From: a virus
Taxonomy: Duplodnaviria > Heunggongvirae > Uroviricota > Caudoviricetes
Virus record (IMG/VR): IMGVR_UViG_2693429518_000021
Length of the DNA: 42,445 nucleotides
Reading direction: 5' to 3' (one strand)
The position numbers were made by a program, and so were the translations under genes. This document shows, piece by piece, positions 1 through 42,445 of this stretch; positions within the stretch are counted from its first letter, which is position 1, and the number at the start of each line of letters is the position of its first letter. The notes below the pieces were generated by a model. That model had not been told where the DNA came from and did no database searches. It was given only the letters and a program-made list of their open reading frames with translations.

Positions 1-270
<270 letters not shown>

Positions 271-293
271 TTACCGTTAAATCATTTTAAAAT

Positions 294-340
294 CAGTAAG
301 TTGTATCGAGTTTGTATGCTTTACTGTCATTAACTTACTG
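294..340. repeat. 9-bp inverted repeat CAGTAAGTT / AACTTACTG (arms 294..302 and 332..340, 29-bp spacer) in the yfhL-int intergenic region
   Basis: Read directly from the sequence; function unknown (promoter/operator or part of the prophage attachment site). Confidence 0.4.
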
Positions 341-469
341 TATGTTGATCCAGTGTATTTAACCTTGATAAACTCAGTCCAGCAACACAAAACCGCAACA
401 CATTGCATTTTGTCCCGTAGAAAAGACTTGTATGTGTGAGCTTGTTTTCTGCGCCTACGCAGATAAGGA

Positions 470-1873
470 TTGAGAATGCCGCGCACTGTAACACATAATC
501 CGGATAGCCCCAATAATGACGATGTTTTAGCCGCATCTGAAAAATGGGACGCCTGTAAACCCCCCTATACCAGCGCACACATGAAAATCTGTGTTGCTGC
601 CGCCAAAATCATCCTCGCTGCTTCCGGCGTGGCTCGCCGTTCCAAATACGAAAAAGAGAACTATCTCCGTATCGATTTCAGCAAAGCCGGTAAGGTTACA
701 TTTTACGCCGAGTTTCCAAAAAAGATGGGCCTCAAGGGTAAAAAGCTCGGCGAGTGGCCGGAGCTCGCTATCCAGCTGGCGCGCGAAAAAGCGCTAGGTA
801 TGGCTGACTGTGGCTTGCGGGCAGAGTCAGTACATGCAGCGCTGGAAATGTACCGGGATGACCTCAAAGCCAAAGTCGCCCGGCAGAAGCTGAGCCCGGA
901 CAGTTTCACAACCTACGGGGTGCGTATCGACCGGATTAAAGCAACGTTCGGCGAGCGTGAGGTGTTCAGCGACGTAACATACAATCGGCTGGTGGAAGTG
1001 CTGGACGAGTGGATCGCCACTCGCTCGAACAATAACGCCCTGGAGTTGTTTGCCGAGCTCCGTCGGTTCTGGAAGTTCTGCGCACCTACTCTTTGCAACG
1101 GCCGCAATGTTGCCGCCAGTCTGCCAGATGATTATGTTTCCTCCCGCGTACAGAAACCTACCCCCACACGGCTTTTTACCGATATTGAATCAATCGCCCG
1201 ACTCTGGCTCAATGTTGCTGCCTGCACCTCTGTACACCAGAAGAATGCTGTTCGCTTCATGATCATCACTGGCGTTCGTCCGATTAATGTCCATAACCTG
1301 CGCTGGGACTACGTTCACGAGGAGGCTGGTGAAATTGTTTATCCGGAAGGGGTTATCGGCATGCGAGGGGCTATGAAAACACAAAAGGCTTTCCGCCTGC
1401 CGATAACGCCTGAGATTCGGCGGATTATCGACGAGCAGAAAGCCTGGCGTGATTCAGTTCCTGAGTGCAACAGGGATTATGTATTTTTGCAGCCACGTGA
1501 TCCAATGCAGCCATTTTCAAAACGATCACTGGATAAGCTGGTGAAAACATACAGCCCGGACGGGGCTGTAAAAGGAATAAAACATGATGGGACTGTTAAA
1601 GGGAAAGACGGTGCATTTAATACGATGTGCCGTAAATTCCTTAAGAGCAATGTTATTGCCTTGATGAAGGAAAGAGGCTATTCCCGATCAGACCGAAGGG
1701 AAATCAGCCTCCTTTGCCTTCACCACTCCAGCAAGTCAGATGACCCGATGGCAGAACATTACGACTTTTCTGATGAGATTTTACAGGAAGAGATTGCGTT
1801 AAAGCGCGAAGCTTTCGAGGCTCACGAGCGGAGCATACTTGCGCAGGTTGCATTGCTACGGCGGCGAGGTTAA
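470..1873 (+). CDS. int: Phage integrase, tyrosine recombinase family
   Basis: 467-aa ORF at the prophage/host junction; AAGGA Shine-Dalgarno 7 nt upstream; C-terminal region has Arg (GVRPINV), His-rich (LLCLHHSS) and Tyr (AEHYDF) residues in the order expected for a tyrosine recombinase catalytic domain. Start codon choice uncertain. Confidence 0.75.
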   Translation: MRMPRTVTHNPDSPNNDDVLAASEKWDACKPPYTSAHMKICVAAAKIILAASGVARRSKYEKENYLRIDFSKAGKVTFYAEFPKKMGLKGKKLGEWPELAIQLAREKALGMADCGLRAESVHAALEMYRDDLKAKVARQKLSPDSFTTYGVRIDRIKATFGEREVFSDVTYNRLVEVLDEWIATRSNNNALELFAELRRFWKFCAPTLCNGRNVAASLPDDYVSSRVQKPTPTRLFTDIESIARLWLNVAACTSVHQKNAVRFMIITGVRPINVHNLRWDYVHEEAGEIVYPEGVIGMRGAMKTQKAFRLPITPEIRRIIDEQKAWRDSVPECNRDYVFLQPRDPMQPFSKRSLDKLVKTYSPDGAVKGIKHDGTVKGKDGAFNTMCRKFLKSNVIALMKERGYSRSDRREISLLCLHHSSKSDDPMAEHYDFSDEILQEEIALKREAFEAHERSILAQVALLRRRG

Positions 1874-2070
1874 TACTGGCTGCGACACTTTTGAATAAAA
1901 GCGTCGACATTTCGGCGCTCATAACGAACTACTTTTGCACTGAAACGAATTGGTGCCAGGATAGCCCGATGACGATGCTTAATATTCCACTCACATAGCG
2001 TTTTCTGTGTAATACCTAACTTTTGGCATACTTCATCTGGGGTGAGTAAATCGTCGGGTTTCTCGCTCAT
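1870..2070 (-). CDS. Small DNA-binding protein, AlpA/Xis-like (helix-turn-helix)
   Basis: 66 aa; motif LLTPDEVCQKLGITQKTLCEW resembles AlpA-family prophage regulators/excisionases; start overlaps the helicase stop (ATGA), suggesting translational coupling. Confidence 0.55.
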   Translation of the reverse strand: MSEKPDDLLTPDEVCQKLGITQKTLCEWNIKHRHRAILAPIRFSAKVVRYERRNVDAFIQKCRSQY

Positions 2071-3461
2071 GCTATACCTCTCTTTTTCATGGCATCGAGC
2101 AGGATGTCCTGCACTGTTCGTTTTGAGTTGCGCCGCTCCATCACCATTTCGTCCATAGTGTCGGCCGCAATAATGTGGTGAATAAATACCGGACGATTGT
2201 GTCCGGCCTGTATCTGCCTGGTGGGGCCGATACGTTCAATAATTTGCTGATACTGCTCCAGGTCCCACCAGTGTGAGAAAAATACCAGTATGTTTCCGCC
2301 GTCCTGCATGTTCAGACCGTGGCCCGCGCTGGCTGGGTGTGCAAAGAGAACAGGAATCTTTCCGGAATTCCAGTCGCGCAGTGTCTGTGGATCTTGGTCG
2401 AGGTGACGACCGCGAGGGAATGCTTTAAGCAAGCGTTCAAGATCGTGTTTCCAGTGATAAGCAACCAGCACAGGTGCGCCAGCTGCTTCGGTCAGTATGC
2501 TGTCCAGCGCCTGCAGTTTGGTGTCATGCAGTTCTGACCAACTTCCGGTGTCGTCTGTGTATACTGCGCCACTGGCGATTTGCAGACACTTCAGTGTCTT
2601 TGCCGCGGCGTTTGGTGCTTCGATGCCTTCGCCATTCAGCTCGAGGAACATTTCCTTTTCCATTTCACGATACTGCTGACGGGCCTTCGGCGGCATATCC
2701 ACGCGGATTACGTTATGGATGGGGTCTTTGATATCGAACCAGTCGGCCGCATCCAGCGATAGGGTCACATCGGCTAACGCTCGCTGTATTTCACCCTGTG
2801 AGTGAGCAAACGGCTCCAGTTTGGTCCAGCTCTGCCCCGGAAACTGTATCGAGTTGAACCAGCGTGAGGTAAACGCGCCGTAAGTGCGTCCGAGACGTTG
2901 CCCCTGGTCCACAAACCACGCTTGTCCCCACAAATCTACCAGGCCGTTCGGTGCTGGCGTACCGGTGAGATTTATCCAGCGCCGGACATACTTATGCGCC
3001 ACTTTGCCCAGCGCCGCCGCGCGCTTACCACCACCTCGCAGCCGGAAGGATTTTAGCTGGGTGCTTTCATCTGGAATGACAGTACCGAACGGCCATCGTT
3101 CTCCCAATTCCTCAACCAGCCAGACAAGGTTATCGTAGTTGATGGTGAACACGCTTGCGTTGCTGTTCGCCAGCGCTGCAGAGCGCGCTTTGGCGTTACC
3201 AACAATCGGCTGCACCTCAATATTACGCAGATGCCCCCATTTAACAGCTTCATCAGGCCAGGTGCTTGCTGCAACGCGTAGCGGCGCGAGGACCAGCGCG
3301 GGGCGTGTTTCTGCTCCAGCCATGAAAAGATCTTCCAGCGTGGTGAGTGTCGCTACGGTTTTACCCATTCCCATACCTGCCCAGATGTTGCAGCGCATGA
3401 TGTCGATTTCGTGGTTGATAATGAGATCTTGGTAGGGGCGAGGGATAAAGTTTTGAGGCAT
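2067..3461 (-). CDS. Superfamily-2 helicase (SNF2/DEAD-like), phage replication module
   Basis: 464 aa; Walker A GMGKT, DEST (DExx-like) box, PYQ N-terminal motif, helicase C-terminal-like region. Confidence 0.8.
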   Translation of the reverse strand: MPQNFIPRPYQDLIINHEIDIMRCNIWAGMGMGKTVATLTTLEDLFMAGAETRPALVLAPLRVAASTWPDEAVKWGHLRNIEVQPIVGNAKARSAALANSNASVFTINYDNLVWLVEELGERWPFGTVIPDESTQLKSFRLRGGGKRAAALGKVAHKYVRRWINLTGTPAPNGLVDLWGQAWFVDQGQRLGRTYGAFTSRWFNSIQFPGQSWTKLEPFAHSQGEIQRALADVTLSLDAADWFDIKDPIHNVIRVDMPPKARQQYREMEKEMFLELNGEGIEAPNAAAKTLKCLQIASGAVYTDDTGSWSELHDTKLQALDSILTEAAGAPVLVAYHWKHDLERLLKAFPRGRHLDQDPQTLRDWNSGKIPVLFAHPASAGHGLNMQDGGNILVFFSHWWDLEQYQQIIERIGPTRQIQAGHNRPVFIHHIIAADTMDEMVMERRNSKRTVQDILLDAMKKRGIA

Positions 3462-3571
3462 TATAATCTCGCAAATTTTTGCTAGTTAGAGGTCGCACCA
3501 GTTGGCCTGGCAATTTTTACTATTCACAGCGAAGGTAACCCACAGGGTTAAATGTAAGGATAAACAATAAA

Positions 3572-4501
3572 ATGAGTGAATTTGGTGGTCAGCAACCCGC
3601 ACCCCAACAAGTACTGGACTTAGGTGTTAGTACTGAGGGGGTTTTTAACGAAATAGAAATGGGGGTTCTTCAGAACGGGATCTCCTACCTTACGCAAAAT
3701 GGGCTGGCTAGGATTTGCGGGGTGCATCGCAGTAATATCGCGGATATTTCTCGAGAGTGGGAAGAGAGCTTCCGCCACGGAGTTTTCGCTCGAGGGCGTA
3801 TGGAGTTTATCAGCTCATATTTACAGCGTGAGCAATATAATGAGCCGACTCTTTATATCCCAATCAACAAAGATGGGTCAGTCCATTATGCGTACCCAGA
3901 AGTAGTCTGTATGGCTATTCTGGAGTTCTACGCATTTGTATCTCAAAGTGCTGCAACTCCTACTGCGCTACAGTTTTTCCGCGAGCTATCCCGTGCGGGT
4001 ATGCGTGGTTACATCTATACAGCGCTTGGCTACATACCTGATGACCCTTGGCGTCATTACCACTCTCGTGTGTCAATCATGCATGGGGCAAACTCGGTTC
4101 CTGCTGGACACTTCATTGTATTCAATGAAATTGCTGGTTTAATGGTAGACCTCATCCATGCTGGATTAGCAGTAAACCAGTACACTGTACCGGATATCAG
4201 TGTGGGCCAGCACTGGGCTCGCTACTGGTCTTCTTCCAACTACGATGCGACGATTGGCCCAAGACAACGCTGCCAGCACTATTACCCTGAAGAATTCAAC
4301 CAATCCGCAAGTAATCCCCAAATGGTCTATGCATACCCTGATAATGCTTTAGCTGTATTCAGGCACTGGCTTCGTGCGGTTTATTTACCAACCAAATTCC
4401 CTAAATACCTTCTGAGTAAAGCAGGGCTATTGGCTGGCGGACAAACGGCGGCGTTGCAAATTATTGATAATTTTAATAATCGTGCATTACCTAACCCATA
4501 A
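3572..4501 (+). CDS. Hypothetical protein, possible Bro-N/KilA-N-like N-terminal DNA-binding domain; function unknown
   Basis: 309-aa ORF, the only plus-strand gene inside the minus-strand replication operon; tail-to-tail with the methyltransferase (stops 2 bp apart). N-terminal stretch FNEIEMGVLQNGISYLTQNGLARICGV resembles Bro-N/AntA/KilA-N-type folds (by eye, unverified). Confidence 0.6.
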   Translation: MSEFGGQQPAPQQVLDLGVSTEGVFNEIEMGVLQNGISYLTQNGLARICGVHRSNIADISREWEESFRHGVFARGRMEFISSYLQREQYNEPTLYIPINKDGSVHYAYPEVVCMAILEFYAFVSQSAATPTALQFFRELSRAGMRGYIYTALGYIPDDPWRHYHSRVSIMHGANSVPAGHFIVFNEIAGLMVDLIHAGLAVNQYTVPDISVGQHWARYWSSSNYDATIGPRQRCQHYYPEEFNQSASNPQMVYAYPDNALAVFRHWLRAVYLPTKFPKYLLSKAGLLAGGQTAALQIIDNFNNRALPNP

Positions 4502-4503
4502 TA

Positions 4504-5517
4504 TCAACAGATGAGGTCGTATCCTGTGCATTCCATAAACGAGCGGATGAATGTTGCGGCAGCTGGTGCGACTATCGCGTTGCCGTAGGCGCGCAGTCGT
4601 CCCACTCTGGAGGTAATCCCATGAGCCAACGGGAATGTGCCGGATTCAACTGGCCGCCAGCGACCATCCCGGCAGAGGAGCCAGTCAGCATCATCCCAGC
4701 AGCTGTTAATCGTATTGGGCCGCCGAGGGTCGTTCCCCGTTTGGTATGATTGGCCGCTGCGCCCTCGCCACGAACTTTGTTGTTGTCGACCGTCGTCACT
4801 GTCGGCCATCCCGCTAATCTGGATAGCCCCGCTAAGGTTTCTAGACCGCGTTTTGTCTCCGGCTGTGGGTTTGTGTTGCAGGTTGGGGTGTACCACCCCG
4901 CCAGGTGAGCAAAATCCCGCAGGGAGCTGTGTAGCGTGTTGCCGGACGGTCGACGATCTCCAGACATCTTCCTCAATGCTATTGAGGCGCTTTCGCCACC
5001 GCTGTGGTCGCTCGCCGCTGGCATCGGCCACCCAATACGCTCTATCTCGGATATGCGGGGCACCGACGCCCGCAGCCGGAAACGGGACAAGCCCAAAGGC
5101 GTAGTCCACTGCTTCCACGTCAGTTTGTACAAGATCGAACCAGGCATTGACTCCCGCAACCTGTTCGCCAAATACCAGCTCAGGGCGTCGCTCGCTGATG
5201 AGGTGGAATAGCGCTGGCCATAGGTGCCGCTCGTCATCAAATCCAGCGCCTTTACCAGCCGAGCTGAAAGGCTGGCACGGGCAACTTCCTGTCCAGACCG
5301 GTTTGTTATCCGGCCATCCGGCCAGACGCAGAGCATAAGACCAGACGCCGATCCCGGCGAAGAAATGGCACTGTGTGAATCCGCGCAAGTCGTCTGGTGC
5401 GACATCTTCGATACTCCTTTCATCAACTTCACCCGGGGCGATATGACCCGCAGCAATAAGGTTACGCAGCCATTGTGCTGCGTTAGGGTCTATTTCGTTG
5501 TAATAGGCTCCCCGCAC
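4504..5517 (-). CDS. DNA (cytosine-5)-methyltransferase
   Basis: 337 aa with C5-MTase motifs in canonical order: motif I FFAGIG, motif [11 protein letters not shown] (catalytic Cys), motif VI FGEQV (ENV-like), motif VIII IRDRAYW, motif X AYGNAIV. Confidence 0.85.
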
Positions 5518-5810
5518 AATATCCCCTCCAGATTTTTGCTATCCAGCACCACTACGGTAAAGCCCAGCGCGCGCAGTCGTCCGTGTTCACGCAGTTGGCC
5601 GGCGCGTGGTGTCTTGCCGGGTGCTTTACATTCAACGAAAACGATACGACCACCGGGTAGCAGAACAATGCGATCTGGTACCGAGCGGCGACCGGGAGAT
5701 ATAAACTTAAAGGCCACTCCGCCAGCTTTTTTCACTTCAGCGACGAGGTGCTTTTCGATAAGGCTTTCACGTTCATAGGCCATCTGAATCCCACTCTTCA
5801 AAAAGCACAT
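5490..5810 (-). CDS. VRR-NUC domain nuclease (PD-(D/E)xK)
   Basis: 106 aa; VPDRIVLL ... IVFVECKAPGK gives the D ... E-x-K signature; typical partner of phage PolA/helicase modules. Real start may be the internal MAYERE Met. Confidence 0.6.
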   Translation of the reverse strand: MCFLKSGIQMAYERESLIEKHLVAEVKKAGGVAFKFISPGRRSVPDRIVLLPGGRIVFVECKAPGKTPRAGQLREHGRLRALGFTVVVLDSKNLEGILCGEPITTK

Positions 5811-6072
5811 TCAATACCAGTTTCTCTGCCAACGCGTTTTCTGCACGTGCGCCGGCAGAGTACTCCCACTCTTTGAGCATATAAATCGTATCGGCACAGC
5901 GAAGCATTGCGAGGCAGATGTCCATGTACTGAGCCTGTGTCAAACCATCGGGTAAAGTTGCGGGGTTAAGCACAACATATCCCTTGTCCGTTAGCCTCTT
6001 TGCTGCGGAATGAAAGGCCGGGCGGTTAAATTGCTCGTAACCGCTCATCGGCCCGGCAACGTAAACGATCAT
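5773..6072 (-). CDS. DUF4406 / nucleoside 2-deoxyribosyltransferase-like protein
   Basis: 99 aa; N-terminal IVYVAGPMSGYEQFNRPAFH resembles the DUF4406 family signature (from memory). Confidence 0.45.
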   Translation of the reverse strand: MIVYVAGPMSGYEQFNRPAFHSAAKRLTDKGYVVLNPATLPDGLTQAQYMDICLAMLRCADTIYMLKEWEYSAGARAENALAEKLVLNVLFEEWDSDGL

Positions 6073-6284
6073 TCTTCGACCGCCTTACGCTTTTCACGCA
6101 TATTCTGCATCAGGCAAAAATCAGATCTGCGTTCACTCCATTCCTGATTCAGTTCGTGATGTGATTCGCGGTTGGCTTTTGCCCAGACCTTCGCTGCCCG
6201 GTCATATTCGCCGGATTGTTCAAGTCGCAAAGCCTCCCTTGCAGCCCTGTAATAAAGTGGATTGTCCCGGTATTTAAATGACAT
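6069..6284 (-). CDS. Hypothetical small protein
   Basis: 71-aa ORF wedged between PolA and the DUF4406 gene on the same strand, with overlapping/abutting stops and starts. Confidence 0.4.
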   Translation of the reverse strand: MSFKYRDNPLYYRAAREALRLEQSGEYDRAAKVWAKANRESHHELNQEWSERRSDFCLMQNMREKRKAVEE

Positions 6285-6289
6285 AGGAG

Positions 6290-8353
6290 TTAATCCTTAC
6301 GGTAGTGGTACGCCTCAAAACCGCCAGCGTTCAGTGGGATATCTGGCGCCCATTCGGGGTTAGTGGAGAGAAGCGCGGAAAGCGCTTTATCGTTGAAATC
6401 TTCTGTGTCAGGTGATTCGGTGATCACCTCGTCGTGTACCGTCAGCACAATGCTGTAACCGGCATCTTCGATAAGCGGCATGTTTCCGGCCAGAACGTCG
6501 CGGGCGGCCGCCTGGGTGACGTTCTCCACCAGCTTTCCGCCGTAGGTTTTGAGTCGTTGCCATTTACGCGAATAAGAGTTAACACCCATGTAGGTGATAT
6601 TCCCTTGTTCGATAACCGGAGACGGGTAGCATACAGCGCGTCCGGATGGTAGCTGTATGCGCAGCCACGCGCCATCGCGGCGGATTTTAAGATAACCGCA
6701 ATACAATGTTTTTTGCGGTGTGGCGATTGCTGTGCGGACGGTGCACTCCAGTTCGTACCAGAAATCACAGGTCGCGGGATGCGCCCGGCGCCAGAGACGT
6801 TTAAGTGAGTCGCAGGCGATAAATACCCGTTCAGAAAGCCCGTAGGTCGATTTACGTTTAACCGATTCGTCGTACCAGCTTTTCGCCTCGCGGATAACAT
6901 CGCGGGGAATGTTTGGCAGTGCGGCGTTCGCCAGCCCGTCGAGATCGAGACCGTAAACCAGAGCAAAAGTGATGAAAGCCGATACACCTCCTCCATAACC
7001 CAGACCGAGTTCCATGACTTTACCGATCTGACGCATGTGTTTATCAACATCATCTGGTGCAATATCGAAAGCTTTTGCATACGCCAGTTTATATAAGTCC
7101 GGACCCGTTCCGGCGTCGTACTCTCTGAATGCATTCAGTTTCCATTCTTCTCCCGCCAGCCATGCCAGCATACGGCCTTCAATGTTCGACAAGTCACTTA
7201 CCACCAGCTTTTTGCCTGTTGGCGCGATAATGCAGCCACGTAACGCTGAACTGGTTAGTTCCATGATATTGTCAAACAGCAGGTCTGCACATCCGGCTTT
7301 CAGTGCTTCGATGCCTTCGTCTATTTGTTCCTGTTTTAGTGAAGGGCGGGGAAGGTTCTGGGGCTGGAATAGCCGTCCGGCCCAACGACCGGTACGTGAC
7401 GCCCCGCAGAACTGTAGCGTACCGCGTAAGCGCCCGTCGTGGCTTACGCCTTTCATCAGTGCCTTGTATTTACTGGTGCTGGTAGTACTGGCCTGCAGGC
7501 GGATAGCCAGCAGTTCTTTCACGGCAGATGGTAAATCGGGGTCGGCAATACGACGTTCCAGAGTACTGCGTTGCATGTCTGGTAGCTCCACACCGTAGGA
7601 TTCAACAATGTGCTTAATCAACGCGTCTCGTTGTGTGGCTGCCTGCACTTCGCCATCAGTCATTTCCTGTGTACGCTTTGCCAGGCGCTTTTGTTCCTGG
7701 TCTACCGCGTCGATCGCAGCGCGTGCGAGTTCCACGTCCATGCAGACGCCCCGGTCATTGATCTGCTGATCACGATGCCAGAGCGCCAGTTCTGTCCCCT
7801 GATAATTCCACTTCGGCAGACGTTTATAGACTTCGCGCATTGCCTCGATATCCAGTCCGGCGTAAGCAACAAAGCGCCGCCATTCTTCCGGGTGGGTTTT
7901 GCTGGTGGCCCGGCGCAGTTTGCTGTTTTTCGGGCGTGGCTTACAGAACAGCTGGATCAGCGCTTTACCTTCTTTGTCCTTCGCTTTGTCTTGCGGGACG
8001 CCTAGTACTTCGCAGAGTTCCCCCAGAGCCCCCGGGAGACCGTGCGCCAGCGCCTGCACCATCGTGTCGCGCCAACGTTCGACTGGCGGTGCCAGTCGCG
8101 GCATTGCATAACGCAGGACGGTGCGGTCGAAGTGAGAGTTATGAAAATAAAGCAGGGTTTCAGGGGCTGCGATTGCTTCGTATAAGCCGTGTGGAATACC
8201 ACCACCGGCAGTGATATCCCATACGTTTACTGGCCCGTCGTTGATAGCCCATGCGAACAGCATCACTTCAACGCCTTCGGCATACGCATGGGTACCGTTC
8301 GTAATAGGGATTTCGCAATAGGTTTCCAGGTCGCCCCATAGTATATTGGACAT
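6290..8353 (-). CDS. DNA polymerase, family A (with 3'-5' exonuclease domain)
   Basis: 687 aa; exonuclease DxE (WGDLETY), polymerase motif A ([19 protein letters not shown]-like), motif B ([16 protein letters not shown]), motif C (VHDE). Confidence 0.85.
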
Positions 8354-8399
8354 GTGTTTACCTTGGTTTTTATTCTATTAACTGATTAAAAGATTAATT

Positions 8400-9029
8400 A
8401 TGCATATGATCCAATACTTGATTGACCATACAGAGCATCTGGAGAAAATAGCTGGATATATTTTTTCATGTTTGATTGTTATGGGAGTCTGGATAAGAAA
8501 GATCATTTTTAATTATAAGTATAAAGAGCCTAAATATGTCAAGAAGTTAATTTTATATTTAGTTAAGTATGAACGTTATCTGGATAAGGAGGATAAGAGT
8601 GCCATAGAAAAAAGAATAAATGATAAAATTATTCGTGATGCGCTGAAATTGCAATCTTCTTATAACCGAAGTGATGTTATTTACATTTGCAATAGATTAG
8701 AAAAAAGACAGTATATAAATCAGGTGATTAAGCTTCAGAATTATATAGAGAAAGATAACGGAGTGTTTTTCATCAATGTTAATTTTTCAGGTTTTTTATT
8801 TATTATTAGTCGTCTGTTTTCCTTTCTGTGTTTTGTGCTGTTTATCCTTTTTTCTATTATCTGCATTATTTCCATAGGGCAAAATGAAGGCCTTTTAAAT
8901 TATCTTGTGTATATGGTTATGACAATAGTTTTAGAGACTGTTGGTTTTTGGATGTATGATACTTTCCCGTCTAAGAAGAAGATCTGTGAACTAAATAAAG
9001 AATTGAGGAAGATTAAGATTCCTGAGTGA
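8400..9029 (+). CDS. Hypothetical membrane protein (AT-rich accessory gene)
   Basis: 209-aa ORF, visibly AT-rich with Lys/Ile/Asn/Tyr-rich codon usage unlike neighbours; predicted TM segments (IAGYIFSCLIVMGVWI; FLFIISRLFSFLCFVLFILFSIICIISI; LVYMVMTIVLETVGFWMY); antisense to the polymerase/SSB operon. Confidence 0.6.
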   Translation: MHMIQYLIDHTEHLEKIAGYIFSCLIVMGVWIRKIIFNYKYKEPKYVKKLILYLVKYERYLDKEDKSAIEKRINDKIIRDALKLQSSYNRSDVIYICNRLEKRQYINQVIKLQNYIEKDNGVFFINVNFSGFLFIISRLFSFLCFVLFILFSIICIISIGQNEGLLNYLVYMVMTIVLETVGFWMYDTFPSKKKICELNKELRKIKIPE

Positions 9030-9047
9030 TTATACGCCTAATCAGCA

Positions 9048-9066
9048 GCCCGGTATTTAACCGGGC
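9048..9066. terminator. Hairpin GCCCGGT-ATTTA-ACCGGGC between convergent genes
   Basis: Perfect 7-bp stem read from sequence; no clear U-tract on either strand, so terminator function is tentative. Confidence 0.3.
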
Positions 9067-9081
9067 GTCTATGAAGTAGGG

Positions 9082-9630
9082 TTAAATCAGTGCTTCAGCA
9101 TCAGCACCTTCGCTGATATCGTCGAAATCGTCAGCGCTTGCCACTCCGCCGCCAGCGAATGCATCGCCGTCTCGCAGGAACTGGACTCCGCCTAGTGAGG
9201 CATTAATGCGTTTACCGAAATTATTGTCCTGTGCCCAGATATCGATAACGGCGTTTACATAGCACCCTGCATAGGGACGTCCATCAGCCTGAATAAGTGG
9301 CGAACGATCGCGATCAAGAACAGCTGGGCGCGCTTTGTTAGCAGCATTCAGGAAGAAATTGCCGGGGAAGCCTTCATACTCTGCTTTTTCATCACCATCA
9401 TGCAGGCACAGATTGAGTTTTTTCTCCAGTTGGTTATAAATGGGCTCCCACTTCTCTCCCCATTTTTCCTTCGCTACCTGCTTCATAGCTTTACGGATTT
9501 CTTCCAGTTGTGGGTGTTTGGGTGACATTAAAAATACTGCGGAGAAACGTGGATCGCCTTCGCCGTTTACAGTTTTAGCTTCAAACAGAGACGGGAAGGC
9601 CAGACGAACATTGTTCAGCTTCAGTTTCAT
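9082..9630 (-). CDS. DUF2815-family phage protein, ssDNA-binding-like
   Basis: 182 aa; N-terminal MKLKLNNVRLAFPSLFE and acidic C-terminal tail (DDFDDISEGADAEALI) typical of SSB-like proteins. Confidence 0.5.
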   Translation of the reverse strand: MKLKLNNVRLAFPSLFEAKTVNGEGDPRFSAVFLMSPKHPQLEEIRKAMKQVAKEKWGEKWEPIYNQLEKKLNLCLHDGDEKAEYEGFPGNFFLNAANKARPAVLDRDRSPLIQADGRPYAGCYVNAVIDIWAQDNNFGKRINASLGGVQFLRDGDAFAGGGVASADDFDDISEGADAEALI

Positions 9631-9645
9631 GGGTATTTCCTTAAA

Positions 9646-10947
9646 TCAGATGAGGTCTGCGGTTAGCGTATCGTCGGATACGTCGTCGAAATCATTTACA
9701 GGGTTGATATTGAGTGCGGGGCGTGGGTCTGACTCGGGAACGATGGTGGGTTTACCATCAGCTCGTGTTATCAGTGCCTCGACTTTTGACCAACGGCGCG
9801 GACTGGCCTTTTTGATAAGTTTTTCGGCTTTTGTGGGGCTAATAAGTTTAAAGTCGAATACTTCTTCAGTTTTGTACCTGAACTGGTCCTTCAGAAGTGC
9901 GCGAGCTGCCTCTTCATCACTCCAGGCCCGGTTACCTTGTTTTCCTGTTACCAGTTTAAACCCCGGTACCGGATGTCCGGCATTGAGTTCATTGTGAACC
10001 CGGTCTCGTACTGCCTTTAGCCAGGATTCAATAAAGTCGGCCTGGCTATAGATCTCCGCAAGCTGCTCAATGGTTAACAGAGGTACACGTGCGCTGGCAT
10101 TGGAGATTATTTCGCTGACAGGCTTTGTCAGATCTTCAAAATCGCTGGCCGCTGTTTGTAAATGCTGCATTTTCTGGGCAGTGCAAATAGCTTTTGCTTT
10201 ACAGAAGCGGCACTGTTTTTCTCCAGGTATGAAGTTTTCCAGCGGTAGTGTCTCAATGCCTTCGCATTCAGCAATATTGAGAACAAGGATCGCACTGGTT
10301 GCGGCCTCCAGTGCCCGTTCACCGAAAGACTGAAGTTCCTGTACGGTTAACGACCATTCTGAAACGTGGTTGAGCCTTGGCTGGTGAATAAATAATCTTA
10401 CAGTCTCAAAGTCATACAGCATGCTGAATTGTTCGAGCGCACCCAGAGCATACAGTTGTAGTTGCTCATTTTGTTCTGCATCAATGCGGACGCCTTTGCC
10501 ATATTTCAGGTCGTGGATTTGTAATTCGCTACCAGCAATGATTATGCCGTCGGCAGTTCCGAAAGATTCTTCCACACCCGTTATATGTGAGAAATCAACA
10601 CGTTGTTCAACCAATAGTTCATTATTCTGTGCAAGAGTCCAGACCGTATCAACATACCGGCCAACGGCTTCGACCATTTCATCATCCACCTGTGGGCCAG
10701 ATGTATCATTAGGATTTTCGCGAAGGGGGTATGAGCTGAGAAACATAGAAACATTGCATCCGGCGTAGTGTTCCGGGTAGCTTTGCCTGTTTCGTAGAAC
10801 TTTTTCAGCAAGCGCGTGCGCTGCAGTGCCCTCGATTGCAAAAGTTGTTTCTTTATCCGGTTGTGTGGCCTCCAGCGCCAGACTTCCTGGGCAGCGCATC
10901 CATCGATGCGCTGATGATGGAGAAAGTTGTGCATGAACGTCTGGCAT
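9646..10947 (-). CDS. DUF2800-family PD-(D/E)xK nuclease, Cas4/AddB-like with Cys cluster
   Basis: 433 aa; N-terminal [15 protein letters not shown] matches the DUF2800 signature as I recall it; C-terminal [10 protein letters not shown] cysteines consistent with an Fe-S cluster. Confidence 0.65.
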
Positions 10948-10949
10948 GA

Positions 10950-11852
10950 TTAACCCTCCAGTGCTTTTTCAGCCAGGGTGATTACTTCAGCGAGATTTTC
11001 ATCCGTTACTTCACCAAGTTTCCTGGCTCCCTGTTTTTCCAGAATTGCAATAGCTTCTGCCCGGTAACCCCCTTTTGCTAACTGGAGGATCAACCCTTCA
11101 GCTTGTTTGCGTAGTGCCGCGAAATCAATTGTATGGTCATCTTTGGCGTCATGATTCTGGCTGGAATTTGCTGCGTCTCTGCGTGCAAATTCTTCTTGCA
11201 GCTGAAGGTACTCAACACGGTTGATCTCGATATGGCCTTTTTTCAGCATCTCGTTCAACTTGCGTAAGGTGTGGAGTTCACTGGCTGCTGTGCCGGATAC
11301 ATTTTTGACGTAAAACGGCCCCGTGCGTTCTCCATCTTTGTTACTGGCCTTTTTCGGCTTAACTTCATCACGCCCATCCGCAGGTGCATCAAGTAGCTGC
11401 TCGGCAAAAACACGTCGCTCGCCGATGGTTGGCAGGTCGTCCCAGAACTTAAGGATGTTACGGGACAGGTCCAGGAGAGCAGGTTTAAGCAGCGCCCTGG
11501 CTCGTTTGACGCCCTGCAATGCGCTGTCGAGAGCATCAATCTGAACTACTCGTTTATCGCCTTCAGCATCACGGTAGGCAACAGCACGTTGCAGCATGTC
11601 TTCTGTGATAGGGGTGGCTACCGGGTAGAAACCAGCCAGTGCGATAACGTCGCTGAACTCCAGATCATCCAGTGTCATTGCCGCTGACATATTTTCAGTT
11701 TCAGTTGCTGTATCCCGACATTCCTGCACTCGTGAAATCGTGTCAGGATGCATAACAATGCCTGATGCCATTGTGCGGATAAGACGTTCAAGCAGCGCAT
11801 TATGTTGTGCCAGAAGTTGATTATTAAGTTCGAGACTGGTTTCTAAACTCAT
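10950..11852 (-). CDS. Hypothetical protein, first large gene of the leftward operon
   Basis: 300-aa ORF with GAGGA Shine-Dalgarno 7 nt upstream of its ATG; no recognisable motifs. Confidence 0.5.
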
Positions 11853-12031
11853 ACTGTGGTCCTCGCTACAAGGAGAATGAAAGTGATGATCAGACCGAGC
11901 GCAGTGGCAACGGCCAGACCGGTCATCAAATCGAAGTTTTTACGGCGATAACGGAGAACATCGCGCCCCGTCAGTCGATGGAGGTATTCAGGTTTCATCG
12001 GTTGTATTCCTTTTTTCATATCGGGGAGCAC
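11849..12031 (-). CDS. Possible small membrane protein
   Basis: 60-aa ORF with hydrophobic C-terminus (LAVATALGLIITFILLV); stop overlaps the downstream start (ATGA); weak start/RBS context. Confidence 0.3.
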   Translation of the reverse strand: MLPDMKKGIQPMKPEYLHRLTGRDVLRYRRKNFDLMTGLAVATALGLIITFILLVARTTV

Positions 12032-12057
12032 GCTGTTGCGAGTGCGCTTTCAGACAT

Positions 12058-12085
12058 AAAAAAGCCCGTCACTTGAGGCGGGCAA
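12058..12085 (-). terminator. Intrinsic-terminator-like hairpin plus U-tract on the minus strand, upstream of the leftward operon
   Basis: Minus strand reads GCCCGCC-TCAAGTGA-CGGGC followed by TTTTTT. Confidence 0.35.
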
Positions 12086-12222
12086 AGGCTACACACAGCA
12101 ATTACTTGGATGTCAGCGAATGCCTGCTTTTAACCACGTCAGACGAGATGGCTCTCTCTGTACCCCTACAGCGAGAATTCGGCTAATATCTCTTTACCCC
12201 TATAGTTTTAGAGAGAATTAAG

Positions 12223-12747
12223 ATGTCTGAAGAAAAAGGACTTGTACGGCGTATAACTGAGGCGGCCACTAGTGCTGGTGGTGCTTTGAAAGGTGCTGTT
12301 GATTTAGCAAAAGAAGTTAATGCGTTGCAGGTGGATTACAATGTTAAAAGTAAAACTATCGATCTACTTGATAAACTAATTGATGCGCGTACTGGACAAT
12401 TCGCACTAACGGAGCTTTTGAACGAAGCTAAACAGCGCATTGTTGAACTCGAATCCCTTCTGGAAAAGAAACAGGATTGGGATAGTGAGAAAATGAACTA
12501 TGAAATGTACCACCCGATTACCAATACGGTGGTCTATGTACTGAAGCCTACTGACGATCCTGAGTTCAAGCCTCATTATCTTTGTACTACATGCTATGAG
12601 TCGGGTATGAAGTCTATACTTCAATACCATACTTCTAATGCCGCTTATAAAATTCTCAAGTGTCATAAATGCTCCGCTGAATATAAATTTCCCCGAAATA
12701 TAGAAGTCAGTGGCAAAACTCCTGCACCGTTACAACCTGCCAGATGA
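12223..12747 (+). CDS. Hypothetical protein with N-terminal coiled-coil and C-terminal 4-Cys zinc ribbon
   Basis: 174-aa ORF; CTTC ... CHKC motif near the C-terminus; divergent from the leftward operon; somewhat AT-rich. Confidence 0.55.
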   Translation: MSEEKGLVRRITEAATSAGGALKGAVDLAKEVNALQVDYNVKSKTIDLLDKLIDARTGQFALTELLNEAKQRIVELESLLEKKQDWDSEKMNYEMYHPITNTVVYVLKPTDDPEFKPHYLCTTCYESGMKSILQYHTSNAAYKILKCHKCSAEYKFPRNIEVSGKTPAPLQPAR

Positions 12748-12841
12748 TTAGCAGTTCTCTTTGGTGGTGGTGTAGTGGTAGATGCTGAACTTCGGATTGA
12801 CTCAATGGACTGATCTTCACCCCACCCCAAAAGGAACTAAG

Positions 12842-12859
12842 CGCCCCATCGTCGGGGCG
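12842..12859 (+). terminator. Weak hairpin CGCCCC-ATCGTC-GGGGCG downstream of 12223..12747
   Basis: 6-bp GC stem read from sequence; only a short T-run follows. Confidence 0.3.
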
Positions 12860-13110
12860 TTTCAACTTGCGTGACTTATCAGTTTGTCGCGGTGTTGTCC
12901 TCTACGCTTACCGTACGCATACGGACTCGGCGCTTACCTCGATCCCATCGGGTGCTATTTCGTTTTGCCAGGAGTACTGCGGCTTACCTGTCACGCGGTT
13001 CAGTTTGTTAAAGAGCCAGTATTAAAAAACGCATTAATTATGCGATATCGTATTTATATGCGTTATGGGATTTTGTGTCAATACGAAAATGAATTATTTT
13101 GCAAATAAGA

Positions 13111-13135
13111 AAACCGCCCTTGTGGAGAGCGGTTT
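13111..13135 (-). terminator. Intrinsic terminator downstream of the repressor gene
   Basis: Inverted repeat AAACCGC / GCGGTTT with 11-nt loop; on the minus strand it is followed by a U-rich tract (TCTTATTT), 30 nt after the cI stop. Confidence 0.45.
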
Positions 13136-13165
13136 GATCAGAAGTAAGTTATCAGACTGTAAAGG

Positions 13166-13840
13166 TTAGTACATACGTAGCGCGGATTTGGCGATCCCCG
13201 CCACGTAATGGATTTTTTCAATGTTTTCGCGTGGTACTCTGACTGGTGGATGATCTTCATTTACAGACATTAGATGGAACAGGCCATCGCGTTCGAACAA
13301 GAAGGTTTTAACCATGACCTCACCTTCCCGGGTAACCACAAGTACTTCATCACCAGGAGTGTAGTCGTGGTTGGGTTCGACGATTACGAACTCCCCCTCT
13401 TTGATTCTAGGCATCATTGAATCACCAACACATTTCAGGGCGTATGCATCTTCATCCTTTGTCGGCCAGTATATGAAACCATCACTGCTACCTACTGAAT
13501 ATTGGGTGTCGCTCCAAAGTCCTCCAACGCCTAGCTGAGTGTTTCCCAAAACAGGTACTTTATTAAACCTAAGAGAAATATACGTTTTTATACCTGTCGC
13601 GTCCTCTTTCTCCATTTCTTGAAGGCTCCTTTCTGCCAAGTCTATTGGTGACACGTGGAAGTAGTCGGCGATCTGCTTTAACGTTGCGTATTTCGGATCT
13701 TTCACCTCTCCTGATACCAGCCTGTGTAGCGTTGGTTGGTTCAGCTGTAACCGACGTGCCAGCTCAGTTATCGAGCTTATCTTGGCTTTGTCCATCAGGT
13801 ACTTGATGTTTTGAGAAAGGATATCGGTAGTATCAATCAT
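13166..13840 (-). CDS. cI: CI-like prophage repressor (HTH + S24 LexA-like autopeptidase domain)
   Basis: 224 aa; N-terminal HTH (ITELARRLQLNQPTLHRLVSG); C-terminal S24 signature with catalytic Ser in GDSMMP and Lys in VMVKTF. Confidence 0.85.
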   Translation of the reverse strand: MIDTTDILSQNIKYLMDKAKISSITELARRLQLNQPTLHRLVSGEVKDPKYATLKQIADYFHVSPIDLAERSLQEMEKEDATGIKTYISLRFNKVPVLGNTQLGVGGLWSDTQYSVGSSDGFIYWPTKDEDAYALKCVGDSMMPRIKEGEFVIVEPNHDYTPGDEVLVVTREGEVMVKTFLFERDGLFHLMSVNEDHPPVRVPRENIEKIHYVAGIAKSALRMY

Positions 13841-13981
13841 TTGGATTCATCCATGTTGTATACAGGGACGGTGATTATGCGTTATCGGATATTTTAATCT
13901 AGGATGACATAGAATTGCTGTATTGCTGAGTAATCCGTTTTCGTATAAATTTGCGCTATAGACGAAAGTGGAGACTTAAAT
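13841..13981. promoter_or_regulatory. Divergent immunity-region promoter/operator interval between cI and cro
   Basis: 141-bp AT-rich intergenic region between divergently transcribed repressor and Cro-like genes; specific operators could not be resolved by eye. Confidence 0.5.
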
Positions 13982-14182
13982 ATGTCCGGACTAACACCAC
14001 AAGAGATGGTCAAAAGCTTGATTGATTCAGGGTATACCCAAAACCAAATTGCCGAAATTGCAGGCGTGAAGCAGTCTTCTATTAGTCGGCTTCTTACCGG
14101 GGTTCATTCTGACCCTCGCTTTTCTACAGTACGTGCGATAGAAAAACTTTTTCAGGAAGTGACAGCTAGACAAAAGGTGTAA
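13982..14182 (+). CDS. cro: Cro-like HTH regulator
   Basis: 66 aa; HTH motif YTQNQIAEIAGVKQSSISRL; positioned divergently from cI. Confidence 0.65.
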   Translation: MSGLTPQEMVKSLIDSGYTQNQIAEIAGVKQSSISRLLTGVHSDPRFSTVRAIEKLFQEVTARQKV

Positions 14183-14185
14183 CCC

Positions 14186-16372
14186 ATGTCCGATAGCAAA
14201 CCATGGGGAGCTACGCCTGATGAGTGGTTTCATTTCGACCTGGTATTGGGGCGGACTGCTCATCTTCTCCCAGTTGTATGTAACCCCAGTGCGACCATAT
14301 CCCCTGATAGTAAATTGAAAGCGTTGGGTAAGACGCCGAGTCGCTATAACCGGGACCGCCAGGTCACAGGTATTGCTCAATGGACCGGGCATGTTGTTAC
14401 TGAGCATGATTTTGCCCGCTGGTCGAATGAACCGGATTATGGCATCTGCGTGCGTACAGGCCATGGCTGGCTGGCGCTGGACTGCGATAGCGAAGATGAA
14501 GACATTCAGGCAGATATTCGCAAAACACTTGTGCAACTTCTGGGTGAGTCGCCGCCGCGACGCTGGCGAGCAAACAGTAATAAGTGTCTGTATCTGCTGG
14601 CCGTTGATGGTGATTTCCGTAAGCGTATCCATCGCCTGGCGGGGGATATGGGCATTATCGAGTTGCTGGCGAACGGGCAGCAGTTCGTTGCCTGTGGTAC
14701 GCACAGCAGCGGCGCGCGTATTGAATGGGACGGTGGTTTGCCGGATGAACCTCCGGCTATTACAGGTGAGCAGCTTGAAACGCTGTGGCAGCGCCTGGCT
14801 GAACAACTCCCTGTGTCGGTAACCACCGAAGCGGGCAACACGAAGATGCGCGACCGTTCAGCATTCACGCCCGGCGCGACGGATGATACAGCTGAATATC
14901 TTGATGCCAATGGCTGGACGCTGCTGGATGGCGCAAACGGTGAACGATATATCCGCTGTCCGTTTGAAGACGGCCACAGTAGCGGAGGCGATCCAACAAG
15001 CACAGTTTATTTTCCTGCGGGAACCGCAGGCTTTGAGCAGGGGCATTTTAAATGCCTGCATGCCAGTTGCGCGCATCGTGATGACGGAGATTTCCTGAAT
15101 GCCATCGGGATCCGCAACGACGATTTCGAAGATCTGACCAGCATCGAAGTGGCGGAACCTTTACCGCTGCCTGCTTTCGAGCGTGATAAATGGGGGCGTA
15201 TCGAGGCAACCATCAGCAATGCAGCCAAAGCAGTAGTACGCTCTGATTTTGTGGACATCGATATTCGCTTTGACCAGTTCCGCGACGAAATCATGTTTGC
15301 CCCGGCAGGATCCGGACAATGGCGGGCATTCACCGATGCGGATTATGCGCGCCTGCGCATCACGATGGAAAAGCGGGGATTTAAACCTGTTGGCCGTGAA
15401 CTTATTCGCGATGTGGTGTTACTTGCAGCCGATGAACAACCATTCGATTCAGCGATCACCTGGCTGAACGGACTGGAGTGGGATGGCGTGCCGCGCATCG
15501 AATGTTTCTACCATACGCACTTCGGTACCGCCGACACGCCTTATACCCGTGCGGTGTCTATGTACATGTGGACCGCGTTGGCGGGGCGAGTACTGGAGCC
15601 AGGCATCAAAGCGGATATGGTGCCGATCCTCGTTGGTCCGCAGGGCTGCGGTAAGTCTTCCGGAGTGGAGGCACTGAGCCCTGATCCTGCGTTTTTTACT
15701 GAAATCTCTTTTGCCGAAAAAGACGATGATCTCGCTCGAAAAATGCGTGGTCGGCTGGTGGCAGAGATTGGTGAACTGCGCGGGCTTAATACCAAAGAGC
15801 TGGAGTCAATCAAAGCGTTTGTGACGCGTACTCACGAAAACTGGATCCCGAAATACCGGGAGTTCGCCACCCAGTTTCCTCGTCGCCTGGTGTTCGTTGG
15901 TACCACTAATGAGGACGAATTCCTTGCGGACAAGACTGGTAACCGTCGCTGGCTCCCCGTGGAAGTGTCGAAAGTCGACGTGAAAGCGATAAAAAGAGAT
16001 CTCCTTTTACTTTGGGCTGAGGCTCGTGAGGTGTTTCAGCGTCTGGGGGGTATCCAGTTCCGTGAGGCTGAACAACTGGCAGCGAGTGTCCATGAACAGT
16101 ACACCATCAAGGATGCTTGGCTTGAAACGGTAGAGAAATGGCTCGACACGCCCGACCTGATGACTAATGAACTTCCGCGAAATTGCGAATTTTTACGCGC
16201 AAGTGATGTTTTGCGTGATGCGATTGGGCTAAATCCTGACCGCATCGGAAAACGCGAAGAAATGCGAATTAGTAATGTTTTGCAAAATTGCGGGTATAAG
16301 CGTGCCCAAAGGCGAATTGGGGGGAAAAAATGCAAGGTTTGGGAACCGCTGGAACCACGCGGAACCACCTAG
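14186..16372 (+). CDS. Phage primase / replication initiator (prim-pol N-terminal region plus P-loop NTPase)
   Basis: 728 aa; Walker A GPQGCGKSS in the C-terminal half; acidic cluster ALDCDSEDED in the N-terminal half; first gene after cro; iteron repeats begin within its 3' end. Confidence 0.75.
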   Translation: MSDSKPWGATPDEWFHFDLVLGRTAHLLPVVCNPSATISPDSKLKALGKTPSRYNRDRQVTGIAQWTGHVVTEHDFARWSNEPDYGICVRTGHGWLALDCDSEDEDIQADIRKTLVQLLGESPPRRWRANSNKCLYLLAVDGDFRKRIHRLAGDMGIIELLANGQQFVACGTHSSGARIEWDGGLPDEPPAITGEQLETLWQRLAEQLPVSVTTEAGNTKMRDRSAFTPGATDDTAEYLDANGWTLLDGANGERYIRCPFEDGHSSGGDPTSTVYFPAGTAGFEQGHFKCLHASCAHRDDGDFLNAIGIRNDDFEDLTSIEVAEPLPLPAFERDKWGRIEATISNAAKAVVRSDFVDIDIRFDQFRDEIMFAPAGSGQWRAFTDADYARLRITMEKRGFKPVGRELIRDVVLLAADEQPFDSAITWLNGLEWDGVPRIECFYHTHFGTADTPYTRAVSMYMWTALAGRVLEPGIKADMVPILVGPQGCGKSSGVEALSPDPAFFTEISFAEKDDDLARKMRGRLVAEIGELRGLNTKELESIKAFVTRTHENWIPKYREFATQFPRRLVFVGTTNEDEFLADKTGNRRWLPVEVSKVDVKAIKRDLLLLWAEAREVFQRLGGIQFREAEQLAASVHEQYTIKDAWLETVEKWLDTPDLMTNELPRNCEFLRASDVLRDAIGLNPDRIGKREEMRISNVLQNCGYKRAQRRIGGKKCKVWEPLEPRGTT

Positions 16373-16528
16373 AAGAGAAGGTGGTTCCACCTTGCAGACC
16401 TTGTGGCAAGCGGGGCGGAACTACTGGAACCACTGGAACCGCCTTTCTACTAGAAACCCCATATATATATATAAGTCGATTGAGGGAAAGGTTAGGAAAA
16501 GGTGGTTCCAGGTGGGGGCAGGTGGTTC
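16342..16528. repeat. Iteron cluster / putative origin of replication: GGAACC(AC) repeats in both orientations around an (AT)n tract
   Basis: Direct GGAACC at 16342, 16351, 16361, 16426, 16435 (variant GGAACT at 16417); inverted GGTTCC at 16383, 16503, 16523; ATATATATATATA at 16460..16473. Confidence 0.55.
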
Positions 16529-16660
16529 CACTCCGAATTAGCAACTTTTTGCATGTTGATACATGCAATATGCGGATCGGAACTGCGTTATCCACACCCA
16601 CGGATAAACAGACGTAGTTCTCAGAAAAATTTTTCGTAGCAAAACGTAGAGGTCAGAGCT

Positions 16661-17083
16661 ATGCGTAATATTCAACAGGTTTTAGAGCGCTGGGGTGGCT
16701 GGGCAGCGAGTGAAGGTGGTAGCGTCTACTTTCCTCCTGTTGCAGCCGGGTTTAAGAATCTGCTACCCGCGACGCAGTCTGGAAGGCTGAAATGCAGTGA
16801 CAATGACGGTCTTATCATCAACTCCGCTATGAGCTGCCTGAAGAAAAAAGATCCGTATCTGTGCACGCTCCTTGAGTGGCATTACGTCCAGGCCATGCCC
16901 GTGCGGGCGATGGGTGAGAAGCTCGGCGTATCTCACACCCACGTTCTGAAGAGGCTTCAGGCGGCAGAGGGATTTATTGACGGTTGCTTAGCCATGCTGG
17001 ATGTGGTGCTCGAAATGGATCAGTCGGTTCAGTCAAAGCCTCAGGCTATCAGGACTTTGCGTAGGAGCTGCTCGGCGGCATAA
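16661..17083 (+). CDS. Q: Late-gene antiterminator Q-like protein
   Basis: 140 aa; N-terminus MRNIQQVLERWGGWAA and the CSDNDGLII / GEKLGVSHTHVLKRLQAAEGFIDGCLAMLDVVLEMD regions resemble the short Q antiterminator family of lambdoid phages (from memory); sits upstream of the lysis cassette. Confidence 0.65.
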   Translation: MRNIQQVLERWGGWAASEGGSVYFPPVAAGFKNLLPATQSGRLKCSDNDGLIINSAMSCLKKKDPYLCTLLEWHYVQAMPVRAMGEKLGVSHTHVLKRLQAAEGFIDGCLAMLDVVLEMDQSVQSKPQAIRTLRRSCSAA

Positions 17084-17114
17084 TATCCAGCAATCAATCA
17101 CGTAAGGGAACCAG

Positions 17115-17456
17115 ATGGCTCTGATCAGCGTTCGCAACAGATTTGAAAGCTTCATGGAACAGAGGTACCCAGACCTGTCGTTGCAGGTCAAAGGTAATAT
17201 TGGCGCATCAATGAAGGCTCAACTTGGCATCAGGATTGAACGAGAATTGTACAGTGAAGATGTTACTTACTGTGATTCAGCAGTTCAGTTGATGTGGACA
17301 CTCTTTCAGGCAGGTGTTCTGGCCGAACGAAGAGCTACCAGCGTTACGCTTCCTGCGCTGAAGGCAAAGCCGGATAGCTTCTACGATGCGGGTTATAATG
17401 AAGGTATTCAGGACTGTCGTAAACATCTGACGGCATCAGGCATCAAGGTAAGATAA
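17115..17456 (+). CDS. Hypothetical protein
   Basis: 113-aa ORF between Q and the putative late promoter; no recognisable motifs. Confidence 0.45.
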   Translation: MALISVRNRFESFMEQRYPDLSLQVKGNIGASMKAQLGIRIERELYSEDVTYCDSAVQLMWTLFQAGVLAERRATSVTLPALKAKPDSFYDAGYNEGIQDCRKHLTASGIKVR

Positions 17457-17702
17457 AAAATAGTTGTGGAATTCCAAAAAGCCGATTAGCCTGATATCTG
17501 TTGAAAACAGTTCATCACGAAGAGGCTTCCGCAAGGGGGCCTTTTTTATTGCCCCATTCTGGGGAAAAGTTAATAAAACAGGGCTTTCGCTGCGAAAAAA
17601 CGCTATGCAGTTTTTGCCCTTTTTTATGCACCTTTTATTCACTCGAATTTCGTCATTCTGGACCACTTAAGTTGATTAAATAGGCCTTTCATCGCAAATC
17701 TA

Positions 17703-17733
17703 TTGCGAGCGGGGATCGTGTGGTTCCTATAAC
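17703..17733 (+). promoter_or_regulatory. Candidate late promoter (-35 TTGCGA, -10 TATAAC, about 19-bp spacer)
   Basis: Hexamers read from sequence upstream of the terminator and lysis genes; spacing slightly long, so tentative. Confidence 0.3.
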
Positions 17734-17777
17734 GTACATTATGTTAAATAACTTCCTTTTTTAACAAATTTAACAAG

Positions 17778-17801
17778 GTTCGCTATGGCGAACTTTTTTT
17801 G
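17778..17801 (+). terminator. Intrinsic terminator (GTTCGC-TATG-GCGAAC followed by TTTTTTT), tR'-like
   Basis: Perfect 6-bp stem, 4-nt loop, 7 consecutive T; located between Q and the holin gene. Confidence 0.55.
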
Positions 17802-17901
17802 TATTCAGGGCCCACCGAAGGACGGCTCATAACCCAATCCTACGGGCGTATACGCAGGGCCCGCCTTTCAACAACACCCCGTAATGGCGGAGGTGGGAAG
17901 T

Positions 17902-18243
17902 ATGAAAATGCACAATGCTCCTCATTCCTGGCCTGACTTACTGGAACTCTTACAAAGTTGGTGGCGTGGAGATACGCCGTTGGGCGCAGTGGTTATGTCA
18001 ATTGTTATGGCTGGCTTGCGCATTGCCTATTTTGGCGGTGGCGGCGGCTGGAAACGAAAAACGCTTGAGATTTTGCTCTGTGGTGCTCTGACGCTGACCT
18101 TTGCATCCGCTCTTGAGTATGTTGGATGGCCTAAATCTCTTTCTGTTGCCATTGGTGGTGGTGTTGGGCTGATCGGTGTCGATGCTATTCGTGGGGCTGC
18201 AATGCGAGTAATCGGTAACAAGTTTGGTGGCTCTAAGGAGTAA
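17902..18243 (+). CDS. Holin with Met-Lys-Met dual-start motif
   Basis: GGAGGTG Shine-Dalgarno 8 nt upstream of ATG 17902 (the track's upstream ATG at 17884 lacks an SD); product begins MKM and has hydrophobic segments; directly precedes the endolysin. Confidence 0.7.
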   Translation: MKMHNAPHSWPDLLELLQSWWRGDTPLGAVVMSIVMAGLRIAYFGGGGGWKRKTLEILLCGALTLTFASALEYVGWPKSLSVAIGGGVGLIGVDAIRGAAMRVIGNKFGGSKE

Positions 18244-18246
18244 TTC

Positions 18247-18723
18247 ATGCAGACACTAAATTCCCAACGCAAAGCTTTCCTGGATATGGTGGCATGGTCA
18301 GAAGGAACGGATAACGGGCGACAACCGACACGTAATCACGGTTATGACGTTATCGTCGGAGGTGAGTTGTTCACTGATTACTCCGATCACCCTCGCAAAC
18401 TTGTCACGCTAAACCCGAAGCTTAAATCAACAGCCGCAGGCCGGTATCAGCTTCTTTCACGCTGGTGGGATGCCTACCGCAAGCAGCTTGGCCTGAAAGA
18501 TTTTTCGCCAGAAAGTCAGGACGCTGTGGCGCTGCAGCAGATTAAAGAGCGTGGCGCTTTACCGATGATTGACCGTGGCGATATTCGTCAGGCAATCGAC
18601 CGTTGCAGCAATATCTGGGCGTCGTTACCTGGTGCAGGTTACGGTCAGTATGAACATAAAATCGGTGACCTGATTTCCAGGTTTAAAGATGCTGGTGGGG
18701 TGGTAAATGAAGCTGACTTATAA
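18247..18723 (+). CDS. R: Endolysin, lambda R-like lytic transglycosylase
   Basis: 158 aa; near-identical over most of its length to lambda R as I recall it (NSQRKAFLDMVAWSEGTDNGRQPTRNHGYDVIVGGELFTDYSDHPRKLVTLNPKLKST...). Confidence 0.9.
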   Translation: MQTLNSQRKAFLDMVAWSEGTDNGRQPTRNHGYDVIVGGELFTDYSDHPRKLVTLNPKLKSTAAGRYQLLSRWWDAYRKQLGLKDFSPESQDAVALQQIKERGALPMIDRGDIRQAIDRCSNIWASLPGAGYGQYEHKIGDLISRFKDAGGVVNEADL

Positions 18724-19231
18724 GATTGTCATCGCGGCATTTTTCTTCTCTGCCTTTGGGGCGCTCGTCTGGTCTGCAAACCATTACCACAGCAAGTATC
18801 AGGCAGAAAAGTTGCGGGCTGATAAAGCGGAAGGTGAAGCTGAATATCAAGGGAAAGTGATAGCTAATCAGGCATTAAACTTCAATCGTTTTAACCAGAT
18901 AGCAGAAAACGCAAGCCGATTAAATTCTCTGGTCGACATCGGTCACGAGAAGACAGTCATCAAATACCGTGAGGTTCTGCTCCGTGAAAAGAACTGTGAT
19001 TTCCCTGTTCCTGTTGATATTGCTGTCGGGTTGCTCAACTACGCGAACCGTTTACGCGCCAGCGCATTGCACGCCGATTCCGGGGACATTGACTCAGCCG
19101 GTGATCGTGCCACTACCACCAGAACGTTGACATATTGCCAGGCTGTTCTGTGGATTAACCCACTGTTGGCAGCCATCGAGAAGGCGAATAACCAGTTGGC
19201 TGGTGTCCGACAAATAGAACAGTCCCGGTAA
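18707..19231 (+). CDS. Rz: Rz-like inner-membrane spanin (i-spanin)
   Basis: 174 aa; N-terminal TM segment (IVIAAFFFSAFGALVW) then coiled-coil-like region; overlaps the endolysin 3' end. Confidence 0.65.
   Translation: MKLTYKIVIAAFFFSAFGALVWSANHYHSKYQAEKLRADKAEGEAEYQGKVIANQALNFNRFNQIAENASRLNSLVDIGHEKTVIKYREVLLREKNCDFPVPVDIAVGLLNYANRLRASALHADSGDIDSAGDRATTTRTLTYCQAVLWINPLLAAIEKANNQLAGVRQIEQSR
18984..19130 (+). CDS. Rz1: Rz1-like outer-membrane lipoprotein spanin embedded in the +1 frame of Rz
   Basis: Embedded frame reads (V/M)KRTVISLFLLILLSGCSTTRTVYAPAHCTPIPGTLTQPVIVPLPPER: lipobox LLSGC and proline-rich mature region. No in-frame ATG; start is probably GTG (18984 or nearby). Confidence 0.5.
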   Translation: MKRTVISLFLLILLSGCSTTRTVYAPAHCTPIPGTLTQPVIVPLPPER

Positions 19232-19292
19232 TAGCATTACAGAAGCTCTTCCAGGAGGGGCTTCGATAATGACCTGATAACTGGAAAATAAA

Positions 19293-19865
19293 ATGACTAA
19301 GAAGCTGAAAGCAAAACACGAGGTGTTTTGTCGCGAGTTTCTTGTCGATCTGAATGCTACACAAGCAGCTATTCGCGCAGGCTACGTCTCCAGGCGAGCA
19401 CATGTTACGGGGGCTGAACTATACGGTAAACCTGAGATACGCGCCCGTATTAACGAGCTAAAGCAGGAGCGTATTGATCAACTGGGCATTGATGCTAATT
19501 ATGTGCTGATGCGACTGGTTGAGATCGACAGGCTCGATGTGGCTGACATCCTGGAGGACGATTTAAGTATTAAGCCTCTGTCTGCGTGGCCGGAATCGTG
19601 GCGTCGGTACCTGAGTGGATTTAACCTCGCTGAAATGTTTGAGGGGCGAGGAGATGACAGAGAAATGGTCGGGATCCTTAAAAAGATTAAGTGGCCTGAT
19701 AAGGTTAAAAACCTTGAGTTGCTTGGGCGTCATGTTTCTGTTCAGGCGTTTAAAGACAACGTCAAAAATGAAGTGACTGGCGCTGATGGAGGACCCGTCA
19801 GAACAGAAATTACCAACTTAACGCCGGAGCAGGCTGCAGAGGCGTATAGAAAAATGATGGGCTAA
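19293..19865 (+). CDS. Terminase small subunit
   Basis: 190-aa ORF immediately upstream of the large terminase; N-terminal [23 protein letters not shown] resembles small-terminase DNA-binding regions. Confidence 0.6.
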
Positions 19866-19867
19866 GT

Positions 19868-21490
19868 ATGCCGTTACCATTCCCCTTCGATTTTAAACAT
19901 CCTGATTACCAGATGGTTTTTGAATGGCGGATGGAACGCCTACAGCGCATTCGCCAGAATCCTGAAATATTGCCCGTATTGAAGCAGTTTTACCGAACCA
20001 ATCCGGCTCAGTTCATCATCGACTGGGGCATGACAACGGACCCGCGTAATATTGATTATGGCCTGCCGGTGACCATTCCGTTTTTACTCTTCCCTAAGCA
20101 GGAGGAGTGGATCCACTGGATTATGGAACGCTGGGGCAATCGGGAGAATGGTATTACCGAAAAATCCCGTGAAATGGGGCTCAGTTGGACCGCGATCGGA
20201 CTGGCCTGCTCGCTTTGTCTCTTCAACAAAGAAATGGTTATCGGTTTCGGCTCCCGTAAAGAGGAATACGTCGACAGCACCGGTGACCCGAAAGCATTGT
20301 TCTGGAAGGCACGCAAGTTCGTGGAAACGCTACCTGTAGAGTTTCGCGGTTCGTGGAGCGAGAAGAAGCACGCGCCATATATGCGTGTTGAGTTTCCTGA
20401 AACTGGTGCCGTTATCAAAGGCGAGGCTGGCGATAATATTGGTCGTGGTGACCGTACCACGCTTTATCTGGTTGATGAGGCTGCATTCCTTCAGCGTCCT
20501 CTGCTGATTGATGCGGCGTTGTCACAAACGACGCGTTGCCGTATCGACCTGAGTTCAGTTAACGGCATGGCTAACCCGTTCGCTCAGAAGCGTCATGGCG
20601 GGAAGATACCGGTATTCACATTCCACTGGCGGGATGATCCTCGCAAGGATGAAGAGTGGTATCGCAGGGAATGCGAGAAAATCGATAATCCGGTGGTGGT
20701 GGCACAGGAACTTGATCTGAACTACAGCGCATCAGCGGAAGGCGTTCTGATTCCATCCGAATGGGTACAGGCTGCCGTTGATGCGCATATCAAACTGGGT
20801 ATCCAGCCAACAGGCAAACGACTTGGCGCGATGGATGTCGCCGACGAAGGCAGGGACAAAAATGCCTTTTCCACCCGTCATGGCTTCCTCCTGGAAAATG
20901 TGCGGGAATGGTCCGGTGTGGGCAGCGACATTTATCAGTCCGTCGAGAAGGTTTTCGGCTTTTGCGAACAGGACAACCTCGAAGAGTTTCGCTTTGACGA
21001 GGACGGGCTGGGCGCTGGCGTTCGCGGCGATGCACGCGCTATCAACGAACTGCGTAACGCTGCGCGTCGACCGTCAATACTTGCCACACCGTTTCGAGGT
21101 AGTGGCGCGGTATTTGATCCGGATGATGAAGCTGTTCGCGGGGACAACGGGCAAGCCGCACGTCTGAACAAGGACTTCTTCGCTAACGCCAAAGCCCAGA
21201 GCTGGTGGCGGTTACGTAAACTTTTTCAGAATACCTGGCGCGCCGTGGTTGAAGGTATGGCTTACAACCCGGACGAAATCATCTCAATCAGCAGTAGCAT
21301 GGCACTCAAAGATAAACTCATCATCGAGCTTTCGCAGCCGACCTATTCCATTAATGGTGTGGGAAAAATCGTTATTGATAAACAGCCTGATGGAACCCGA
21401 TCGCCAAACCTTGCCGACTCGGTGATGATCAACTATGCCCCAATGAATTCAGCCCTGAACATCTGGGAGCTGCTAGGGAGACAGGCCTGA
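19868..21490 (+). CDS. Terminase large subunit
   Basis: 540-aa ORF in the canonical position between small terminase and portal; contains an acidic DE motif (LYLVDEAAF) consistent with a Walker B ATPase element. Confidence 0.75.
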
Positions 21491-22956
21491 TGGCACGAAA
21501 CAAACAAGCCCTGCGGCGAACTGCGCAGGCCACAGCTGATGGTTATGAGAATTTTATTGCCCGCGTAGGGATGCAGACACCTAACCAGCACTCAGCATCC
21601 ACCTACCGGGCTAATTTCACCAGTCGTAACCGCATGCTGGTGGAATGGTCCTATCGTTCATCCTGGATCATCGGCGAAGCAGTCGATGCTATCCCGGATG
21701 ATATGACCCGCAAAGGCATTCGCATCACGTCGGAAATTGATGCAAAAGATCGTGGCATTCTCGAATCACAACTGGATGAGTTGCAAATCTGGGATGCGCT
21801 GAATGACGTGCTGAAATGGTCGCGCCTCTACGGCGGCGCGGTGGGTTTCATCATGATTGAGGGGCAGGCACCAATGACCCCGCTGCGACCCGAAACCATC
21901 GGTAAGGGCAAGTTTAAGGGGATTCTCCCGCTCGACCGCTGGATGATCGACCCGGTACTGACCCGCCGCATTAAAGATATGGGGCCGGACCTGGGTAAAC
22001 CTGAGTTTTACGATGTGGTGACCACAGCAACGGGAATTCCTGCCTGGCGCATTCATCACAGTCGCCTGATTCGCTTTGATGGCGTCACGCTGCCATTTCA
22101 GCAGAAGATGACCGAGAACGAATGGGGAATGTCGGTTGTAGAGCGTATCTGGGATCGTCTTACCGCGTTCGACAGCGCTACTGTCGGCGCGGCGCAGCTG
22201 GTCTACAAGGCGCATCTGCGCACCTACAGCGTGGAGAAGCTACGCGAGCTTATCGCACTTGGTGGTCCTGCGTATGAAGCGTTGCTGAAGAATATCGACC
22301 TGATTCGACAGTTCCAGAGCAATGAAGGTATGACACTCATGGACTCGCGGGATAAGTTTGAAACGCATCAGTACAGCTTCAGTGGTCTGGATGACATCCT
22401 TTCGCAGTTTGCAGAACAGATTAGTGGCGCTGTTGGTATCCCACTGGTGCGGTTGTTCGGACAGTCCCCGAAAGGATTTTCTACCGGCGATGCAGACCTT
22501 GCCAACTATTACGACCGGGTAAGCTCGTTACAGGAGAGGCGTTTACGTCTTCCGGTGCGGCGGATACTGGACATCATGCATCGTTCGGAGCTTGGCAAGC
22601 CGCTGCCGGACGATTTCACGTTTGAGTTTAACCCGCTCTGGCAAATGTCTGATGTCGATCGCTCAACGGTGGCGTTAAACACTACCAACGCAATCAGTAC
22701 GGCGCTGGGTGATGGTCTGATGACACTGAAAGCCGCTATGACTGATTTGCGCGAAAATTCTGACGTAACCGGCATCGGGGCATCCATTACCGACGAGGAC
22801 ATCGAGAATGCCGAAGATGAAGCGCCGCCCGGCATCGGCGAATCTGATGACGAACCGCAGGAACCGTCAGGCGGAAATCCGCTATCGAACCAGCCTACGC
22901 AGGATAGCGCGGGCGGTCGGAGACATCGTAAATGGTCGCTACGATGGTTCAAATGA
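21490..22956 (+). CDS. Portal protein
   Basis: 488-aa ORF following the large terminase with a 1-nt overlap (TGATG); acidic C-terminal region. Confidence 0.7.
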   Translation: MARNKQALRRTAQATADGYENFIARVGMQTPNQHSASTYRANFTSRNRMLVEWSYRSSWIIGEAVDAIPDDMTRKGIRITSEIDAKDRGILESQLDELQIWDALNDVLKWSRLYGGAVGFIMIEGQAPMTPLRPETIGKGKFKGILPLDRWMIDPVLTRRIKDMGPDLGKPEFYDVVTTATGIPAWRIHHSRLIRFDGVTLPFQQKMTENEWGMSVVERIWDRLTAFDSATVGAAQLVYKAHLRTYSVEKLRELIALGGPAYEALLKNIDLIRQFQSNEGMTLMDSRDKFETHQYSFSGLDDILSQFAEQISGAVGIPLVRLFGQSPKGFSTGDADLANYYDRVSSLQERRLRLPVRRILDIMHRSELGKPLPDDFTFEFNPLWQMSDVDRSTVALNTTNAISTALGDGLMTLKAAMTDLRENSDVTGIGASITDEDIENAEDEAPPGIGESDDEPQEPSGGNPLSNQPTQDSAGGRRHRKWSLRWFK

Positions 22957-23581
22957 CAGTATCACGGAAATTATTGAGGCGCTGGAACGCTACAGTGAAA
23001 TCATCACCCCCTGGGCGACAAAGGTCGCGGAAAACTTTACTGCGGACCTAACCCGGCAGAACGAGAAAGTTTGGCGGCAACACAGCAAGAACATCAGTCG
23101 CGAGCTCCGCAATCTTGTGGAAAGCGCTCCTGTGGGCCAGGTGATGCAATCCATCATCGCCGAACAGGTCAAGTACATCAAATCGCTCCCCCTCGAGGCG
23201 GCTGACAGGGTGTACGACATCCAGAATCGGGCGACAGAAGCTGTTGTGACCGGTGGGAGAGCAGAATATTTTGCTAAAGAAATAGCCGCATCGGGTGATA
23301 TAGCAAAGTCCAGAGCTGACCTGATTGCCCGTACTGAACTTGGACGTGCAACCGGCGCGCTGGATCAGGCGCGTGCGCTGTCAATTGGTTCGAATGGTTA
23401 TATCTGGCGTACAGCCGAAGATGGTGACGTCAGGCATTCTCATCGGGAAATGGAAGGTAAATTTGTCGAATGGGGCAAACCTCCAACGCTTGACGGCATG
23501 ACAGGTCACGCTGGCGAGCTCCCGAATTGTCGCTGTTATAAAGAAATCGTTTTTCCCACCTCCCAATCTTATCCCGCCTGA
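22808..23581 (+). CDS. Head morphogenesis protein (Mu F / SPP1 gp7-like)
   Basis: 257-aa ORF with GAGGA Shine-Dalgarno 8 nt upstream of ATG 22808; overlaps the portal 3' end by 149 nt in another frame; assignment by position after portal. Confidence 0.5.
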   Translation: MPKMKRRPASANLMTNRRNRQAEIRYRTSLRRIARAVGDIVNGRYDGSNDSITEIIEALERYSEIITPWATKVAENFTADLTRQNEKVWRQHSKNISRELRNLVESAPVGQVMQSIIAEQVKYIKSLPLEAADRVYDIQNRATEAVVTGGRAEYFAKEIAASGDIAKSRADLIARTELGRATGALDQARALSIGSNGYIWRTAEDGDVRHSHREMEGKFVEWGKPPTLDGMTGHAGELPNCRCYKEIVFPTSQSYPA

Positions 23582-23595
23582 ATCGCAGGTAACAC

Positions 23596-24816
23596 ATGAA
23601 ATATTTTTTCAATACCCGGCTGGGGGAAACCCGCTATCAGCTGGCTGACGGCTCGTTGCTGTGCAGAGACGTGCCGATAGGACGAACAGGTAAGCAGCTC
23701 TATGGTGCTGATGACCTGCCAAAACTGAAACCCGATAAGTTCGGTGAAATAGTCGTCACGCGTTCTCCTGAGCAGGTATTCCATCCGGCCACGCTTGCCT
23801 CATTCGAAGGGATGAGCATCACGATTCTGCATCCTGAAGATGAAAACGGGAATGTGCGGCTGGTAAATCCCGAGAACTGGAAAGAGCTTGCTGTCGGGCA
23901 CCTCCAGAATGTCCGGCGCGGGACGGGTGAGCAGTCTGATTTGATGCTGGCTGACCTTATCGTCAAAGACGAAAACGCCATTCAGCTTATCGAAGATGGC
24001 CTGCGCGAAGTGTCGTGCGGCTATGACGCGGAGTACGAGCAGACCGAGCCAGGTAAAGCTGAGCAGGTCGATATTACCGGAAACCATGTGGCTCTTGTCC
24101 CTAAAGGCAGAGCCGGAAATCGTTGTGCAATTGGAGACAGAGACACAATGGCAAATCAAAAGAAAAACTGGTGGAACCGCATGCGTGCGGCCATCAAGAC
24201 AGGAGATGCCGACACCATGAACGAACTGGTGGAGTCGGCTCCCGCATCGGTTACAGGAGATGAGGGGGATTTGCCGCAGGGCGTTAATCTCAATATCAAC
24301 CTGTCCCCGCAGCAACCACTACCGGACAAAGCACCAGAGATGGGGGGAGGCCCAACCGGCGACAGTGATGATGACCTCAAAACATTACTGAAAGCCCTGC
24401 TGGCTAAGCTGGAAGGAAATGCCACGGGCGATAACGATAATAAGCCTGACGATAATCCGACCGGTGACGGCGAGGACGATGAAGAGGAAACCACGATTAC
24501 TGGTGACTCAGCCTGGCGTGCCGAAGTTATTGTTCCGGGTATCGATCTGAGCCGTAAGATGAAACCGACCGCGTTCAAACGCGAGGTTCTGGCTTCCGCT
24601 GACAAAACGCTGGTTCGCCAGATAGTCGGTGATGCGGATATCCGCAAATTGCCGAAACAATCGGTCGACATGGCGTTTAATGCCGTGTCTGAGATTGCCA
24701 AAGGGCGAAACACCCGCGCCACCACCGGCGATGCACAGCGCCTAAACATGGGCATGACCAGTATCGCTTCCCTGAACAAACAAAACGCTGAATTCTGGGC
24801 AAACCGTAAAGGGTAA
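23596..24816 (+). CDS. Putative prohead protease/scaffold protein
   Basis: 406-aa ORF between the head-morphogenesis and capsid genes; acidic, low-complexity C-terminal half typical of scaffolds; assignment by position only. Confidence 0.4.
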   Translation: MKYFFNTRLGETRYQLADGSLLCRDVPIGRTGKQLYGADDLPKLKPDKFGEIVVTRSPEQVFHPATLASFEGMSITILHPEDENGNVRLVNPENWKELAVGHLQNVRRGTGEQSDLMLADLIVKDENAIQLIEDGLREVSCGYDAEYEQTEPGKAEQVDITGNHVALVPKGRAGNRCAIGDRDTMANQKKNWWNRMRAAIKTGDADTMNELVESAPASVTGDEGDLPQGVNLNINLSPQQPLPDKAPEMGGGPTGDSDDDLKTLLKALLAKLEGNATGDNDNKPDDNPTGDGEDDEEETTITGDSAWRAEVIVPGIDLSRKMKPTAFKREVLASADKTLVRQIVGDADIRKLPKQSVDMAFNAVSEIAKGRNTRATTGDAQRLNMGMTSIASLNKQNAEFWANRKG

Positions 24817-24819
24817 AAA

Positions 24820-25326
24820 ATGAATAATGTATTTCTGTACCGGATGCCTGTTGGTATTGCCGGGGCTGTCTCTCGCCCGCAGGACTTAACCGTCGAACCG
24901 GTGGTCCTTAAATCCGATAACGCCTTCGCTGCCTATGGGCTGGCTGGTAAATACGATGATGACGGTTTTTTCGTGCCGCTGGCAGATGGTGATACCGCAG
25001 ACAAGGTGAAGGGGATCTACGTGCGCCCTTATCCGACCACGTCGCAGCCGGACATGGTTCGCCAGGTGGGAACAGGCAAGAACTTCCCGGGCGACGCCAT
25101 GAAGCGTGGCTACGTGACCGTTAATCTCGGTTCTGATTTTGATGCCAGCACTATCAAAAAAGGCGACCCGGTATACGTTGTCGTCTCCACTGATGAATCC
25201 ATCAAAGTGCCGCTGGGTGGATTCATGTCCACGTCAGTCAGTGGCAAAAATGTGGTGCTGACCAACGCTGAATTCACAGGTGCCGGTGATGCTAACGGCA
25301 ATGCAGAAATTTCCTGGAAGATTTAA
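24820..25326 (+). CDS. Putative head protein (decoration/scaffold-like)
   Basis: 168-aa ORF immediately upstream of the major capsid gene. Confidence 0.4.
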   Translation: MNNVFLYRMPVGIAGAVSRPQDLTVEPVVLKSDNAFAAYGLAGKYDDDGFFVPLADGDTADKVKGIYVRPYPTTSQPDMVRQVGTGKNFPGDAMKRGYVTVNLGSDFDASTIKKGDPVYVVVSTDESIKVPLGGFMSTSVSGKNVVLTNAEFTGAGDANGNAEISWKI

Positions 25327-25337
25327 GGAACAGACGA

Positions 25338-26279
25338 ATGATTACTTTTGATCAGGCAACCGTTGACAGCTCTGGTGCCTTTCTCATCGGGGAGCTGGAG
25401 CGACTCGACCAGACGCTGAACCTGCCACTGGTGGGGTACACCTGGACCCGCGATATTCAGTTGCGTGAAGATGTCTCTATCGCAGATGACATTTCCAGCT
25501 GGACGAATACCAGCTTCGCCGCTGCGGGTACTGGTGCAAATCCGAATGGCAAAAACTGGGTAGGCAAAGACTCAACCGCTATTGCTGGCGTGAACGTGGA
25601 TACCGGCAAATCCGGTAACCCGCTGAACCTGTGGGGGATGGAACTTGGCTGGACGGTCATAGAATTGCAGGCTGCTCAGCAGGTCGGCCGCCCGATTGAT
25701 ACGCAGAAGTATGACGGGATGCAACTGAAATGGCAGATGGATAACGATGAACAGGTATATGTTGGCGATTCCGCATTAAACCTGAAAGGCCTTGTTACCC
25801 TGGACGGCGTGCCTGTCAACAACGCTGCCAAAACGTGGGCAACCTCAACACCGGACGAAATCCGCGCAAGCATTAACCAGGTGCTGTCTGATGCGTGGGC
25901 CGCTTCTGGTTACTCTGTGGTCCCGCGTGATTTGCTGATCCCGCCTGAACAGTTTGCTCTGTTGTCCAGCATCATCGTTTCATCTGCGGGTAACCAGTCC
26001 CTGTTGACGTACCTTCAGACCAACACCATCAGCTATCACCAGAACGGTGTTCCGCTGAATATCCGCGCGGTTAAATGGCTGAAAGGCCGTGGTGTGGGGA
26101 ATAAGGATCGCATGGTTGCGTACACCAACGATAAAAAATACGTCCGCTACCCGCTGGTTCCGCTTCAGAGCGTGCCGGTGCAGTATCGCGGCCTGTATCA
26201 GATCGTCACTTACTACGGCAAGCTGGGTGCAGTCGAGCCAGTGTATAAAGAAACTCTGTCCTATGTGGACGGTATCTGA
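25338..26279 (+). CDS. Major capsid protein
   Basis: 313-aa ORF in the expected position; followed by a stable stem-loop (26290..26305), as often seen after highly expressed capsid genes. Confidence 0.6.
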   Translation: MITFDQATVDSSGAFLIGELERLDQTLNLPLVGYTWTRDIQLREDVSIADDISSWTNTSFAAAGTGANPNGKNWVGKDSTAIAGVNVDTGKSGNPLNLWGMELGWTVIELQAAQQVGRPIDTQKYDGMQLKWQMDNDEQVYVGDSALNLKGLVTLDGVPVNNAAKTWATSTPDEIRASINQVLSDAWAASGYSVVPRDLLIPPEQFALLSSIIVSSAGNQSLLTYLQTNTISYHQNGVPLNIRAVKWLKGRGVGNKDRMVAYTNDKKYVRYPLVPLQSVPVQYRGLYQIVTYYGKLGAVEPVYKETLSYVDGI

Positions 26280-26289
26280 TAACCAGAAT

Positions 26290-26305
26290 GGCCCCGAAAG
26301 GGGCC
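26290..26305 (+). other. GC stem-loop GGCCCC-GAAA-GGGGCC (GNRA tetraloop) immediately after the capsid gene
   Basis: Perfect 6-bp stem read from sequence; no U-tract, so more likely an RNA stability/processing element than a terminator. Confidence 0.4.
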
Positions 26306-26319
26306 TGAAGGAAACTGAA

Positions 26320-26688
26320 ATGGCGAAAGAAAAGCTGGTTACCATCCATGTTCACACCCCGTTTACGCTGACGCTCGGCGATCAGTCAAAACAGGAGTTT
26401 GGCCGGGGACGGCATAACGTACCGGAAGAGGTCGCGTCGCACTGGTTCACCCAGGCGCACTCTGAGCTTTCCGAAAGCGTGATTAGCGACACCGATGATC
26501 TGCAACCCATTATCGACGGCCTGCAAGCGCAGATTGCCGACAAAGATAAGCTGATTGCCGATCTTAAAGATGCATTGCTCAAACTGCAGGAGCAGAACGA
26601 CAGCCTGCAGGCGCAGATTACTGCCGCCCGGACTGGCGGTAATGGGGCTAAAGATGTCAAAGAATCAAAGTCTGCCAGCGGTAAGTGA
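26320..26688 (+). CDS. Hypothetical head-associated protein with coiled-coil
   Basis: ATG at 26320 preceded by AGGAAA; the track's longer ORF (26089..) starts inside the capsid gene. Coiled-coil segment [33 protein letters not shown]. Confidence 0.45.
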
Positions 26689-27061
26689 TTTTCGCCGCGA
26701 CTTCCCGCAGTTTGCTGACCCGGCAAAATATCCCGACGCCCAAATCGGGTTCCGTCTGAATCTGGCCGATGAACTGCTGAGCGAAAATGTCACCGGCAAA
26801 AAGTTGTTTCCGTACTTTGCCGGGTTGTTCGTTGCTCACTACATGACGCTCTGGGCGGCTGACAGCAGAGCGATGCTGGCTGGTGGTCCGGGCGGTTCAA
26901 CCAATGGTGTTCAGTCCTCAAAGTCCGTGGATAAGGTAAGCGTCAGCTATGACACCAGCGCGACGCTGAATCCTGATGCAGGTTTCTGGAATAACACCCG
27001 ATATGGCGCTGAATTTTATCAGTTGATCACGATGTTCGGTGCAGGCGGTCGCCAGCTATGA
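26654..27061 (+). CDS. Hypothetical head-tail connector/completion protein
   Basis: Internal ATG at 26654 (MSKNQSL...) chosen over the track start at 26555; assignment by position. Confidence 0.4.
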
Positions 27062-27612
27062 GTTTCAAAAGCGGTGTAACAACGAGGGTGGATAACGCTA
27101 AGGCCATTCTGGATGCGCTCAGGTCGTTAACCAAAAAAGATGTGCTGGTCGGCATCCCTTCGGAAGACAGCGAACGGGATGATGTTCCGTTTGGTAATGC
27201 GGGCATCGGTTACCTCAACGAATACGGCTCACCAGAGCAGAACATCCCGCCACGACCTCACCTGGTCCCCGGCGTTAAATCGGCAGAAGAGCAGACGGTG
27301 CCGCAGCTTAAAGCCGCGGCGCAGGCTGCACTTGATGGTAATGCTGCGGGAGCAGAAAGTGCACTCAACCGTGCCGGAACGCTGGCCGTTAATGGCGTCA
27401 GGCGTTACATGACCATTACCGGCTTTACGCCGCTTGCTGACAGTACTGTTGAAGCCCGGGCTCGTCGGGGGCGCAAGGGGGCAACACTGGAACTTGCCCG
27501 GCGTGTTGCTGGCGAATCTCCCGGAACCGATCTGGCGAAACCATTAATTGACACCGGGCAATATCGCAGAGCTATTACCCATGTAGTGAGGGATAAAGAT
27601 GCCGACTCTTGA
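27058..27612 (+). CDS. Hypothetical virion protein (head-tail joining region)
   Basis: 184-aa ORF overlapping its neighbours by 4 nt (ATGA). Confidence 0.4.
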
Positions 27613-27988
27613 TGTAACAGATGTGCTTTTTGACCCCGATTTTTGCGACTTCAATTTGTGGGTAACACGCCGTGTGCAAACGGTGGATGAGGACGGAATC
27701 GGCAGCGACAGCGAAGTTAAAAAGCAGTTTGCCGGAGTCGTTACTGTTGATCGCTCTCTGGAAAACCGTCGTATGCAGGCCGGGCAGGTAATCAGTGGTG
27801 CAATTCTGATTGTGACGACTGAGCGACTGACGCAGGGACAGACTGGCCGTGATGCCGATATCGTGACGTATCAGGGCCGTGATTACCGTGTGACCTTCGT
27901 CGACCCGTATACAGCTTATGGGGCCGGATTCGTTCAGGCGCATTGTGAGTTGATGCCGTTTGATGGGGGAACTCCGGTTGAGCAATAA
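27599..27988 (+). CDS. Hypothetical virion protein (head-tail joining region)
   Basis: 129-aa ORF in the head-to-tail gene series. Confidence 0.4.
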   Translation: MPTLDVTDVLFDPDFCDFNLWVTRRVQTVDEDGIGSDSEVKKQFAGVVTVDRSLENRRMQAGQVISGAILIVTTERLTQGQTGRDADIVTYQGRDYRVTFVDPYTAYGAGFVQAHCELMPFDGGTPVEQ

Positions 27989-28526
27989 CACCAGTACAGA
28001 GCGCGGATGGTTAATACCAACCAGTGGCGATCCGGATTATGACGAAGCGCTCGACAGGCTGTTAAGCCAGTGGATACGTAACGTTTCCGGTCTGTCTGCC
28101 GGGATGGTTCGCCCGCGCTGGCAGAAAGAGCAGCCGCCACTGCTACCGGTTGAAACGAACTGGTGTGCGTTTGGGGTTATCGGATGGTCAGGTGATGACA
28201 GTCCGGCATTCACCAGACAGACCGATGATGGCTCTCAGCTCTGGCGGCATGAAACGATTGAGTGTATGGCTTCGTTTTATGGACCGGCGGGGATGGTGTA
28301 TGCGTCCCGGTTTCGTGACGGTATATCTGTGCCGCAGAACAATGCAGCACTGAATGCGCTGGGGCTGTCTCTTGGCGATTACACAGGTCTGACTCCCTTC
28401 CCTGAACTTATTAATCAGCAATGGGTCCGCCGCTACGATATGACGGTGCGCCTGCGCCGGAAGGTTGTGCGCGAGTACGGTATTAAATCGCTGGTGGATG
28501 CACCAGTCATCTTTTTCGGAGATTAA
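27960..28526 (+). CDS. Hypothetical tail completion protein
   Basis: 188-aa ORF; start uncertain (ATG 27960 overlaps the upstream gene by 29 nt; alternative TTG near 27978). Confidence 0.4.
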   Translation: MMGELRLSNNTSTERGWLIPTSGDPDYDEALDRLLSQWIRNVSGLSAGMVRPRWQKEQPPLLPVETNWCAFGVIGWSGDDSPAFTRQTDDGSQLWRHETIECMASFYGPAGMVYASRFRDGISVPQNNAALNALGLSLGDYTGLTPFPELINQQWVRRYDMTVRLRRKVVREYGIKSLVDAPVIFFGD

Positions 28527-28529
28527 GCT

Positions 28530-29675
28530 ATGGCACAGGGCTTGCCTGTATCAAACGTTGTTAATGTTGATGTGATCATGTCGCCGCGTGCAGCATCAGG
28601 GCGAAATTTTGGTGCATTACTCATTCTCGGCCCGTCCACAATCATTCCGGTAAGTGAGCGCATTCGCCGTTATTCTGCCGCGGAAGATATTGGAAAAGAT
28701 TTTGGCGTGGAATCACCAGAATATAAGGCTGCGCAGGTGTTTTTCTCTCAATCACCGAAACCTCAGGAGGTTTTTGTTGGTCGTTGGGTGAAAACGAAGG
28801 GAGACAGCGAACAGGCCACGCCTGAGACGCTGGAGCAGGCTGTGAATGCCATGCTTGATTATACTTCATGGTATGGGCTGGGGATTGCAGACGATGAAGA
28901 TATTCAGGATGCAGACTGGCTGAAAGTGGCTGCGGCGATCGAATCCTCTTCTGTAAGCCGTATTCTGGCGATTACGACAAGCGATGAGAAATGCCTGCAG
29001 ACTGCATCCAGCGATGATTTGGCATCAAAACTGAAAACCGCCGGATATTCACGCAGTTTTATTCAGTATTCATCGGGTAATAAATACGCTGCGTTATCTG
29101 CATTTGGCCGGGCATTCACGGTTAATTTCAATGGCAGTAATACCGCGATTACGCTCAAGTTTAAGCAGGAGCCGGGTATCGGGTATGAAACACTGACAGT
29201 CAGCCAGGCATCGGCACTTGATGCAAAAAACTGCAATGTATTCGTGTACTACCAGAATGATACGGCTATCCTCCAGCAGGGAGTGATGGCTAACGGCGAT
29301 TTCTTTGATGAACGCCACGGCCTGGACTGGTTACAGAATTATGTGCAGACCAACCTCTATAACCTGCTTTATACCAGCACCACGAAAGTTCCCCAGACTG
29401 AAGCCGGTATTACCCGACTGTTATCAAATGTTGAAAAATCACTGGATCAGGCCGTTCAGAATGGACTGATTGCTCCGGGCGTATGGAACGGGGGCGACCT
29501 TGGTCAGTTGTCATCAGGTGACACACTGCCCAAAGGTTATTACGTATACGCTCAGCCGCTGGATGAACAGGCTCAATCAGAACGTGAAGCCCGTAAGGCT
29601 CCGGTGATTCAGGCTGCAATAAAACTTGCAGGCGCGGTTCATTACGCTGACGTACAGATTAACGTTGTTCGCTAA
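28530..29675 (+). CDS. Tail sheath protein
   Basis: 381-aa ORF followed in order by a ~146-aa tube-sized gene, a frameshifting chaperone and a tape-measure gene, the conserved contractile-tail gene order. Confidence 0.6.
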
Positions 29676-29685
29676 GGGGAAGTGA

Positions 29686-30126
29686 ATGTCTACCTATTCT
29701 TTTATGGATGTCACTGCGACGCTGACCGGGCCGACAGGTTCGATTGACCTCGGGTACGGTTCGGCAAGTTCTGAAGAGGGGATTGTGGTTGCGATGGGCG
29801 GTCCTAAAAACACCATGACCATCGGTGCTGATGGCGAAGTGATGCACAGTCTCCATGCAGATAAAAGCGGGACGATTACCGTTAACCTTCTGAAGACATC
29901 ACCGACAAATAAAAAATTGTCGCTGGCGTATAACGCACAGAGCCAGTCTTCTGCCACATGGGGGAATAACGTTATCGTGATCCGCAACAAGGTCAGCGGC
30001 GACATCATCACGGCACGCAGTGTTGCGTTCCAGAAACAACCGGATAACGCCAACGCTAAAACCGGTAATACGATGCCGTGGGTGTTTGACTGCGGCAAGA
30101 TTGACCAGGTTCTCGGGGAGTTTTAA
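29686..30126 (+). CDS. Tail tube protein
   Basis: 146-aa ORF between sheath and chaperone. Confidence 0.55.
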   Translation: MSTYSFMDVTATLTGPTGSIDLGYGSASSEEGIVVAMGGPKNTMTIGADGEVMHSLHADKSGTITVNLLKTSPTNKKLSLAYNAQSQSSATWGNNVIVIRNKVSGDIITARSVAFQKQPDNANAKTGNTMPWVFDCGKIDQVLGEF

Positions 30127-30129
30127 TGC

Positions 30130-30582
30130 ATGGAATTCGAAATTAAAGGCGTGAAATATCGCACGGCAAAACTCAGCGTTTTTGACCAGCTGAAAGTGAC
30201 CCGCAAACTTCTGCCGGTGCTGGCAGGAATGATGTCAGATTTCGGGAGTATTCGCTCCCGTTTGCCTGCTGACGGCAAAATCGACACCGTGAAATTCGAA
30301 CAGTTAAAACCGGTGTTTGAAACCATGCTCCCGCGTATCGCTGAGGAACTGTCTTCCCTGACCGAAGATGACACCGATGCGATTATTCATCCCTGTCTTG
30401 CGGTGGTATCGCGGCGTCATATGGACGGATGGGTGCCGGTATTTACCCAGGGCGAACTGATGTTTGATGATATTGACTTGCTGGTCATGCTGCAGCTGGT
30501 GGCGCGGGTGGTCGCCGATTCGCTGGGAAATTTTTTGCCTACACCCCTTACCAGCACGACGCAGAGCCTGCAACAAGGCTGA
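30130..30582 (+). CDS. Tail assembly chaperone (short form)
   Basis: 150-aa ORF immediately upstream of the tape-measure gene, with a slippery site near its 3' end. Confidence 0.6.
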   Translation: MEFEIKGVKYRTAKLSVFDQLKVTRKLLPVLAGMMSDFGSIRSRLPADGKIDTVKFEQLKPVFETMLPRIAEELSSLTEDDTDAIIHPCLAVVSRRHMDGWVPVFTQGELMFDDIDLLVMLQLVARVVADSLGNFLPTPLTSTTQSLQQG

Positions 30583-30770
30583 CGTTTAACAGCCTGCCGG
30601 ACGGGCTGTCCTACCTTCTCAATCCGGTTGACGCCGGGTTAATTCCTTATACAGCACTTAAAGATGGCTCTGTCGATTTGTATGACATTGCTCTCTTGAA
30701 TGACCATCTGGCGGTAAAAGCGGATAACCAGCGACGCATTGAGAAATGGAGAGAGGATAATGAACGCTGA
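30528..30770 (+). other. Programmed -1 frameshift site (A_AAT_TTT_TTG, 30528..30537) and -1-frame extension of the chaperone to stop at 30768..30770
   Basis: Zero-frame codons GGA AAT TTT TTG give overlapping heptamers A_AAT_TTT and T_TTT_TTG; the -1 frame is open from 30537 to the TGA at 30768 (AYTPYQHDAEPATRLTFNSLPDGLSYLLNPVDAGLIPYTALKDGSVDLYDIALLNDHLAVKADNQRRIEKWREDNER), overlapping the tape-measure start. Confidence 0.5.
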
Positions 30771-32748
30771 AACTATTAAAGATTTCCTCGTCTCGCTTGG
30801 CTTCAGTGTGGATGATGCAGGAGCGAAAAAGTTCGGTTCTGTCCTCGCCGGTACAACTGCAAATGTCATCAAAATGGGGCTGGCTGTTGAAGGAGCTGCG
30901 TTGTCCGTGGTGGCCTTCACGGCTAAGATCGCCTCCGGCCTGGATAATCTTTACTGGGCGTCACAGCGCACCGGCGCGACAGTCCAGGGAATTCAGTCTA
31001 TTGGCTATGCGGTTTCGCAGGTTGGCGGCAGCGTGGACGCTGCGCGATCTTCTCTGGAAAGCCTATCCCGGTTTATTCGTAACAATCCCGGTGCAGAAGG
31101 CTTTCTGAATCGCCTGGGCGTACAGACCCGTGATGCCAGCGGTAACATGCGTGACATGGCCGCTATTTTTACGGGCGTTGGACAGAAACTCAGCAGCATG
31201 CCGTATTACCGGGCTAACCAGTATGCGCAGATGCTGGGCATTGACGAAAATACCCTTATGGCGATGCGCCGGGGTGTGGGTGGCTTCTCCGGGCAGTACA
31301 GCGCAATGGCGAAAGCTATCGGCTTCAATGCTGACGAGGCGGCCAGAAGCTCCAACAAATTTATGACCTCCCTGCGTGAGTTTGGCGCGATGGCAGGCAT
31401 GGCCCGTGACAAAATCGGCTCTAATCTTGCGGGGGGGCTTGCGGGTTCGCTGGACACCCTGCGCCGCCATATCCTGGACAACTTCCCTCGTATCGAGCAG
31501 ACCCTGACGAAAGCCATAAAAGGCATTCTGGCGCTCGGGGATATTATCGGGCGGCTGTTCTTCAGACTGATTGAGGGGACATCAGGCCTTATCACCTGGT
31601 GGCAATCGCTGGATAAGCAAACGCGGGAGTTGATCTCGCTGTTTGGCGCACTGACGATTGCGCTGCGCATTCTGAACAGTACGTTCTGGATGTCGCCGAT
31701 TGGCCTCATTACCGCGCTGGCGGCGGGTATTGCCCTCCTGTGGGAGGACTATCAGACCTGGAAGGAAGGCGGCGACAGCCTGATTGACTGGGGCAAGTGG
31801 AAACCGGAGGTCGATGCCGCGCTGAAGATGGTTCGTGACCTTAAAACGACCGTTAACGACCTGGTGAAAGCGCTGGCGAAACTGCTCAATATTGACCCCA
31901 AATCATGGTCCCTGAAGTGGGATTTCAGCAACTTCATCGACCAGATGGGCGAATTCAGCAAAATGCTGAACATGATCGCCGACCTGCTCAACGCTATCAA
32001 AGATGGCCGCTGGGCTGATGCCGTCAGCATCGGCAAACAGATACTTAATCAGGGCAGCGAAAATCCGTCAGCGATGCCGATGGTTACAGACAGCGCTAAC
32101 AGTACTGCCGACTGGATTAAAGAGCACTGGGGATTCGATCCCCGCAGTGTGGGCCGGACGGTACGCGGCTGGTTTGGTGATGATGAGCCGGAACAACATG
32201 CACAGGCTACGAAACGAGGAGAACGGAATAACAATCCGGGAAACCTTAATTTTGCTGGTCAGGCAGGGGCTTCTCTTGAACGCCCGGGCGGGCGATTTGC
32301 CAGATTTGAAACTGCTTTTGATGGATTACGGGCTCTTGCTCGTCAGTTAATGCTGTACGCCGGACGGGGAATAAACAGTGTGGAGAAAATTATCTCTACC
32401 TGGGCACCTGCGTCTGATAATAACAACACAACTGCGTATATCAGGGCTGTATCGCAACGACTGGGAGTGGATCCCCGGGCTGCCCTGAATATGAGCGATC
32501 CGCAAACCATGTCAGCATTGATGAGCAGCATTATCCAGCATGAGAATGGAAGAAATATCTATTCTCGGGAGCTGATTAATAAGGCTGCCGTGGCGGGAAT
32601 TAGTGGCAAAGTGACAGAGGTTAACCAGCAAAATACCTACCACATTTACGGTGGTGGAGATCCGCACGCTGTCGGTAATGAGGTTGCACGTCGGCAACAG
32701 TCTGCAAATGCTCAGGTCATGCGAAGTAATCAGGTGAGGGTGGGTTAG
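30760..32748 (+). CDS. Tail tape measure protein
   Basis: Largest tail-module ORF, after the frameshifting chaperone; ATG 30760 preceded by GGAGAGAGG; long Ala/Leu/Gly-rich helical regions. Confidence 0.7.
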   Translation: MNAETIKDFLVSLGFSVDDAGAKKFGSVLAGTTANVIKMGLAVEGAALSVVAFTAKIASGLDNLYWASQRTGATVQGIQSIGYAVSQVGGSVDAARSSLESLSRFIRNNPGAEGFLNRLGVQTRDASGNMRDMAAIFTGVGQKLSSMPYYRANQYAQMLGIDENTLMAMRRGVGGFSGQYSAMAKAIGFNADEAARSSNKFMTSLREFGAMAGMARDKIGSNLAGGLAGSLDTLRRHILDNFPRIEQTLTKAIKGILALGDIIGRLFFRLIEGTSGLITWWQSLDKQTRELISLFGALTIALRILNSTFWMSPIGLITALAAGIALLWEDYQTWKEGGDSLIDWGKWKPEVDAALKMVRDLKTTVNDLVKALAKLLNIDPKSWSLKWDFSNFIDQMGEFSKMLNMIADLLNAIKDGRWADAVSIGKQILNQGSENPSAMPMVTDSANSTADWIKEHWGFDPRSVGRTVRGWFGDDEPEQHAQATKRGERNNNPGNLNFAGQAGASLERPGGRFARFETAFDGLRALARQLMLYAGRGINSVEKIISTWAPASDNNNTTAYIRAVSQRLGVDPRAALNMSDPQTMSALMSSIIQHENGRNIYSRELINKAAVAGISGKVTEVNQQNTYHIYGGGDPHAVGNEVARRQQSANAQVMRSNQVRVG

Positions 32749-33335
32749 TGGATATTCTCTCTACACTTTTTCATCAGCAGAGCAGAAAAATAGGAATGAT
32801 TGTTCCCTGTGTTGTTATTTCAGAGAAGCATACAGATATGCTTGAAATAACAGAGCATCCGGTAGAGGTCGGGGCCGCTGTCGCTGATCATGCCTATAAA
32901 AAACCGTCAGAAGTGGTGATGGAGGTTGGTTTCGCCGGTGGTGGCGCATTGCTGGATTTTGCCAGTAACCTGACGGCTACCAGCCTGCTCGGCCTGAGTC
33001 CTCAGCAGACGTATCAGGAGCTACTGGATCTGCAGGAAAGCCGTATCCCCTTCGATGTGGTAACCGGTAAACGACTGTACAGCAACATGTTGATCCGGGC
33101 GCTGGAAGTGACGACGGACAAGACAACCGAAAACGTCCTGTCCGCCGTCCTCACCCTGAGGGAGGTCCTTATCTCCCGGACACAGCAGATTTCCGTCGCG
33201 GATAAAACCAACATGAAGGAAGGGGCCAGCACCTCGGCGGTACAGAACAGCGGCAACAAAACCACCAAGCCTCCAGATACTTCACTGCTGAAAAGCATCA
33301 CGGGTAACGTGGCGTCATTACTGGGGGGCGGCTAA
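32748..33335 (+). CDS. Hypothetical tail/baseplate protein
   Basis: 195-aa ORF, start overlapping the tape-measure stop. Confidence 0.4.
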   Translation: MDILSTLFHQQSRKIGMIVPCVVISEKHTDMLEITEHPVEVGAAVADHAYKKPSEVVMEVGFAGGGALLDFASNLTATSLLGLSPQQTYQELLDLQESRIPFDVVTGKRLYSNMLIRALEVTTDKTTENVLSAVLTLREVLISRTQQISVADKTNMKEGASTSAVQNSGNKTTKPPDTSLLKSITGNVASLLGGG

Positions 33336-33637
33336 TGGCAATTCAGGAAATTCCGCTGACAGCGGACAACCAGCAGTTCAGCATCGTCCTGGGTGGTGTT
33401 ACCTGGCGGATTAGCATCATATGGCGCGATCTGTACTGGATTATGGACCTGCAGAACGACAGAGGGGAGCCGGTAATCTCCGGTATTCCTCTCGTCACTG
33501 GTGCTGACCTGCTGGCGCAGTACGCCTGTATGGGGCTTGGTTTTAAGCTGGTGGTGGTCTGTGATGACAACACACAGGATTACCCCACAAAAACTGACCT
33601 GGGCGGTCGCAGCCATTTACTGGTATCAACGGAGTAA
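33335..33637 (+). CDS. Hypothetical tail/baseplate protein
   Basis: 100-aa ORF in the tail gene series. Confidence 0.35.
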   Translation: MAIQEIPLTADNQQFSIVLGGVTWRISIIWRDLYWIMDLQNDRGEPVISGIPLVTGADLLAQYACMGLGFKLVVVCDDNTQDYPTKTDLGGRSHLLVSTE

Positions 33638-33639
33638 GC

Positions 33640-34704
33640 ATGTCACAGAACTGGATGAGACATTTCGAGCTGCAGCTTGTGGACGGGAACGGTCAGGGAA
33701 TTGAGCTAAGTGATTTTAAAGTGACCTTTACGATCGACTGGTTCAACATCAGCAGCGCGTCCCGGGTAGGGACTATCAAAATTTATAACCTCTCGGCAGA
33801 TACTGTGAACCGAATCACCGGGCGGGAGTTTTCGAAAGTGCGTCTGATTGCGGGTTACGACGGTATCGCGCCGGAGGTGTCGGCAAGCGACGTCGGGATC
33901 GTGCGGGAGGTTGATGCGGCGGACGTGGGCCAGAGTGATGGCCGCAACTACGGACTGATTTTCAGCGGTGAAATTCGCTACTCGGTTACAGGAAAAGACA
34001 GTCCGGTTGATTCCTACGTCCTGATTCAGGCAGCAGATACTGATCTGGCTTTTGCCACCAGTATAACCTCACAGACGCTGGCTGCCGGTTACACGGTCGC
34101 TGATGTGAACCGTGCGCTGATGAAAGACTTCGAAGCCAAAGGTGCGACCGAAGGCCTGACGCCTGAAATGCCTGCTACTGTATTCCCCCGGGGGCGGGTG
34201 CTCTTTGGCATGACGCGGCATCTAATGGATAACGTAGCCGGGCAATGTGGCGCAACATGGCAATTCGTAGACGGTCAGCGCCAGATGGTGGCGAATAATG
34301 AATATGTTCACGAAGCGATTGTGCTCAACAGCGCTACCGGGCTTATTGGCATGCCGCAGCAGACCATCGGCAACGGCGTAAACGTTCGCGCGCTTATTAA
34401 TCCGAACATCCGGGTTAATGGGCTCATTCAACTGGATCAGGCTTCCGTATATCGCACCGCGTTGTCGAACAACGATATCGCTATGGCTGGTGGGCAGATC
34501 ACCGACCAGAACACGGACGGAAATATTACGCTAAGCGGCACCACATCGCAGCCTGCCAGCATCGCAACGGATGGCGTTTATATTGTGCGCGGGATTATGT
34601 ACACTGGCGATACAAGGGGCCAGGCGTGGTACATGGATATGATGTGCGAAGCGCGCGGTGCGCAGGATATGCCATCCAGCACTGCTTTTCAGAGAGGATT
34701 ATAG
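33640..34704 (+). CDS. Putative baseplate hub/tail protein
   Basis: 354-aa ORF between the tape-measure region and the baseplate V/W/J genes. Confidence 0.45.
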   Translation: MSQNWMRHFELQLVDGNGQGIELSDFKVTFTIDWFNISSASRVGTIKIYNLSADTVNRITGREFSKVRLIAGYDGIAPEVSASDVGIVREVDAADVGQSDGRNYGLIFSGEIRYSVTGKDSPVDSYVLIQAADTDLAFATSITSQTLAAGYTVADVNRALMKDFEAKGATEGLTPEMPATVFPRGRVLFGMTRHLMDNVAGQCGATWQFVDGQRQMVANNEYVHEAIVLNSATGLIGMPQQTIGNGVNVRALINPNIRVNGLIQLDQASVYRTALSNNDIAMAGGQITDQNTDGNITLSGTTSQPASIATDGVYIVRGIMYTGDTRGQAWYMDMMCEARGAQDMPSSTAFQRGL

Positions 34705-34706
34705 AA

Positions 34707-35054
34707 ATGAAACGATGGATATTTTCATTGCTGGCATTAGTGTCTGTTGGTGTAAGTGCAAACACCATAACGATGCAATGCGGCAACTTTCGTATGGATG
34801 CGATCCCTGATTCATTATTTAAAATCAATGGCGAAACAGTAACGTCCCAAAAAGTAAAAATGTTGGGTAAAGACGGTACAGGCATGCAGATCAAAATGGA
34901 CCTGATGCCTGCCAAAGATGGCAACAATTATGGGTTCGAGTATATCCATCGACCTGGCACTAAAACGCGTTTCCTGAACGTCCAGTTGTTGCAGAACAGC
35001 ATGGATGCTCCGAAAATTATTGGCTCTTTCCCGTGTAAGAAAGTTGTTGGTTGA
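34707..35054 (+). CDS. Secreted (periplasmic) small protein, accessory
   Basis: 115 aa; N-terminal signal peptide MKRWIFSLLALVSVGVSA with an AxA-type cleavage site; no convincing lipobox. Confidence 0.55.
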   Translation: MKRWIFSLLALVSVGVSANTITMQCGNFRMDAIPDSLFKINGETVTSQKVKMLGKDGTGMQIKMDLMPAKDGNNYGFEYIHRPGTKTRFLNVQLLQNSMDAPKIIGSFPCKKVVG

Positions 35055-35061
35055 TTGAGAA

Positions 35062-35616
35062 ATGAGCAAGCGTTCGTCAATAGATACAACAGAAGAACAA
35101 AAGGCAATTGAGACTATAGGCGCTGATTTTATTTCGTCATATTATAAAGATAGATATGAGGAAGCAAAATCAACATATCGTCGTCTTGAGGACAAAGTTA
35201 ACTACCTTCTTGCTATTTTAGCTGTAGAAACCTCTGCTCTACTGGCTGTATTTGGGACTGTTGATTTCAAAAGTGGGCTAAAGAGTAATTGGTTTTTAAC
35301 ATTATCTATACTTTGTGCATATCTGTGCTTTGTTTGTATTGTTATGTGCTTTTTTTTCCTATGGCGTACTTGGGGACTGAAAGATATACCAAAAATGCCT
35401 ATTCATAAGCGAAAAGAAGAGCATGATTTTTTATTTTACGGTGATAAAATTAAAACGCTTAGATACCATATGTTTCAGTATGGTAAAGCTGTTGAATTGA
35501 TCGAAAGTCTTCATAAAGAAAAGGCAGTTTACGCTCGTTATCTTTTTGAAGGAATTGCGTTATCTTTCGGTTTTTTCATATTATCGGTTACTTTTCTTTT
35601 GATAAATAAGGCATAG
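35062..35616 (+). CDS. Hypothetical inner-membrane protein, accessory (AT-rich)
   Basis: 184 aa; TM segments (YLLAILAVETSALLAVFGTV; FLTLSILCAYLCFVCIVMCFFFLW; GIALSFGFFILSVTFLLI); codon usage visibly AT-rich. Confidence 0.55.
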   Translation: MSKRSSIDTTEEQKAIETIGADFISSYYKDRYEEAKSTYRRLEDKVNYLLAILAVETSALLAVFGTVDFKSGLKSNWFLTLSILCAYLCFVCIVMCFFFLWRTWGLKDIPKMPIHKRKEEHDFLFYGDKIKTLRYHMFQYGKAVELIESLHKEKAVYARYLFEGIALSFGFFILSVTFLLINKA

Positions 35617-35619
35617 TTG

Positions 35620-35790
35620 ATGACAACATCAAATAATGACAACTCACAGCAAAGCAAGCCAACGCAAGCAGAGCAATCCATGGCTGATTATGAAAGCAGT
35701 ATAATGCTTGAAGTACCTTTTGGTGGATTGGATTACATGACAGAAAGCGTTAAAGAACCTGAGTTGGACAATTTTAAACAGAAAAAATAA
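35620..35790 (+). CDS. Hypothetical small acidic protein (56 aa), accessory
   Basis: ATG 35620 to TAA 35788..35790 (MTTSNNDNSQQSKPTQAEQSMADYESSIMLEVPFGGLDYMTESVKEPELDNFKQKK); below the ORF-track size cut-off; followed by a terminator. Confidence 0.35.
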   Translation: MTTSNNDNSQQSKPTQAEQSMADYESSIMLEVPFGGLDYMTESVKEPELDNFKQKK

Positions 35791-35811
35791 ACTTAGAGTT
35801 GTTCCTGTAGA

Positions 35812-35838
35812 CCCGCCACTTGGCGGGTTTTTTGTTTT
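35812..35838 (+). terminator. Intrinsic terminator (CCCGCC-ACTT-GGCGGG plus T-run) closing the accessory cassette
   Basis: Perfect 6-bp GC stem followed by TTTTTTGTTTT. Confidence 0.55.
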
Positions 35839-35852
35839 CAGGAGTTTATCAA

Positions 35853-36605
35853 ATGGCCATATCAGACCAGACTCGTAGCGGCGACCTTGCCGAAACATTC
35901 AAATCCGAGCGGGAAACCACAAAGAACCAGATCCGCGTCGCTTTGCCTGGCATCGTTCAGTCATTCGATCCTGACGCGGTGACGGCGGTTGTGCAGCCTG
36001 CTATTCGTTCGGTTGAAACCGACAACGACGGCAACCGCGTAACCAAAAATTACCCGCTGCTGGTGGATGTGCCGGTGGTATTTCCGCGCGGCGGCGGCTG
36101 CACGTTAACTTTCCCGGTAAAAGCCGGCGATGAATGCCTGGTGATTTTTGCCGATCGCTGCATCGATTTCTGGTGGCAGAGTGGCGGGATACAGGAGACG
36201 GTCGATGACAGAATGCATGATTTATCGGATGCGTTTTGTATTGTCGGTCCCCAGTCGCAGGCAAGGAGGATTAGCGGTATTAATACCAGTGCCACACAGT
36301 TGCGTAGTGATGACGGCAGCACCTATTTTGAGCTTAATCCTGATACCAGGAAAATTAAAATTGTCGCTCCGGGTGGTCTTGATGTGGTTGCCCCTCTGGC
36401 TGATTTTTCTGAGAAAGTAACCATTCATGGCCTGTTAACCTGGATGGGGGGCATGGTGGGGTCTGTGGTTTCTGGTGTGGCTTCAAAAATCACTGGTGCT
36501 GTTGAGTTTTTGGGGAGCGTGAAGGCTAACGGCAAGCCAATCGATGATACGCACACTCATGGCGGTGTTCAGCGCGGTGGAAGCAATACCGATAGGGTAA
36601 ACTGA
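35853..36605 (+). CDS. Baseplate assembly protein V-like (spike)
   Basis: ATG 35853 (MAISDQ...) preceded by CAGGAG; C-terminal HTHGG motif resembles P2 gpV/Mu gp45-type spikes; the track start at 35820 lies inside the upstream terminator. Confidence 0.6.
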   Translation: MAISDQTRSGDLAETFKSERETTKNQIRVALPGIVQSFDPDAVTAVVQPAIRSVETDNDGNRVTKNYPLLVDVPVVFPRGGGCTLTFPVKAGDECLVIFADRCIDFWWQSGGIQETVDDRMHDLSDAFCIVGPQSQARRISGINTSATQLRSDDGSTYFELNPDTRKIKIVAPGGLDVVAPLADFSEKVTIHGLLTWMGGMVGSVVSGVASKITGAVEFLGSVKANGKPIDDTHTHGGVQRGGSNTDRVN

Positions 36606-36958
36606 TGCGATACAGACGTGAAGACGCCGATGGCGATTACACCTTTGGCAGCGGTGATGACACCTGGCTGATTAACTCACCGGAGGCCGTGGCGCAGGCG
36701 GTAAAAACGCGATTTGAATTGTGGTATGGGCAATGGTTTCTCGACACCACCGAAGGGACCCCGTGGATCCAGTCTGTGCTCGGTAAGCAGAAGCCGGAAA
36801 CCTACAACCTGGCGATCCGTAAGCGCATCCTCGAAACGCGGGGCGTTAAATCAATCCTCTCTTTCAATACGACGGTGGATACCACGACCCGACGTGTCAT
36901 GTTTTCCGCTGAAATCGACACTCTCTATGGAATAACGACTGTTAAATCGGAGGCGTAA
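36605..36958 (+). CDS. Baseplate protein W-like (gp25/GPW family)
   Basis: 117-aa ORF between V-like and J-like genes; assignment by size and order. Confidence 0.5.
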   Translation: MRYRREDADGDYTFGSGDDTWLINSPEAVAQAVKTRFELWYGQWFLDTTEGTPWIQSVLGKQKPETYNLAIRKRILETRGVKSILSFNTTVDTTTRRVMFSAEIDTLYGITTVKSEA

Positions 36959-38157
36959 TGGCTCTGAACCTTGATTCTCTCGGTTTATCTGCAAAGGTAA
37001 CCGCGGAGGGGATCAGTGCGCCTGATTATCAGACGATACTCAGCACCCTGATTAGCTATTTTCAGCAGATTTATGGCAGTGATGCCTACCTCGAACCGGA
37101 TAGTAAAGACGGCCAGATGGTGGCTCTGATGGCGCTGGCGATTCATGATGCCAATAATACTGCGATAACTGTCTACAACTGTTTTTCACCGGCAACCGGC
37201 TATGGGGCCGCACTGACCAGTAACGTGAAAATAAATGGTATTTCACGTAAAGGCGCGACGAATTCTACGGTTGATTTGCTTCTTACAGGAACTGCCGGAA
37301 CAACCATCATTAATGGCAGCGTGAAAGACAGTAATAGTGTGATATGGCGTTTGCCTGCTTCAGTGGTGGTCGGCGTGGATGGTACAGTGATGGCGACCGC
37401 AACATGTTCCGTCAGTGGTGCAGTGGCGGCGCTGGCTGGAACTATCACTGAAATTAATACGCCAACCCGTGGCTGGGTTTCGGTAACTAATCCTGCTGCG
37501 GCTACTGTTGGCTCTCCGGCAGAAACTGATGCGGAGTTACGTATCCGCCAGTCGCAAAGTGTTGCGTTGCCATCAATAACCCCATTTGAAGCACTGGATG
37601 GTGCTGTTTCTAATGTTACCGGTGTAACCCGCCACAAACTCTATGAAAACGATACTGGTTCGGAGGACGGTAACGGGTTACCGCCACACTCTGTTGCTGT
37701 AATTGTGGATGGCGGTGATGTGATGGATATTGCTCAGGCTATCAGAGGGAATAAAGGCCAGGGGACAGCCACTCACGGTACAACATCCGTTACGGTTCCG
37801 GATAAATACGGCAATCCCCATGTAATCAAATTCTCGCGTTCCAGTGATGTGCCTGTTTATGCCCGGATTAAATTAAAAGTTTTTACGGGTTATACCTCAC
37901 AGATAGGGCAGCAGATCCAGCAGGCTATTTCCGACTATATCAATAGTCTGATGATTGGTGATTCGGTCCTTTTAAGTCGCATTTACTCACCGGCGAATCT
38001 TGGCGTGGTGAGTGGCGGGAATGCACGCTATTACGATATTCAGGAACTGACGATTGGGAAATCTCCGGGGGCTTTGTCGTCATCAAACATTGATATCAGA
38101 TACAACGAATCTGCGTCCTGTACCCCGGAAAATATCGTTATAACGGTGGAGTCATGA
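36958..38157 (+). CDS. Baseplate J-like protein
   Basis: 399-aa ORF in the V-W-J-I-fibre order; its last ~140 codons lie in the duplicated module. Confidence 0.6.
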   Translation: MALNLDSLGLSAKVTAEGISAPDYQTILSTLISYFQQIYGSDAYLEPDSKDGQMVALMALAIHDANNTAITVYNCFSPATGYGAALTSNVKINGISRKGATNSTVDLLLTGTAGTTIINGSVKDSNSVIWRLPASVVVGVDGTVMATATCSVSGAVAALAGTITEINTPTRGWVSVTNPAAATVGSPAETDAELRIRQSQSVALPSITPFEALDGAVSNVTGVTRHKLYENDTGSEDGNGLPPHSVAVIVDGGDVMDIAQAIRGNKGQGTATHGTTSVTVPDKYGNPHVIKFSRSSDVPVYARIKLKVFTGYTSQIGQQIQQAISDYINSLMIGDSVLLSRIYSPANLGVVSGGNARYYDIQELTIGKSPGALSSSNIDIRYNESASCTPENIVITVES

Positions 38158-38834
38158 GCAAATACACCGAACTAATCACGAACTACCACGCCACCAAACC
38201 TAAATTTCTTGCACATGTTGATCTGATGACCCGGCCGCTTATTGATGTTGCGGCGGCCACCAGAGGGCTGATTACTGCATTTGATATTGACTCTGCGGTT
38301 GGTGTGCAACTTGACATTCTGGGATTGTGGATCGGACGTAGCCGTGTTGTCAGCCAGCCTATCTCAGGTGTTTATTTCAGCTGGGATACCGACGGGCTTG
38401 GATATGATCAGGGTGTATGGCAGGGACCATACGATCCTGATTCCGGATACATGTACCTCAGCGATGAAACTTATCGTGTCATCCTTAAAGCGAAGATTGC
38501 GATTAATAACTGGGACGGACGGAATGATTCGCTTCCGGCAATTCTTGACGCGGCAACAGCAGGATCCGGGCTGCGAATGCAGATAGTCGATAACCAGGAC
38601 ATGACGATATCGGTCTGGGTCTTTCCTGATACTGATATTTCAGATGTATCGCGTGAGTTAATTGCGGCAATTAAACAGGGGTATCTCACAGTAAAAGCCG
38701 CCGGGGTATGGGCGGGGGGCATTGAAACTCCTTCGGTGGAAACCCCATCGGAAGGCTCAAAATTTTTTGGTTTTGATATGGATAACGAATTCATCAGTGG
38801 TTTTGATGTAGGAGCATGGGGAGTATTACTCTGA
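38154..38834 (+). CDS. Baseplate/tail protein I-like (copy 1)
   Basis: 226-aa ORF; translation identical to 39972..40652. Confidence 0.5.
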
Positions 38835-39643
38835 TGGCGAAAAATGACTTTAAAGCGTTTGCAACTGATCGAAATGCCAATGTTATGTCGCAGGAGGAAT
38901 GGGAAGCGTTGCCTGCGCTTTTATCCGGATTTACAGCAGGGAAAGCATCCAGTGCGCAGGTGAACAAAGCCATTCGACAGGCCAGCTTTATTGCTGCAGC
39001 TCTGGCCCAGTTTGTAAGTGACAAAACGCAACGGGATGTGCTTGATAATGGTGATCTGCCCGGTTTTGTTGAATTGCTGGGATCGGGGTTTGCTGTTGAA
39101 TACCTGAGCCGCAAGAATCCGTTTGGCGATATCAAATCGGATGGCACTGTGCAAACGGCTCTCGAAAACCTTGGTTTGGGAGAAGGTTCTGCATTACCTG
39201 TTGGTGTGCCTGTTCCGTGGCCTTCAGTCACACCGCCAACAGGCTGGCTGAAATGCAACGGTGCGGCTTTTTCTGCTGAAGAATACCCGGAACTGGCAAA
39301 GGCTTACCCGACCAATAAATTGCCTGATTTACGCGGTGAATTTATTCGTGGCTGGGATGACGGTCGCGGGATTGATACTGGTCGCGCTTTGCTTAATTGG
39401 CAGCCACACACAATTTTGGACCATGCACACTATATGGAATTATGGACAGGGGACGGACTCGCCGCAGGAAGTGCACGGGAAGGAGTAAACCCAGGAATAC
39501 TGGCTACATACGGTGACGGGGGAATAGTTAAAACGGACGAACCCGGTCTTAAAAGGCTATCAGAGGGAATAAAGGCCAGGGGACAGCCACTCACGGTACA
39601 ACATCCGTTACGGTTCCGGATAAATACGGCAATCCCCATGTAA
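38834..39643 (+). pseudogene. Tail fibre gene, copy 1: constant N-terminus plus truncated collar-domain variable cassette, fused out of frame to the duplicated J fragment
   Basis: First ~117 codons identical to fibre copy 2; from 39186 a different C-terminal cassette with tail-collar-like motifs ([23 protein letters not shown]); the frame crosses the junction at 39553/39554 and ends after ~30 unrelated codons. Confidence 0.5.
39159..39184 (+). other. hix/gix/cix-like DNA invertase crossover site, copy 1 (CTCTCGAAAACC-TT-GGTTTGGGAGAA)
   Basis: 26-bp imperfect palindrome with the AAACC-NN-GGTTT core typical of Hin/Gin/Cin sites (from memory); copy identity ends 1 bp after the site. Confidence 0.55.
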
Positions 39644-39975
39644 TCAAATTCTCGCGTTCCAGTGATGTGCCTGTTTATGCCCGGATTAAATTAAAAGTTT
39701 TTACGGGTTATACCTCACAGATAGGGCAGCAGATCCAGCAGGCTATTTCCGACTATATCAATAGTCTGATGATTGGTGATTCGGTCCTTTTAAGTCGCAT
39801 TTACTCACCGGCGAATCTTGGCGTGGTGAGTGGCGGGAATGCACGCTATTACGATATTCAGGAACTGACGATTGGGAAATCTCCGGGGGCTTTGTCGTCA
39901 TCAAACATTGATATCAGATACAACGAATCTGCGTCCTGTACCCCGGAAAATATCGTTATAACGGTGGAGTCATGA
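39554..39975 (+). pseudogene. 3' fragment of the J-like baseplate gene (duplicate, no start)
   Basis: Translation of 39667..39975 is identical to the last 102 residues of the J-like protein; the fragment begins at the duplication junction. Confidence 0.6.
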
Positions 39976-40652
39976 GCAAATACACCGAACTAATCACGAA
40001 CTACCACGCCACCAAACCTAAATTTCTTGCACATGTTGATCTGATGACCCGGCCGCTTATTGATGTTGCGGCGGCCACCAGAGGGCTGATTACTGCATTT
40101 GATATTGACTCTGCGGTTGGTGTGCAACTTGACATTCTGGGATTGTGGATCGGACGTAGCCGTGTTGTCAGCCAGCCTATCTCAGGTGTTTATTTCAGCT
40201 GGGATACCGACGGGCTTGGATATGATCAGGGTGTATGGCAGGGACCATACGATCCTGATTCCGGATACATGTACCTCAGCGATGAAACTTATCGTGTCAT
40301 CCTTAAAGCGAAGATTGCGATTAATAACTGGGACGGACGGAATGATTCGCTTCCGGCAATTCTTGACGCGGCAACAGCAGGATCCGGGCTGCGAATGCAG
40401 ATAGTCGATAACCAGGACATGACGATATCGGTCTGGGTCTTTCCTGATACTGATATTTCAGATGTATCGCGTGAGTTAATTGCGGCAATTAAACAGGGGT
40501 ATCTCACAGTAAAAGCCGCCGGGGTATGGGCGGGGGGCATTGAAACTCCTTCGGTGGAAACCCCATCGGAAGGCTCAAAATTTTTTGGTTTTGATATGGA
40601 TAACGAATTCATCAGTGGTTTTGATGTAGGAGCATGGGGAGTATTACTCTGA
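39972..40652 (+). CDS. Baseplate/tail protein I-like (copy 2)
   Basis: Identical to 38154..38834. Confidence 0.5.
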
Positions 40653-41350
40653 TGGCGAAAAATGACTTTAAAGCGTTTGCAACTGATCGAAATGCCAATG
40701 TTATGTCGCAGGAGGAATGGGAAGCGTTGCCTGCGCTTTTATCCGGATTTACAGCAGGGAAAGCATCCAGTGCGCAGGTGAACAAAGCCATTCGACAGGC
40801 CAGCTTTATTGCTGCAGCTCTGGCCCAGTTTGTAAGTGACAAAACGCAACGGGATGTGCTTGATAATGGTGATCTGCCCGGTTTTGTTGAATTGCTGGGA
40901 TCGGGGTTTGCTGTTGAATACCTGAGCCGCAAGAATCCGTTTGGCGATATCAAATCGGATGGCACTGTGCAAACGGCTCTCGAAAACCTTGGTTTGGGAG
41001 AAGCGGCGAAAAGGGATGTGGGTACAGGAGAAAATCAGATACCGGATATGTCAGCCTGGAAAAGAAATCCGAGTTCTAATCGCTGGAGAAAATTGCCTGA
41101 TGGAACCATCATTCAAATGGGAATATCAGCATCAGGGCCATTAGGCTCACCTGTAAATATCACCCTGCCGATATCTTTCAGCAATACCAATTATTGTGTT
41201 GTTGCATCGTACGATAATGCACGGTCAGGTGTGTCAACAATGGTTAGTTTTGCAGCATTACCTGTTTCACCATCGCAATTTTCCCTGATGTCATCTGTGA
41301 CTGAGCAAGGAGTAAATCCTTTTGCTTACTGGATTGCTTTTGGAGATTGA
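40652..41350 (+). CDS. Tail fibre protein (constant N-terminus plus variable cassette in current orientation)
   Basis: ATG 40652 overlaps the I-like stop (TGATG); sequence diverges from copy 1 after the gix-like site at 41003. Confidence 0.6.
40977..41002 (+). other. hix/gix/cix-like DNA invertase crossover site, copy 2; probable left boundary of the invertible segment
   Basis: Identical to the site at 39159..39184; lies at the constant/variable junction of the fibre gene. Confidence 0.55.
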
Positions 41351-41353
41351 TAA

Positions 41354-41773
41354 ATGGACAGATACTTCTATTCACAAAAAGAAAATGGTTTTTTTACCGA
41401 TTTAAATAAAGCACCTTCAGATGCTGTTGAGATAACCACGGATGAATGGCTGTCACTACTGGATGGTCAGGATAATGGCATGAAAATAGTCAGCAATCAG
41501 GAGGGATATCCGGTTTTGACAGAGCAACCACCTTTATCAAAAGAAAACCTTATTGCATTGGCAGAGTTGAAAAAAGGAAAACTTATTAATGAAGCCAACG
41601 AGCACATGAATAGCAGGCAATGGCCTGGTAAAGCCGCTATTGGTCGTCTGAAAGGTGACGAGCTGGAACAATATAATTTATGGCTGGATTATCTGGACGC
41701 ACTGGAACTGGTTGATATCTCCAGTGCTCCAGATATTGAATGGCCTACGCCTCCGGCAGTTCAGGCCAGATGA
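41354..41773 (+). CDS. tfa: Tail fibre assembly protein (Tfa/U-like)
   Basis: 139 aa; C-terminal motif DISSAPDIEWPTPP typical of Tfa chaperones; directly follows the fibre gene. Confidence 0.65.
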   Translation: MDRYFYSQKENGFFTDLNKAPSDAVEITTDEWLSLLDGQDNGMKIVSNQEGYPVLTEQPPLSKENLIALAELKKGKLINEANEHMNSRQWPGKAAIGRLKGDELEQYNLWLDYLDALELVDISSAPDIEWPTPPAVQAR

Positions 41774-42350
41774 CATCCGGCGCGGTGCTGGTATCTGTTG
41801 CAGTCACCGCGTCAATGTAATCCAGCACAGCGTTAAGCCGGGTTGTTTCTGCCTGCGTCAGCTTCCGCCCGGCCTGTAATTTCAGTTGAATCAGACTAAT
41901 GGAAGCCATTGCAGCATCAATCAGTGACTGACGCTGTGCTTCTGCCGCTTCGACTGCTGCGCTATGCTGTGCCTCAGTATCGGTCACCCATTTCTCACCA
42001 TCCCATTTATCGTATGGCGTTAATGGAGCGATAGTGGTTGTATTTTCAGGGTAATCACCCGGAGCTGTGATTTCTTTTGATTCTCCTGTTTCAGTGCTAT
42101 AGACCGTTTCACCGCGATGGTCTGGCACATATTCCCATGAGTTAAAATCTGCAGAACGGCAAATTGCATAACCAGCTTTATATGAGCCAGGAGCATCTAA
42201 ACAGGAACATGCCGGGATACCGACACCCACAGCAAGATATTCAGTTGATGTGGAAATATATTCCCGTGTCTCACCATCATAATTGTAAACGGTAATGTCT
42301 CCCGCCTTTGTGGTGATGAGTTCGCTATTTAATACAGCTTTATTCATCAT
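41745..42350 (-). CDS. tfa: Tail fibre assembly protein, alternative copy (Tfa'/U'-like), inverted orientation
   Basis: 201 aa; resembles lambda Tfa as I recall it (EYVPDHRGETVYSTETGE, DTSTAPDVIWPELP); convergent with and overlapping the plus-strand tfa by 29 nt. Confidence 0.7.
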   Translation of the reverse strand: MMNKAVLNSELITTKAGDITVYNYDGETREYISTSTEYLAVGVGIPACSCLDAPGSYKAGYAICRSADFNSWEYVPDHRGETVYSTETGESKEITAPGDYPENTTTIAPLTPYDKWDGEKWVTDTEAQHSAAVEAAEAQRQSLIDAAMASISLIQLKLQAGRKLTQAETTRLNAVLDYIDAVTATDTSTAPDVIWPELPEA

Positions 42351-42445
42351 GCGGCCCTTACGATATAATTAAAAGCGATGTTACGAGGACGAGTTTCTGT
42401 ACCTACATTTTCACTAATTTCACCATAACGTTTAACACTACGAGA
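42345..42445 (-). CDS. 3' end of an alternative tail-fibre variable cassette (partial; continues beyond the window)
   Basis: Minus-strand frame is open from the window edge (...SRSVKRYGEISENVGTETRPRNIAFNYIVRAA) to a TGA overlapping the Tfa' start (ATGA). Confidence 0.5.

Follow-up and report, generated by a model that had tools for sequence, protein, structure and literature searches.

In a SEN34-like E. coli prophage, an exchangeable gene slot flanked by baseplate hub and spike genes holds a candidate membrane effector pair

Why do three small, AT-rich genes lie between the baseplate hub gene and the central spike gene of a phage tail module? The question is raised by a 42,445-nt stretch of viral DNA (IMG/VR record IMGVR_UViG_2693429518_000021; the whole stretch is called the window here), in which the element hosting the locus is a SEN34-like (Brunovirus-type) E. 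coli prophage. A preliminary description had proposed a single three-gene cassette closed by its own terminator, inserted into a tail module of a kind normally uninterrupted, and acting on the envelope. The accessory nature of the genes and their envelope features held up in our analysis, but the single cassette, the private terminator and the uninterrupted tail modules did not. The region instead consists of three layers, a resident gene (o1), a cargo slot and a terminator, so that o1-o3 (the three genes in order) represent two independent modules in front of a terminator of the phage backbone. We consider it probable that the locus is a hotspot for accessory genes (moron/defence) in temperate SEN34-like myophages, holding a candidate TA-like membrane effector.

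A hotspot between conserved flanks

All features of the locus lie on the plus strand. The left conserved flank is a 354-aa gene (33640..34704) matching phrog_196 'baseplate hub' (E 7.8e-89), with a further weak match to Pfam E217_GP41 that falls below that model's cutoff. The right conserved flank is the 250-aa central spike gene (35853..36605; Pfam PF18352, E 6.7e-44, plus the Apex motif). Between them, o1 (34707-35054, 115 aa) starts 2 nt past the hub stop at 34704, and is followed after 7 nt by o2 (35062-35616, 184 aa; phrog_18554, E 8e-128) and after a further 3 nt by o3 (35620-35790, 56 aa, pI 4.3; phrog_18231, E 5e-43). These coordinates agree with those given before, and homologues of all three are intact ORFs at 36-67% identity, hence we regard them as real genes. 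The low G+C was also confirmed, at 0.374 across o1-o3 against 0.53-0.54 in hub and spike. No stretch of that length in the window is lower, and only 0.2% of sliding windows are equally low. The gene-by-gene values (o1 0.425, o2 0.337, o3 0.368) and the GC3 values (0.47, 0.25 and 0.35, respectively, against 0.61 for the hub gene) show o2 and o3 to be more AT-rich than o1. A base composition departing from that of the neighbouring genes is one of the marks of a moron.

We then compared 152 related loci, of which 135 carry cargo. The hub gene is kept in all 152, and the distance from hub to spike ranges from −8 to 2820 nt. The gap is AT-rich throughout, with a G+C of 0.30-0.47 compared with 0.44-0.58 on either side. 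In eight loci the hub and spike genes touch or overlap (gap of at most 2 nt), and in nine others a gap of 24-93 nt lacks a cargo ORF. The remaining diversity is large, with 59 gap architectures and about 70 ORF clusters, and the content differs even where prophages share 96-98% identity in hub and spike. These observations bear out the earlier view that the genes are accessory rather than structural. The o2-o3 pair occurs in only seven of the 152 loci and is missing from prophages with 96-98% identical hub and spike, as expected of the extra DNA of a moron. Elsewhere the same position is occupied by PD-Lambda-1 (E 4.8e-83), a YafO toxin (E 4e-17), a Doc/Fic protein (E 1e-13), a HEPN-like pair (weak HEPN match), DUF4282 and DUF2335 proteins and others, often preceded by non-coding DNA that contains promoter-like hexamers. 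Conserved core flanks, many cargos and known defence/TA systems among them are the features by which P2-type hotspots are recognised. The flanks are present in 307 of 5426 complete E. coli genomes (about 6%), 21 of which hold the o2-o3 cargo, and the hotspot is also spread across Enterobacterales. Our search of the literature on SEN34/Brunovirus, STY1065 and hotspots found no description of a hub-spike hotspot in SEN34-like phages.

Where the mobile unit begins and ends can be read from blastn comparisons with loci carrying other cargos, in which the breakpoints fall at 35045-35057 and 35808-35822. Homology extends through o1 to its stop and restarts at the terminator, and one o1 allele is paired with six different cargos. 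Hence only o2-o3 is mobile, and the exchangeable slot spans 35055..35807, filled here by o2 and o3. By contrast with the proposed three-gene cassette, o1 is a resident: it is found in 110 of the 152 loci, in first position every time, and the slot has its left recombination anchor in the conserved 3′ end of this gene (encoding GSFPCKK).

The right anchor is a Rho-independent terminator at 35809..35838, comprising a stem-loop (35809-35830) and a T-run to about 35838. Its strength was correctly noted in the preliminary description. The stem has 9 bp, six of them G-C pairs, the fold energy is −21.3 kcal/mol (z = −3.3, with none of 200 shuffles folding as well), and the site ranks first among terminator-like sites in 30000-42445. 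An Rfam search of 34400-36000 returned only sub-threshold leader and terminator look-alikes, produced by this hairpin. It was not, however, brought in by o1-o3, since the same AACCCGCC-loop-GGCGGGTTTTTT hairpin is present in 128 of the 135 cargo loci (95%), irrespective of cargo, and also in six of the nine empty short gaps. The end of its stem lies at a median of 22 nt from the spike start codon. The terminator is thus an element of the phage backbone common to all cargos.

A terminator placed midway through a tail operon raises the matter of how the baseplate genes behind it are transcribed. The phage encodes a Q-family antiterminator (16661..17083, plus strand; PF06530 Phage_antitermQ, E 5e-42), whose gene heads a single plus-strand late operon, judging by the gene order that RefSeq gives for a prophage of 99.9% identity. 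Late transcription could therefore pass the terminator at 35809.

The resident gene and the o2-o3 pair

The o1 protein has a type I signal peptide with a K/R n-region, a hydrophobic core and a VSA|N cleavage site, a pattern kept in 51 of 53 family members, as anticipated in the preliminary description. The predicted fold begins at residue 21 and is an 8-stranded β-barrel with an invariant Cys25-Cys110 pair. Neither Pfam nor NCBIfam gave a match (the MliC/PliC family included), nor did a sequence search of the PDB, and matches in BFVD were limited to uncharacterised proteins or lipoproteins. Most phages of the lineage, including every isolated one, carry o1, which diverges fast among prophages otherwise 96-98% identical. 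The domain also occurs in a lipoprotein-anchored form in some homologues. By its signal peptide, o1 is exported to the periplasm; it is the resident, fast-diverging secreted protein of this lineage, with a predicted barrel fold, and its location, fold class and rapid divergence suggest an envelope-level exclusion or protection factor.

T4 Spackle and T5 Llp are periplasmic or envelope exclusion or inhibitor proteins with which o1 can be compared. The lysozyme inhibitors PliC, MliC and PhiA, and Cor, belong in the same comparison. The o1 protein is small and exported, its gene lies among tail genes, its predicted 8-stranded barrel with a putative N-to-C disulfide would resemble that of PliC/MliC, and some of its homologues are lipoprotein-anchored. 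We considered o1 as a Spackle/PliC-like inhibitor of a muralytic domain in the tape measure, but the tape measure of the window has no SLT domain at E<0.001, which makes this a weak lead. The tape measure of a Serratia relative does have an SLT match.

The o2 protein, as previously described, is polytopic: three hydrophobic segments are predicted to form three TM helices with an N-in/C-out topology. Its N-terminal helix, YRRLEDKVNYLLA, is conserved and cytoplasmic, TM1 contains an invariant Glu56, and a cytoplasmic loop of 58 aa is basic. The AF2 model has a pLDDT of 80. An inner-membrane o2 beside an o1 with a signal peptide makes the envelope-acting role proposed earlier a reasonable one. 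The family is scarce, with only 12 clusters among 5.8e9 proteins, and a tblastn search of 50,697 phage records with o2 found none.

A lead to function is a remote similarity to PycTM. The o2 protein matches the PADLOC PycTM model at E 2.6e-4, weak at 19 bits, and three PycTM models are matched by five, four and two of the 12 family members (best E 5e-5). An exhaustive HMM search extended this to 20, 13 and 10 of 72 o2 relatives, a few of which also match CBASS 2TM, CARF-TM or RT-SLATT. A single relative shows a faint match to PF18967 PycTM; o2 itself matches no Pfam PycTM or SLATT model, PF18967 included. Relatives of o2 further give weak matches to Pfam '8xMP', a name on which we found nothing relevant in the literature. 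At the level of sequence profiles o2 is thus remotely PycTM-like. No enzyme-like domain was found in the region, hence receptor modification, one of the roles suggested earlier, is without support.

The genes beside o2 (o1, o3 and tail genes) include no cyclase or other sensor, and no cyclase was found in about 12 contexts of o2 relatives. Distant relatives occur in a defence island outside phages, where a type ISP restriction enzyme and a UvrD-like helicase are neighbours, adjoining a Tn7-like tnsBCD, and in phage accessory regions beside an Acb2/Tad1-like gene or a SocA/Panacea gene.

What does accompany o2 is o3, small and acidic as first noted, hydrophilic and lacking a signal peptide. Its start lies 3 nt past the o2 stop, with an AAGG Shine-Dalgarno sequence within the o2 3′ end, and it is present alongside o2 in six of seven loci. 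Homologues of 37-45% identity have the common motif YExxIMxxVPFGxL..TES. Furthermore, a hydrophilic ORF of 33-64 aa follows every o2 relative examined with downstream DNA, except P0137, starting −4 to +22 nt relative to the stop of the o2 relative, and these micro-ORFs have a common pattern of P-x-G, TES-aromatic and a Lys-rich stretch. The C-terminal extension of P0137 was considered as an o2-o3 fusion and rejected, as the predicted topology would place it in the periplasm. In the predicted topology of o2, both the N-terminal helix and the basic loop are on the cytoplasmic side, where o3 would be, and o3 is probably a cytoplasmic partner of o2. Two small, neighbouring, translationally coupled genes conserved as a pair resemble a type II TA system in organisation. 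Neither gave a toxin-antitoxin match in Pfam, NCBIfam or PADLOC. Since PADLOC has no model for the pair, it is without experimental precedent.

A model for the locus and its alternatives

Our proposal is that the slot, delimited on the left by the conserved o1 3′ end and on the right by the terminator, is refilled through homologous recombination among related prophages. In the present case it holds a 3-TM inner-membrane protein, remote kin of Pycsar PycTM and of 2TM/SLATT-type effectors, and a translationally coupled acidic mini-protein. In the mechanism that we find most likely, this mini-protein would bind the basic cytoplasmic face of o2 and keep it inactive. Upon phage infection or loss of o3, o2 would oligomerise and de-energise the membrane, with toxic effect. 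The pair may thereby act against phages as a cyclase-independent, TA-like abortive-infection or addiction module to the benefit of the lysogen. During lytic growth Q-modified RNA polymerase would read through the terminator, and without Q the terminator would halt transcription from the hotspot ahead of the baseplate genes. Counting against the proposal, a consensus scan found no convincing sigma-70 promoter upstream of o1 or o2 (no match of at least 9/12), with a relaxed scan giving weak matches of 8-9/12 only. Because of this, and because of the short spacers, expression of o1-o3 in lysogens is something that we infer, and the late tail transcript may be the only source of the three proteins.

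Three other readings were weighed against this one. That o1-o3 are virion, baseplate or tail-assembly components of the lineage fits their position between hub and spike and the retention of o1 there in most relatives, but this is largely refuted and very improbable: hub and spike abut in some relatives and lie next to each other without cargo in others, o2-o3 are restricted to the few loci and E. coli prophages counted above, PHROG structural annotation is absent for all three, and a cleavable signal peptide on o1 together with three TM helices in o2 is incompatible with cytoplasmic tail assembly. It is more conceivable, though still unlikely, that the genes serve late lytic functions, produced only from the Q-dependent transcript along with the tail genes and acting late in infection, for instance in receptor or envelope masking that would spare progeny from loss on debris, in lysis tuning or in competitor exclusion within the latent period. 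The failure of the promoter scans, the tight packing behind the hub gene, an orientation matching the late operon in nearly all loci and the Q antiterminator itself are all consistent with this. However, YafO, Doc and PD-Lambda-1 are cargos typical of lysogen expression, often with promoter-like hexamers upstream, the phage already has a complete holin/endolysin/spanin cassette, and it is by a terminator right behind the slot that the transcription of a moron is insulated in lysogens.

Exclusion without killing has several precedents, namely HK97 gp15, P22 SieA, T4 Imm/Sp and Cor/Llp. Superinfection exclusion at the envelope, in which o2 and/or o1 would block genome injection by the same or related tail-type phages, the cell would survive and o3 would be an accessory, is a possibility that we rate above the two preceding ones while still finding it doubtful. 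The location within a tail operon parallels the moron HK97 gene 15, which encodes an inner-membrane exclusion protein (PMC3594210). The periplasmic o1, prevalent in the lineage and known in lipoprotein-anchored versions, would suit such a role, and its rapid divergence is that expected of an arms-race or specificity factor. In contrast, the likeness of o2 is to pore-forming effectors (PycTM) and not to known Sie proteins, the occurrence of o2 relatives with a micro-ORF in a non-phage defence island and in Tn7-like cargo better fits a general effector, and the tape measure of the window has no SLT domain at E<0.001. We therefore return to the hotspot with a TA-like effector as the preferred reading. 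A bolder version of it, advanced here tentatively, is that o2-o3 represent an undescribed cyclase-independent immune or addiction module spread across SEN34-like prophages, other phages, Tn7-like transposons and defence islands, with the micro-protein as its keeper or sensor, that the slot is rich in new defence genes still to be exploited, and that o1 is a new periplasmic exclusion factor.

Relation to known systems

Interruption of tail genes is not in itself unusual, contrary to what the preliminary description assumed. The founding moron, HK97 gene 15, sits within a tail operon (PMC3594210; Juhala et al. 2000; Cumby et al. 2012), and tail genes also flank the P2 hotspot Z/fun, according to a preprint (bioRxiv 10.1101/2024.10.15.618418, citing Rousset et al. 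2022). Both HK97 gene 15 and the cargo described here are AT-rich inserts missing from close relatives, located where a Q-dependent late operon carries its tail genes, encoding a small membrane protein and followed by a terminator. They differ in that no promoter of its own was found for the present cargo, and in that the present site is a multi-cargo hotspot, not a single insertion, with a conserved backbone terminator common to all cargos; moreover, o2 is unrelated to gp15/YebO. The P2-like hotspots (tin/old, Z/fun), in the same preprint, have conserved structural flanks and dozens of alternative cargos, known defence/TA systems included, which are swapped among closely related prophages. 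Unlike these, the present hotspot belongs to a SEN34-like lineage with lambdoid regulation and a myovirus tail, occupies the hub-spike position, and has a resident first gene and a fixed terminator as its right border.

As such slots are already known in other phages, we regard this one as a new example rather than a new principle, one that extends current ideas to a poorly studied phage group without overturning them. Many anti-phage systems were first found in prophage hotspots. The sharp borders of this one, and the presence of PD-Lambda-1, YafO, Doc and many uncharacterised cargos, make it a ready-made search window for defence genes. The conserved terminator in mid tail operon neatly illustrates how passenger genes can be hosted by a Q-antiterminated phage with baseplate expression undisturbed.

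Compared with Pycsar PycTM (Tal et al. 2021 via PMC11224242) and with the related CBASS 2TM/SLATT effectors, o2 is similar in size (about 165-185 aa), has a similar layout with a cytoplasmic helix at the N-terminus ahead of the TM helices, and shows a weak but repeated profile similarity. The expected action of the effectors is membrane disruption leading to abortive infection, which for o2 would be the same. In contrast to Pycsar, o2 has no pyrimidine cyclase or any nucleotide-synthesising partner, its partner being a hydrophilic peptide of 33-64 aa, and it scores far below family level with PF18967 unmatched. A NAR 2026 paper mentioning PycTM has a canonical Pycsar system as its subject. If our reading of o2-o3 is true, PycTM-type membrane effectors could be controlled by a micro-protein in place of a cyclic-nucleotide signal.

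A minor observation concerns P0010, which is 47% identical to o2 and at first appeared to lie elsewhere, within a Mu-like tail cluster. The translated surroundings of P0010 overturned this impression: they contain the C-terminus of a hub, a homologue of o1 and the N-terminus of a spike, and P0010 hence lies in the same hotspot on a mosaic or degraded contig.

Three genes between the baseplate hub and the central spike

The window carries a prophage adjoining yfhL, with a tyrosine integrase. Its nearest named relative, Salmonella phage SEN34 (genus Brunovirus), combines myovirus morphology with lambdoid regulation (PMC5261728). Over positions 1-39185 the window matches a prophage of E. coli 2011C-4251 at 99.9% identity. 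A Q-family antiterminator gene lies at 16661-17083 (+ strand; PF06530, E 5e-42), and from Q onward the + strand holds every lysis, head and contractile-tail gene.

Three ORFs separate the baseplate hub gene (33640-34704; phrog_196, E 8e-89) from the central spike gene (35853-36605; PF18352, E 7e-44), namely o1 (34707-35054, 115 aa), o2 (35062-35616, 184 aa) and o3 (35620-35790, 56 aa, pI 4.3), preceded by spacers of 2, 7 and 3 nt. Judged from sequence, these are real genes, since each has a full-length PHROG family of unknown function and conserved homologues. The stretch has a G+C content of 0.374 as against 0.53-0.54 in its flanks, and ties for the lowest of its length in the window; GC3 is 0.25 for o2, 0.35 for o3 and 0.47 for o1, making o1 the least AT-rich. 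A stem-loop at 35809-35830 followed by a T-run (-21.3 kcal/mol, z = -3.3) is the best terminator-like site in 30000-42445. These values confirm the three ORFs, low G+C and strong terminator of the preliminary description.

An exchangeable slot bordered by a backbone terminator

Using 34400-36100 as a megablast query against 5426 complete E. coli genomes, we found both flanks in 307 genomes, of which just 21 match over the entire query; for the remaining flank-positive genomes RefSeq annotates DUF4282, DUF2335, a YafO toxin and assorted hypothetical proteins in the gap. Related-spike loci (160) were gathered from GTDB species genomes and IMG/VR, and hub and spike were located in 152. Gap length in these loci varies between -8 and 2820 nt, with G+C below the flanks in every case. 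Hub and spike abut or overlap (gap of 2 nt or less) in eight loci, including Arsenophonus, Serratia and Sodalis, and a further nine, including Erwinia, Kalamiella and a Salmonella strain, have a 24-93 nt gap without a cargo ORF.

Gap ORFs fell into about 70 clusters and 59 architectures. Cargos that could be recognised include YafO (E 4e-17) and Doc/Fic (E 1e-13); prophages of Erwinia, Pantoea and Dryocola (L021, L025 and L043; cluster 20) carry a full PD-Lambda-1 defence gene at this position (T5orf172/GIY-YIG-like; PADLOC E 4.8e-83). The commonest cargo, found in L008, L087 and 35 other loci, is a two-gene set (clusters 1 and 2) encoding a 192-263-aa helical protein and a 123-142-aa protein with a weak PADLOC HEPN_IX match (E 0.009), a candidate toxin-antitoxin or defence pair. 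Because the gap varies or is empty among relatives, o1-o3 are dispensable for the virion, and a structural role for them is essentially excluded. The locus is a hotspot and not a fixed cassette.

In 110 of 135 filled-gap loci the gap opens with an o1 homologue on the + strand, and in six loci o1 is the sole gap gene; o2 and o3 occur in only seven and six loci, respectively. In three loci a lipoprotein with the o1 domain at its C-terminus is found instead. Such lipoproteins (288-374 aa, lipobox ...GC) replace the 115-aa o1 in L171 (4098-4988) and in L019, L046 and L071 (cluster 19), and their C-terminal ~95 residues are the o1 domain (…DGNNYGFEF…NVQLLQNSMDASKVIGSFPCKRI); hence the o1 barrel can, as far as sequence indicates, be membrane-anchored.

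When the window was compared by blastn with loci carrying other cargo beside the same or another o1 allele, homology ran through hub and o1 to 35045-35057, the o1 stop codon, and restarted in the opening bases of the terminator stem (35808-35822). The left anchor of this slot (35055-35807) is the conserved o1 3' end, encoding GSFPCKK, with divergence immediately beyond. The o1 allele of the window (at least 90% identity) is paired with six different cargos, which together with the breakpoints argues against a single three-gene cassette.

The hairpin reads AACCCGCC-loop-GGCGGGTTTTTT, with a conserved GGAG ribosome-binding site behind it, and lies a median of 22 nt upstream of the spike start. 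Of 135 cargo loci 128 have it, and it also occurs in six of nine gene-free gaps of 6-120 nt and in none of the eight loci where hub abuts spike. The terminator therefore belongs to the phage backbone as the right border of the slot and was not imported by the o2-o3 cargo, so the supposed cassette resolves into two modules and this backbone element. What survives of the preliminary interpretation is an accessory, envelope-located function; one three-gene unit with its own terminator does not. Cargo-free relatives with both hairpin and T-run are L039 and L040 (72-nt gaps), L058 (47 nt) and L074, L079 and L081 (35-93 nt), and an intrinsic terminator amid baseplate genes is thus a lineage feature in its own right. 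In lambdoid phages with Q at the head of the late operon, terminator read-through is expected in lytic growth. Q would then drive transcription through the hub-spike terminator, and without Q the hairpin would halt transcripts arriving from the slot.

Defence/accessory hotspots are on record for P2-like phages (bioRxiv 10.1101/2024.10.15.618418), and the founding moron, HK97 gene 15, whose product is an inner-membrane exclusion protein, lies within a tail operon (PMC3594210). The hub-spike site behaves like both such hotspots and classical morons; it has the properties of a hotspot and two of the four of a classical moron, the terminator not being its own. Our literature searches found no account of such a hub-spike hotspot in SEN34-like phages. 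Phage-borne accessory/defence hotspots are a known type, of which this is a SEN34-like example with a candidate new two-gene membrane-effector module.

The o2-o3 pair

The o2 protein has three hydrophobic segments and is predicted to be N-in/C-out (positive-inside rule, 12 family members), which would place an N-terminal helix of 36-46 aa and a basic 58-aa loop in the cytoplasm. Among the invariant positions are the YRRLEDKVNYLLA helix, Glu56 within TM1 and P110/M112/P113. The family comprises 12 clusters among 5.8 billion proteins, and in every context read (E. coli, Citrobacter, Klebsiella, Serratia and a mosaic contig) the gene occupies the same hotspot and is followed by a 52-64-aa acidic ORF.

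Three PADLOC PycTM models are weakly matched by o2 and its family (best E 5e-5), as is a CBASS '2TM effector' model. An exhaustive HMM search of 1.84 billion representatives returned 77 proteins at E<1e-3, from which a 72-sequence alignment including o2 was taken. The three PycTM models matched 20, 13 and 10 of these 72 sequences, CBASS 2TM, CARF-TM or RT-SLATT models matched a few, and PF18967 PycTM gave a faint match in one o2 relative. A cyclase gene was absent from all o2-relative contexts looked at. Since it lacks a cyclase and its scores are sub-family only, o2 is probably not a Pycsar member; it may have a PycTM-like mode of action. Once activated, PycTM effectors reportedly disrupt membrane integrity (PMC11224242).

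The o2 relatives adjoin a type ISP restriction enzyme and a UvrD-like helicase, lie beside Tn7-like tnsBCD, or occupy phage accessory regions, adjoining an Acb2/Tad1-like or SocA/Panacea gene. A 33-64-aa hydrophilic ORF follows the relative, from a 4-nt overlap to about 22 nt off, in all contexts but one; the exception is P0137 (245 aa), which is extended at its C-terminus and lacks a micro-ORF behind it. The nearest o3 homologues share YExxIMxxVPFGxL...TES, and distant counterparts only a Pro/Gly...TES-aromatic...Lys-rich pattern. Because an effector-like membrane protein and a coupled micro-protein travel paired among mobile elements and defence loci, o2-o3 is best explained as a candidate toxin-antitoxin-like or abortive-infection module, in which the o2 membrane protein would kill or de-energise and the o3 peptide would restrain or sense.

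Injection-blocking exclusion by o2 and/or o1, in the manner of HK97 gp15 or P22 SieA, is consistent with the location and the o1 data but is a poorer fit to the o2 relatives in non-phage defence loci, and we regard it as possible, if rather unlikely. Upstream of o1 and of o2 no credible sigma-70 promoter was found, and the spacers between the genes are too short for one, so that expression in lysogens is putative and a purely late function of o1-o3 is conceivable; we consider the latter improbable.

In L174 (241-732), a short contig of probable phage origin, the distant o2 relative P0137 is encoded directly downstream of an Acb2/Tad1 hairpin domain protein (PF24729, an anti-CBASS/anti-Thoeris sponge family). 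Here an anti-defence gene adjoins an effector-like membrane protein.

Other features of the prophage

In the 99.9% identical prophage RefSeq annotates a head-morphogenesis gene and the Pin invertase as frameshifted pseudogenes (window 22846-23581 and the pinE region), hence this prophage may be defective. The segment 39554-42445 of the window repeats 37736-40627 directly and with 100% identity; 1450 nt of it occur twice inside the window (37736-39185 and 39554-41003). Linking the copies is a 387-nt piece (39166-39552) whose orientation is opposite to that in the near-identical E. coli 2011C-4251 prophage. This means that the right end, with baseplate J/wedge, tail fibre and Pin-invertible segment, is duplicated, rearranged or mis-assembled; past 39185 the RefSeq annotation does not hold for the window.

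The second lowest-G+C island of the window, at about 8100-9500 (0.37, equal to the hub-spike stretch), contains a + strand ORF at about 8401-9030, encoding a hypothetical protein, between the - strand DNA polymerase and DUF2815 replication genes, and looks like another moron-like insert.

What the first reader, a model, noticed from the sequence alone, without database searches (positions are those of the whole stretch)
37736..41003. Perfect 1450-bp tandem duplication of the baseplate/tail-fibre constant module carrying two different fibre C-terminal cassettes
Segment 37736..39185 (3' end of the J-like gene, the whole I-like gene, fibre N-terminus) recurs identically at 39554..41003. After copy 1 comes a 368-bp collar-domain fibre cassette (39186..39553) that is cut off mid-domain by the junction; after copy 2 comes a different, intact cassette (41004..41350). 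The structure A-B-A-C looks like a recombination scar that captured a second receptor-binding cassette. Perfect identity implies a very recent event, ongoing gene conversion, or an assembly error.
Basis: seen in the sequence. Interest (0 to 1): 0.6.

Follow-up and report, generated by a model that had tools for sequence, protein, structure and literature searches.

The report
Scaffolding artefact at invertible tail-fibre switch
The "perfect tandem duplication" is not a real piece of DNA: it is two draft-assembly contigs, one for each orientation of a well-known flip-flop tail-fibre switch in an E. coli prophage, glued end to end across a one-letter gap (an N in the public record that appears as A in this window).

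Summary
The repeat is in the sequence as described: 37736-39185 equals 39554-41003, 1450 bp, 100%. It is not a biological duplication.

The window is the last 42.4 kb of a draft E. coli contig (GCA_001284785.1, CYAH01000005.1). In that record the base joining cassette B to copy 2 (window 39553) is an N; the window shows A. So the junction is a scaffold join with no sequence support.

Thirteen complete genomes match one of the two junctions at 100%, and each lists it once. In the two loci read in full (O103:H2 12009 and 129) the module is single-copy. It is followed by an e14/Pin-type invertible segment: constant fibre N-terminus | crossover site | cassette B + tfaE, then, inverted, tfa + cassette C | crossover site | pinE.

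The repeat's right edge is exactly that crossover site. B and C are the two alternative fibre ends of one switch. The rest of B lies inverted at the window's end, 28 nt beyond where the partial B stops.

The culture most likely held both orientations, each was assembled as its own contig, and a scaffolder concatenated them. The junction was not found in 5,426 complete E. coli genomes or three other collections. Interest is low.

The parts
36958..38157 (+). Baseplate J gene, 399 aa, intact. Its last 422 nt form the start of repeat copy 1.
   Evidence: ORF. Pfam PF04865 hit, E 7e-15. The region is identical to L004 (strain 129), where WP_001197085.1 is annotated as in 12009.
37736..39185 (+). 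Repeat copy 1 ('A'). It is part of sub-contig X, which runs uninterrupted from upstream through J, DUF2612 and the fibre N-terminus.
   Evidence: One search shows 1450 bp at 100% identity. Window 31736-39552 matches the 12009 locus L002 1-7817 with 1 mismatch.
38154..38834 (+). DUF2612 / baseplate wedge gene, 226 aa, copy 1.
   Evidence: Pfam PF11041 hit, E 4e-47.
38834..39185 (+). Constant N-terminal part of the tail-fibre gene (copy 1), ending at the crossover site.
   Evidence: The annotated start in 12009 is L002 7099, which corresponds to window 38834.
39161..39185 (+). Pin crossover site (pix), CTCGAAAACCTTGGTTTGGGAGAAG, copy 1. It is the right edge of the repeat.
   Evidence: The site is identical to the one in the e14 ycfK/stfP gene of E. 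coli K-12, and 79 nt around it are 100% identical.
39186..39552 (+). First 367 nt of cassette B, the Collar-domain, StfE-like fibre C-terminus. This is the orientation-1 junction and the end of sub-contig X.
   Evidence: It is 100% identical to B in 12009 and to the inverted B in strain 129. Pfam PF07484 hit.
39553..39553 (.). Scaffold gap. The base is 'N' in the source record (CYAH01000005.1) and is shown as 'A' in the window.
   Evidence: This is the only difference between L005 and the window over 12,779 bp. It was read directly in both sequences.
39554..41003 (+). Repeat copy 2 ('A'), the start of sub-contig Y. It carries a 5'-truncated J fragment, a second DUF2612 copy (39972-40652) and the fibre constant part (40652-41003).
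   Evidence: Window 39554-42445 is 100% identical to strain 129 locus L004 3591-6482.
40979..41003 (+). Pin crossover site (pix), copy 2.
41004..41350 (+). Cassette C, the Gp53-like_C fibre C-terminus. This is the orientation-2 junction.
   Evidence: Pfam PF21882 hit, E 5e-13. It lies inverted next to pinE in 12009 and is fused to the fibre in strain 129.
41354..41773 (+). Tail-fibre assembly chaperone (139 aa) that goes with cassette C.
   Evidence: Pfam PF02413 hit, E 1e-25. The region is 100% identical to strain 129, where WP_000376434.1 is annotated as in 12009.
41745..42350 (-). tfaE-like tail-fibre assembly chaperone (201 aa) that goes with cassette B. It is inverted here.
   Evidence: Pfam PF02413 hit, E 3e-33. 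About 90% DNA identity to e14 tfaE.
42347..42445 (-). Last 99 nt (32 codons plus stop) of cassette B, inverted. The source contig ends here. Together with 39186-39552 and 28 missing nt it makes the full B cassette.
   Evidence: It translates to SRSVKRYGEISENVGTETRPRNIAFNYIVRAA*, the C-terminus of the 12009 fibre. The window end corresponds to L002 7846 and to the end of the 244,361-bp contig.

Best explanation
The A-B'-A-C structure is a scaffolding artefact laid over a known kind of genetic switch.

What is really there is one copy of the J / DUF2612 / fibre-N-terminus module. It is followed by an invertible segment of about 1.84 kb of the e14 P-segment (Pin/Gin/Cin) kind. A serine invertase recombines two inverted crossover sites. 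This fuses the constant fibre N-terminus either to cassette B (Collar domain, with chaperone TfaE) or to cassette C (gp53-like, with a 139-aa chaperone).

The sequenced culture most likely contained both orientations (inferred). The assembler built one contig through the A|B junction, called X here, ending 367 nt into B. It built another through the A|C junction, called Y, starting in mid-J at 37736 and ending 99 nt from the far end of B. Both contigs therefore contain A.

A scaffolder then placed Y after X and wrote a single N between them (shown). The N became 'A' in this window. The steps inside the assembler are inferred.
For: 1. Source record. A look-up of the 102-aa J-fragment ORF found NCBI GCA_001284785.1 contig CYAH01000005.1. 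Its last 12,779 bp equal window 29667-42445 except at one position, N versus A, exactly at the B-to-A junction, window 39553. The window end is the contig end.

2. Relatives. The window is collinear with the yfhL-yfhH prophage of O103:H2 12009 at 99.9% identity. It can be written as L002[1..7817] + N + L002[6001..7450] + reverse complement of L002[7846..9287]. Strain 129 carries the same locus in the opposite orientation and is 100% identical to window 39554-42445. In both loci the module is single-copy.

3. Crossover site. The right edge of the repeat is the Pin crossover site. It is identical to the e14 site of K-12, and its inverted partner lies next to pinE in the relatives.

4. Coverage of the segment. 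X and Y run into cassette B from opposite sides and stop 28 nt apart. Together they cover the invertible segment once.

5. Both junctions occur in nature. A|B is 100% identical in 4 complete genomes and A|C in 9, with no genome appearing in both 100% lists.

6. The B-to-A junction was not found elsewhere. It is absent from 5,426 complete E. coli genomes. It is also absent from IMG/VR, the GTDB representative genomes and the JGI metagenomes, even allowing 0-20 arbitrary bases at the join. No gene product spanning it is on record.

7. Literature. The e14 segment sits at about 1:1 mixed orientation in clonal cultures (PMC4272514). Lone Ns in scaffolds mark misassemblies in other projects (PMC6907397, PMC5902842).
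Against: - I could not see reads or learn which assembler and scaffolder were used. No paper cites the accession.
- Nothing in the sequence explains why Y begins at 37736 or why X and Y stop 28 nt apart at a small hairpin.
- An N does not by itself prove that the flanks are not adjacent. It shows only that no sequence supports the join.
- pinE is frameshifted in the two close relatives I read. Mixed orientation in the culture would therefore need an intact pin in this strain (not visible in the window) or an invertase acting in trans. PinQ acting on e14 is a precedent for the latter (PMC12529663).
Confidence: 0.9

Rival explanations
1. The strain really carries a tandem duplication of about 1.8 kb (37736 to 367 nt into B). 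The assembler resolved both copies but could not read the junction, hence the N. Pin then flipped the segment next to copy 2.
For: The order and orientation of the two parts (direct repeat, A-B'-A-C) are what such an event followed by an inversion would give. The breakpoint in B lies 11 nt upstream of a hairpin, which could be a site of replication stalling or template switching.
Against: - A real junction would be covered by reads and would be assembled as bases, not as an N.
- Short-read assemblers collapse a 1450-bp perfect repeat.
- The junction is absent from every collection searched.
- Contig Y ends 28 nt short of where a repeat of B' would begin. It does not end at or inside that repeat as expected for a repeat-induced break.
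- The thirteen complete genomes with a 100%-identical junction each list it once, and the two loci read in full are single-copy.
Confidence: 0.04
2. The genome holds two dispersed real copies of the module. One example would be a second, 5'-truncated copy of the tail region in another prophage or behind an IS element. The scaffolder wrongly joined them.
For: STEC genomes carry several prophages with related fibre genes, up to 9 places per genome for the B-containing query. In other strains J is cut by IS elements within about 110 nt of 37736: IS2 at 37735 in L007, and others in L008, L012 and L014.
Against: - In the closest complete genomes (12009, 129 and others) A, B and the 28-nt gap region each occur once.
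- X and Y together cover the invertible segment exactly once. One locus seen in two states explains this; two loci do not.
- The nearby IS sites are a selection effect of the look-up: the disruption must fall within 37722-37849 for the 102-aa ORF to be called.
Confidence: 0.05
3. This is the first reader's favoured reading: a recombination scar by which the phage captured a second, foreign receptor-binding cassette. The perfect identity of the copies would be maintained by a recent event or by gene conversion.
For: Only the A-B-A-C layout itself.
Against: - B and C are both resident parts of the same invertible segment in the two near-identical prophages read in full, each with its own chaperone gene.
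- B' is 100% identical to that resident B, and the rest of B is in the window, inverted.
- The junction is an N.
Confidence: 0.01

Closest known systems
Invertible P segment of cryptic prophage e14 in E. coli K-12 (pinE, ycfK/stfP, tfaP, tfaE, stfE); Plasterk & van de Putte 1985, Mehta et al. 2004 (cited in PMC4272514)
   Same: - The crossover sites are identical: CTCGAAAACCTTGGTTTGGGAGAAG and TTCTCCCAAACCAACGTTTATGAAAA.
- 79 nt around the left site are 100% identical.
- tfaE is about 90% identical and pinE plus the start of B/stfE about 87% identical at the DNA level.
- The layout is the same: constant fibre part | site | cassette + chaperone, then inverted chaperone + cassette | site | pin.
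- The size is similar: 1837 bp here, 1797 bp in e14 (PMC12529663).
   Different: - It sits in a different, apparently complete myovirus-like prophage between yfhL and yfhH, not at icd.
- Cassette C (gp53-like) gave no BLAST match to e14 DNA, including the StfP variable part.
- pinE carries a 1-nt deletion in the two complete relatives read.
- The invertase gene and the right-hand site lie beyond the end of this window.
G segment of phage Mu (Gin), C segment of P1 (Cin) and other Din-family tail-fibre host-range switches (my own knowledge of the family)
   Same: A serine-invertase switch exchanges the C-terminal receptor-binding part of a tail fibre together with its cognate assembly chaperone. 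Both states are found among near-identical genomes.
   Different: The window was not compared with Mu or P1 directly, and the Fis enhancer was not examined.
Scaffold 'lone N' misjoins, and assembly breaks or haplotype duplication at phase-variable inversions
   Same: A single N sits between two blocks that duplicate each other, and the contig ends inside the invertible segment. Lone Ns were found to mark misassembly in ALLPATHS-LG and other scaffolds (PMC6907397, PMC5902842). e14-type segments sit at about 1:1 mixed orientation in clonal cultures (PMC4272514).
   Different: The software used for this assembly is unknown. My recollection that SSPACE and ABySS write one 'n' for a negative gap was not verified here.

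Membership tests
Real tandem duplication (structural variant) | A contiguous, sequence-supported junction between the end of unit 1 and the start of unit 2 | tested here: not met
   The junction base is N in source record CYAH01000005.1. This is the only difference from the window in 12,779 bp.
Real tandem duplication (structural variant) | The junction recurs in independent genomes or assemblies of the lineage | tested here: not met
   There are no hits in 5,426 complete E. coli genomes. There are none in IMG/VR, GTDB representatives or JGI metagenomes with a 0-20 nt spacer allowed. No junction-spanning protein is on record.
Real tandem duplication (structural variant) | Doubled read depth over the repeated unit, or long reads spanning both copies | not testable with these tools
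   No read data are accessible.
Pin/e14-type (Din family) invertible tail-fibre segment | Two inverted ~26-bp crossover sites with an AAACC-NN-GGTTT core flanking the segment | tested here: met
   In relatives L002 and L004 both sites are present and identical to those of e14. The window holds the left site (twice, because of the artefact). The right site lies beyond the contig end.
Pin/e14-type (Din family) invertible tail-fibre segment | A serine invertase gene adjacent to the segment | tested here: inconclusive
   The gene is not in the window, because the contig ends first. pinE is present next to the segment in 12009 and 129, 86% identical to K-12 pinE, but with a 1-nt deletion that truncates it after about 100 aa.
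Pin/e14-type (Din family) invertible tail-fibre segment | A constant fibre N-terminus outside the segment, and two alternative C-terminal cassettes with cognate chaperone genes in opposite orientation inside it | tested here: met
   The Collar cassette pairs with TfaE(201 aa) and the Gp53-like_C cassette with Tfa(139 aa).
Pin/e14-type (Din family) invertible tail-fibre segment | Both orientations are observed for the same element | tested here: met
   12009 and strain 129 carry the same proteins in opposite orientation. The A|B junction is 100% identical in 4 genomes and A|C in 9. Both junctions are in this one assembly.
Pin/e14-type (Din family) invertible tail-fibre segment | A Fis-dependent recombinational enhancer inside the invertase gene | not tested
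   The invertase gene is outside the window and the enhancer was not examined in the relatives.

The most novel reading that the evidence does not exclude
The isolate really carries the 1.8-kb tandem duplication. That would give two direct pix sites plus one inverted site. The prophage would then make a truncated Collar-type fibre and a switchable full fibre at the same time, and Pin could delete or expand the module. The N would merely hide a junction that exists.
Probability: 0.04. Interest if true: 0.35.

Novelty: not a real feature. Interest (0 to 1): 0.06.

Why it matters
The value is mainly as a caution.

Phase-variable inversions are present as mixtures even in clonal cultures. Draft assemblers can therefore output both states, and a scaffolder can string them together into a fake tandem duplication that carries two receptor-binding cassettes. 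Replacing N by a real base in a processing pipeline hides the one mark that gives this away. Here it also created a fake chimeric 275-aa ORF and a fake 'untemplated' base at the junction.

The biology underneath is an e14/Pin-type tail-fibre switch in an O103:H2-type prophage. This is a known kind of system and adds nothing new beyond one more example.

Tried and rejected
- **Microhomology or a shared k-mer at the B'/J junction:** none is present. Left extension is 0 nt, so the join is not a de Bruijn misjoin through a short repeat.
- **Pin pseudo-site at 37736 or at b367:** by eye, neither flank has the AAACC-NN-GGTTT core. The pattern search found only the two known sites in the window.
- **A repeat with another prophage causing the break inside B:** rejected. 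The 111-nt stretch around the break is single-copy and contiguous in most of the listed complete genomes with 100% identity, including all the O103:H2-type relatives.
- **IS hot spot at 37736:** IS2 sits at 37735 in L007, and other IS elements sit at 37750, 37758 and 37845 in other strains. I attribute this to the look-up itself. The 102-aa ORF is called only when J is disrupted between 37722 and 37849.
- **Fold-back or palindrome at the hairpin:** the base after the stem at the window end is the normal one, not the one a strand switch would give.
- **Other hidden N-to-A positions:** comparison with 12009 shows only isolated substitutions in window 1-32672. L005 shows a single N in 29667-42445.
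- **Origin of the assembly:** literature searches for the accession found nothing. The SSPACE and 'negative gap' searches did not confirm the single-n convention I recall.
- **First exact-pattern scans:** searches used the artefactual 'A'. They were repeated with a 0-20 nt wildcard.
- **First protein look-up:** it used the 275-aa ORF start. It was repeated with the called 269-aa start. The source record itself cannot match either, because its codon contains the N.
Full report
**1. Observation**

Window 37736-39185 and 39554-41003 are identical over exactly 1450 bp. Identity drops to background on both sides.
- the 3' part of a Baseplate_J gene (36958-38157)
- a DUF2612/wedge gene
- the N-terminal 117-123 codons of a fibre gene

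After copy 1 comes a Collar-domain cassette (B). After copy 2 comes a Gp53-like_C cassette (C), followed by a 139-aa fibre-assembly chaperone and, on the minus strand, a 201-aa TfaE-like chaperone.

**2. What the locus is**

The window is 99.9% identical to the prophage that sits between yfhL and yfhH/tadA in E. coli O103:H2 12009. Window base 1 is the last base of the host gene yfhL.

In 12009 the module occurs once and the order is: J, DUF2612, fibre (constant part + B, 281 aa), tfaE, then inverted tfa(139 aa) and inverted C, then pinE. O103:H2 strain 129 has the same proteins with the segment flipped: fibre (constant part + C), tfa139, inverted tfaE, inverted B, pinE.

The window can be written as L002[1..7817] + one base + L002[6001..7450] + reverse complement of L002[7846..9287]. 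Its second half, 39554-42445, is 100% identical to strain 129.

The right edge of the repeat, CTCGAAAACCTTGGTTTGGGAGAAG, is the recombination site. It is identical to the site in the e14 ycfK/stfP gene of K-12. Its inverted partner, TTCTCCCAAACCAACGTTTATGAAAA, lies next to pinE in 12009, in 129 and in e14.

So B and C are the two alternative ends of one Pin-type invertible tail-fibre switch. Neither is a captured foreign cassette. Among 5,426 complete E. coli genomes, the A|B junction is 100% identical in 4 and the A|C junction in 9. Each of those lists the junction once.

**3. The junction**

Cassette B after copy 1 matches the real B for 367 nt. Then comes one base that fits neither side (39553), then mid-J.

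The last 99 nt of the window, on the minus strand, encode the C-terminal 32 residues of the B-form fibre. B is therefore not truncated by recombination. It is split between 39186-39552 and 42347-42445, with 28 nt missing in between.

A look-up of the 102-aa ORF made by the truncated J copy found the source: NCBI assembly GCA_001284785.1, contig CYAH01000005.1, 244,361 bp. Its last 12,779 bp equal window 29667-42445 at every position but one. Where the window has A at 39553, the record has N. The window end is the contig end.

The join between B' and copy 2 is therefore a one-N scaffold gap with no sequence evidence behind it. The 'A', the chimeric 275-aa ORF and the apparently untemplated base all come from turning N into a base.

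**4. Independent checks**

The junction was not found in any of the following:
- any complete E. coli genome (the megablast query would tolerate any base at the N)
- IMG/VR, the GTDB representative genomes or the JGI metagenomes, even allowing 0-20 arbitrary bases at the join
- the gene-product collection, which has no product spanning the junction

The other contigs that carry the 102-aa ORF are J genes cut by IS elements, frameshifts or contig ends. None has this junction.

**5. Mechanism of the artefact (inferred)**

e14-type segments are present at about 1:1 mixed orientation in cultures grown from single colonies (PMC4272514). Pin homologues can flip such segments in trans (PMC12529663). 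That matters here because pinE carries a 1-nt deletion in both 12009 and 129, which nevertheless differ in orientation.

With both states in the DNA, the assembler built two contigs:
- X goes through the A|B junction.
- Y goes through the A|C junction.

Both contain A. Together they cover the invertible segment once, meeting head-on in B. A scaffolder then linked them and wrote a single N. In other projects a lone N has been found to mark misassembly (PMC6907397, PMC5902842). I recall that SSPACE and ABySS write a single n when they estimate a negative gap, but I could not verify this here.

**6. What stays unexplained**

I could not find why Y starts at 37736. I also could not find why X and Y stop 28 nt apart at a small hairpin (dG -8.4 kcal/mol, z -3.7). 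That region is single-copy and contiguous in the close relatives. The assembler and scaffolder are unknown.

**7. Rivals**

- **Real tandem duplication hidden behind the N (0.04).** It would be expected to give junction reads and hence bases, not an N. It would also be expected to end the contig at or inside the B' repeat, not 28 nt before it.
- **Two dispersed real copies wrongly scaffolded (0.05).** This does not explain why X and Y partition the segment exactly once, and the close relatives have one copy.
- **Capture of a foreign cassette (0.01).** This is contradicted by the resident single-copy B and C in the relatives.

**8. Verdict**

The repeat is in the sequence, but it is not a feature of the genome. 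The biology underneath is a known kind of switch, the e14/Pin-type fibre inversion. Interest is low. The useful lesson is technical: mixed-orientation invertons can produce fake duplications in scaffolds, and masking N as a base hides the evidence.

Noticed in passing
L002 9370-9923 and L004 6960-7513 (relatives; beyond the window end): pinE next to the invertible segment has the same 1-nt deletion in O103:H2 12009 and in strain 129, truncating it after about 100 aa. Yet the two strains hold the segment in opposite orientations. This suggests inversion by another prophage's invertase acting in trans, as PinQ does on e14 (PMC12529663).
   Followed up: partly
L002 7818-7855; window 39552/39553 and 42445: The 28 nt of cassette B missing from the window, TGTGCCTTCCTCACTACGAGCTATTAGC, cover the 5' arm and loop of an 11-bp-stem hairpin (dG -8.4 kcal/mol, z -3.7). 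Both sub-contigs end at it. The cause is unknown.
   Followed up: partly
window 22808-23581: The phage minor head protein gene is an intact 257-aa ORF here. The 12009 record has one extra A (opposite window 23135) and annotates the gene as frameshifted. The prophage in this isolate may therefore be less decayed than in 12009.
   Followed up: partly
L006, L007, L008, L012, L014 (equivalent to window 37319-37845): In several other E. coli assemblies the J gene of related prophages is interrupted by IS elements: IS2 at the equivalent of 37735, others near 37750 and 37758, an IS66-family element at 37845, and a transposase-carrying insert in L006 at the equivalent of about 37319. The clustering of most of these sites is largely imposed by how the loci were retrieved.
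   Followed up: partly
window 1-261 and 476-1873: The window starts exactly at the end of the host gene yfhL (minus strand) and continues with a tyrosine integrase. It looks like a predicted provirus cut at a gene boundary on the left and by the contig end on the right. Positions 67-69 differ from 12009 by three consecutive bases (TTG versus CGC) inside yfhL.
   Followed up: no
window 2067-25000: The prophage is about 96% identical to the GenBank 'Escherichia phage vB_EcoM-606R2 / 611R5 / 689R2' records. Some of those records also break at or near the invertible segment. For example, 689R2 ends right after DUF2612 and 720R4 starts in the chaperone genes. The same assembly problem is therefore common in that series.
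   Followed up: no

Follow-up and report, generated by a model that had tools for sequence, protein, structure and literature searches.

The closest described relative of the locus analysed here is the P segment of the Escherichia coli cryptic prophage e14, part of a Pin/pix tail-fibre switch known since the 1980s, which comprises the crossover sites pixL and pixR, the fibre and chaperone genes stfP/tfaP and tfaE/stfE, and pinE, laid out as Sc-pixL-Sv-tfa / tfa'-Sv'-pixR-pin. The G segment of phage Mu (Gin) and the C segment of phage P1 (Cin) share the same site family and geometry (12-2-12, AAACC-NN-GGTTT), and in both, as here, the site lies within the fibre gene at the constant/variable junction and a pair of alternative C-termini is present, each served by a separate assembly chaperone. 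The site sequences differ, the Mu gix site having a GA core and another outer half than pix, and the phage backbones of Mu and P1 are unlike the one here. More elaborate members of the same recombinase and site family also exist, as multi-site Din systems: Min of p15B has six mix sites (Table 3, PMC3241671), and the locus of a P2-like prophage in EPEC E2348/69 has three repeats and four variants (PMC4272514).

The locus compared here occupies the right end of the window (the whole 42,445-nt stretch analysed), which is the terminal part of a draft E. coli contig and carries a prophage that has an SfV-like late region, is related to O103:H2 prophages, and has a tail-fibre gene that would be switched by a Pin-type serine invertase. 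Whereas e14 is a remnant at icd, the prophage here is full-length, has an intact baseplate operon (Baseplate_J, DUF2612) and lies between yfhL and yfhH. Its fibre locus contains two alternative C-termini (Collar versus Gp53-like_C) and two Caudo_TAP genes on opposite strands, with the following features in window coordinates.

36958..38157, + strand: baseplate J/gp47 gene (Pfam Baseplate_J, E=7e-15; relatives annotated alike)
38154..38834, + strand: DUF2612 / baseplate wedge 1 gene (Pfam DUF2612, E=4e-47)
38834..39172, + strand: Sc, constant 5' part of the tail-fibre gene as far as the crossover dinucleotide (PHROG tail fibre families)
39159..39184, - strand: pixL, genuine copy, joined to Sv1 (26/26 against published pixL; str. 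12009 colinear through 39552)
39185..39552, + strand: Sv1, variable fibre C-terminus 1 (tail-collar domain), first 368 nt (Pfam Collar)
39553, no strand: probable join of two assembly pieces (A in the window, N in the public record)
39554..41003, + strand: very probably false second copy of 37736-39185, with the J 3' part, DUF2612, Sc and pixL (1,450/1,450 identical)
40977..41002, - strand: pixL shown a second time, joined to Sv2 (Sc-pixL-Sv2 order as in 2011C-4251)
41003..41350, + strand: Sv2, variable fibre C-terminus 2 (gp53-like C-terminal domain; Pfam Gp53-like_C, E=5e-13)
41354..41773, + strand: tail-fibre assembly chaperone cognate to Sv2 (Pfam Caudo_TAP, E=1e-25)
41745..42350, - strand: tfaE-type tail-fibre assembly chaperone cognate to Sv1, in silent orientation (Pfam Caudo_TAP, E=3e-33; tfaE in relatives)
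42347..42445, - strand: Sv1 3' end, cut by the contig end (window 42445 corresponds to position 6432 of str. 12009)

The crossover site itself is readily placed among those already described. The sequence CTCTCGAAAACCTTGGTTTGGGAGAA was found exactly twice in the window, at 39159-39184 and 40977-41002, both on the + strand (0 matches expected in 100 shuffles), and the window contains no further site that fits AAACC-NN-GGTTT with 0 mismatches. The reverse complement of 39159-39184, TTCTCCCAAACC AA GGTTTTCGAGAG, agrees at 26/26 positions with the published pixL of the e14 P segment (Table 3, PMC3241671), and the K-12 e14 sequence (L004) gives the same 26/26 match at position 4779. In the genuine copy the core is the TT at 39171-39172 (+ strand), and the N-terminal ~117 aa are identical between the two fibre ORFs, Sc being common to both. 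This identity makes the 26-bp element pixL, the crossover site long known from the Pin tail-fibre inversion switch; the first-pass annotation had taken it for a serine-invertase crossover site placed, as in Mu G and P1 C, where the constant and variable parts of a fibre gene meet, and was right in both respects.

The locus can be compared with complete O103:H2 genomes that are nearly identical to it. These carry a single pixL, an inverted pixR and a frameshifted pinE, and either orientation occurs among them. Specifically, window 1-39552 is colinear with O103:H2 str. 12009 (L002; Sv1 orientation), while windows 30000-39184 (3 mismatches) and 41003-42445 (0 mismatches) are colinear with 2011C-4251 (L001; Sv2 orientation), such that Sc-Sv1 and Sc-Sv2 are each seen in a complete relative at 99.9-100% identity; the source draft itself holds both junctions. 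In nine complete genomes at ~100% identity the locus spans 3,728 bp, not 5,546 bp, and is without the duplication described below. The site pixR is present at 26/26 in 4/4 relatives examined (L001:11125, L002:7875, L003:23246, L004:6606), each of which carries a single pixL and a single inverted pixR and nothing else within 7 mismatches of either. The window ends inside the invertible segment and holds no inverted partner site, and alignment with L001 predicts pixR ~400 bp past its end (pixR together with pinE at about 400-480 bp). The first-pass annotation had anticipated both an inverted site and an invertase gene to the right of the window, and in 100%-identical relatives pixR (26/26) and pinE are found just past the equivalent point. 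There pinE, which is outside both window and contig here, carries a -1 frameshift after about residue 100; an intact pinE in L006 matches Pfam Resolvase and HTH_7. In this family the 5' part of the invertase gene also contains a recombinational enhancer bound by Fis, which here would fall beyond the window.

Compared with e14, then, pixL here and pixR in the relatives are the same at 26/26 and the layout is the same, and after frameshift repair PinE of the relatives shares 169/184 residues with e14 PinE, with the tfaE region ~90% and the pin region ~87% identical at the DNA level. The differences are that Sv2 here is a gp53-like C-terminus which, together with its chaperone, has no BLAST match to e14, and that pinE, unlike that of e14, is frameshifted in the nearest O103:H2 relatives. 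Strand exchange at the central TT of pixL would join Sc either to Sv1 and tfaE or to Sv2 and its own chaperone, as the ~1.85-kb segment between pixL and the inverted pixR beside pinE inverts. The real part of this locus is a further case of the known two-state Pin/pix switch.

The second pixL requires a separate explanation. Each copy of the site closes one arm of an exact 1,450-bp direct repeat (37736-39185 / 39554-41003; period 1,818), a block that begins in the 3' part of gene J, and the arms, as had been observed at the outset for the supplied window, diverge one base after the site, having one more G in common before reading GTTCTGC and CGGCGAA, respectively. Window 33667-42445 corresponds to the last 8,779 bases of draft contig CYAH01000005.1 (GCA_001284785.1) and is identical to it except at 39553, which is N in the contig and A in the window, and which sits exactly at the Sv1|J joint; native Sv1 has T at this point and native J has C, and the A fits neither. 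To the left of this position the Sv1 fragment (39185-39552) is 100% identical to str. 12009 6036-6403 and breaks off where the native sequence goes on TGTGCC. At the other extreme, the right end of the window is the end of the contig, and the minus-strand part of Sv1 ends there 28 nt short of where the + strand fragment stopped (L002 6403), such that the two pieces end no more than 28 nt apart in Sv1. The N at 39553 is probably the sole N behind the window, because the other 28 differences from str. 12009, spread over 39.5 kb, look like ordinary SNPs and indels, and further Ns could be concealed at just three, where the window has A. The direct orientation of two sites, on which the first-pass annotation had built, is thus a property of the supplied text, but very probably not of the genome, because the joint that creates it reads N in the source record.

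The joint has no counterpart in the collections searched. Its 42 bases, sought as an exact 42-mer, gave no match in IMG/VR, GTDB representative genomes or JGI metagenomes, and BLAST against INPHARED and RefSeq complete E. coli was negative as well. The chimeric fibre ORF, looked up with both possible starts, is not on record, because the product in the record has X at the N, and for the 102-aa J' ORF, on record in 16 contigs, the duplication occurs among the 10 listed in the source contig alone. A similar duplication suspected in two other genomes with long-spanning matches turned out to be IS insertions (IS200/IS605-TnpB; ISVsa5). The joint was not made by an invertase, as the crossover sites are 368 nt and 1,449 nt away, and there is no pix-like sequence within 7 mismatches at either breakpoint of the joint. 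Nor is it a real junction mediated by microhomology, as microhomology is absent and the single 'filler' base is the N.

We consider it highly likely that the extra 1,818 bp are a false duplication, in which two overlapping contigs, one for each orientation, were abutted at an N. The sequenced culture would have held both orientations, and a scaffolder or gap closer would have abutted two overlapping contigs with differing tips: the left piece would end in Sc-pixL-Sv1 after the first 368 nt of Sv1, be abutted at the N (window 39553), and be followed by a right piece that starts inside gene J and runs through Sc-pixL-Sv2. The genome itself most probably has a single pixL, the second direct copy being a product of assembly. 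We infer from the N, rather than observe, that reads spanning the joint are absent. A de Bruijn assembler alone does not normally give two contigs with 1,450 bp in common, and this explanation therefore assumes an extra step, such as contig extension, gap filling, path duplication or reference-guided ordering. A gap between two copies is one listed mark of false duplications (PMC9516828), and the case resembles the heterotype false duplications described by Ko et al. (2022), where two versions of one locus are likewise kept side by side with a gap between them and an unsupported joint; there, however, the versions are parental alleles, whereas here a clonal bacterial culture would supply an invertible segment in its two orientations, and the gap is a single N. 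A literature search for the assembly accession GCA_001284785.1 found nothing.

One point that sits less easily with two abutted contigs is that the left boundary of the second copy, 37736, is not a repeat boundary in the other genomes compared. A piece beginning at a repeat boundary would be accounted for if two real, dispersed pixL sites existed, with a second, related prophage elsewhere in the same genome carrying J 3'-DUF2612-Sc-pixL and its contig mis-scaffolded beside the first, in which case the adjacency seen here would still be an artefact. Such dispersal is suggested by the fibre module, which matches several places in many E. coli genomes (median 2, max 14), and by FDAARGOS_1059, which has a 100% match to Sc(3' end)-pixL-Sv1 at a second locus. 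However, the closest complete relatives have only one copy of the J/DUF2612 stretch across 37736, 302/303 genomes match at least 80% of the query with no common homology boundary at 37736, and the extra places in the O103:H2 relatives may plausibly be the query's own Sc/pixL and J fragments. We regard this reading as improbable, and slightly more so than a real duplication.

In a real tandem duplication, Sv1 nt 368 would have been joined to J nt 779, through unequal exchange between sister chromosomes or through illegitimate recombination, to duplicate 1,818 bp, with Sv2 then placed after the second copy by pixL x pixR inversion, or by exchange between sisters in different orientations, to give a three-site locus (+,+,-). 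Duplication in the Sv1 orientation plus inversion of the proximal segment can be derived to yield exactly this structure, and the 100% identity of the repeat fits a recent event. The contig also breaks near the expected start of an inverted copy of the Sv1 fragment, but it does so 28 nt before that supposed repeat and not k-1 nt inside it. A genuine event would further place its novel joint in continuous sequence, and a joint supported by reads would have a called base, whereas the record has N and the joint is unique to CYAH01000005.1; an N falling on the joint by chance would be expected about 1 in 10^4. A short-read assembler places an exact repeat of 1,450 bp twice only via junction k-mers, with the loop resolved, and a 1.45-kb direct repeat is quickly lost through RecA-dependent recombination. 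Four states would be reachable, with no added fibre C-terminus. We think it a slim chance that this account is correct.

Least probable by far is the multi-site, shufflon-like system proposed in the first-pass annotation, an evolved arrangement of direct and inverted sites. The precedents of p15B and the EPEC prophage share the recombinase and site family, and the window, if real, would superficially have three sites as well, but those systems have several distinct, reproducibly found C-termini, whereas the third site here appears to be a copy artefact without a new C-terminus. The extra module consists of a truncated existing C-terminus and a truncated baseplate gene, with no diversity gained, and the arrangement is confined to one draft record, at an N. 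Shufflons have at least 3 sites and more than 2 alternative C-termini, and the relatives examined, with one pixL and one pixR each, have only two sites, while the extra site in the window brings nothing more than a truncated Sv1; the R64 type uses the Rci tyrosine recombinase and sfx sites, where the relatives have Din-type pix sites and a serine recombinase. The suggestion that an invertase would delete between the direct sites falls likewise, as the second copy follows a single-N join found nowhere else. Wild-type enhancer-dependent invertases (Hin, Gin) in any case have a topological bias that disfavours deletion when the repeats are direct. Deletion as efficient as inversion is seen only in Fis-independent mutants, Hin-H107Y among them (PMC4817059).

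If the false-duplication reading is correct, it carries a caution: invertible segments that are heterogeneous in a sequenced culture may enter draft assemblies as tandem 'duplications', doubling crossover sites and mimicking novel multi-site recombination systems, with a single N, or a base substituted for an N, at the joint as the tell-tale sign. Should the 1,818-bp repeat nevertheless prove real in this one strain, which we doubt strongly, it would be a fresh, unselected locus of pixL, pixL and inverted pixR with four interconvertible states, and would show an early stage from which multi-site systems such as Min could arise, via duplication of a module containing Sc and the site. A by-product is an indirect sign that inversion of the segment continues in this lineage, although pinE is frameshifted in its nearest complete relatives. 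A milder reading, with better support than a real repeat, is that both orientations coexist in a lineage with a frameshifted pinE of its own; the switch would then be driven in trans by the invertase of another prophage; PinQ has been reported to act in trans on the e14 segment (PMC12529663).

The window contains the 26-mer CTCTCGAAAACCTTGGTTTGGGAGAA at two positions only, 39159-39184 and 40977-41002; both copies are on the plus strand, none would be expected by chance, and no further perfect AAACC-NN-GGTTT core is present. Each copy sits at the end of one unit of a direct repeat that is exact over 1,450 bp (units 37736-39185 and 39554-41003, period 1,818 bp), and one more common base (G) follows the 26-mer before the units diverge, so that the duplicated site closing two module copies, as described in the first-pass annotation, is present in the sequence as supplied. 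The site had been called a hix/gix/cix-like invertase site, which names the right family but can be made more exact: its reverse complement, TTCTCCCAAACC AA GGTTTTCGAGAG, agrees at every letter with the published pixL of the e14 P segment (Table 3 of PMC3241671), and K-12 e14 carries it in pixL form at L004:4779. Judged by this identity, the 26-mer is pixL itself.

The genes around the site are arranged as follows (Sc, constant 5′ part of the tail-fibre gene; Sv1 and Sv2, its two alternative variable C-termini).

upstream: spike protein gene, baseplate operon
36958-38157: Baseplate_J (gene J), baseplate operon
38154-38834: DUF2612/wedge 1, baseplate operon
38834 (start): tail-fibre gene
broken off at 39552/39553: first fibre ORF, Sc plus a tail-collar C-terminus (Sv1)
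ends 41350: Sv2, gp53-like C-terminus of the fibre
41354-41773: Caudo_TAP chaperone
41745-42350, minus strand: tfaE, second chaperone
from tfaE to the window end, minus strand: Sv1 3′ end

Past 39552/39553 the first fibre ORF runs out of frame into the mid-part of a second copy of gene J, and the order after this joint is a J′ fragment, a DUF2612 copy, an Sc copy and then the gp53-like C-terminus.

The stretch 36900-42445 has counterparts of ~100% identity in nine complete STEC genomes (O103:H2 and allies), where it spans 3,728 bp versus the window's 5,546 bp, and the window's extra 1,818 bases are therefore missing from these genomes. In the relatives the order is J - DUF2612 - Sc - pixL - Sv - tfa / tfa′ - Sv′ - pixR - pinE, then yfhH, where pixR (TTCTCCCAAACC AA CGTTTATGAAAA, 26/26 against the published site) is inverted relative to pixL and pinE encodes the Pin-type serine invertase. 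An inverted partner beyond the window had been anticipated, and the relatives do carry one, with pinE adjacent, but not as a third site: pixL and pixR are the only two, and none of the four relatives examined has another within 7 mismatches. The fibre is Sc-Sv2 in E. coli 2011C-4251 (L001), which is colinear with window 41003-42445 (0 mismatches), and Sc-Sv1 in O103:H2 str. 12009 (L002/L007), which is colinear with window 1-39552 (99.93%). The closest complete relatives have one copy each of the J/DUF2612 stretch that crosses 37736.

The extra 1,818 bp comprise Sv1 nt 1-368 (39185-39552, equal to L002 6036-6403), base 39553, and J from nt 779 (39554 onwards). The A at 39553 fits neither parent, as the next base of native Sv1 is T and the base before this part of native J is C, and there is no microhomology at the joint. 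A 42-mer across it was absent from RefSeq complete E. coli, INPHARED phages, IMG/VR, GTDB representative genomes and JGI metagenomes, and look-up of the chimeric fibre ORF across it returned no record. Sixteen contigs carry the 102-aa J′ ORF; among the best 10 of these 16, the doubled gene order occurs only in L008, the last 8,779 bases of CYAH01000005.1 (244,361 bp; GCA_001284785.1), while the other nine have J frameshifts, IS insertions or contig starts. L008 equals window 33667-42445 save at 39553, where the record has N and the window A. Because the match runs to the record's last base, the window's right end (42445) is a contig end, and because 39553 is N in the record, the 'duplication' joint is a single-N join, not sequenced DNA. 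This N had been replaced by a definite A before analysis, which masked the assembly join in the window. It is probably the sole N in the 42 kb: the remaining 28 differences from 12009 resemble ordinary SNPs or indels, with A in the window at three only, and these three could conceal more. Chance cannot account for its falling on the joint. Scaffolders such as SSPACE place a single n where contigs are predicted to overlap but the end overlap is not found. The left piece stops at L002 6403 in Sv1 and the right piece (the contig end) at L002 6432, from the opposite side, such that the two assembly pieces end either side of one 28-nt Sv1 spot. A near-palindrome, CACTACGAGCT-ATT-AGCTCTCGTAGTG, adjoins this spot (L002:6415-6441); on the minus strand, its position corresponds to the window end and the bases immediately beyond.

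The direct-repeat second pixL is almost certainly an assembly artefact, in which two overlapping representations of a single locus, tipped with different orientations of the invertible segment, would have been abutted; an assembly gap separating the copies is a published characteristic of false duplications, of the heterotype kind (PMC9516828). A real tandem duplication followed by inversion would fit the geometry, but the N and the uniqueness of the joint contradict it, and a 1,450-bp exact repeat is hard to place twice without junction k-mers, so that we consider it very unlikely. A second prophage with the same module, mis-scaffolded beside the first, is very unlikely given the single-copy J/DUF2612 stretch across 37736. 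The multi-site, shufflon-like reading of the first-pass annotation does not survive, as an evolved system of this kind is extremely improbable where the four relatives examined lack a third site and the extra copy follows an N join. Under the assembly-artefact reading, the draft's two junctions, Sc-pixL-Sv1 and Sc-pixL-Sv2, each require read support; since J/DUF2612 is single-copy in the closest relatives, the simplest inference is that both orientations were present in the sequenced culture.

From established knowledge of Hin, Gin, Cin and Pin, backed by PMC3798978 and PMC4817059, two invertase dimers on pixL and pixR would form an invertasome together with a Fis-bound enhancer, cut at the central dinucleotide, rotate by 180 degrees and religate, flipping the segment so that the other Sv and chaperone pair becomes fused to Sc. 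The enhancer-dependent complex aligns sites for inversion, and it is Fis-independent mutants such as Hin-H107Y that delete efficiently between direct hix sites (PMC4817059); a real direct pair would therefore not readily be resolved as deletion, as had been proposed. Were all three sites real, enumeration gives four reachable states, each expressing Sc-Sv1 or Sc-Sv2, and no further C-terminus would be gained. What is real belongs to the Din family of invertible fibre switches, a system already known, and shares identical crossover sites with e14 Pin/pix and its organisation with the Mu G and P1 C segments. It is unlike the genuinely multi-site p15B, with its mix sites, and an EPEC prophage locus with three repeats and four variants (PMC4272514).

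In the O103:H2 relatives, pinE is frameshifted (-1) within a run of G (...STPMAVSFF... in place of ...STPMGRFFF...), which costs the C-terminal third, HTH domain included; with the frame restored, the identity to e14 PinE is 169/184. The frameshifted gene lies past the window end, at L001:11206-11759 and L002:7956-8509 in 100%-identical prophages, and intact pinE occurs in more distant relatives, with the product in one (L006) matching Resolvase + HTH_7. Despite the frameshift, both orientations are found among near-identical strains, and apparently in the source culture, which suggests either that the invertase of another prophage inverts the segment in trans or that pinE was inactivated very recently. 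PinQ, a Pin-family enzyme, is reported to act in trans on the e14 segment (PMC12529663), and such trans-action could account for inversion in the frameshifted lineage.

Elsewhere, the prophage is inserted between yfhL and yfhH and has an integrase gene at its left end; the yfhL stop codon ends at window base 1, and such a cut at a gene boundary is typical of trimmed proviruses. Relative to str. 12009, three consecutive substitutions fall at 67-69 (TTG versus CGC) in the host/prophage boundary region, and most of the 27 SNPs lie in the first 6 kb (integrase, helicase, methyltransferase region). An indel at 23135 leaves one A fewer than in 12009, where the gene is annotated as a frameshifted 'phage minor head protein'; the window ORF (22808-23581) is open for 257 aa, and the gene may be intact in the source strain. 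A low-GC island (34626-35790; 33-40% GC versus ~52% around) splits the baseplate operon and contains three small ORFs of unknown function, among them a 184-aa ORF (35062-35616) that weakly matches PADLOC PycTM / 2TM effector models (E=2.6e-4) as well as PHROG families of unknown function, and may be a moron or defence cargo.

Follow-up and report, generated by a model that had tools for sequence, protein, structure and literature searches.

Left part of a probable Pin-type invertible tail-fibre segment, closely related to the e14 P segment, at a contig end in an Escherichia coli prophage

INTRODUCTION

In the host-range switches of phages Mu (G segment) and P1 (C segment), a constant 5′ part of a fibre gene is followed by two opposed pairs, each consisting of a 3′ cassette and an assembly gene. 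Inverted sites bound the segment, and a serine invertase is encoded next to it, outside the segment. The invertible segments of Mu and P1 are about 3 to 4 kb long.

A third switch of this type, the P segment of prophage e14 in E. coli K-12, has the gene order stfP-tfaP-tfaE-stfE-pinE (Plasterk and van de Putte 1985, as cited in PMC4272514). Its inversion by PinE, the occurrence of both orientations in clonal cultures, and its inversion in trans by PinQ have all been published (PMC4272514; PMC12529663), and mixed orientations are normal for such switches (PMC4272514). PinQ, which flips the e14 P segment in trans, is encoded by the Qin prophage (Kirigo et al. 2025, PMC12529663).

Here, we analyzed a viral DNA stretch of 42,445 nt (IMG/VR record IMGVR_UViG_2693429518_000021), hereafter the window, whose right end had been annotated from its sequence as the start of an invertible fibre region. 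We conclude, with high though not full confidence, that this end carries the left two-thirds of a Pin-type invertible tail-fibre segment in a myovirus-like E. coli prophage, that the segment is probably inverted by an invertase acting in trans, and that DNA of mixed orientation most likely lies behind a false repeat just upstream. The system is already known: it is a Hin/Gin/Cin/Pin switch closely related to the P segment of e14.

RESULTS

Source sequence and prophage setting

The window derives from CYAH01000005.1, a GenBank draft contig of 244,361 bp (assembly GCA_001284785.1) that ends at window position 42445. At the left end of the window (positions 1-261 and 470-1873), the sequence opens exactly where the host gene yfhL ends, and the prophage integrase follows. 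Prophage content in the window comprised the integrase, a DNA polymerase, VapE, terminase, and head and contractile-tail genes, and the yfhL-yfhH interval is the prophage site in the relatives. Nine complete E. coli genomes, including 2011C-4251, SJ7, and other O103:H2-type and related strains, matched the terminal 2,892 nt (window 39554-42445) at 100% identity. Our best explanation includes a host of the E. coli O103:H2/O45:H2 group and a myovirus-like prophage integrated between yfhL and yfhH. A minor head protein gene (window about 22847-23582; positions 24129-24864 of the SJ7 locus, L002) is annotated as frameshifted in strain SJ7, and the prophage may therefore be defective apart from the switch.

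Genes and cassettes of the segment

The features at the right end of the window, with the upstream limit of the tail operon, were as follows (Sc, constant 5′ part of the fibre gene; Sv and S′v, the two variable cassettes).

36958-38157, plus strand: baseplate J gene (Pfam Baseplate_J, E 7.2e-15; named baseplate J/gp47 in the annotation of identical relatives), marking the upstream boundary of the late tail operon, which continues into the fibre gene
40652-41350, plus strand: Sc::Sv, the form of the fibre gene in the orientation shown; ORF of 232 aa identical to WP_001096968.1, "gp53-like domain-containing protein"
40977-41002, no strand: left crossover site, 26 bp, CTCTCGAAAACCTTGGTTTGGGAGAA, with the exchange point at the central TT (40989-40990)
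41004-41350, plus strand: variable cassette Sv, the receptor-binding C-terminus, departing from the S′v copy at exactly 41004
41354-41773, plus strand: tfa (TfaP-like), tail-fibre assembly gene for Sv, 139 codons (Caudo_TAP, E 1.3e-25)
41745-42350, minus strand: tfa′ (TfaE), tail-fibre assembly gene for S′v, 201 codons (Caudo_TAP, E 2.5e-33; annotated tfaE in relatives)
42347-42445, minus strand: S′v cassette, last 32 codons plus stop, translating without an internal stop and cut by the contig end

The fibre gene starts at the ATG at 40652 in the RefSeq relatives, within a longer ORF that opens at 40634, and its C-terminus matched Pfam Gp53-like_C (E 4.7e-13). The two assembly genes are convergent, and their 3′ ends share 29 nt (41745-41773). 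Each cassette is thus followed by its own assembly gene, and the Caudo_TAP genes lie on opposing strands. The final 99 nt (42347-42445, minus strand) encode SRSVKRYGEISENVGTETRPRNIAFNYIVRAA*, which is the C-terminus of the alternative Sc::S′v fibre of E. coli O103:H2 str. 12009; the full-length form of this fibre carries a Collar domain (Pfam). These ORFs and Pfam matches bore out the initial annotation, which had placed a fibre cassette, tfa, and a convergent tfa′ at these same coordinates, and the translation at the edge confirmed that the minus-strand piece there is the 3′ end of a second cassette.

Crossover sites

The left crossover site lies inside the fibre gene, so that the constant 5′ part is joined to one of two 3′ cassettes. 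The Sc::Sv gene (40652-41350) and an Sc::S′v reading frame further upstream (38834-39552) have 117 codons in common and split one base past the site; the cassettes first differ at 41004, whereas the actual exchange is at the central TT. The left site, CTCTCGAAAACCTTGGTTTGGGAGAA, matched the two-half-site Hin/Gin/Cin/Pin consensus with one mismatch. When the whole window was scanned with a Din-family crossover-site consensus, matches were found only at 40977-41002 and at the duplicate 39159-39184, with 0.02 expected by chance.

Neither the right repeat nor a recombinase is seen in the window itself, because the source contig ends at 42445. The right repeat had been predicted to lie just beyond that position, and in the identical relatives it does: in 2011C-4251, an inverted site, TTCTCCCAAACCAACGTTTATGAAAA, was found 397-422 nt past the window end. 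Inverted 26-bp sites of the family type accordingly bound the segment, the left one in the window and the right one in the relatives. Both were base-for-base identical to the two P-segment sites of K-12 prophage e14. The left site (40977-41002) includes the published e14 repeat TTGGTTTGGGAGAAG, and both sites contain the repeat TTGGTTTGGGAGAAGG reported for e14 (PMC12529663). Judging from the relatives, the right site and the adjacent invertase gene are probably present in the source strain as well.

Inversion among relatives

Past the window end, the 2011C-4251 genome continues with the rest of the second cassette (minus strand), the right site, pinE, and one more gene, and then reaches host yfhH. 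In O103:H2 str. 12009, the same prophage has the segment reversed, with the order Sc::S′v, tfaE (plus), tfa (minus), Sv (minus), pinE. The 1,865 bp between the site centres of 2011C-4251 are the exact reverse complement of those in 12009, and the flanks compared (3,000 nt to the left and 2,000 nt to the right) are identical; the segment has therefore been inverted at these sites. Of the complete genomes whose junctions matched the window at 100% identity, nine carried Sc::Sv and three carried Sc::S′v. Both orientations thus occur in the relatives, and both left junctions are also found within the source scaffold.

The adjacent invertase gene

Extension to the right through the relatives recovered both the partner site and pinE within the approximately 2 kb in which they had been sought. 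A serine recombinase of approximately 190 aa had been expected there, and its place is indeed taken by pinE (478-1031 nt past the window end in 2011C-4251; positions 9370-9923 of that locus, L001), 56 nt outside the right site, though in pseudogene form. The gene has a −1 frameshift after about codon 100, where ...DSIDTSTPM is followed by a frame reading RFFFHVMGALAEMERELI..., and its sequence is identical in 2011C-4251, SJ7, and 12009 (L001-L003). With one base restored, the product gave Resolvase (E 1.9e-52) and HTH_7 domains and 91% amino acid identity to e14 PinE. The frameshifted allele, 554 nt long, is shared by 14 complete genomes, among them ETEC H10407 and strains of opposite orientation. 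Related pin alleles of about 92-95% identity measure 555 nt, as does the intact gene of e14. At least one further pin-like place was present in every one of the 14 genomes. The Fis-dependent recombinational enhancer normally sits in the 5′ part of the invertase gene, and the 5′ 300 nt of pinE in the relatives were undisrupted and 87% identical to e14.

Because the frameshift is common to genomes of either orientation, which otherwise do not differ around the switch, the flip most simply postdates it. On the simplest reading, flipping went on after pinE died, via a putative paralogous invertase acting in trans; it is because the adjacent pinE is frameshifted that we infer such an enzyme for this lineage. 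Given the pseudogene in every genome with this allele, the switch could also be frozen in some strains.

An upstream repeat at a scaffold gap

Window positions 37736-39185 recur at 39554-41003 as an exact direct repeat of 1,450 bp (100% identical, offset 1,818), with the following features.

38834-39185, plus strand: Sc, constant 5′ fibre part, first copy ("contig A" below), identical to 40652-41003 and encoding the N-terminal 117 aa found in both fibre forms
39159-39184, no strand: left crossover site, first copy, 26 bp, CTCTCGAAAACCTTGGTTTGGGAGAA, the same as the e14 left site
39186-39552, plus strand: first 367 nt of S′v, in frame with the preceding Sc and forming the left junction of the flipped state (no mismatch over 394 nt against the Sc::S′v fibre gene of 12009)
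39553, no strand: scaffold gap, N in CYAH01000005.1 and A in the window
39554-41003, plus strand: second copy of 37736-39185 (3′ part of J, DUF2612 gene, Sc) and start of "contig B", a stretch that is single-copy in complete relatives

After the first copy, the order is thus Sc, crossover site, S′v nt 1-367 (39186-39552), base 39553, and then J from nt 37736. Base 39553 is the sole difference between the window and CYAH01000005.1 over the last 12,779 nt, and it fits neither S′v (T) nor gene J (C). As written, the repeat yields two copies of the DUF2612 gene and a 102-codon J fragment (39667-39975), together with a chimeric ORF (38816/38834-39643; 269/275 codons) in which S′v runs into out-of-frame J sequence. 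Exact look-ups of the chimeric protein (269/275 aa) returned no match, the source contig being retrieved only by way of the 102-aa J fragment, and a 37-nt junction around 39553 had no match in viral, species-representative genome, and metagenome contig collections.

Because the source record has an N at the junction, we read the repeat as a scaffold join. Most likely, the scaffolder joined two contigs that overlap by 1,450 nt, one per orientation, where contig A would end in the Sc::S′v junction and contig B would carry the Sc::Sv junction. The cause of the join was most likely that the sequenced DNA held both orientations. Contig A stops at S′v nt 367 and contig B at S′v nt 396, and the 28 nt between them are TGTGCCTTCCTCACTACGAGCTATTAGC. 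A mixed population does not by itself explain these two stops, or the start of contig B at J nt 37736; as a speculation, repeated scaffolding and gap-filling might have made a run-on extension of 1,450 nt. Two other sources for the extra sequence were considered and rejected. A second related prophage as the origin of the second J-W-Sc copy does not agree with the single copy in the relatives, and a second S′v allele was dismissed, as the sole mismatch with SJ7 corresponds to the C/G position at which the outer half-sites differ.

Some local sequence features near the contig ends were also noted. The 28 missing nt (S′v nt 368-395; positions 4954-4981 of the 12009 locus, L003) overlap a perfect 9-bp hairpin, CACTACGAG ... 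CTCGTAGTG, and hold its loop and one of its arms, the other arm lying just inside contig B. In three unrelated assemblies (L006 1-109, L007 1-27, and L013 1-29), ends that by their terminal repeats are IS3-family or IS2-like abut J at 37735, 37750, and 37758, and the junction between IS end and J in L006 is no more than 1-2 nt away from where contig B starts (J nt 37736). In another locus (L011), an IS66-type transposase gene (Pfam DDE_Tnp_IS66) lies directly upstream of the point where J homology begins (37845), and in L005 transposase genes (HTH_Tnp_1, rve) break J at 37315-37319. The baseplate J gene may be an insertion hot spot, and an IS element in the source strain could be involved at the contig ends, for example hidden in the 1-N gap.

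Alternative explanations

The 1,818-bp repeat could instead be a real tandem duplication that formed in the flipped orientation and whose distal copy was then inverted. In that case, a normal switch would be preceded by a truncated third cassette (Sc::S′v 1-367) and an additional DUF2612 gene. The order of the parts fits a duplication plus one inversion, some read pairs must have linked the contigs since the scaffolder set them adjacent, and one contig end lies near where the repeated S′v would begin, as expected if S′v 1-367 were present twice. Against this, the junction base is N, so that no read-derived sequence crosses from one copy to the other, and none of 5,426 complete E. coli genomes had the 39553/39554 junction or a second Sc copy, including the 12 with identical junction sequences. 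A 100% identical repeat of 1,450 nt is, moreover, normally beyond a short-read assembler and is exactly what overlapping alternative contigs would give. We therefore regard a real duplication as unlikely.

It was also considered whether the segment is a fossil, with pinE dead and both orientations old, in which case the Sc::S′v contig would come from contamination or from a mixed culture of two strains. The frameshift in 14 of 14 genomes with this pinE allele agrees with such a history, as does the putative status of the trans-acting invertase. However, genomes of opposite orientation show no difference in the segment or in the 5 kb of flanks compared and carry the same frameshift, so the flip is most simply later; both junctions were found in one read set; each genome has other pin-like genes; and trans action of family members is known for the e14 sites, to which those here are identical (PMC12529663). 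These points make a fossil segment rather improbable, a little more so than the duplication. Least credible, to the point of being practically dismissed, is that there is no invertible element at all and that a prophage end has simply collected mosaic debris, namely the partial cassette and the two convergent assembly genes. Fragments of fibre genes are common at the ends of prophages, and the window alone has only one site per copy. However, the relatives differ by an inversion that is exact at matching 26-bp sites, which already refutes this reading, and these sites are identical to the experimentally studied sites of e14.

Proposed switch

For the preferred reading, a Pin-type switch flipped in trans and sequenced in both orientations, the following course is proposed. 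The late tail operon would read through J, the DUF2612 gene, and Sc (117 codons) into the segment; a promoter and terminator scan of 38700-42445 gave nothing relevant to the switch above shuffled expectation. In the orientation shown, Sc would be fused to Sv and followed by the chaperone gene tfa. Recombination of 40977-41002 with its inverted partner, approximately 0.4 kb past the window end, would flip the 1,865-bp segment, and in the flipped state Sc would be fused to S′v and followed by TfaE. Each state would provide one fibre tip with its matching chaperone, leaving the other pair promoterless, and the alternative tips would be expected to change receptor specificity. An invertase encoded elsewhere in the genome probably does the flipping here. 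With both orientations in the sequenced DNA, a scaffolder would have strung the two versions together, which would give the apparent 1.8-kb tandem repeat.

DISCUSSION

As a textbook host-range switch, of which identical copies are already annotated (pinE, tfaE) in RefSeq, the locus has little discovery value in itself. The analysis adds three things: it recognizes a scaffolding artefact, finds that the crossover sites are identical to those of e14, and shows that the local invertase is dead in the relatives. An invertible segment from a mixed population can be scaffolded as a false tandem duplication, and the only trace here is a single N, which appears as A in the window. If the inference of a trans-acting enzyme holds, a dead local invertase together with the persistence of both orientations would be a natural case of reliance on an invertase in trans. 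It could further be hypothesized that this lineage lost its own invertase and keeps flipping by the invertase of another prophage, so that the switch may be kept by the host and not by the phage; we consider this a doubtful idea, with the odds clearly against it. If true, the host might keep the switch, for example, since one fibre form blocks the adsorption of other phages, as has been reported for the e14 chimera StfE2.

Among known switches, those of Mu (G segment, Gin) and P1 (C segment, Cin) follow the same logic. The initial annotation had proposed their Sv-U-U′-S′v arrangement, and the ORFs and the relatives confirmed it, as the order Sc, Sv, tfa, tfa′ (minus), S′v (minus), pin is the layout of Mu G, P1 C, and e14 P alike. 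The likeness to Mu and P1 holds for the layout, but e14 Pin is closer, and the crossover sites are identical to those of e14. The segment here is also shorter (1.9 kb) than those of Mu and P1, and the fibre is far shorter (232/281 aa). At the DNA level, neither Mu nor P1 appeared among the best phage matches listed, and these two were compared by layout; the closest sequences among the matches listed were e14 and P2-like tfa genes.

Compared with e14, the gene order is the same and both 26-bp sites are identical. Amino acid identity was high for tfa′ against TfaE (94%) and for Pin with one base restored against PinE (91%), and lower for S′v against StfE (59%), tfa against TfaP (55%), and Sv against StfP (40%). 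The e14 segment measures 1,797 bp (PMC12529663) versus 1,865 bp between the site centres here, although the end points used may differ. While pinE is intact in e14, it is frameshifted in the nearest relatives here. The settings differ too: e14 sits at icd and has DUF2313 (ymfQ) in its baseplate module, whereas here a full-length prophage lies at yfhL-yfhH and has DUF2612. Similarity to e14 at the DNA level was confined to three blocks. An 87-bp block around the left site (window 40925-41011; L001 7372-7458) was 96.6% identical to e14, and the flanking fibre and baseplate sequences were unrelated. On sequence grounds, the boundary between the constant and variable parts is a sharp mosaic joint, and since the 87-bp block is shared with e14 but the baseplate genes are unrelated, the switch appears as a mosaic module common to different tail gene sets. 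The closest parallel to the proposed mode of inversion is PinQ, in that an invertase from elsewhere flips a segment bounded by the repeat TTGGTTTGGGAGAAGG, as a putative trans-acting enzyme would do here.
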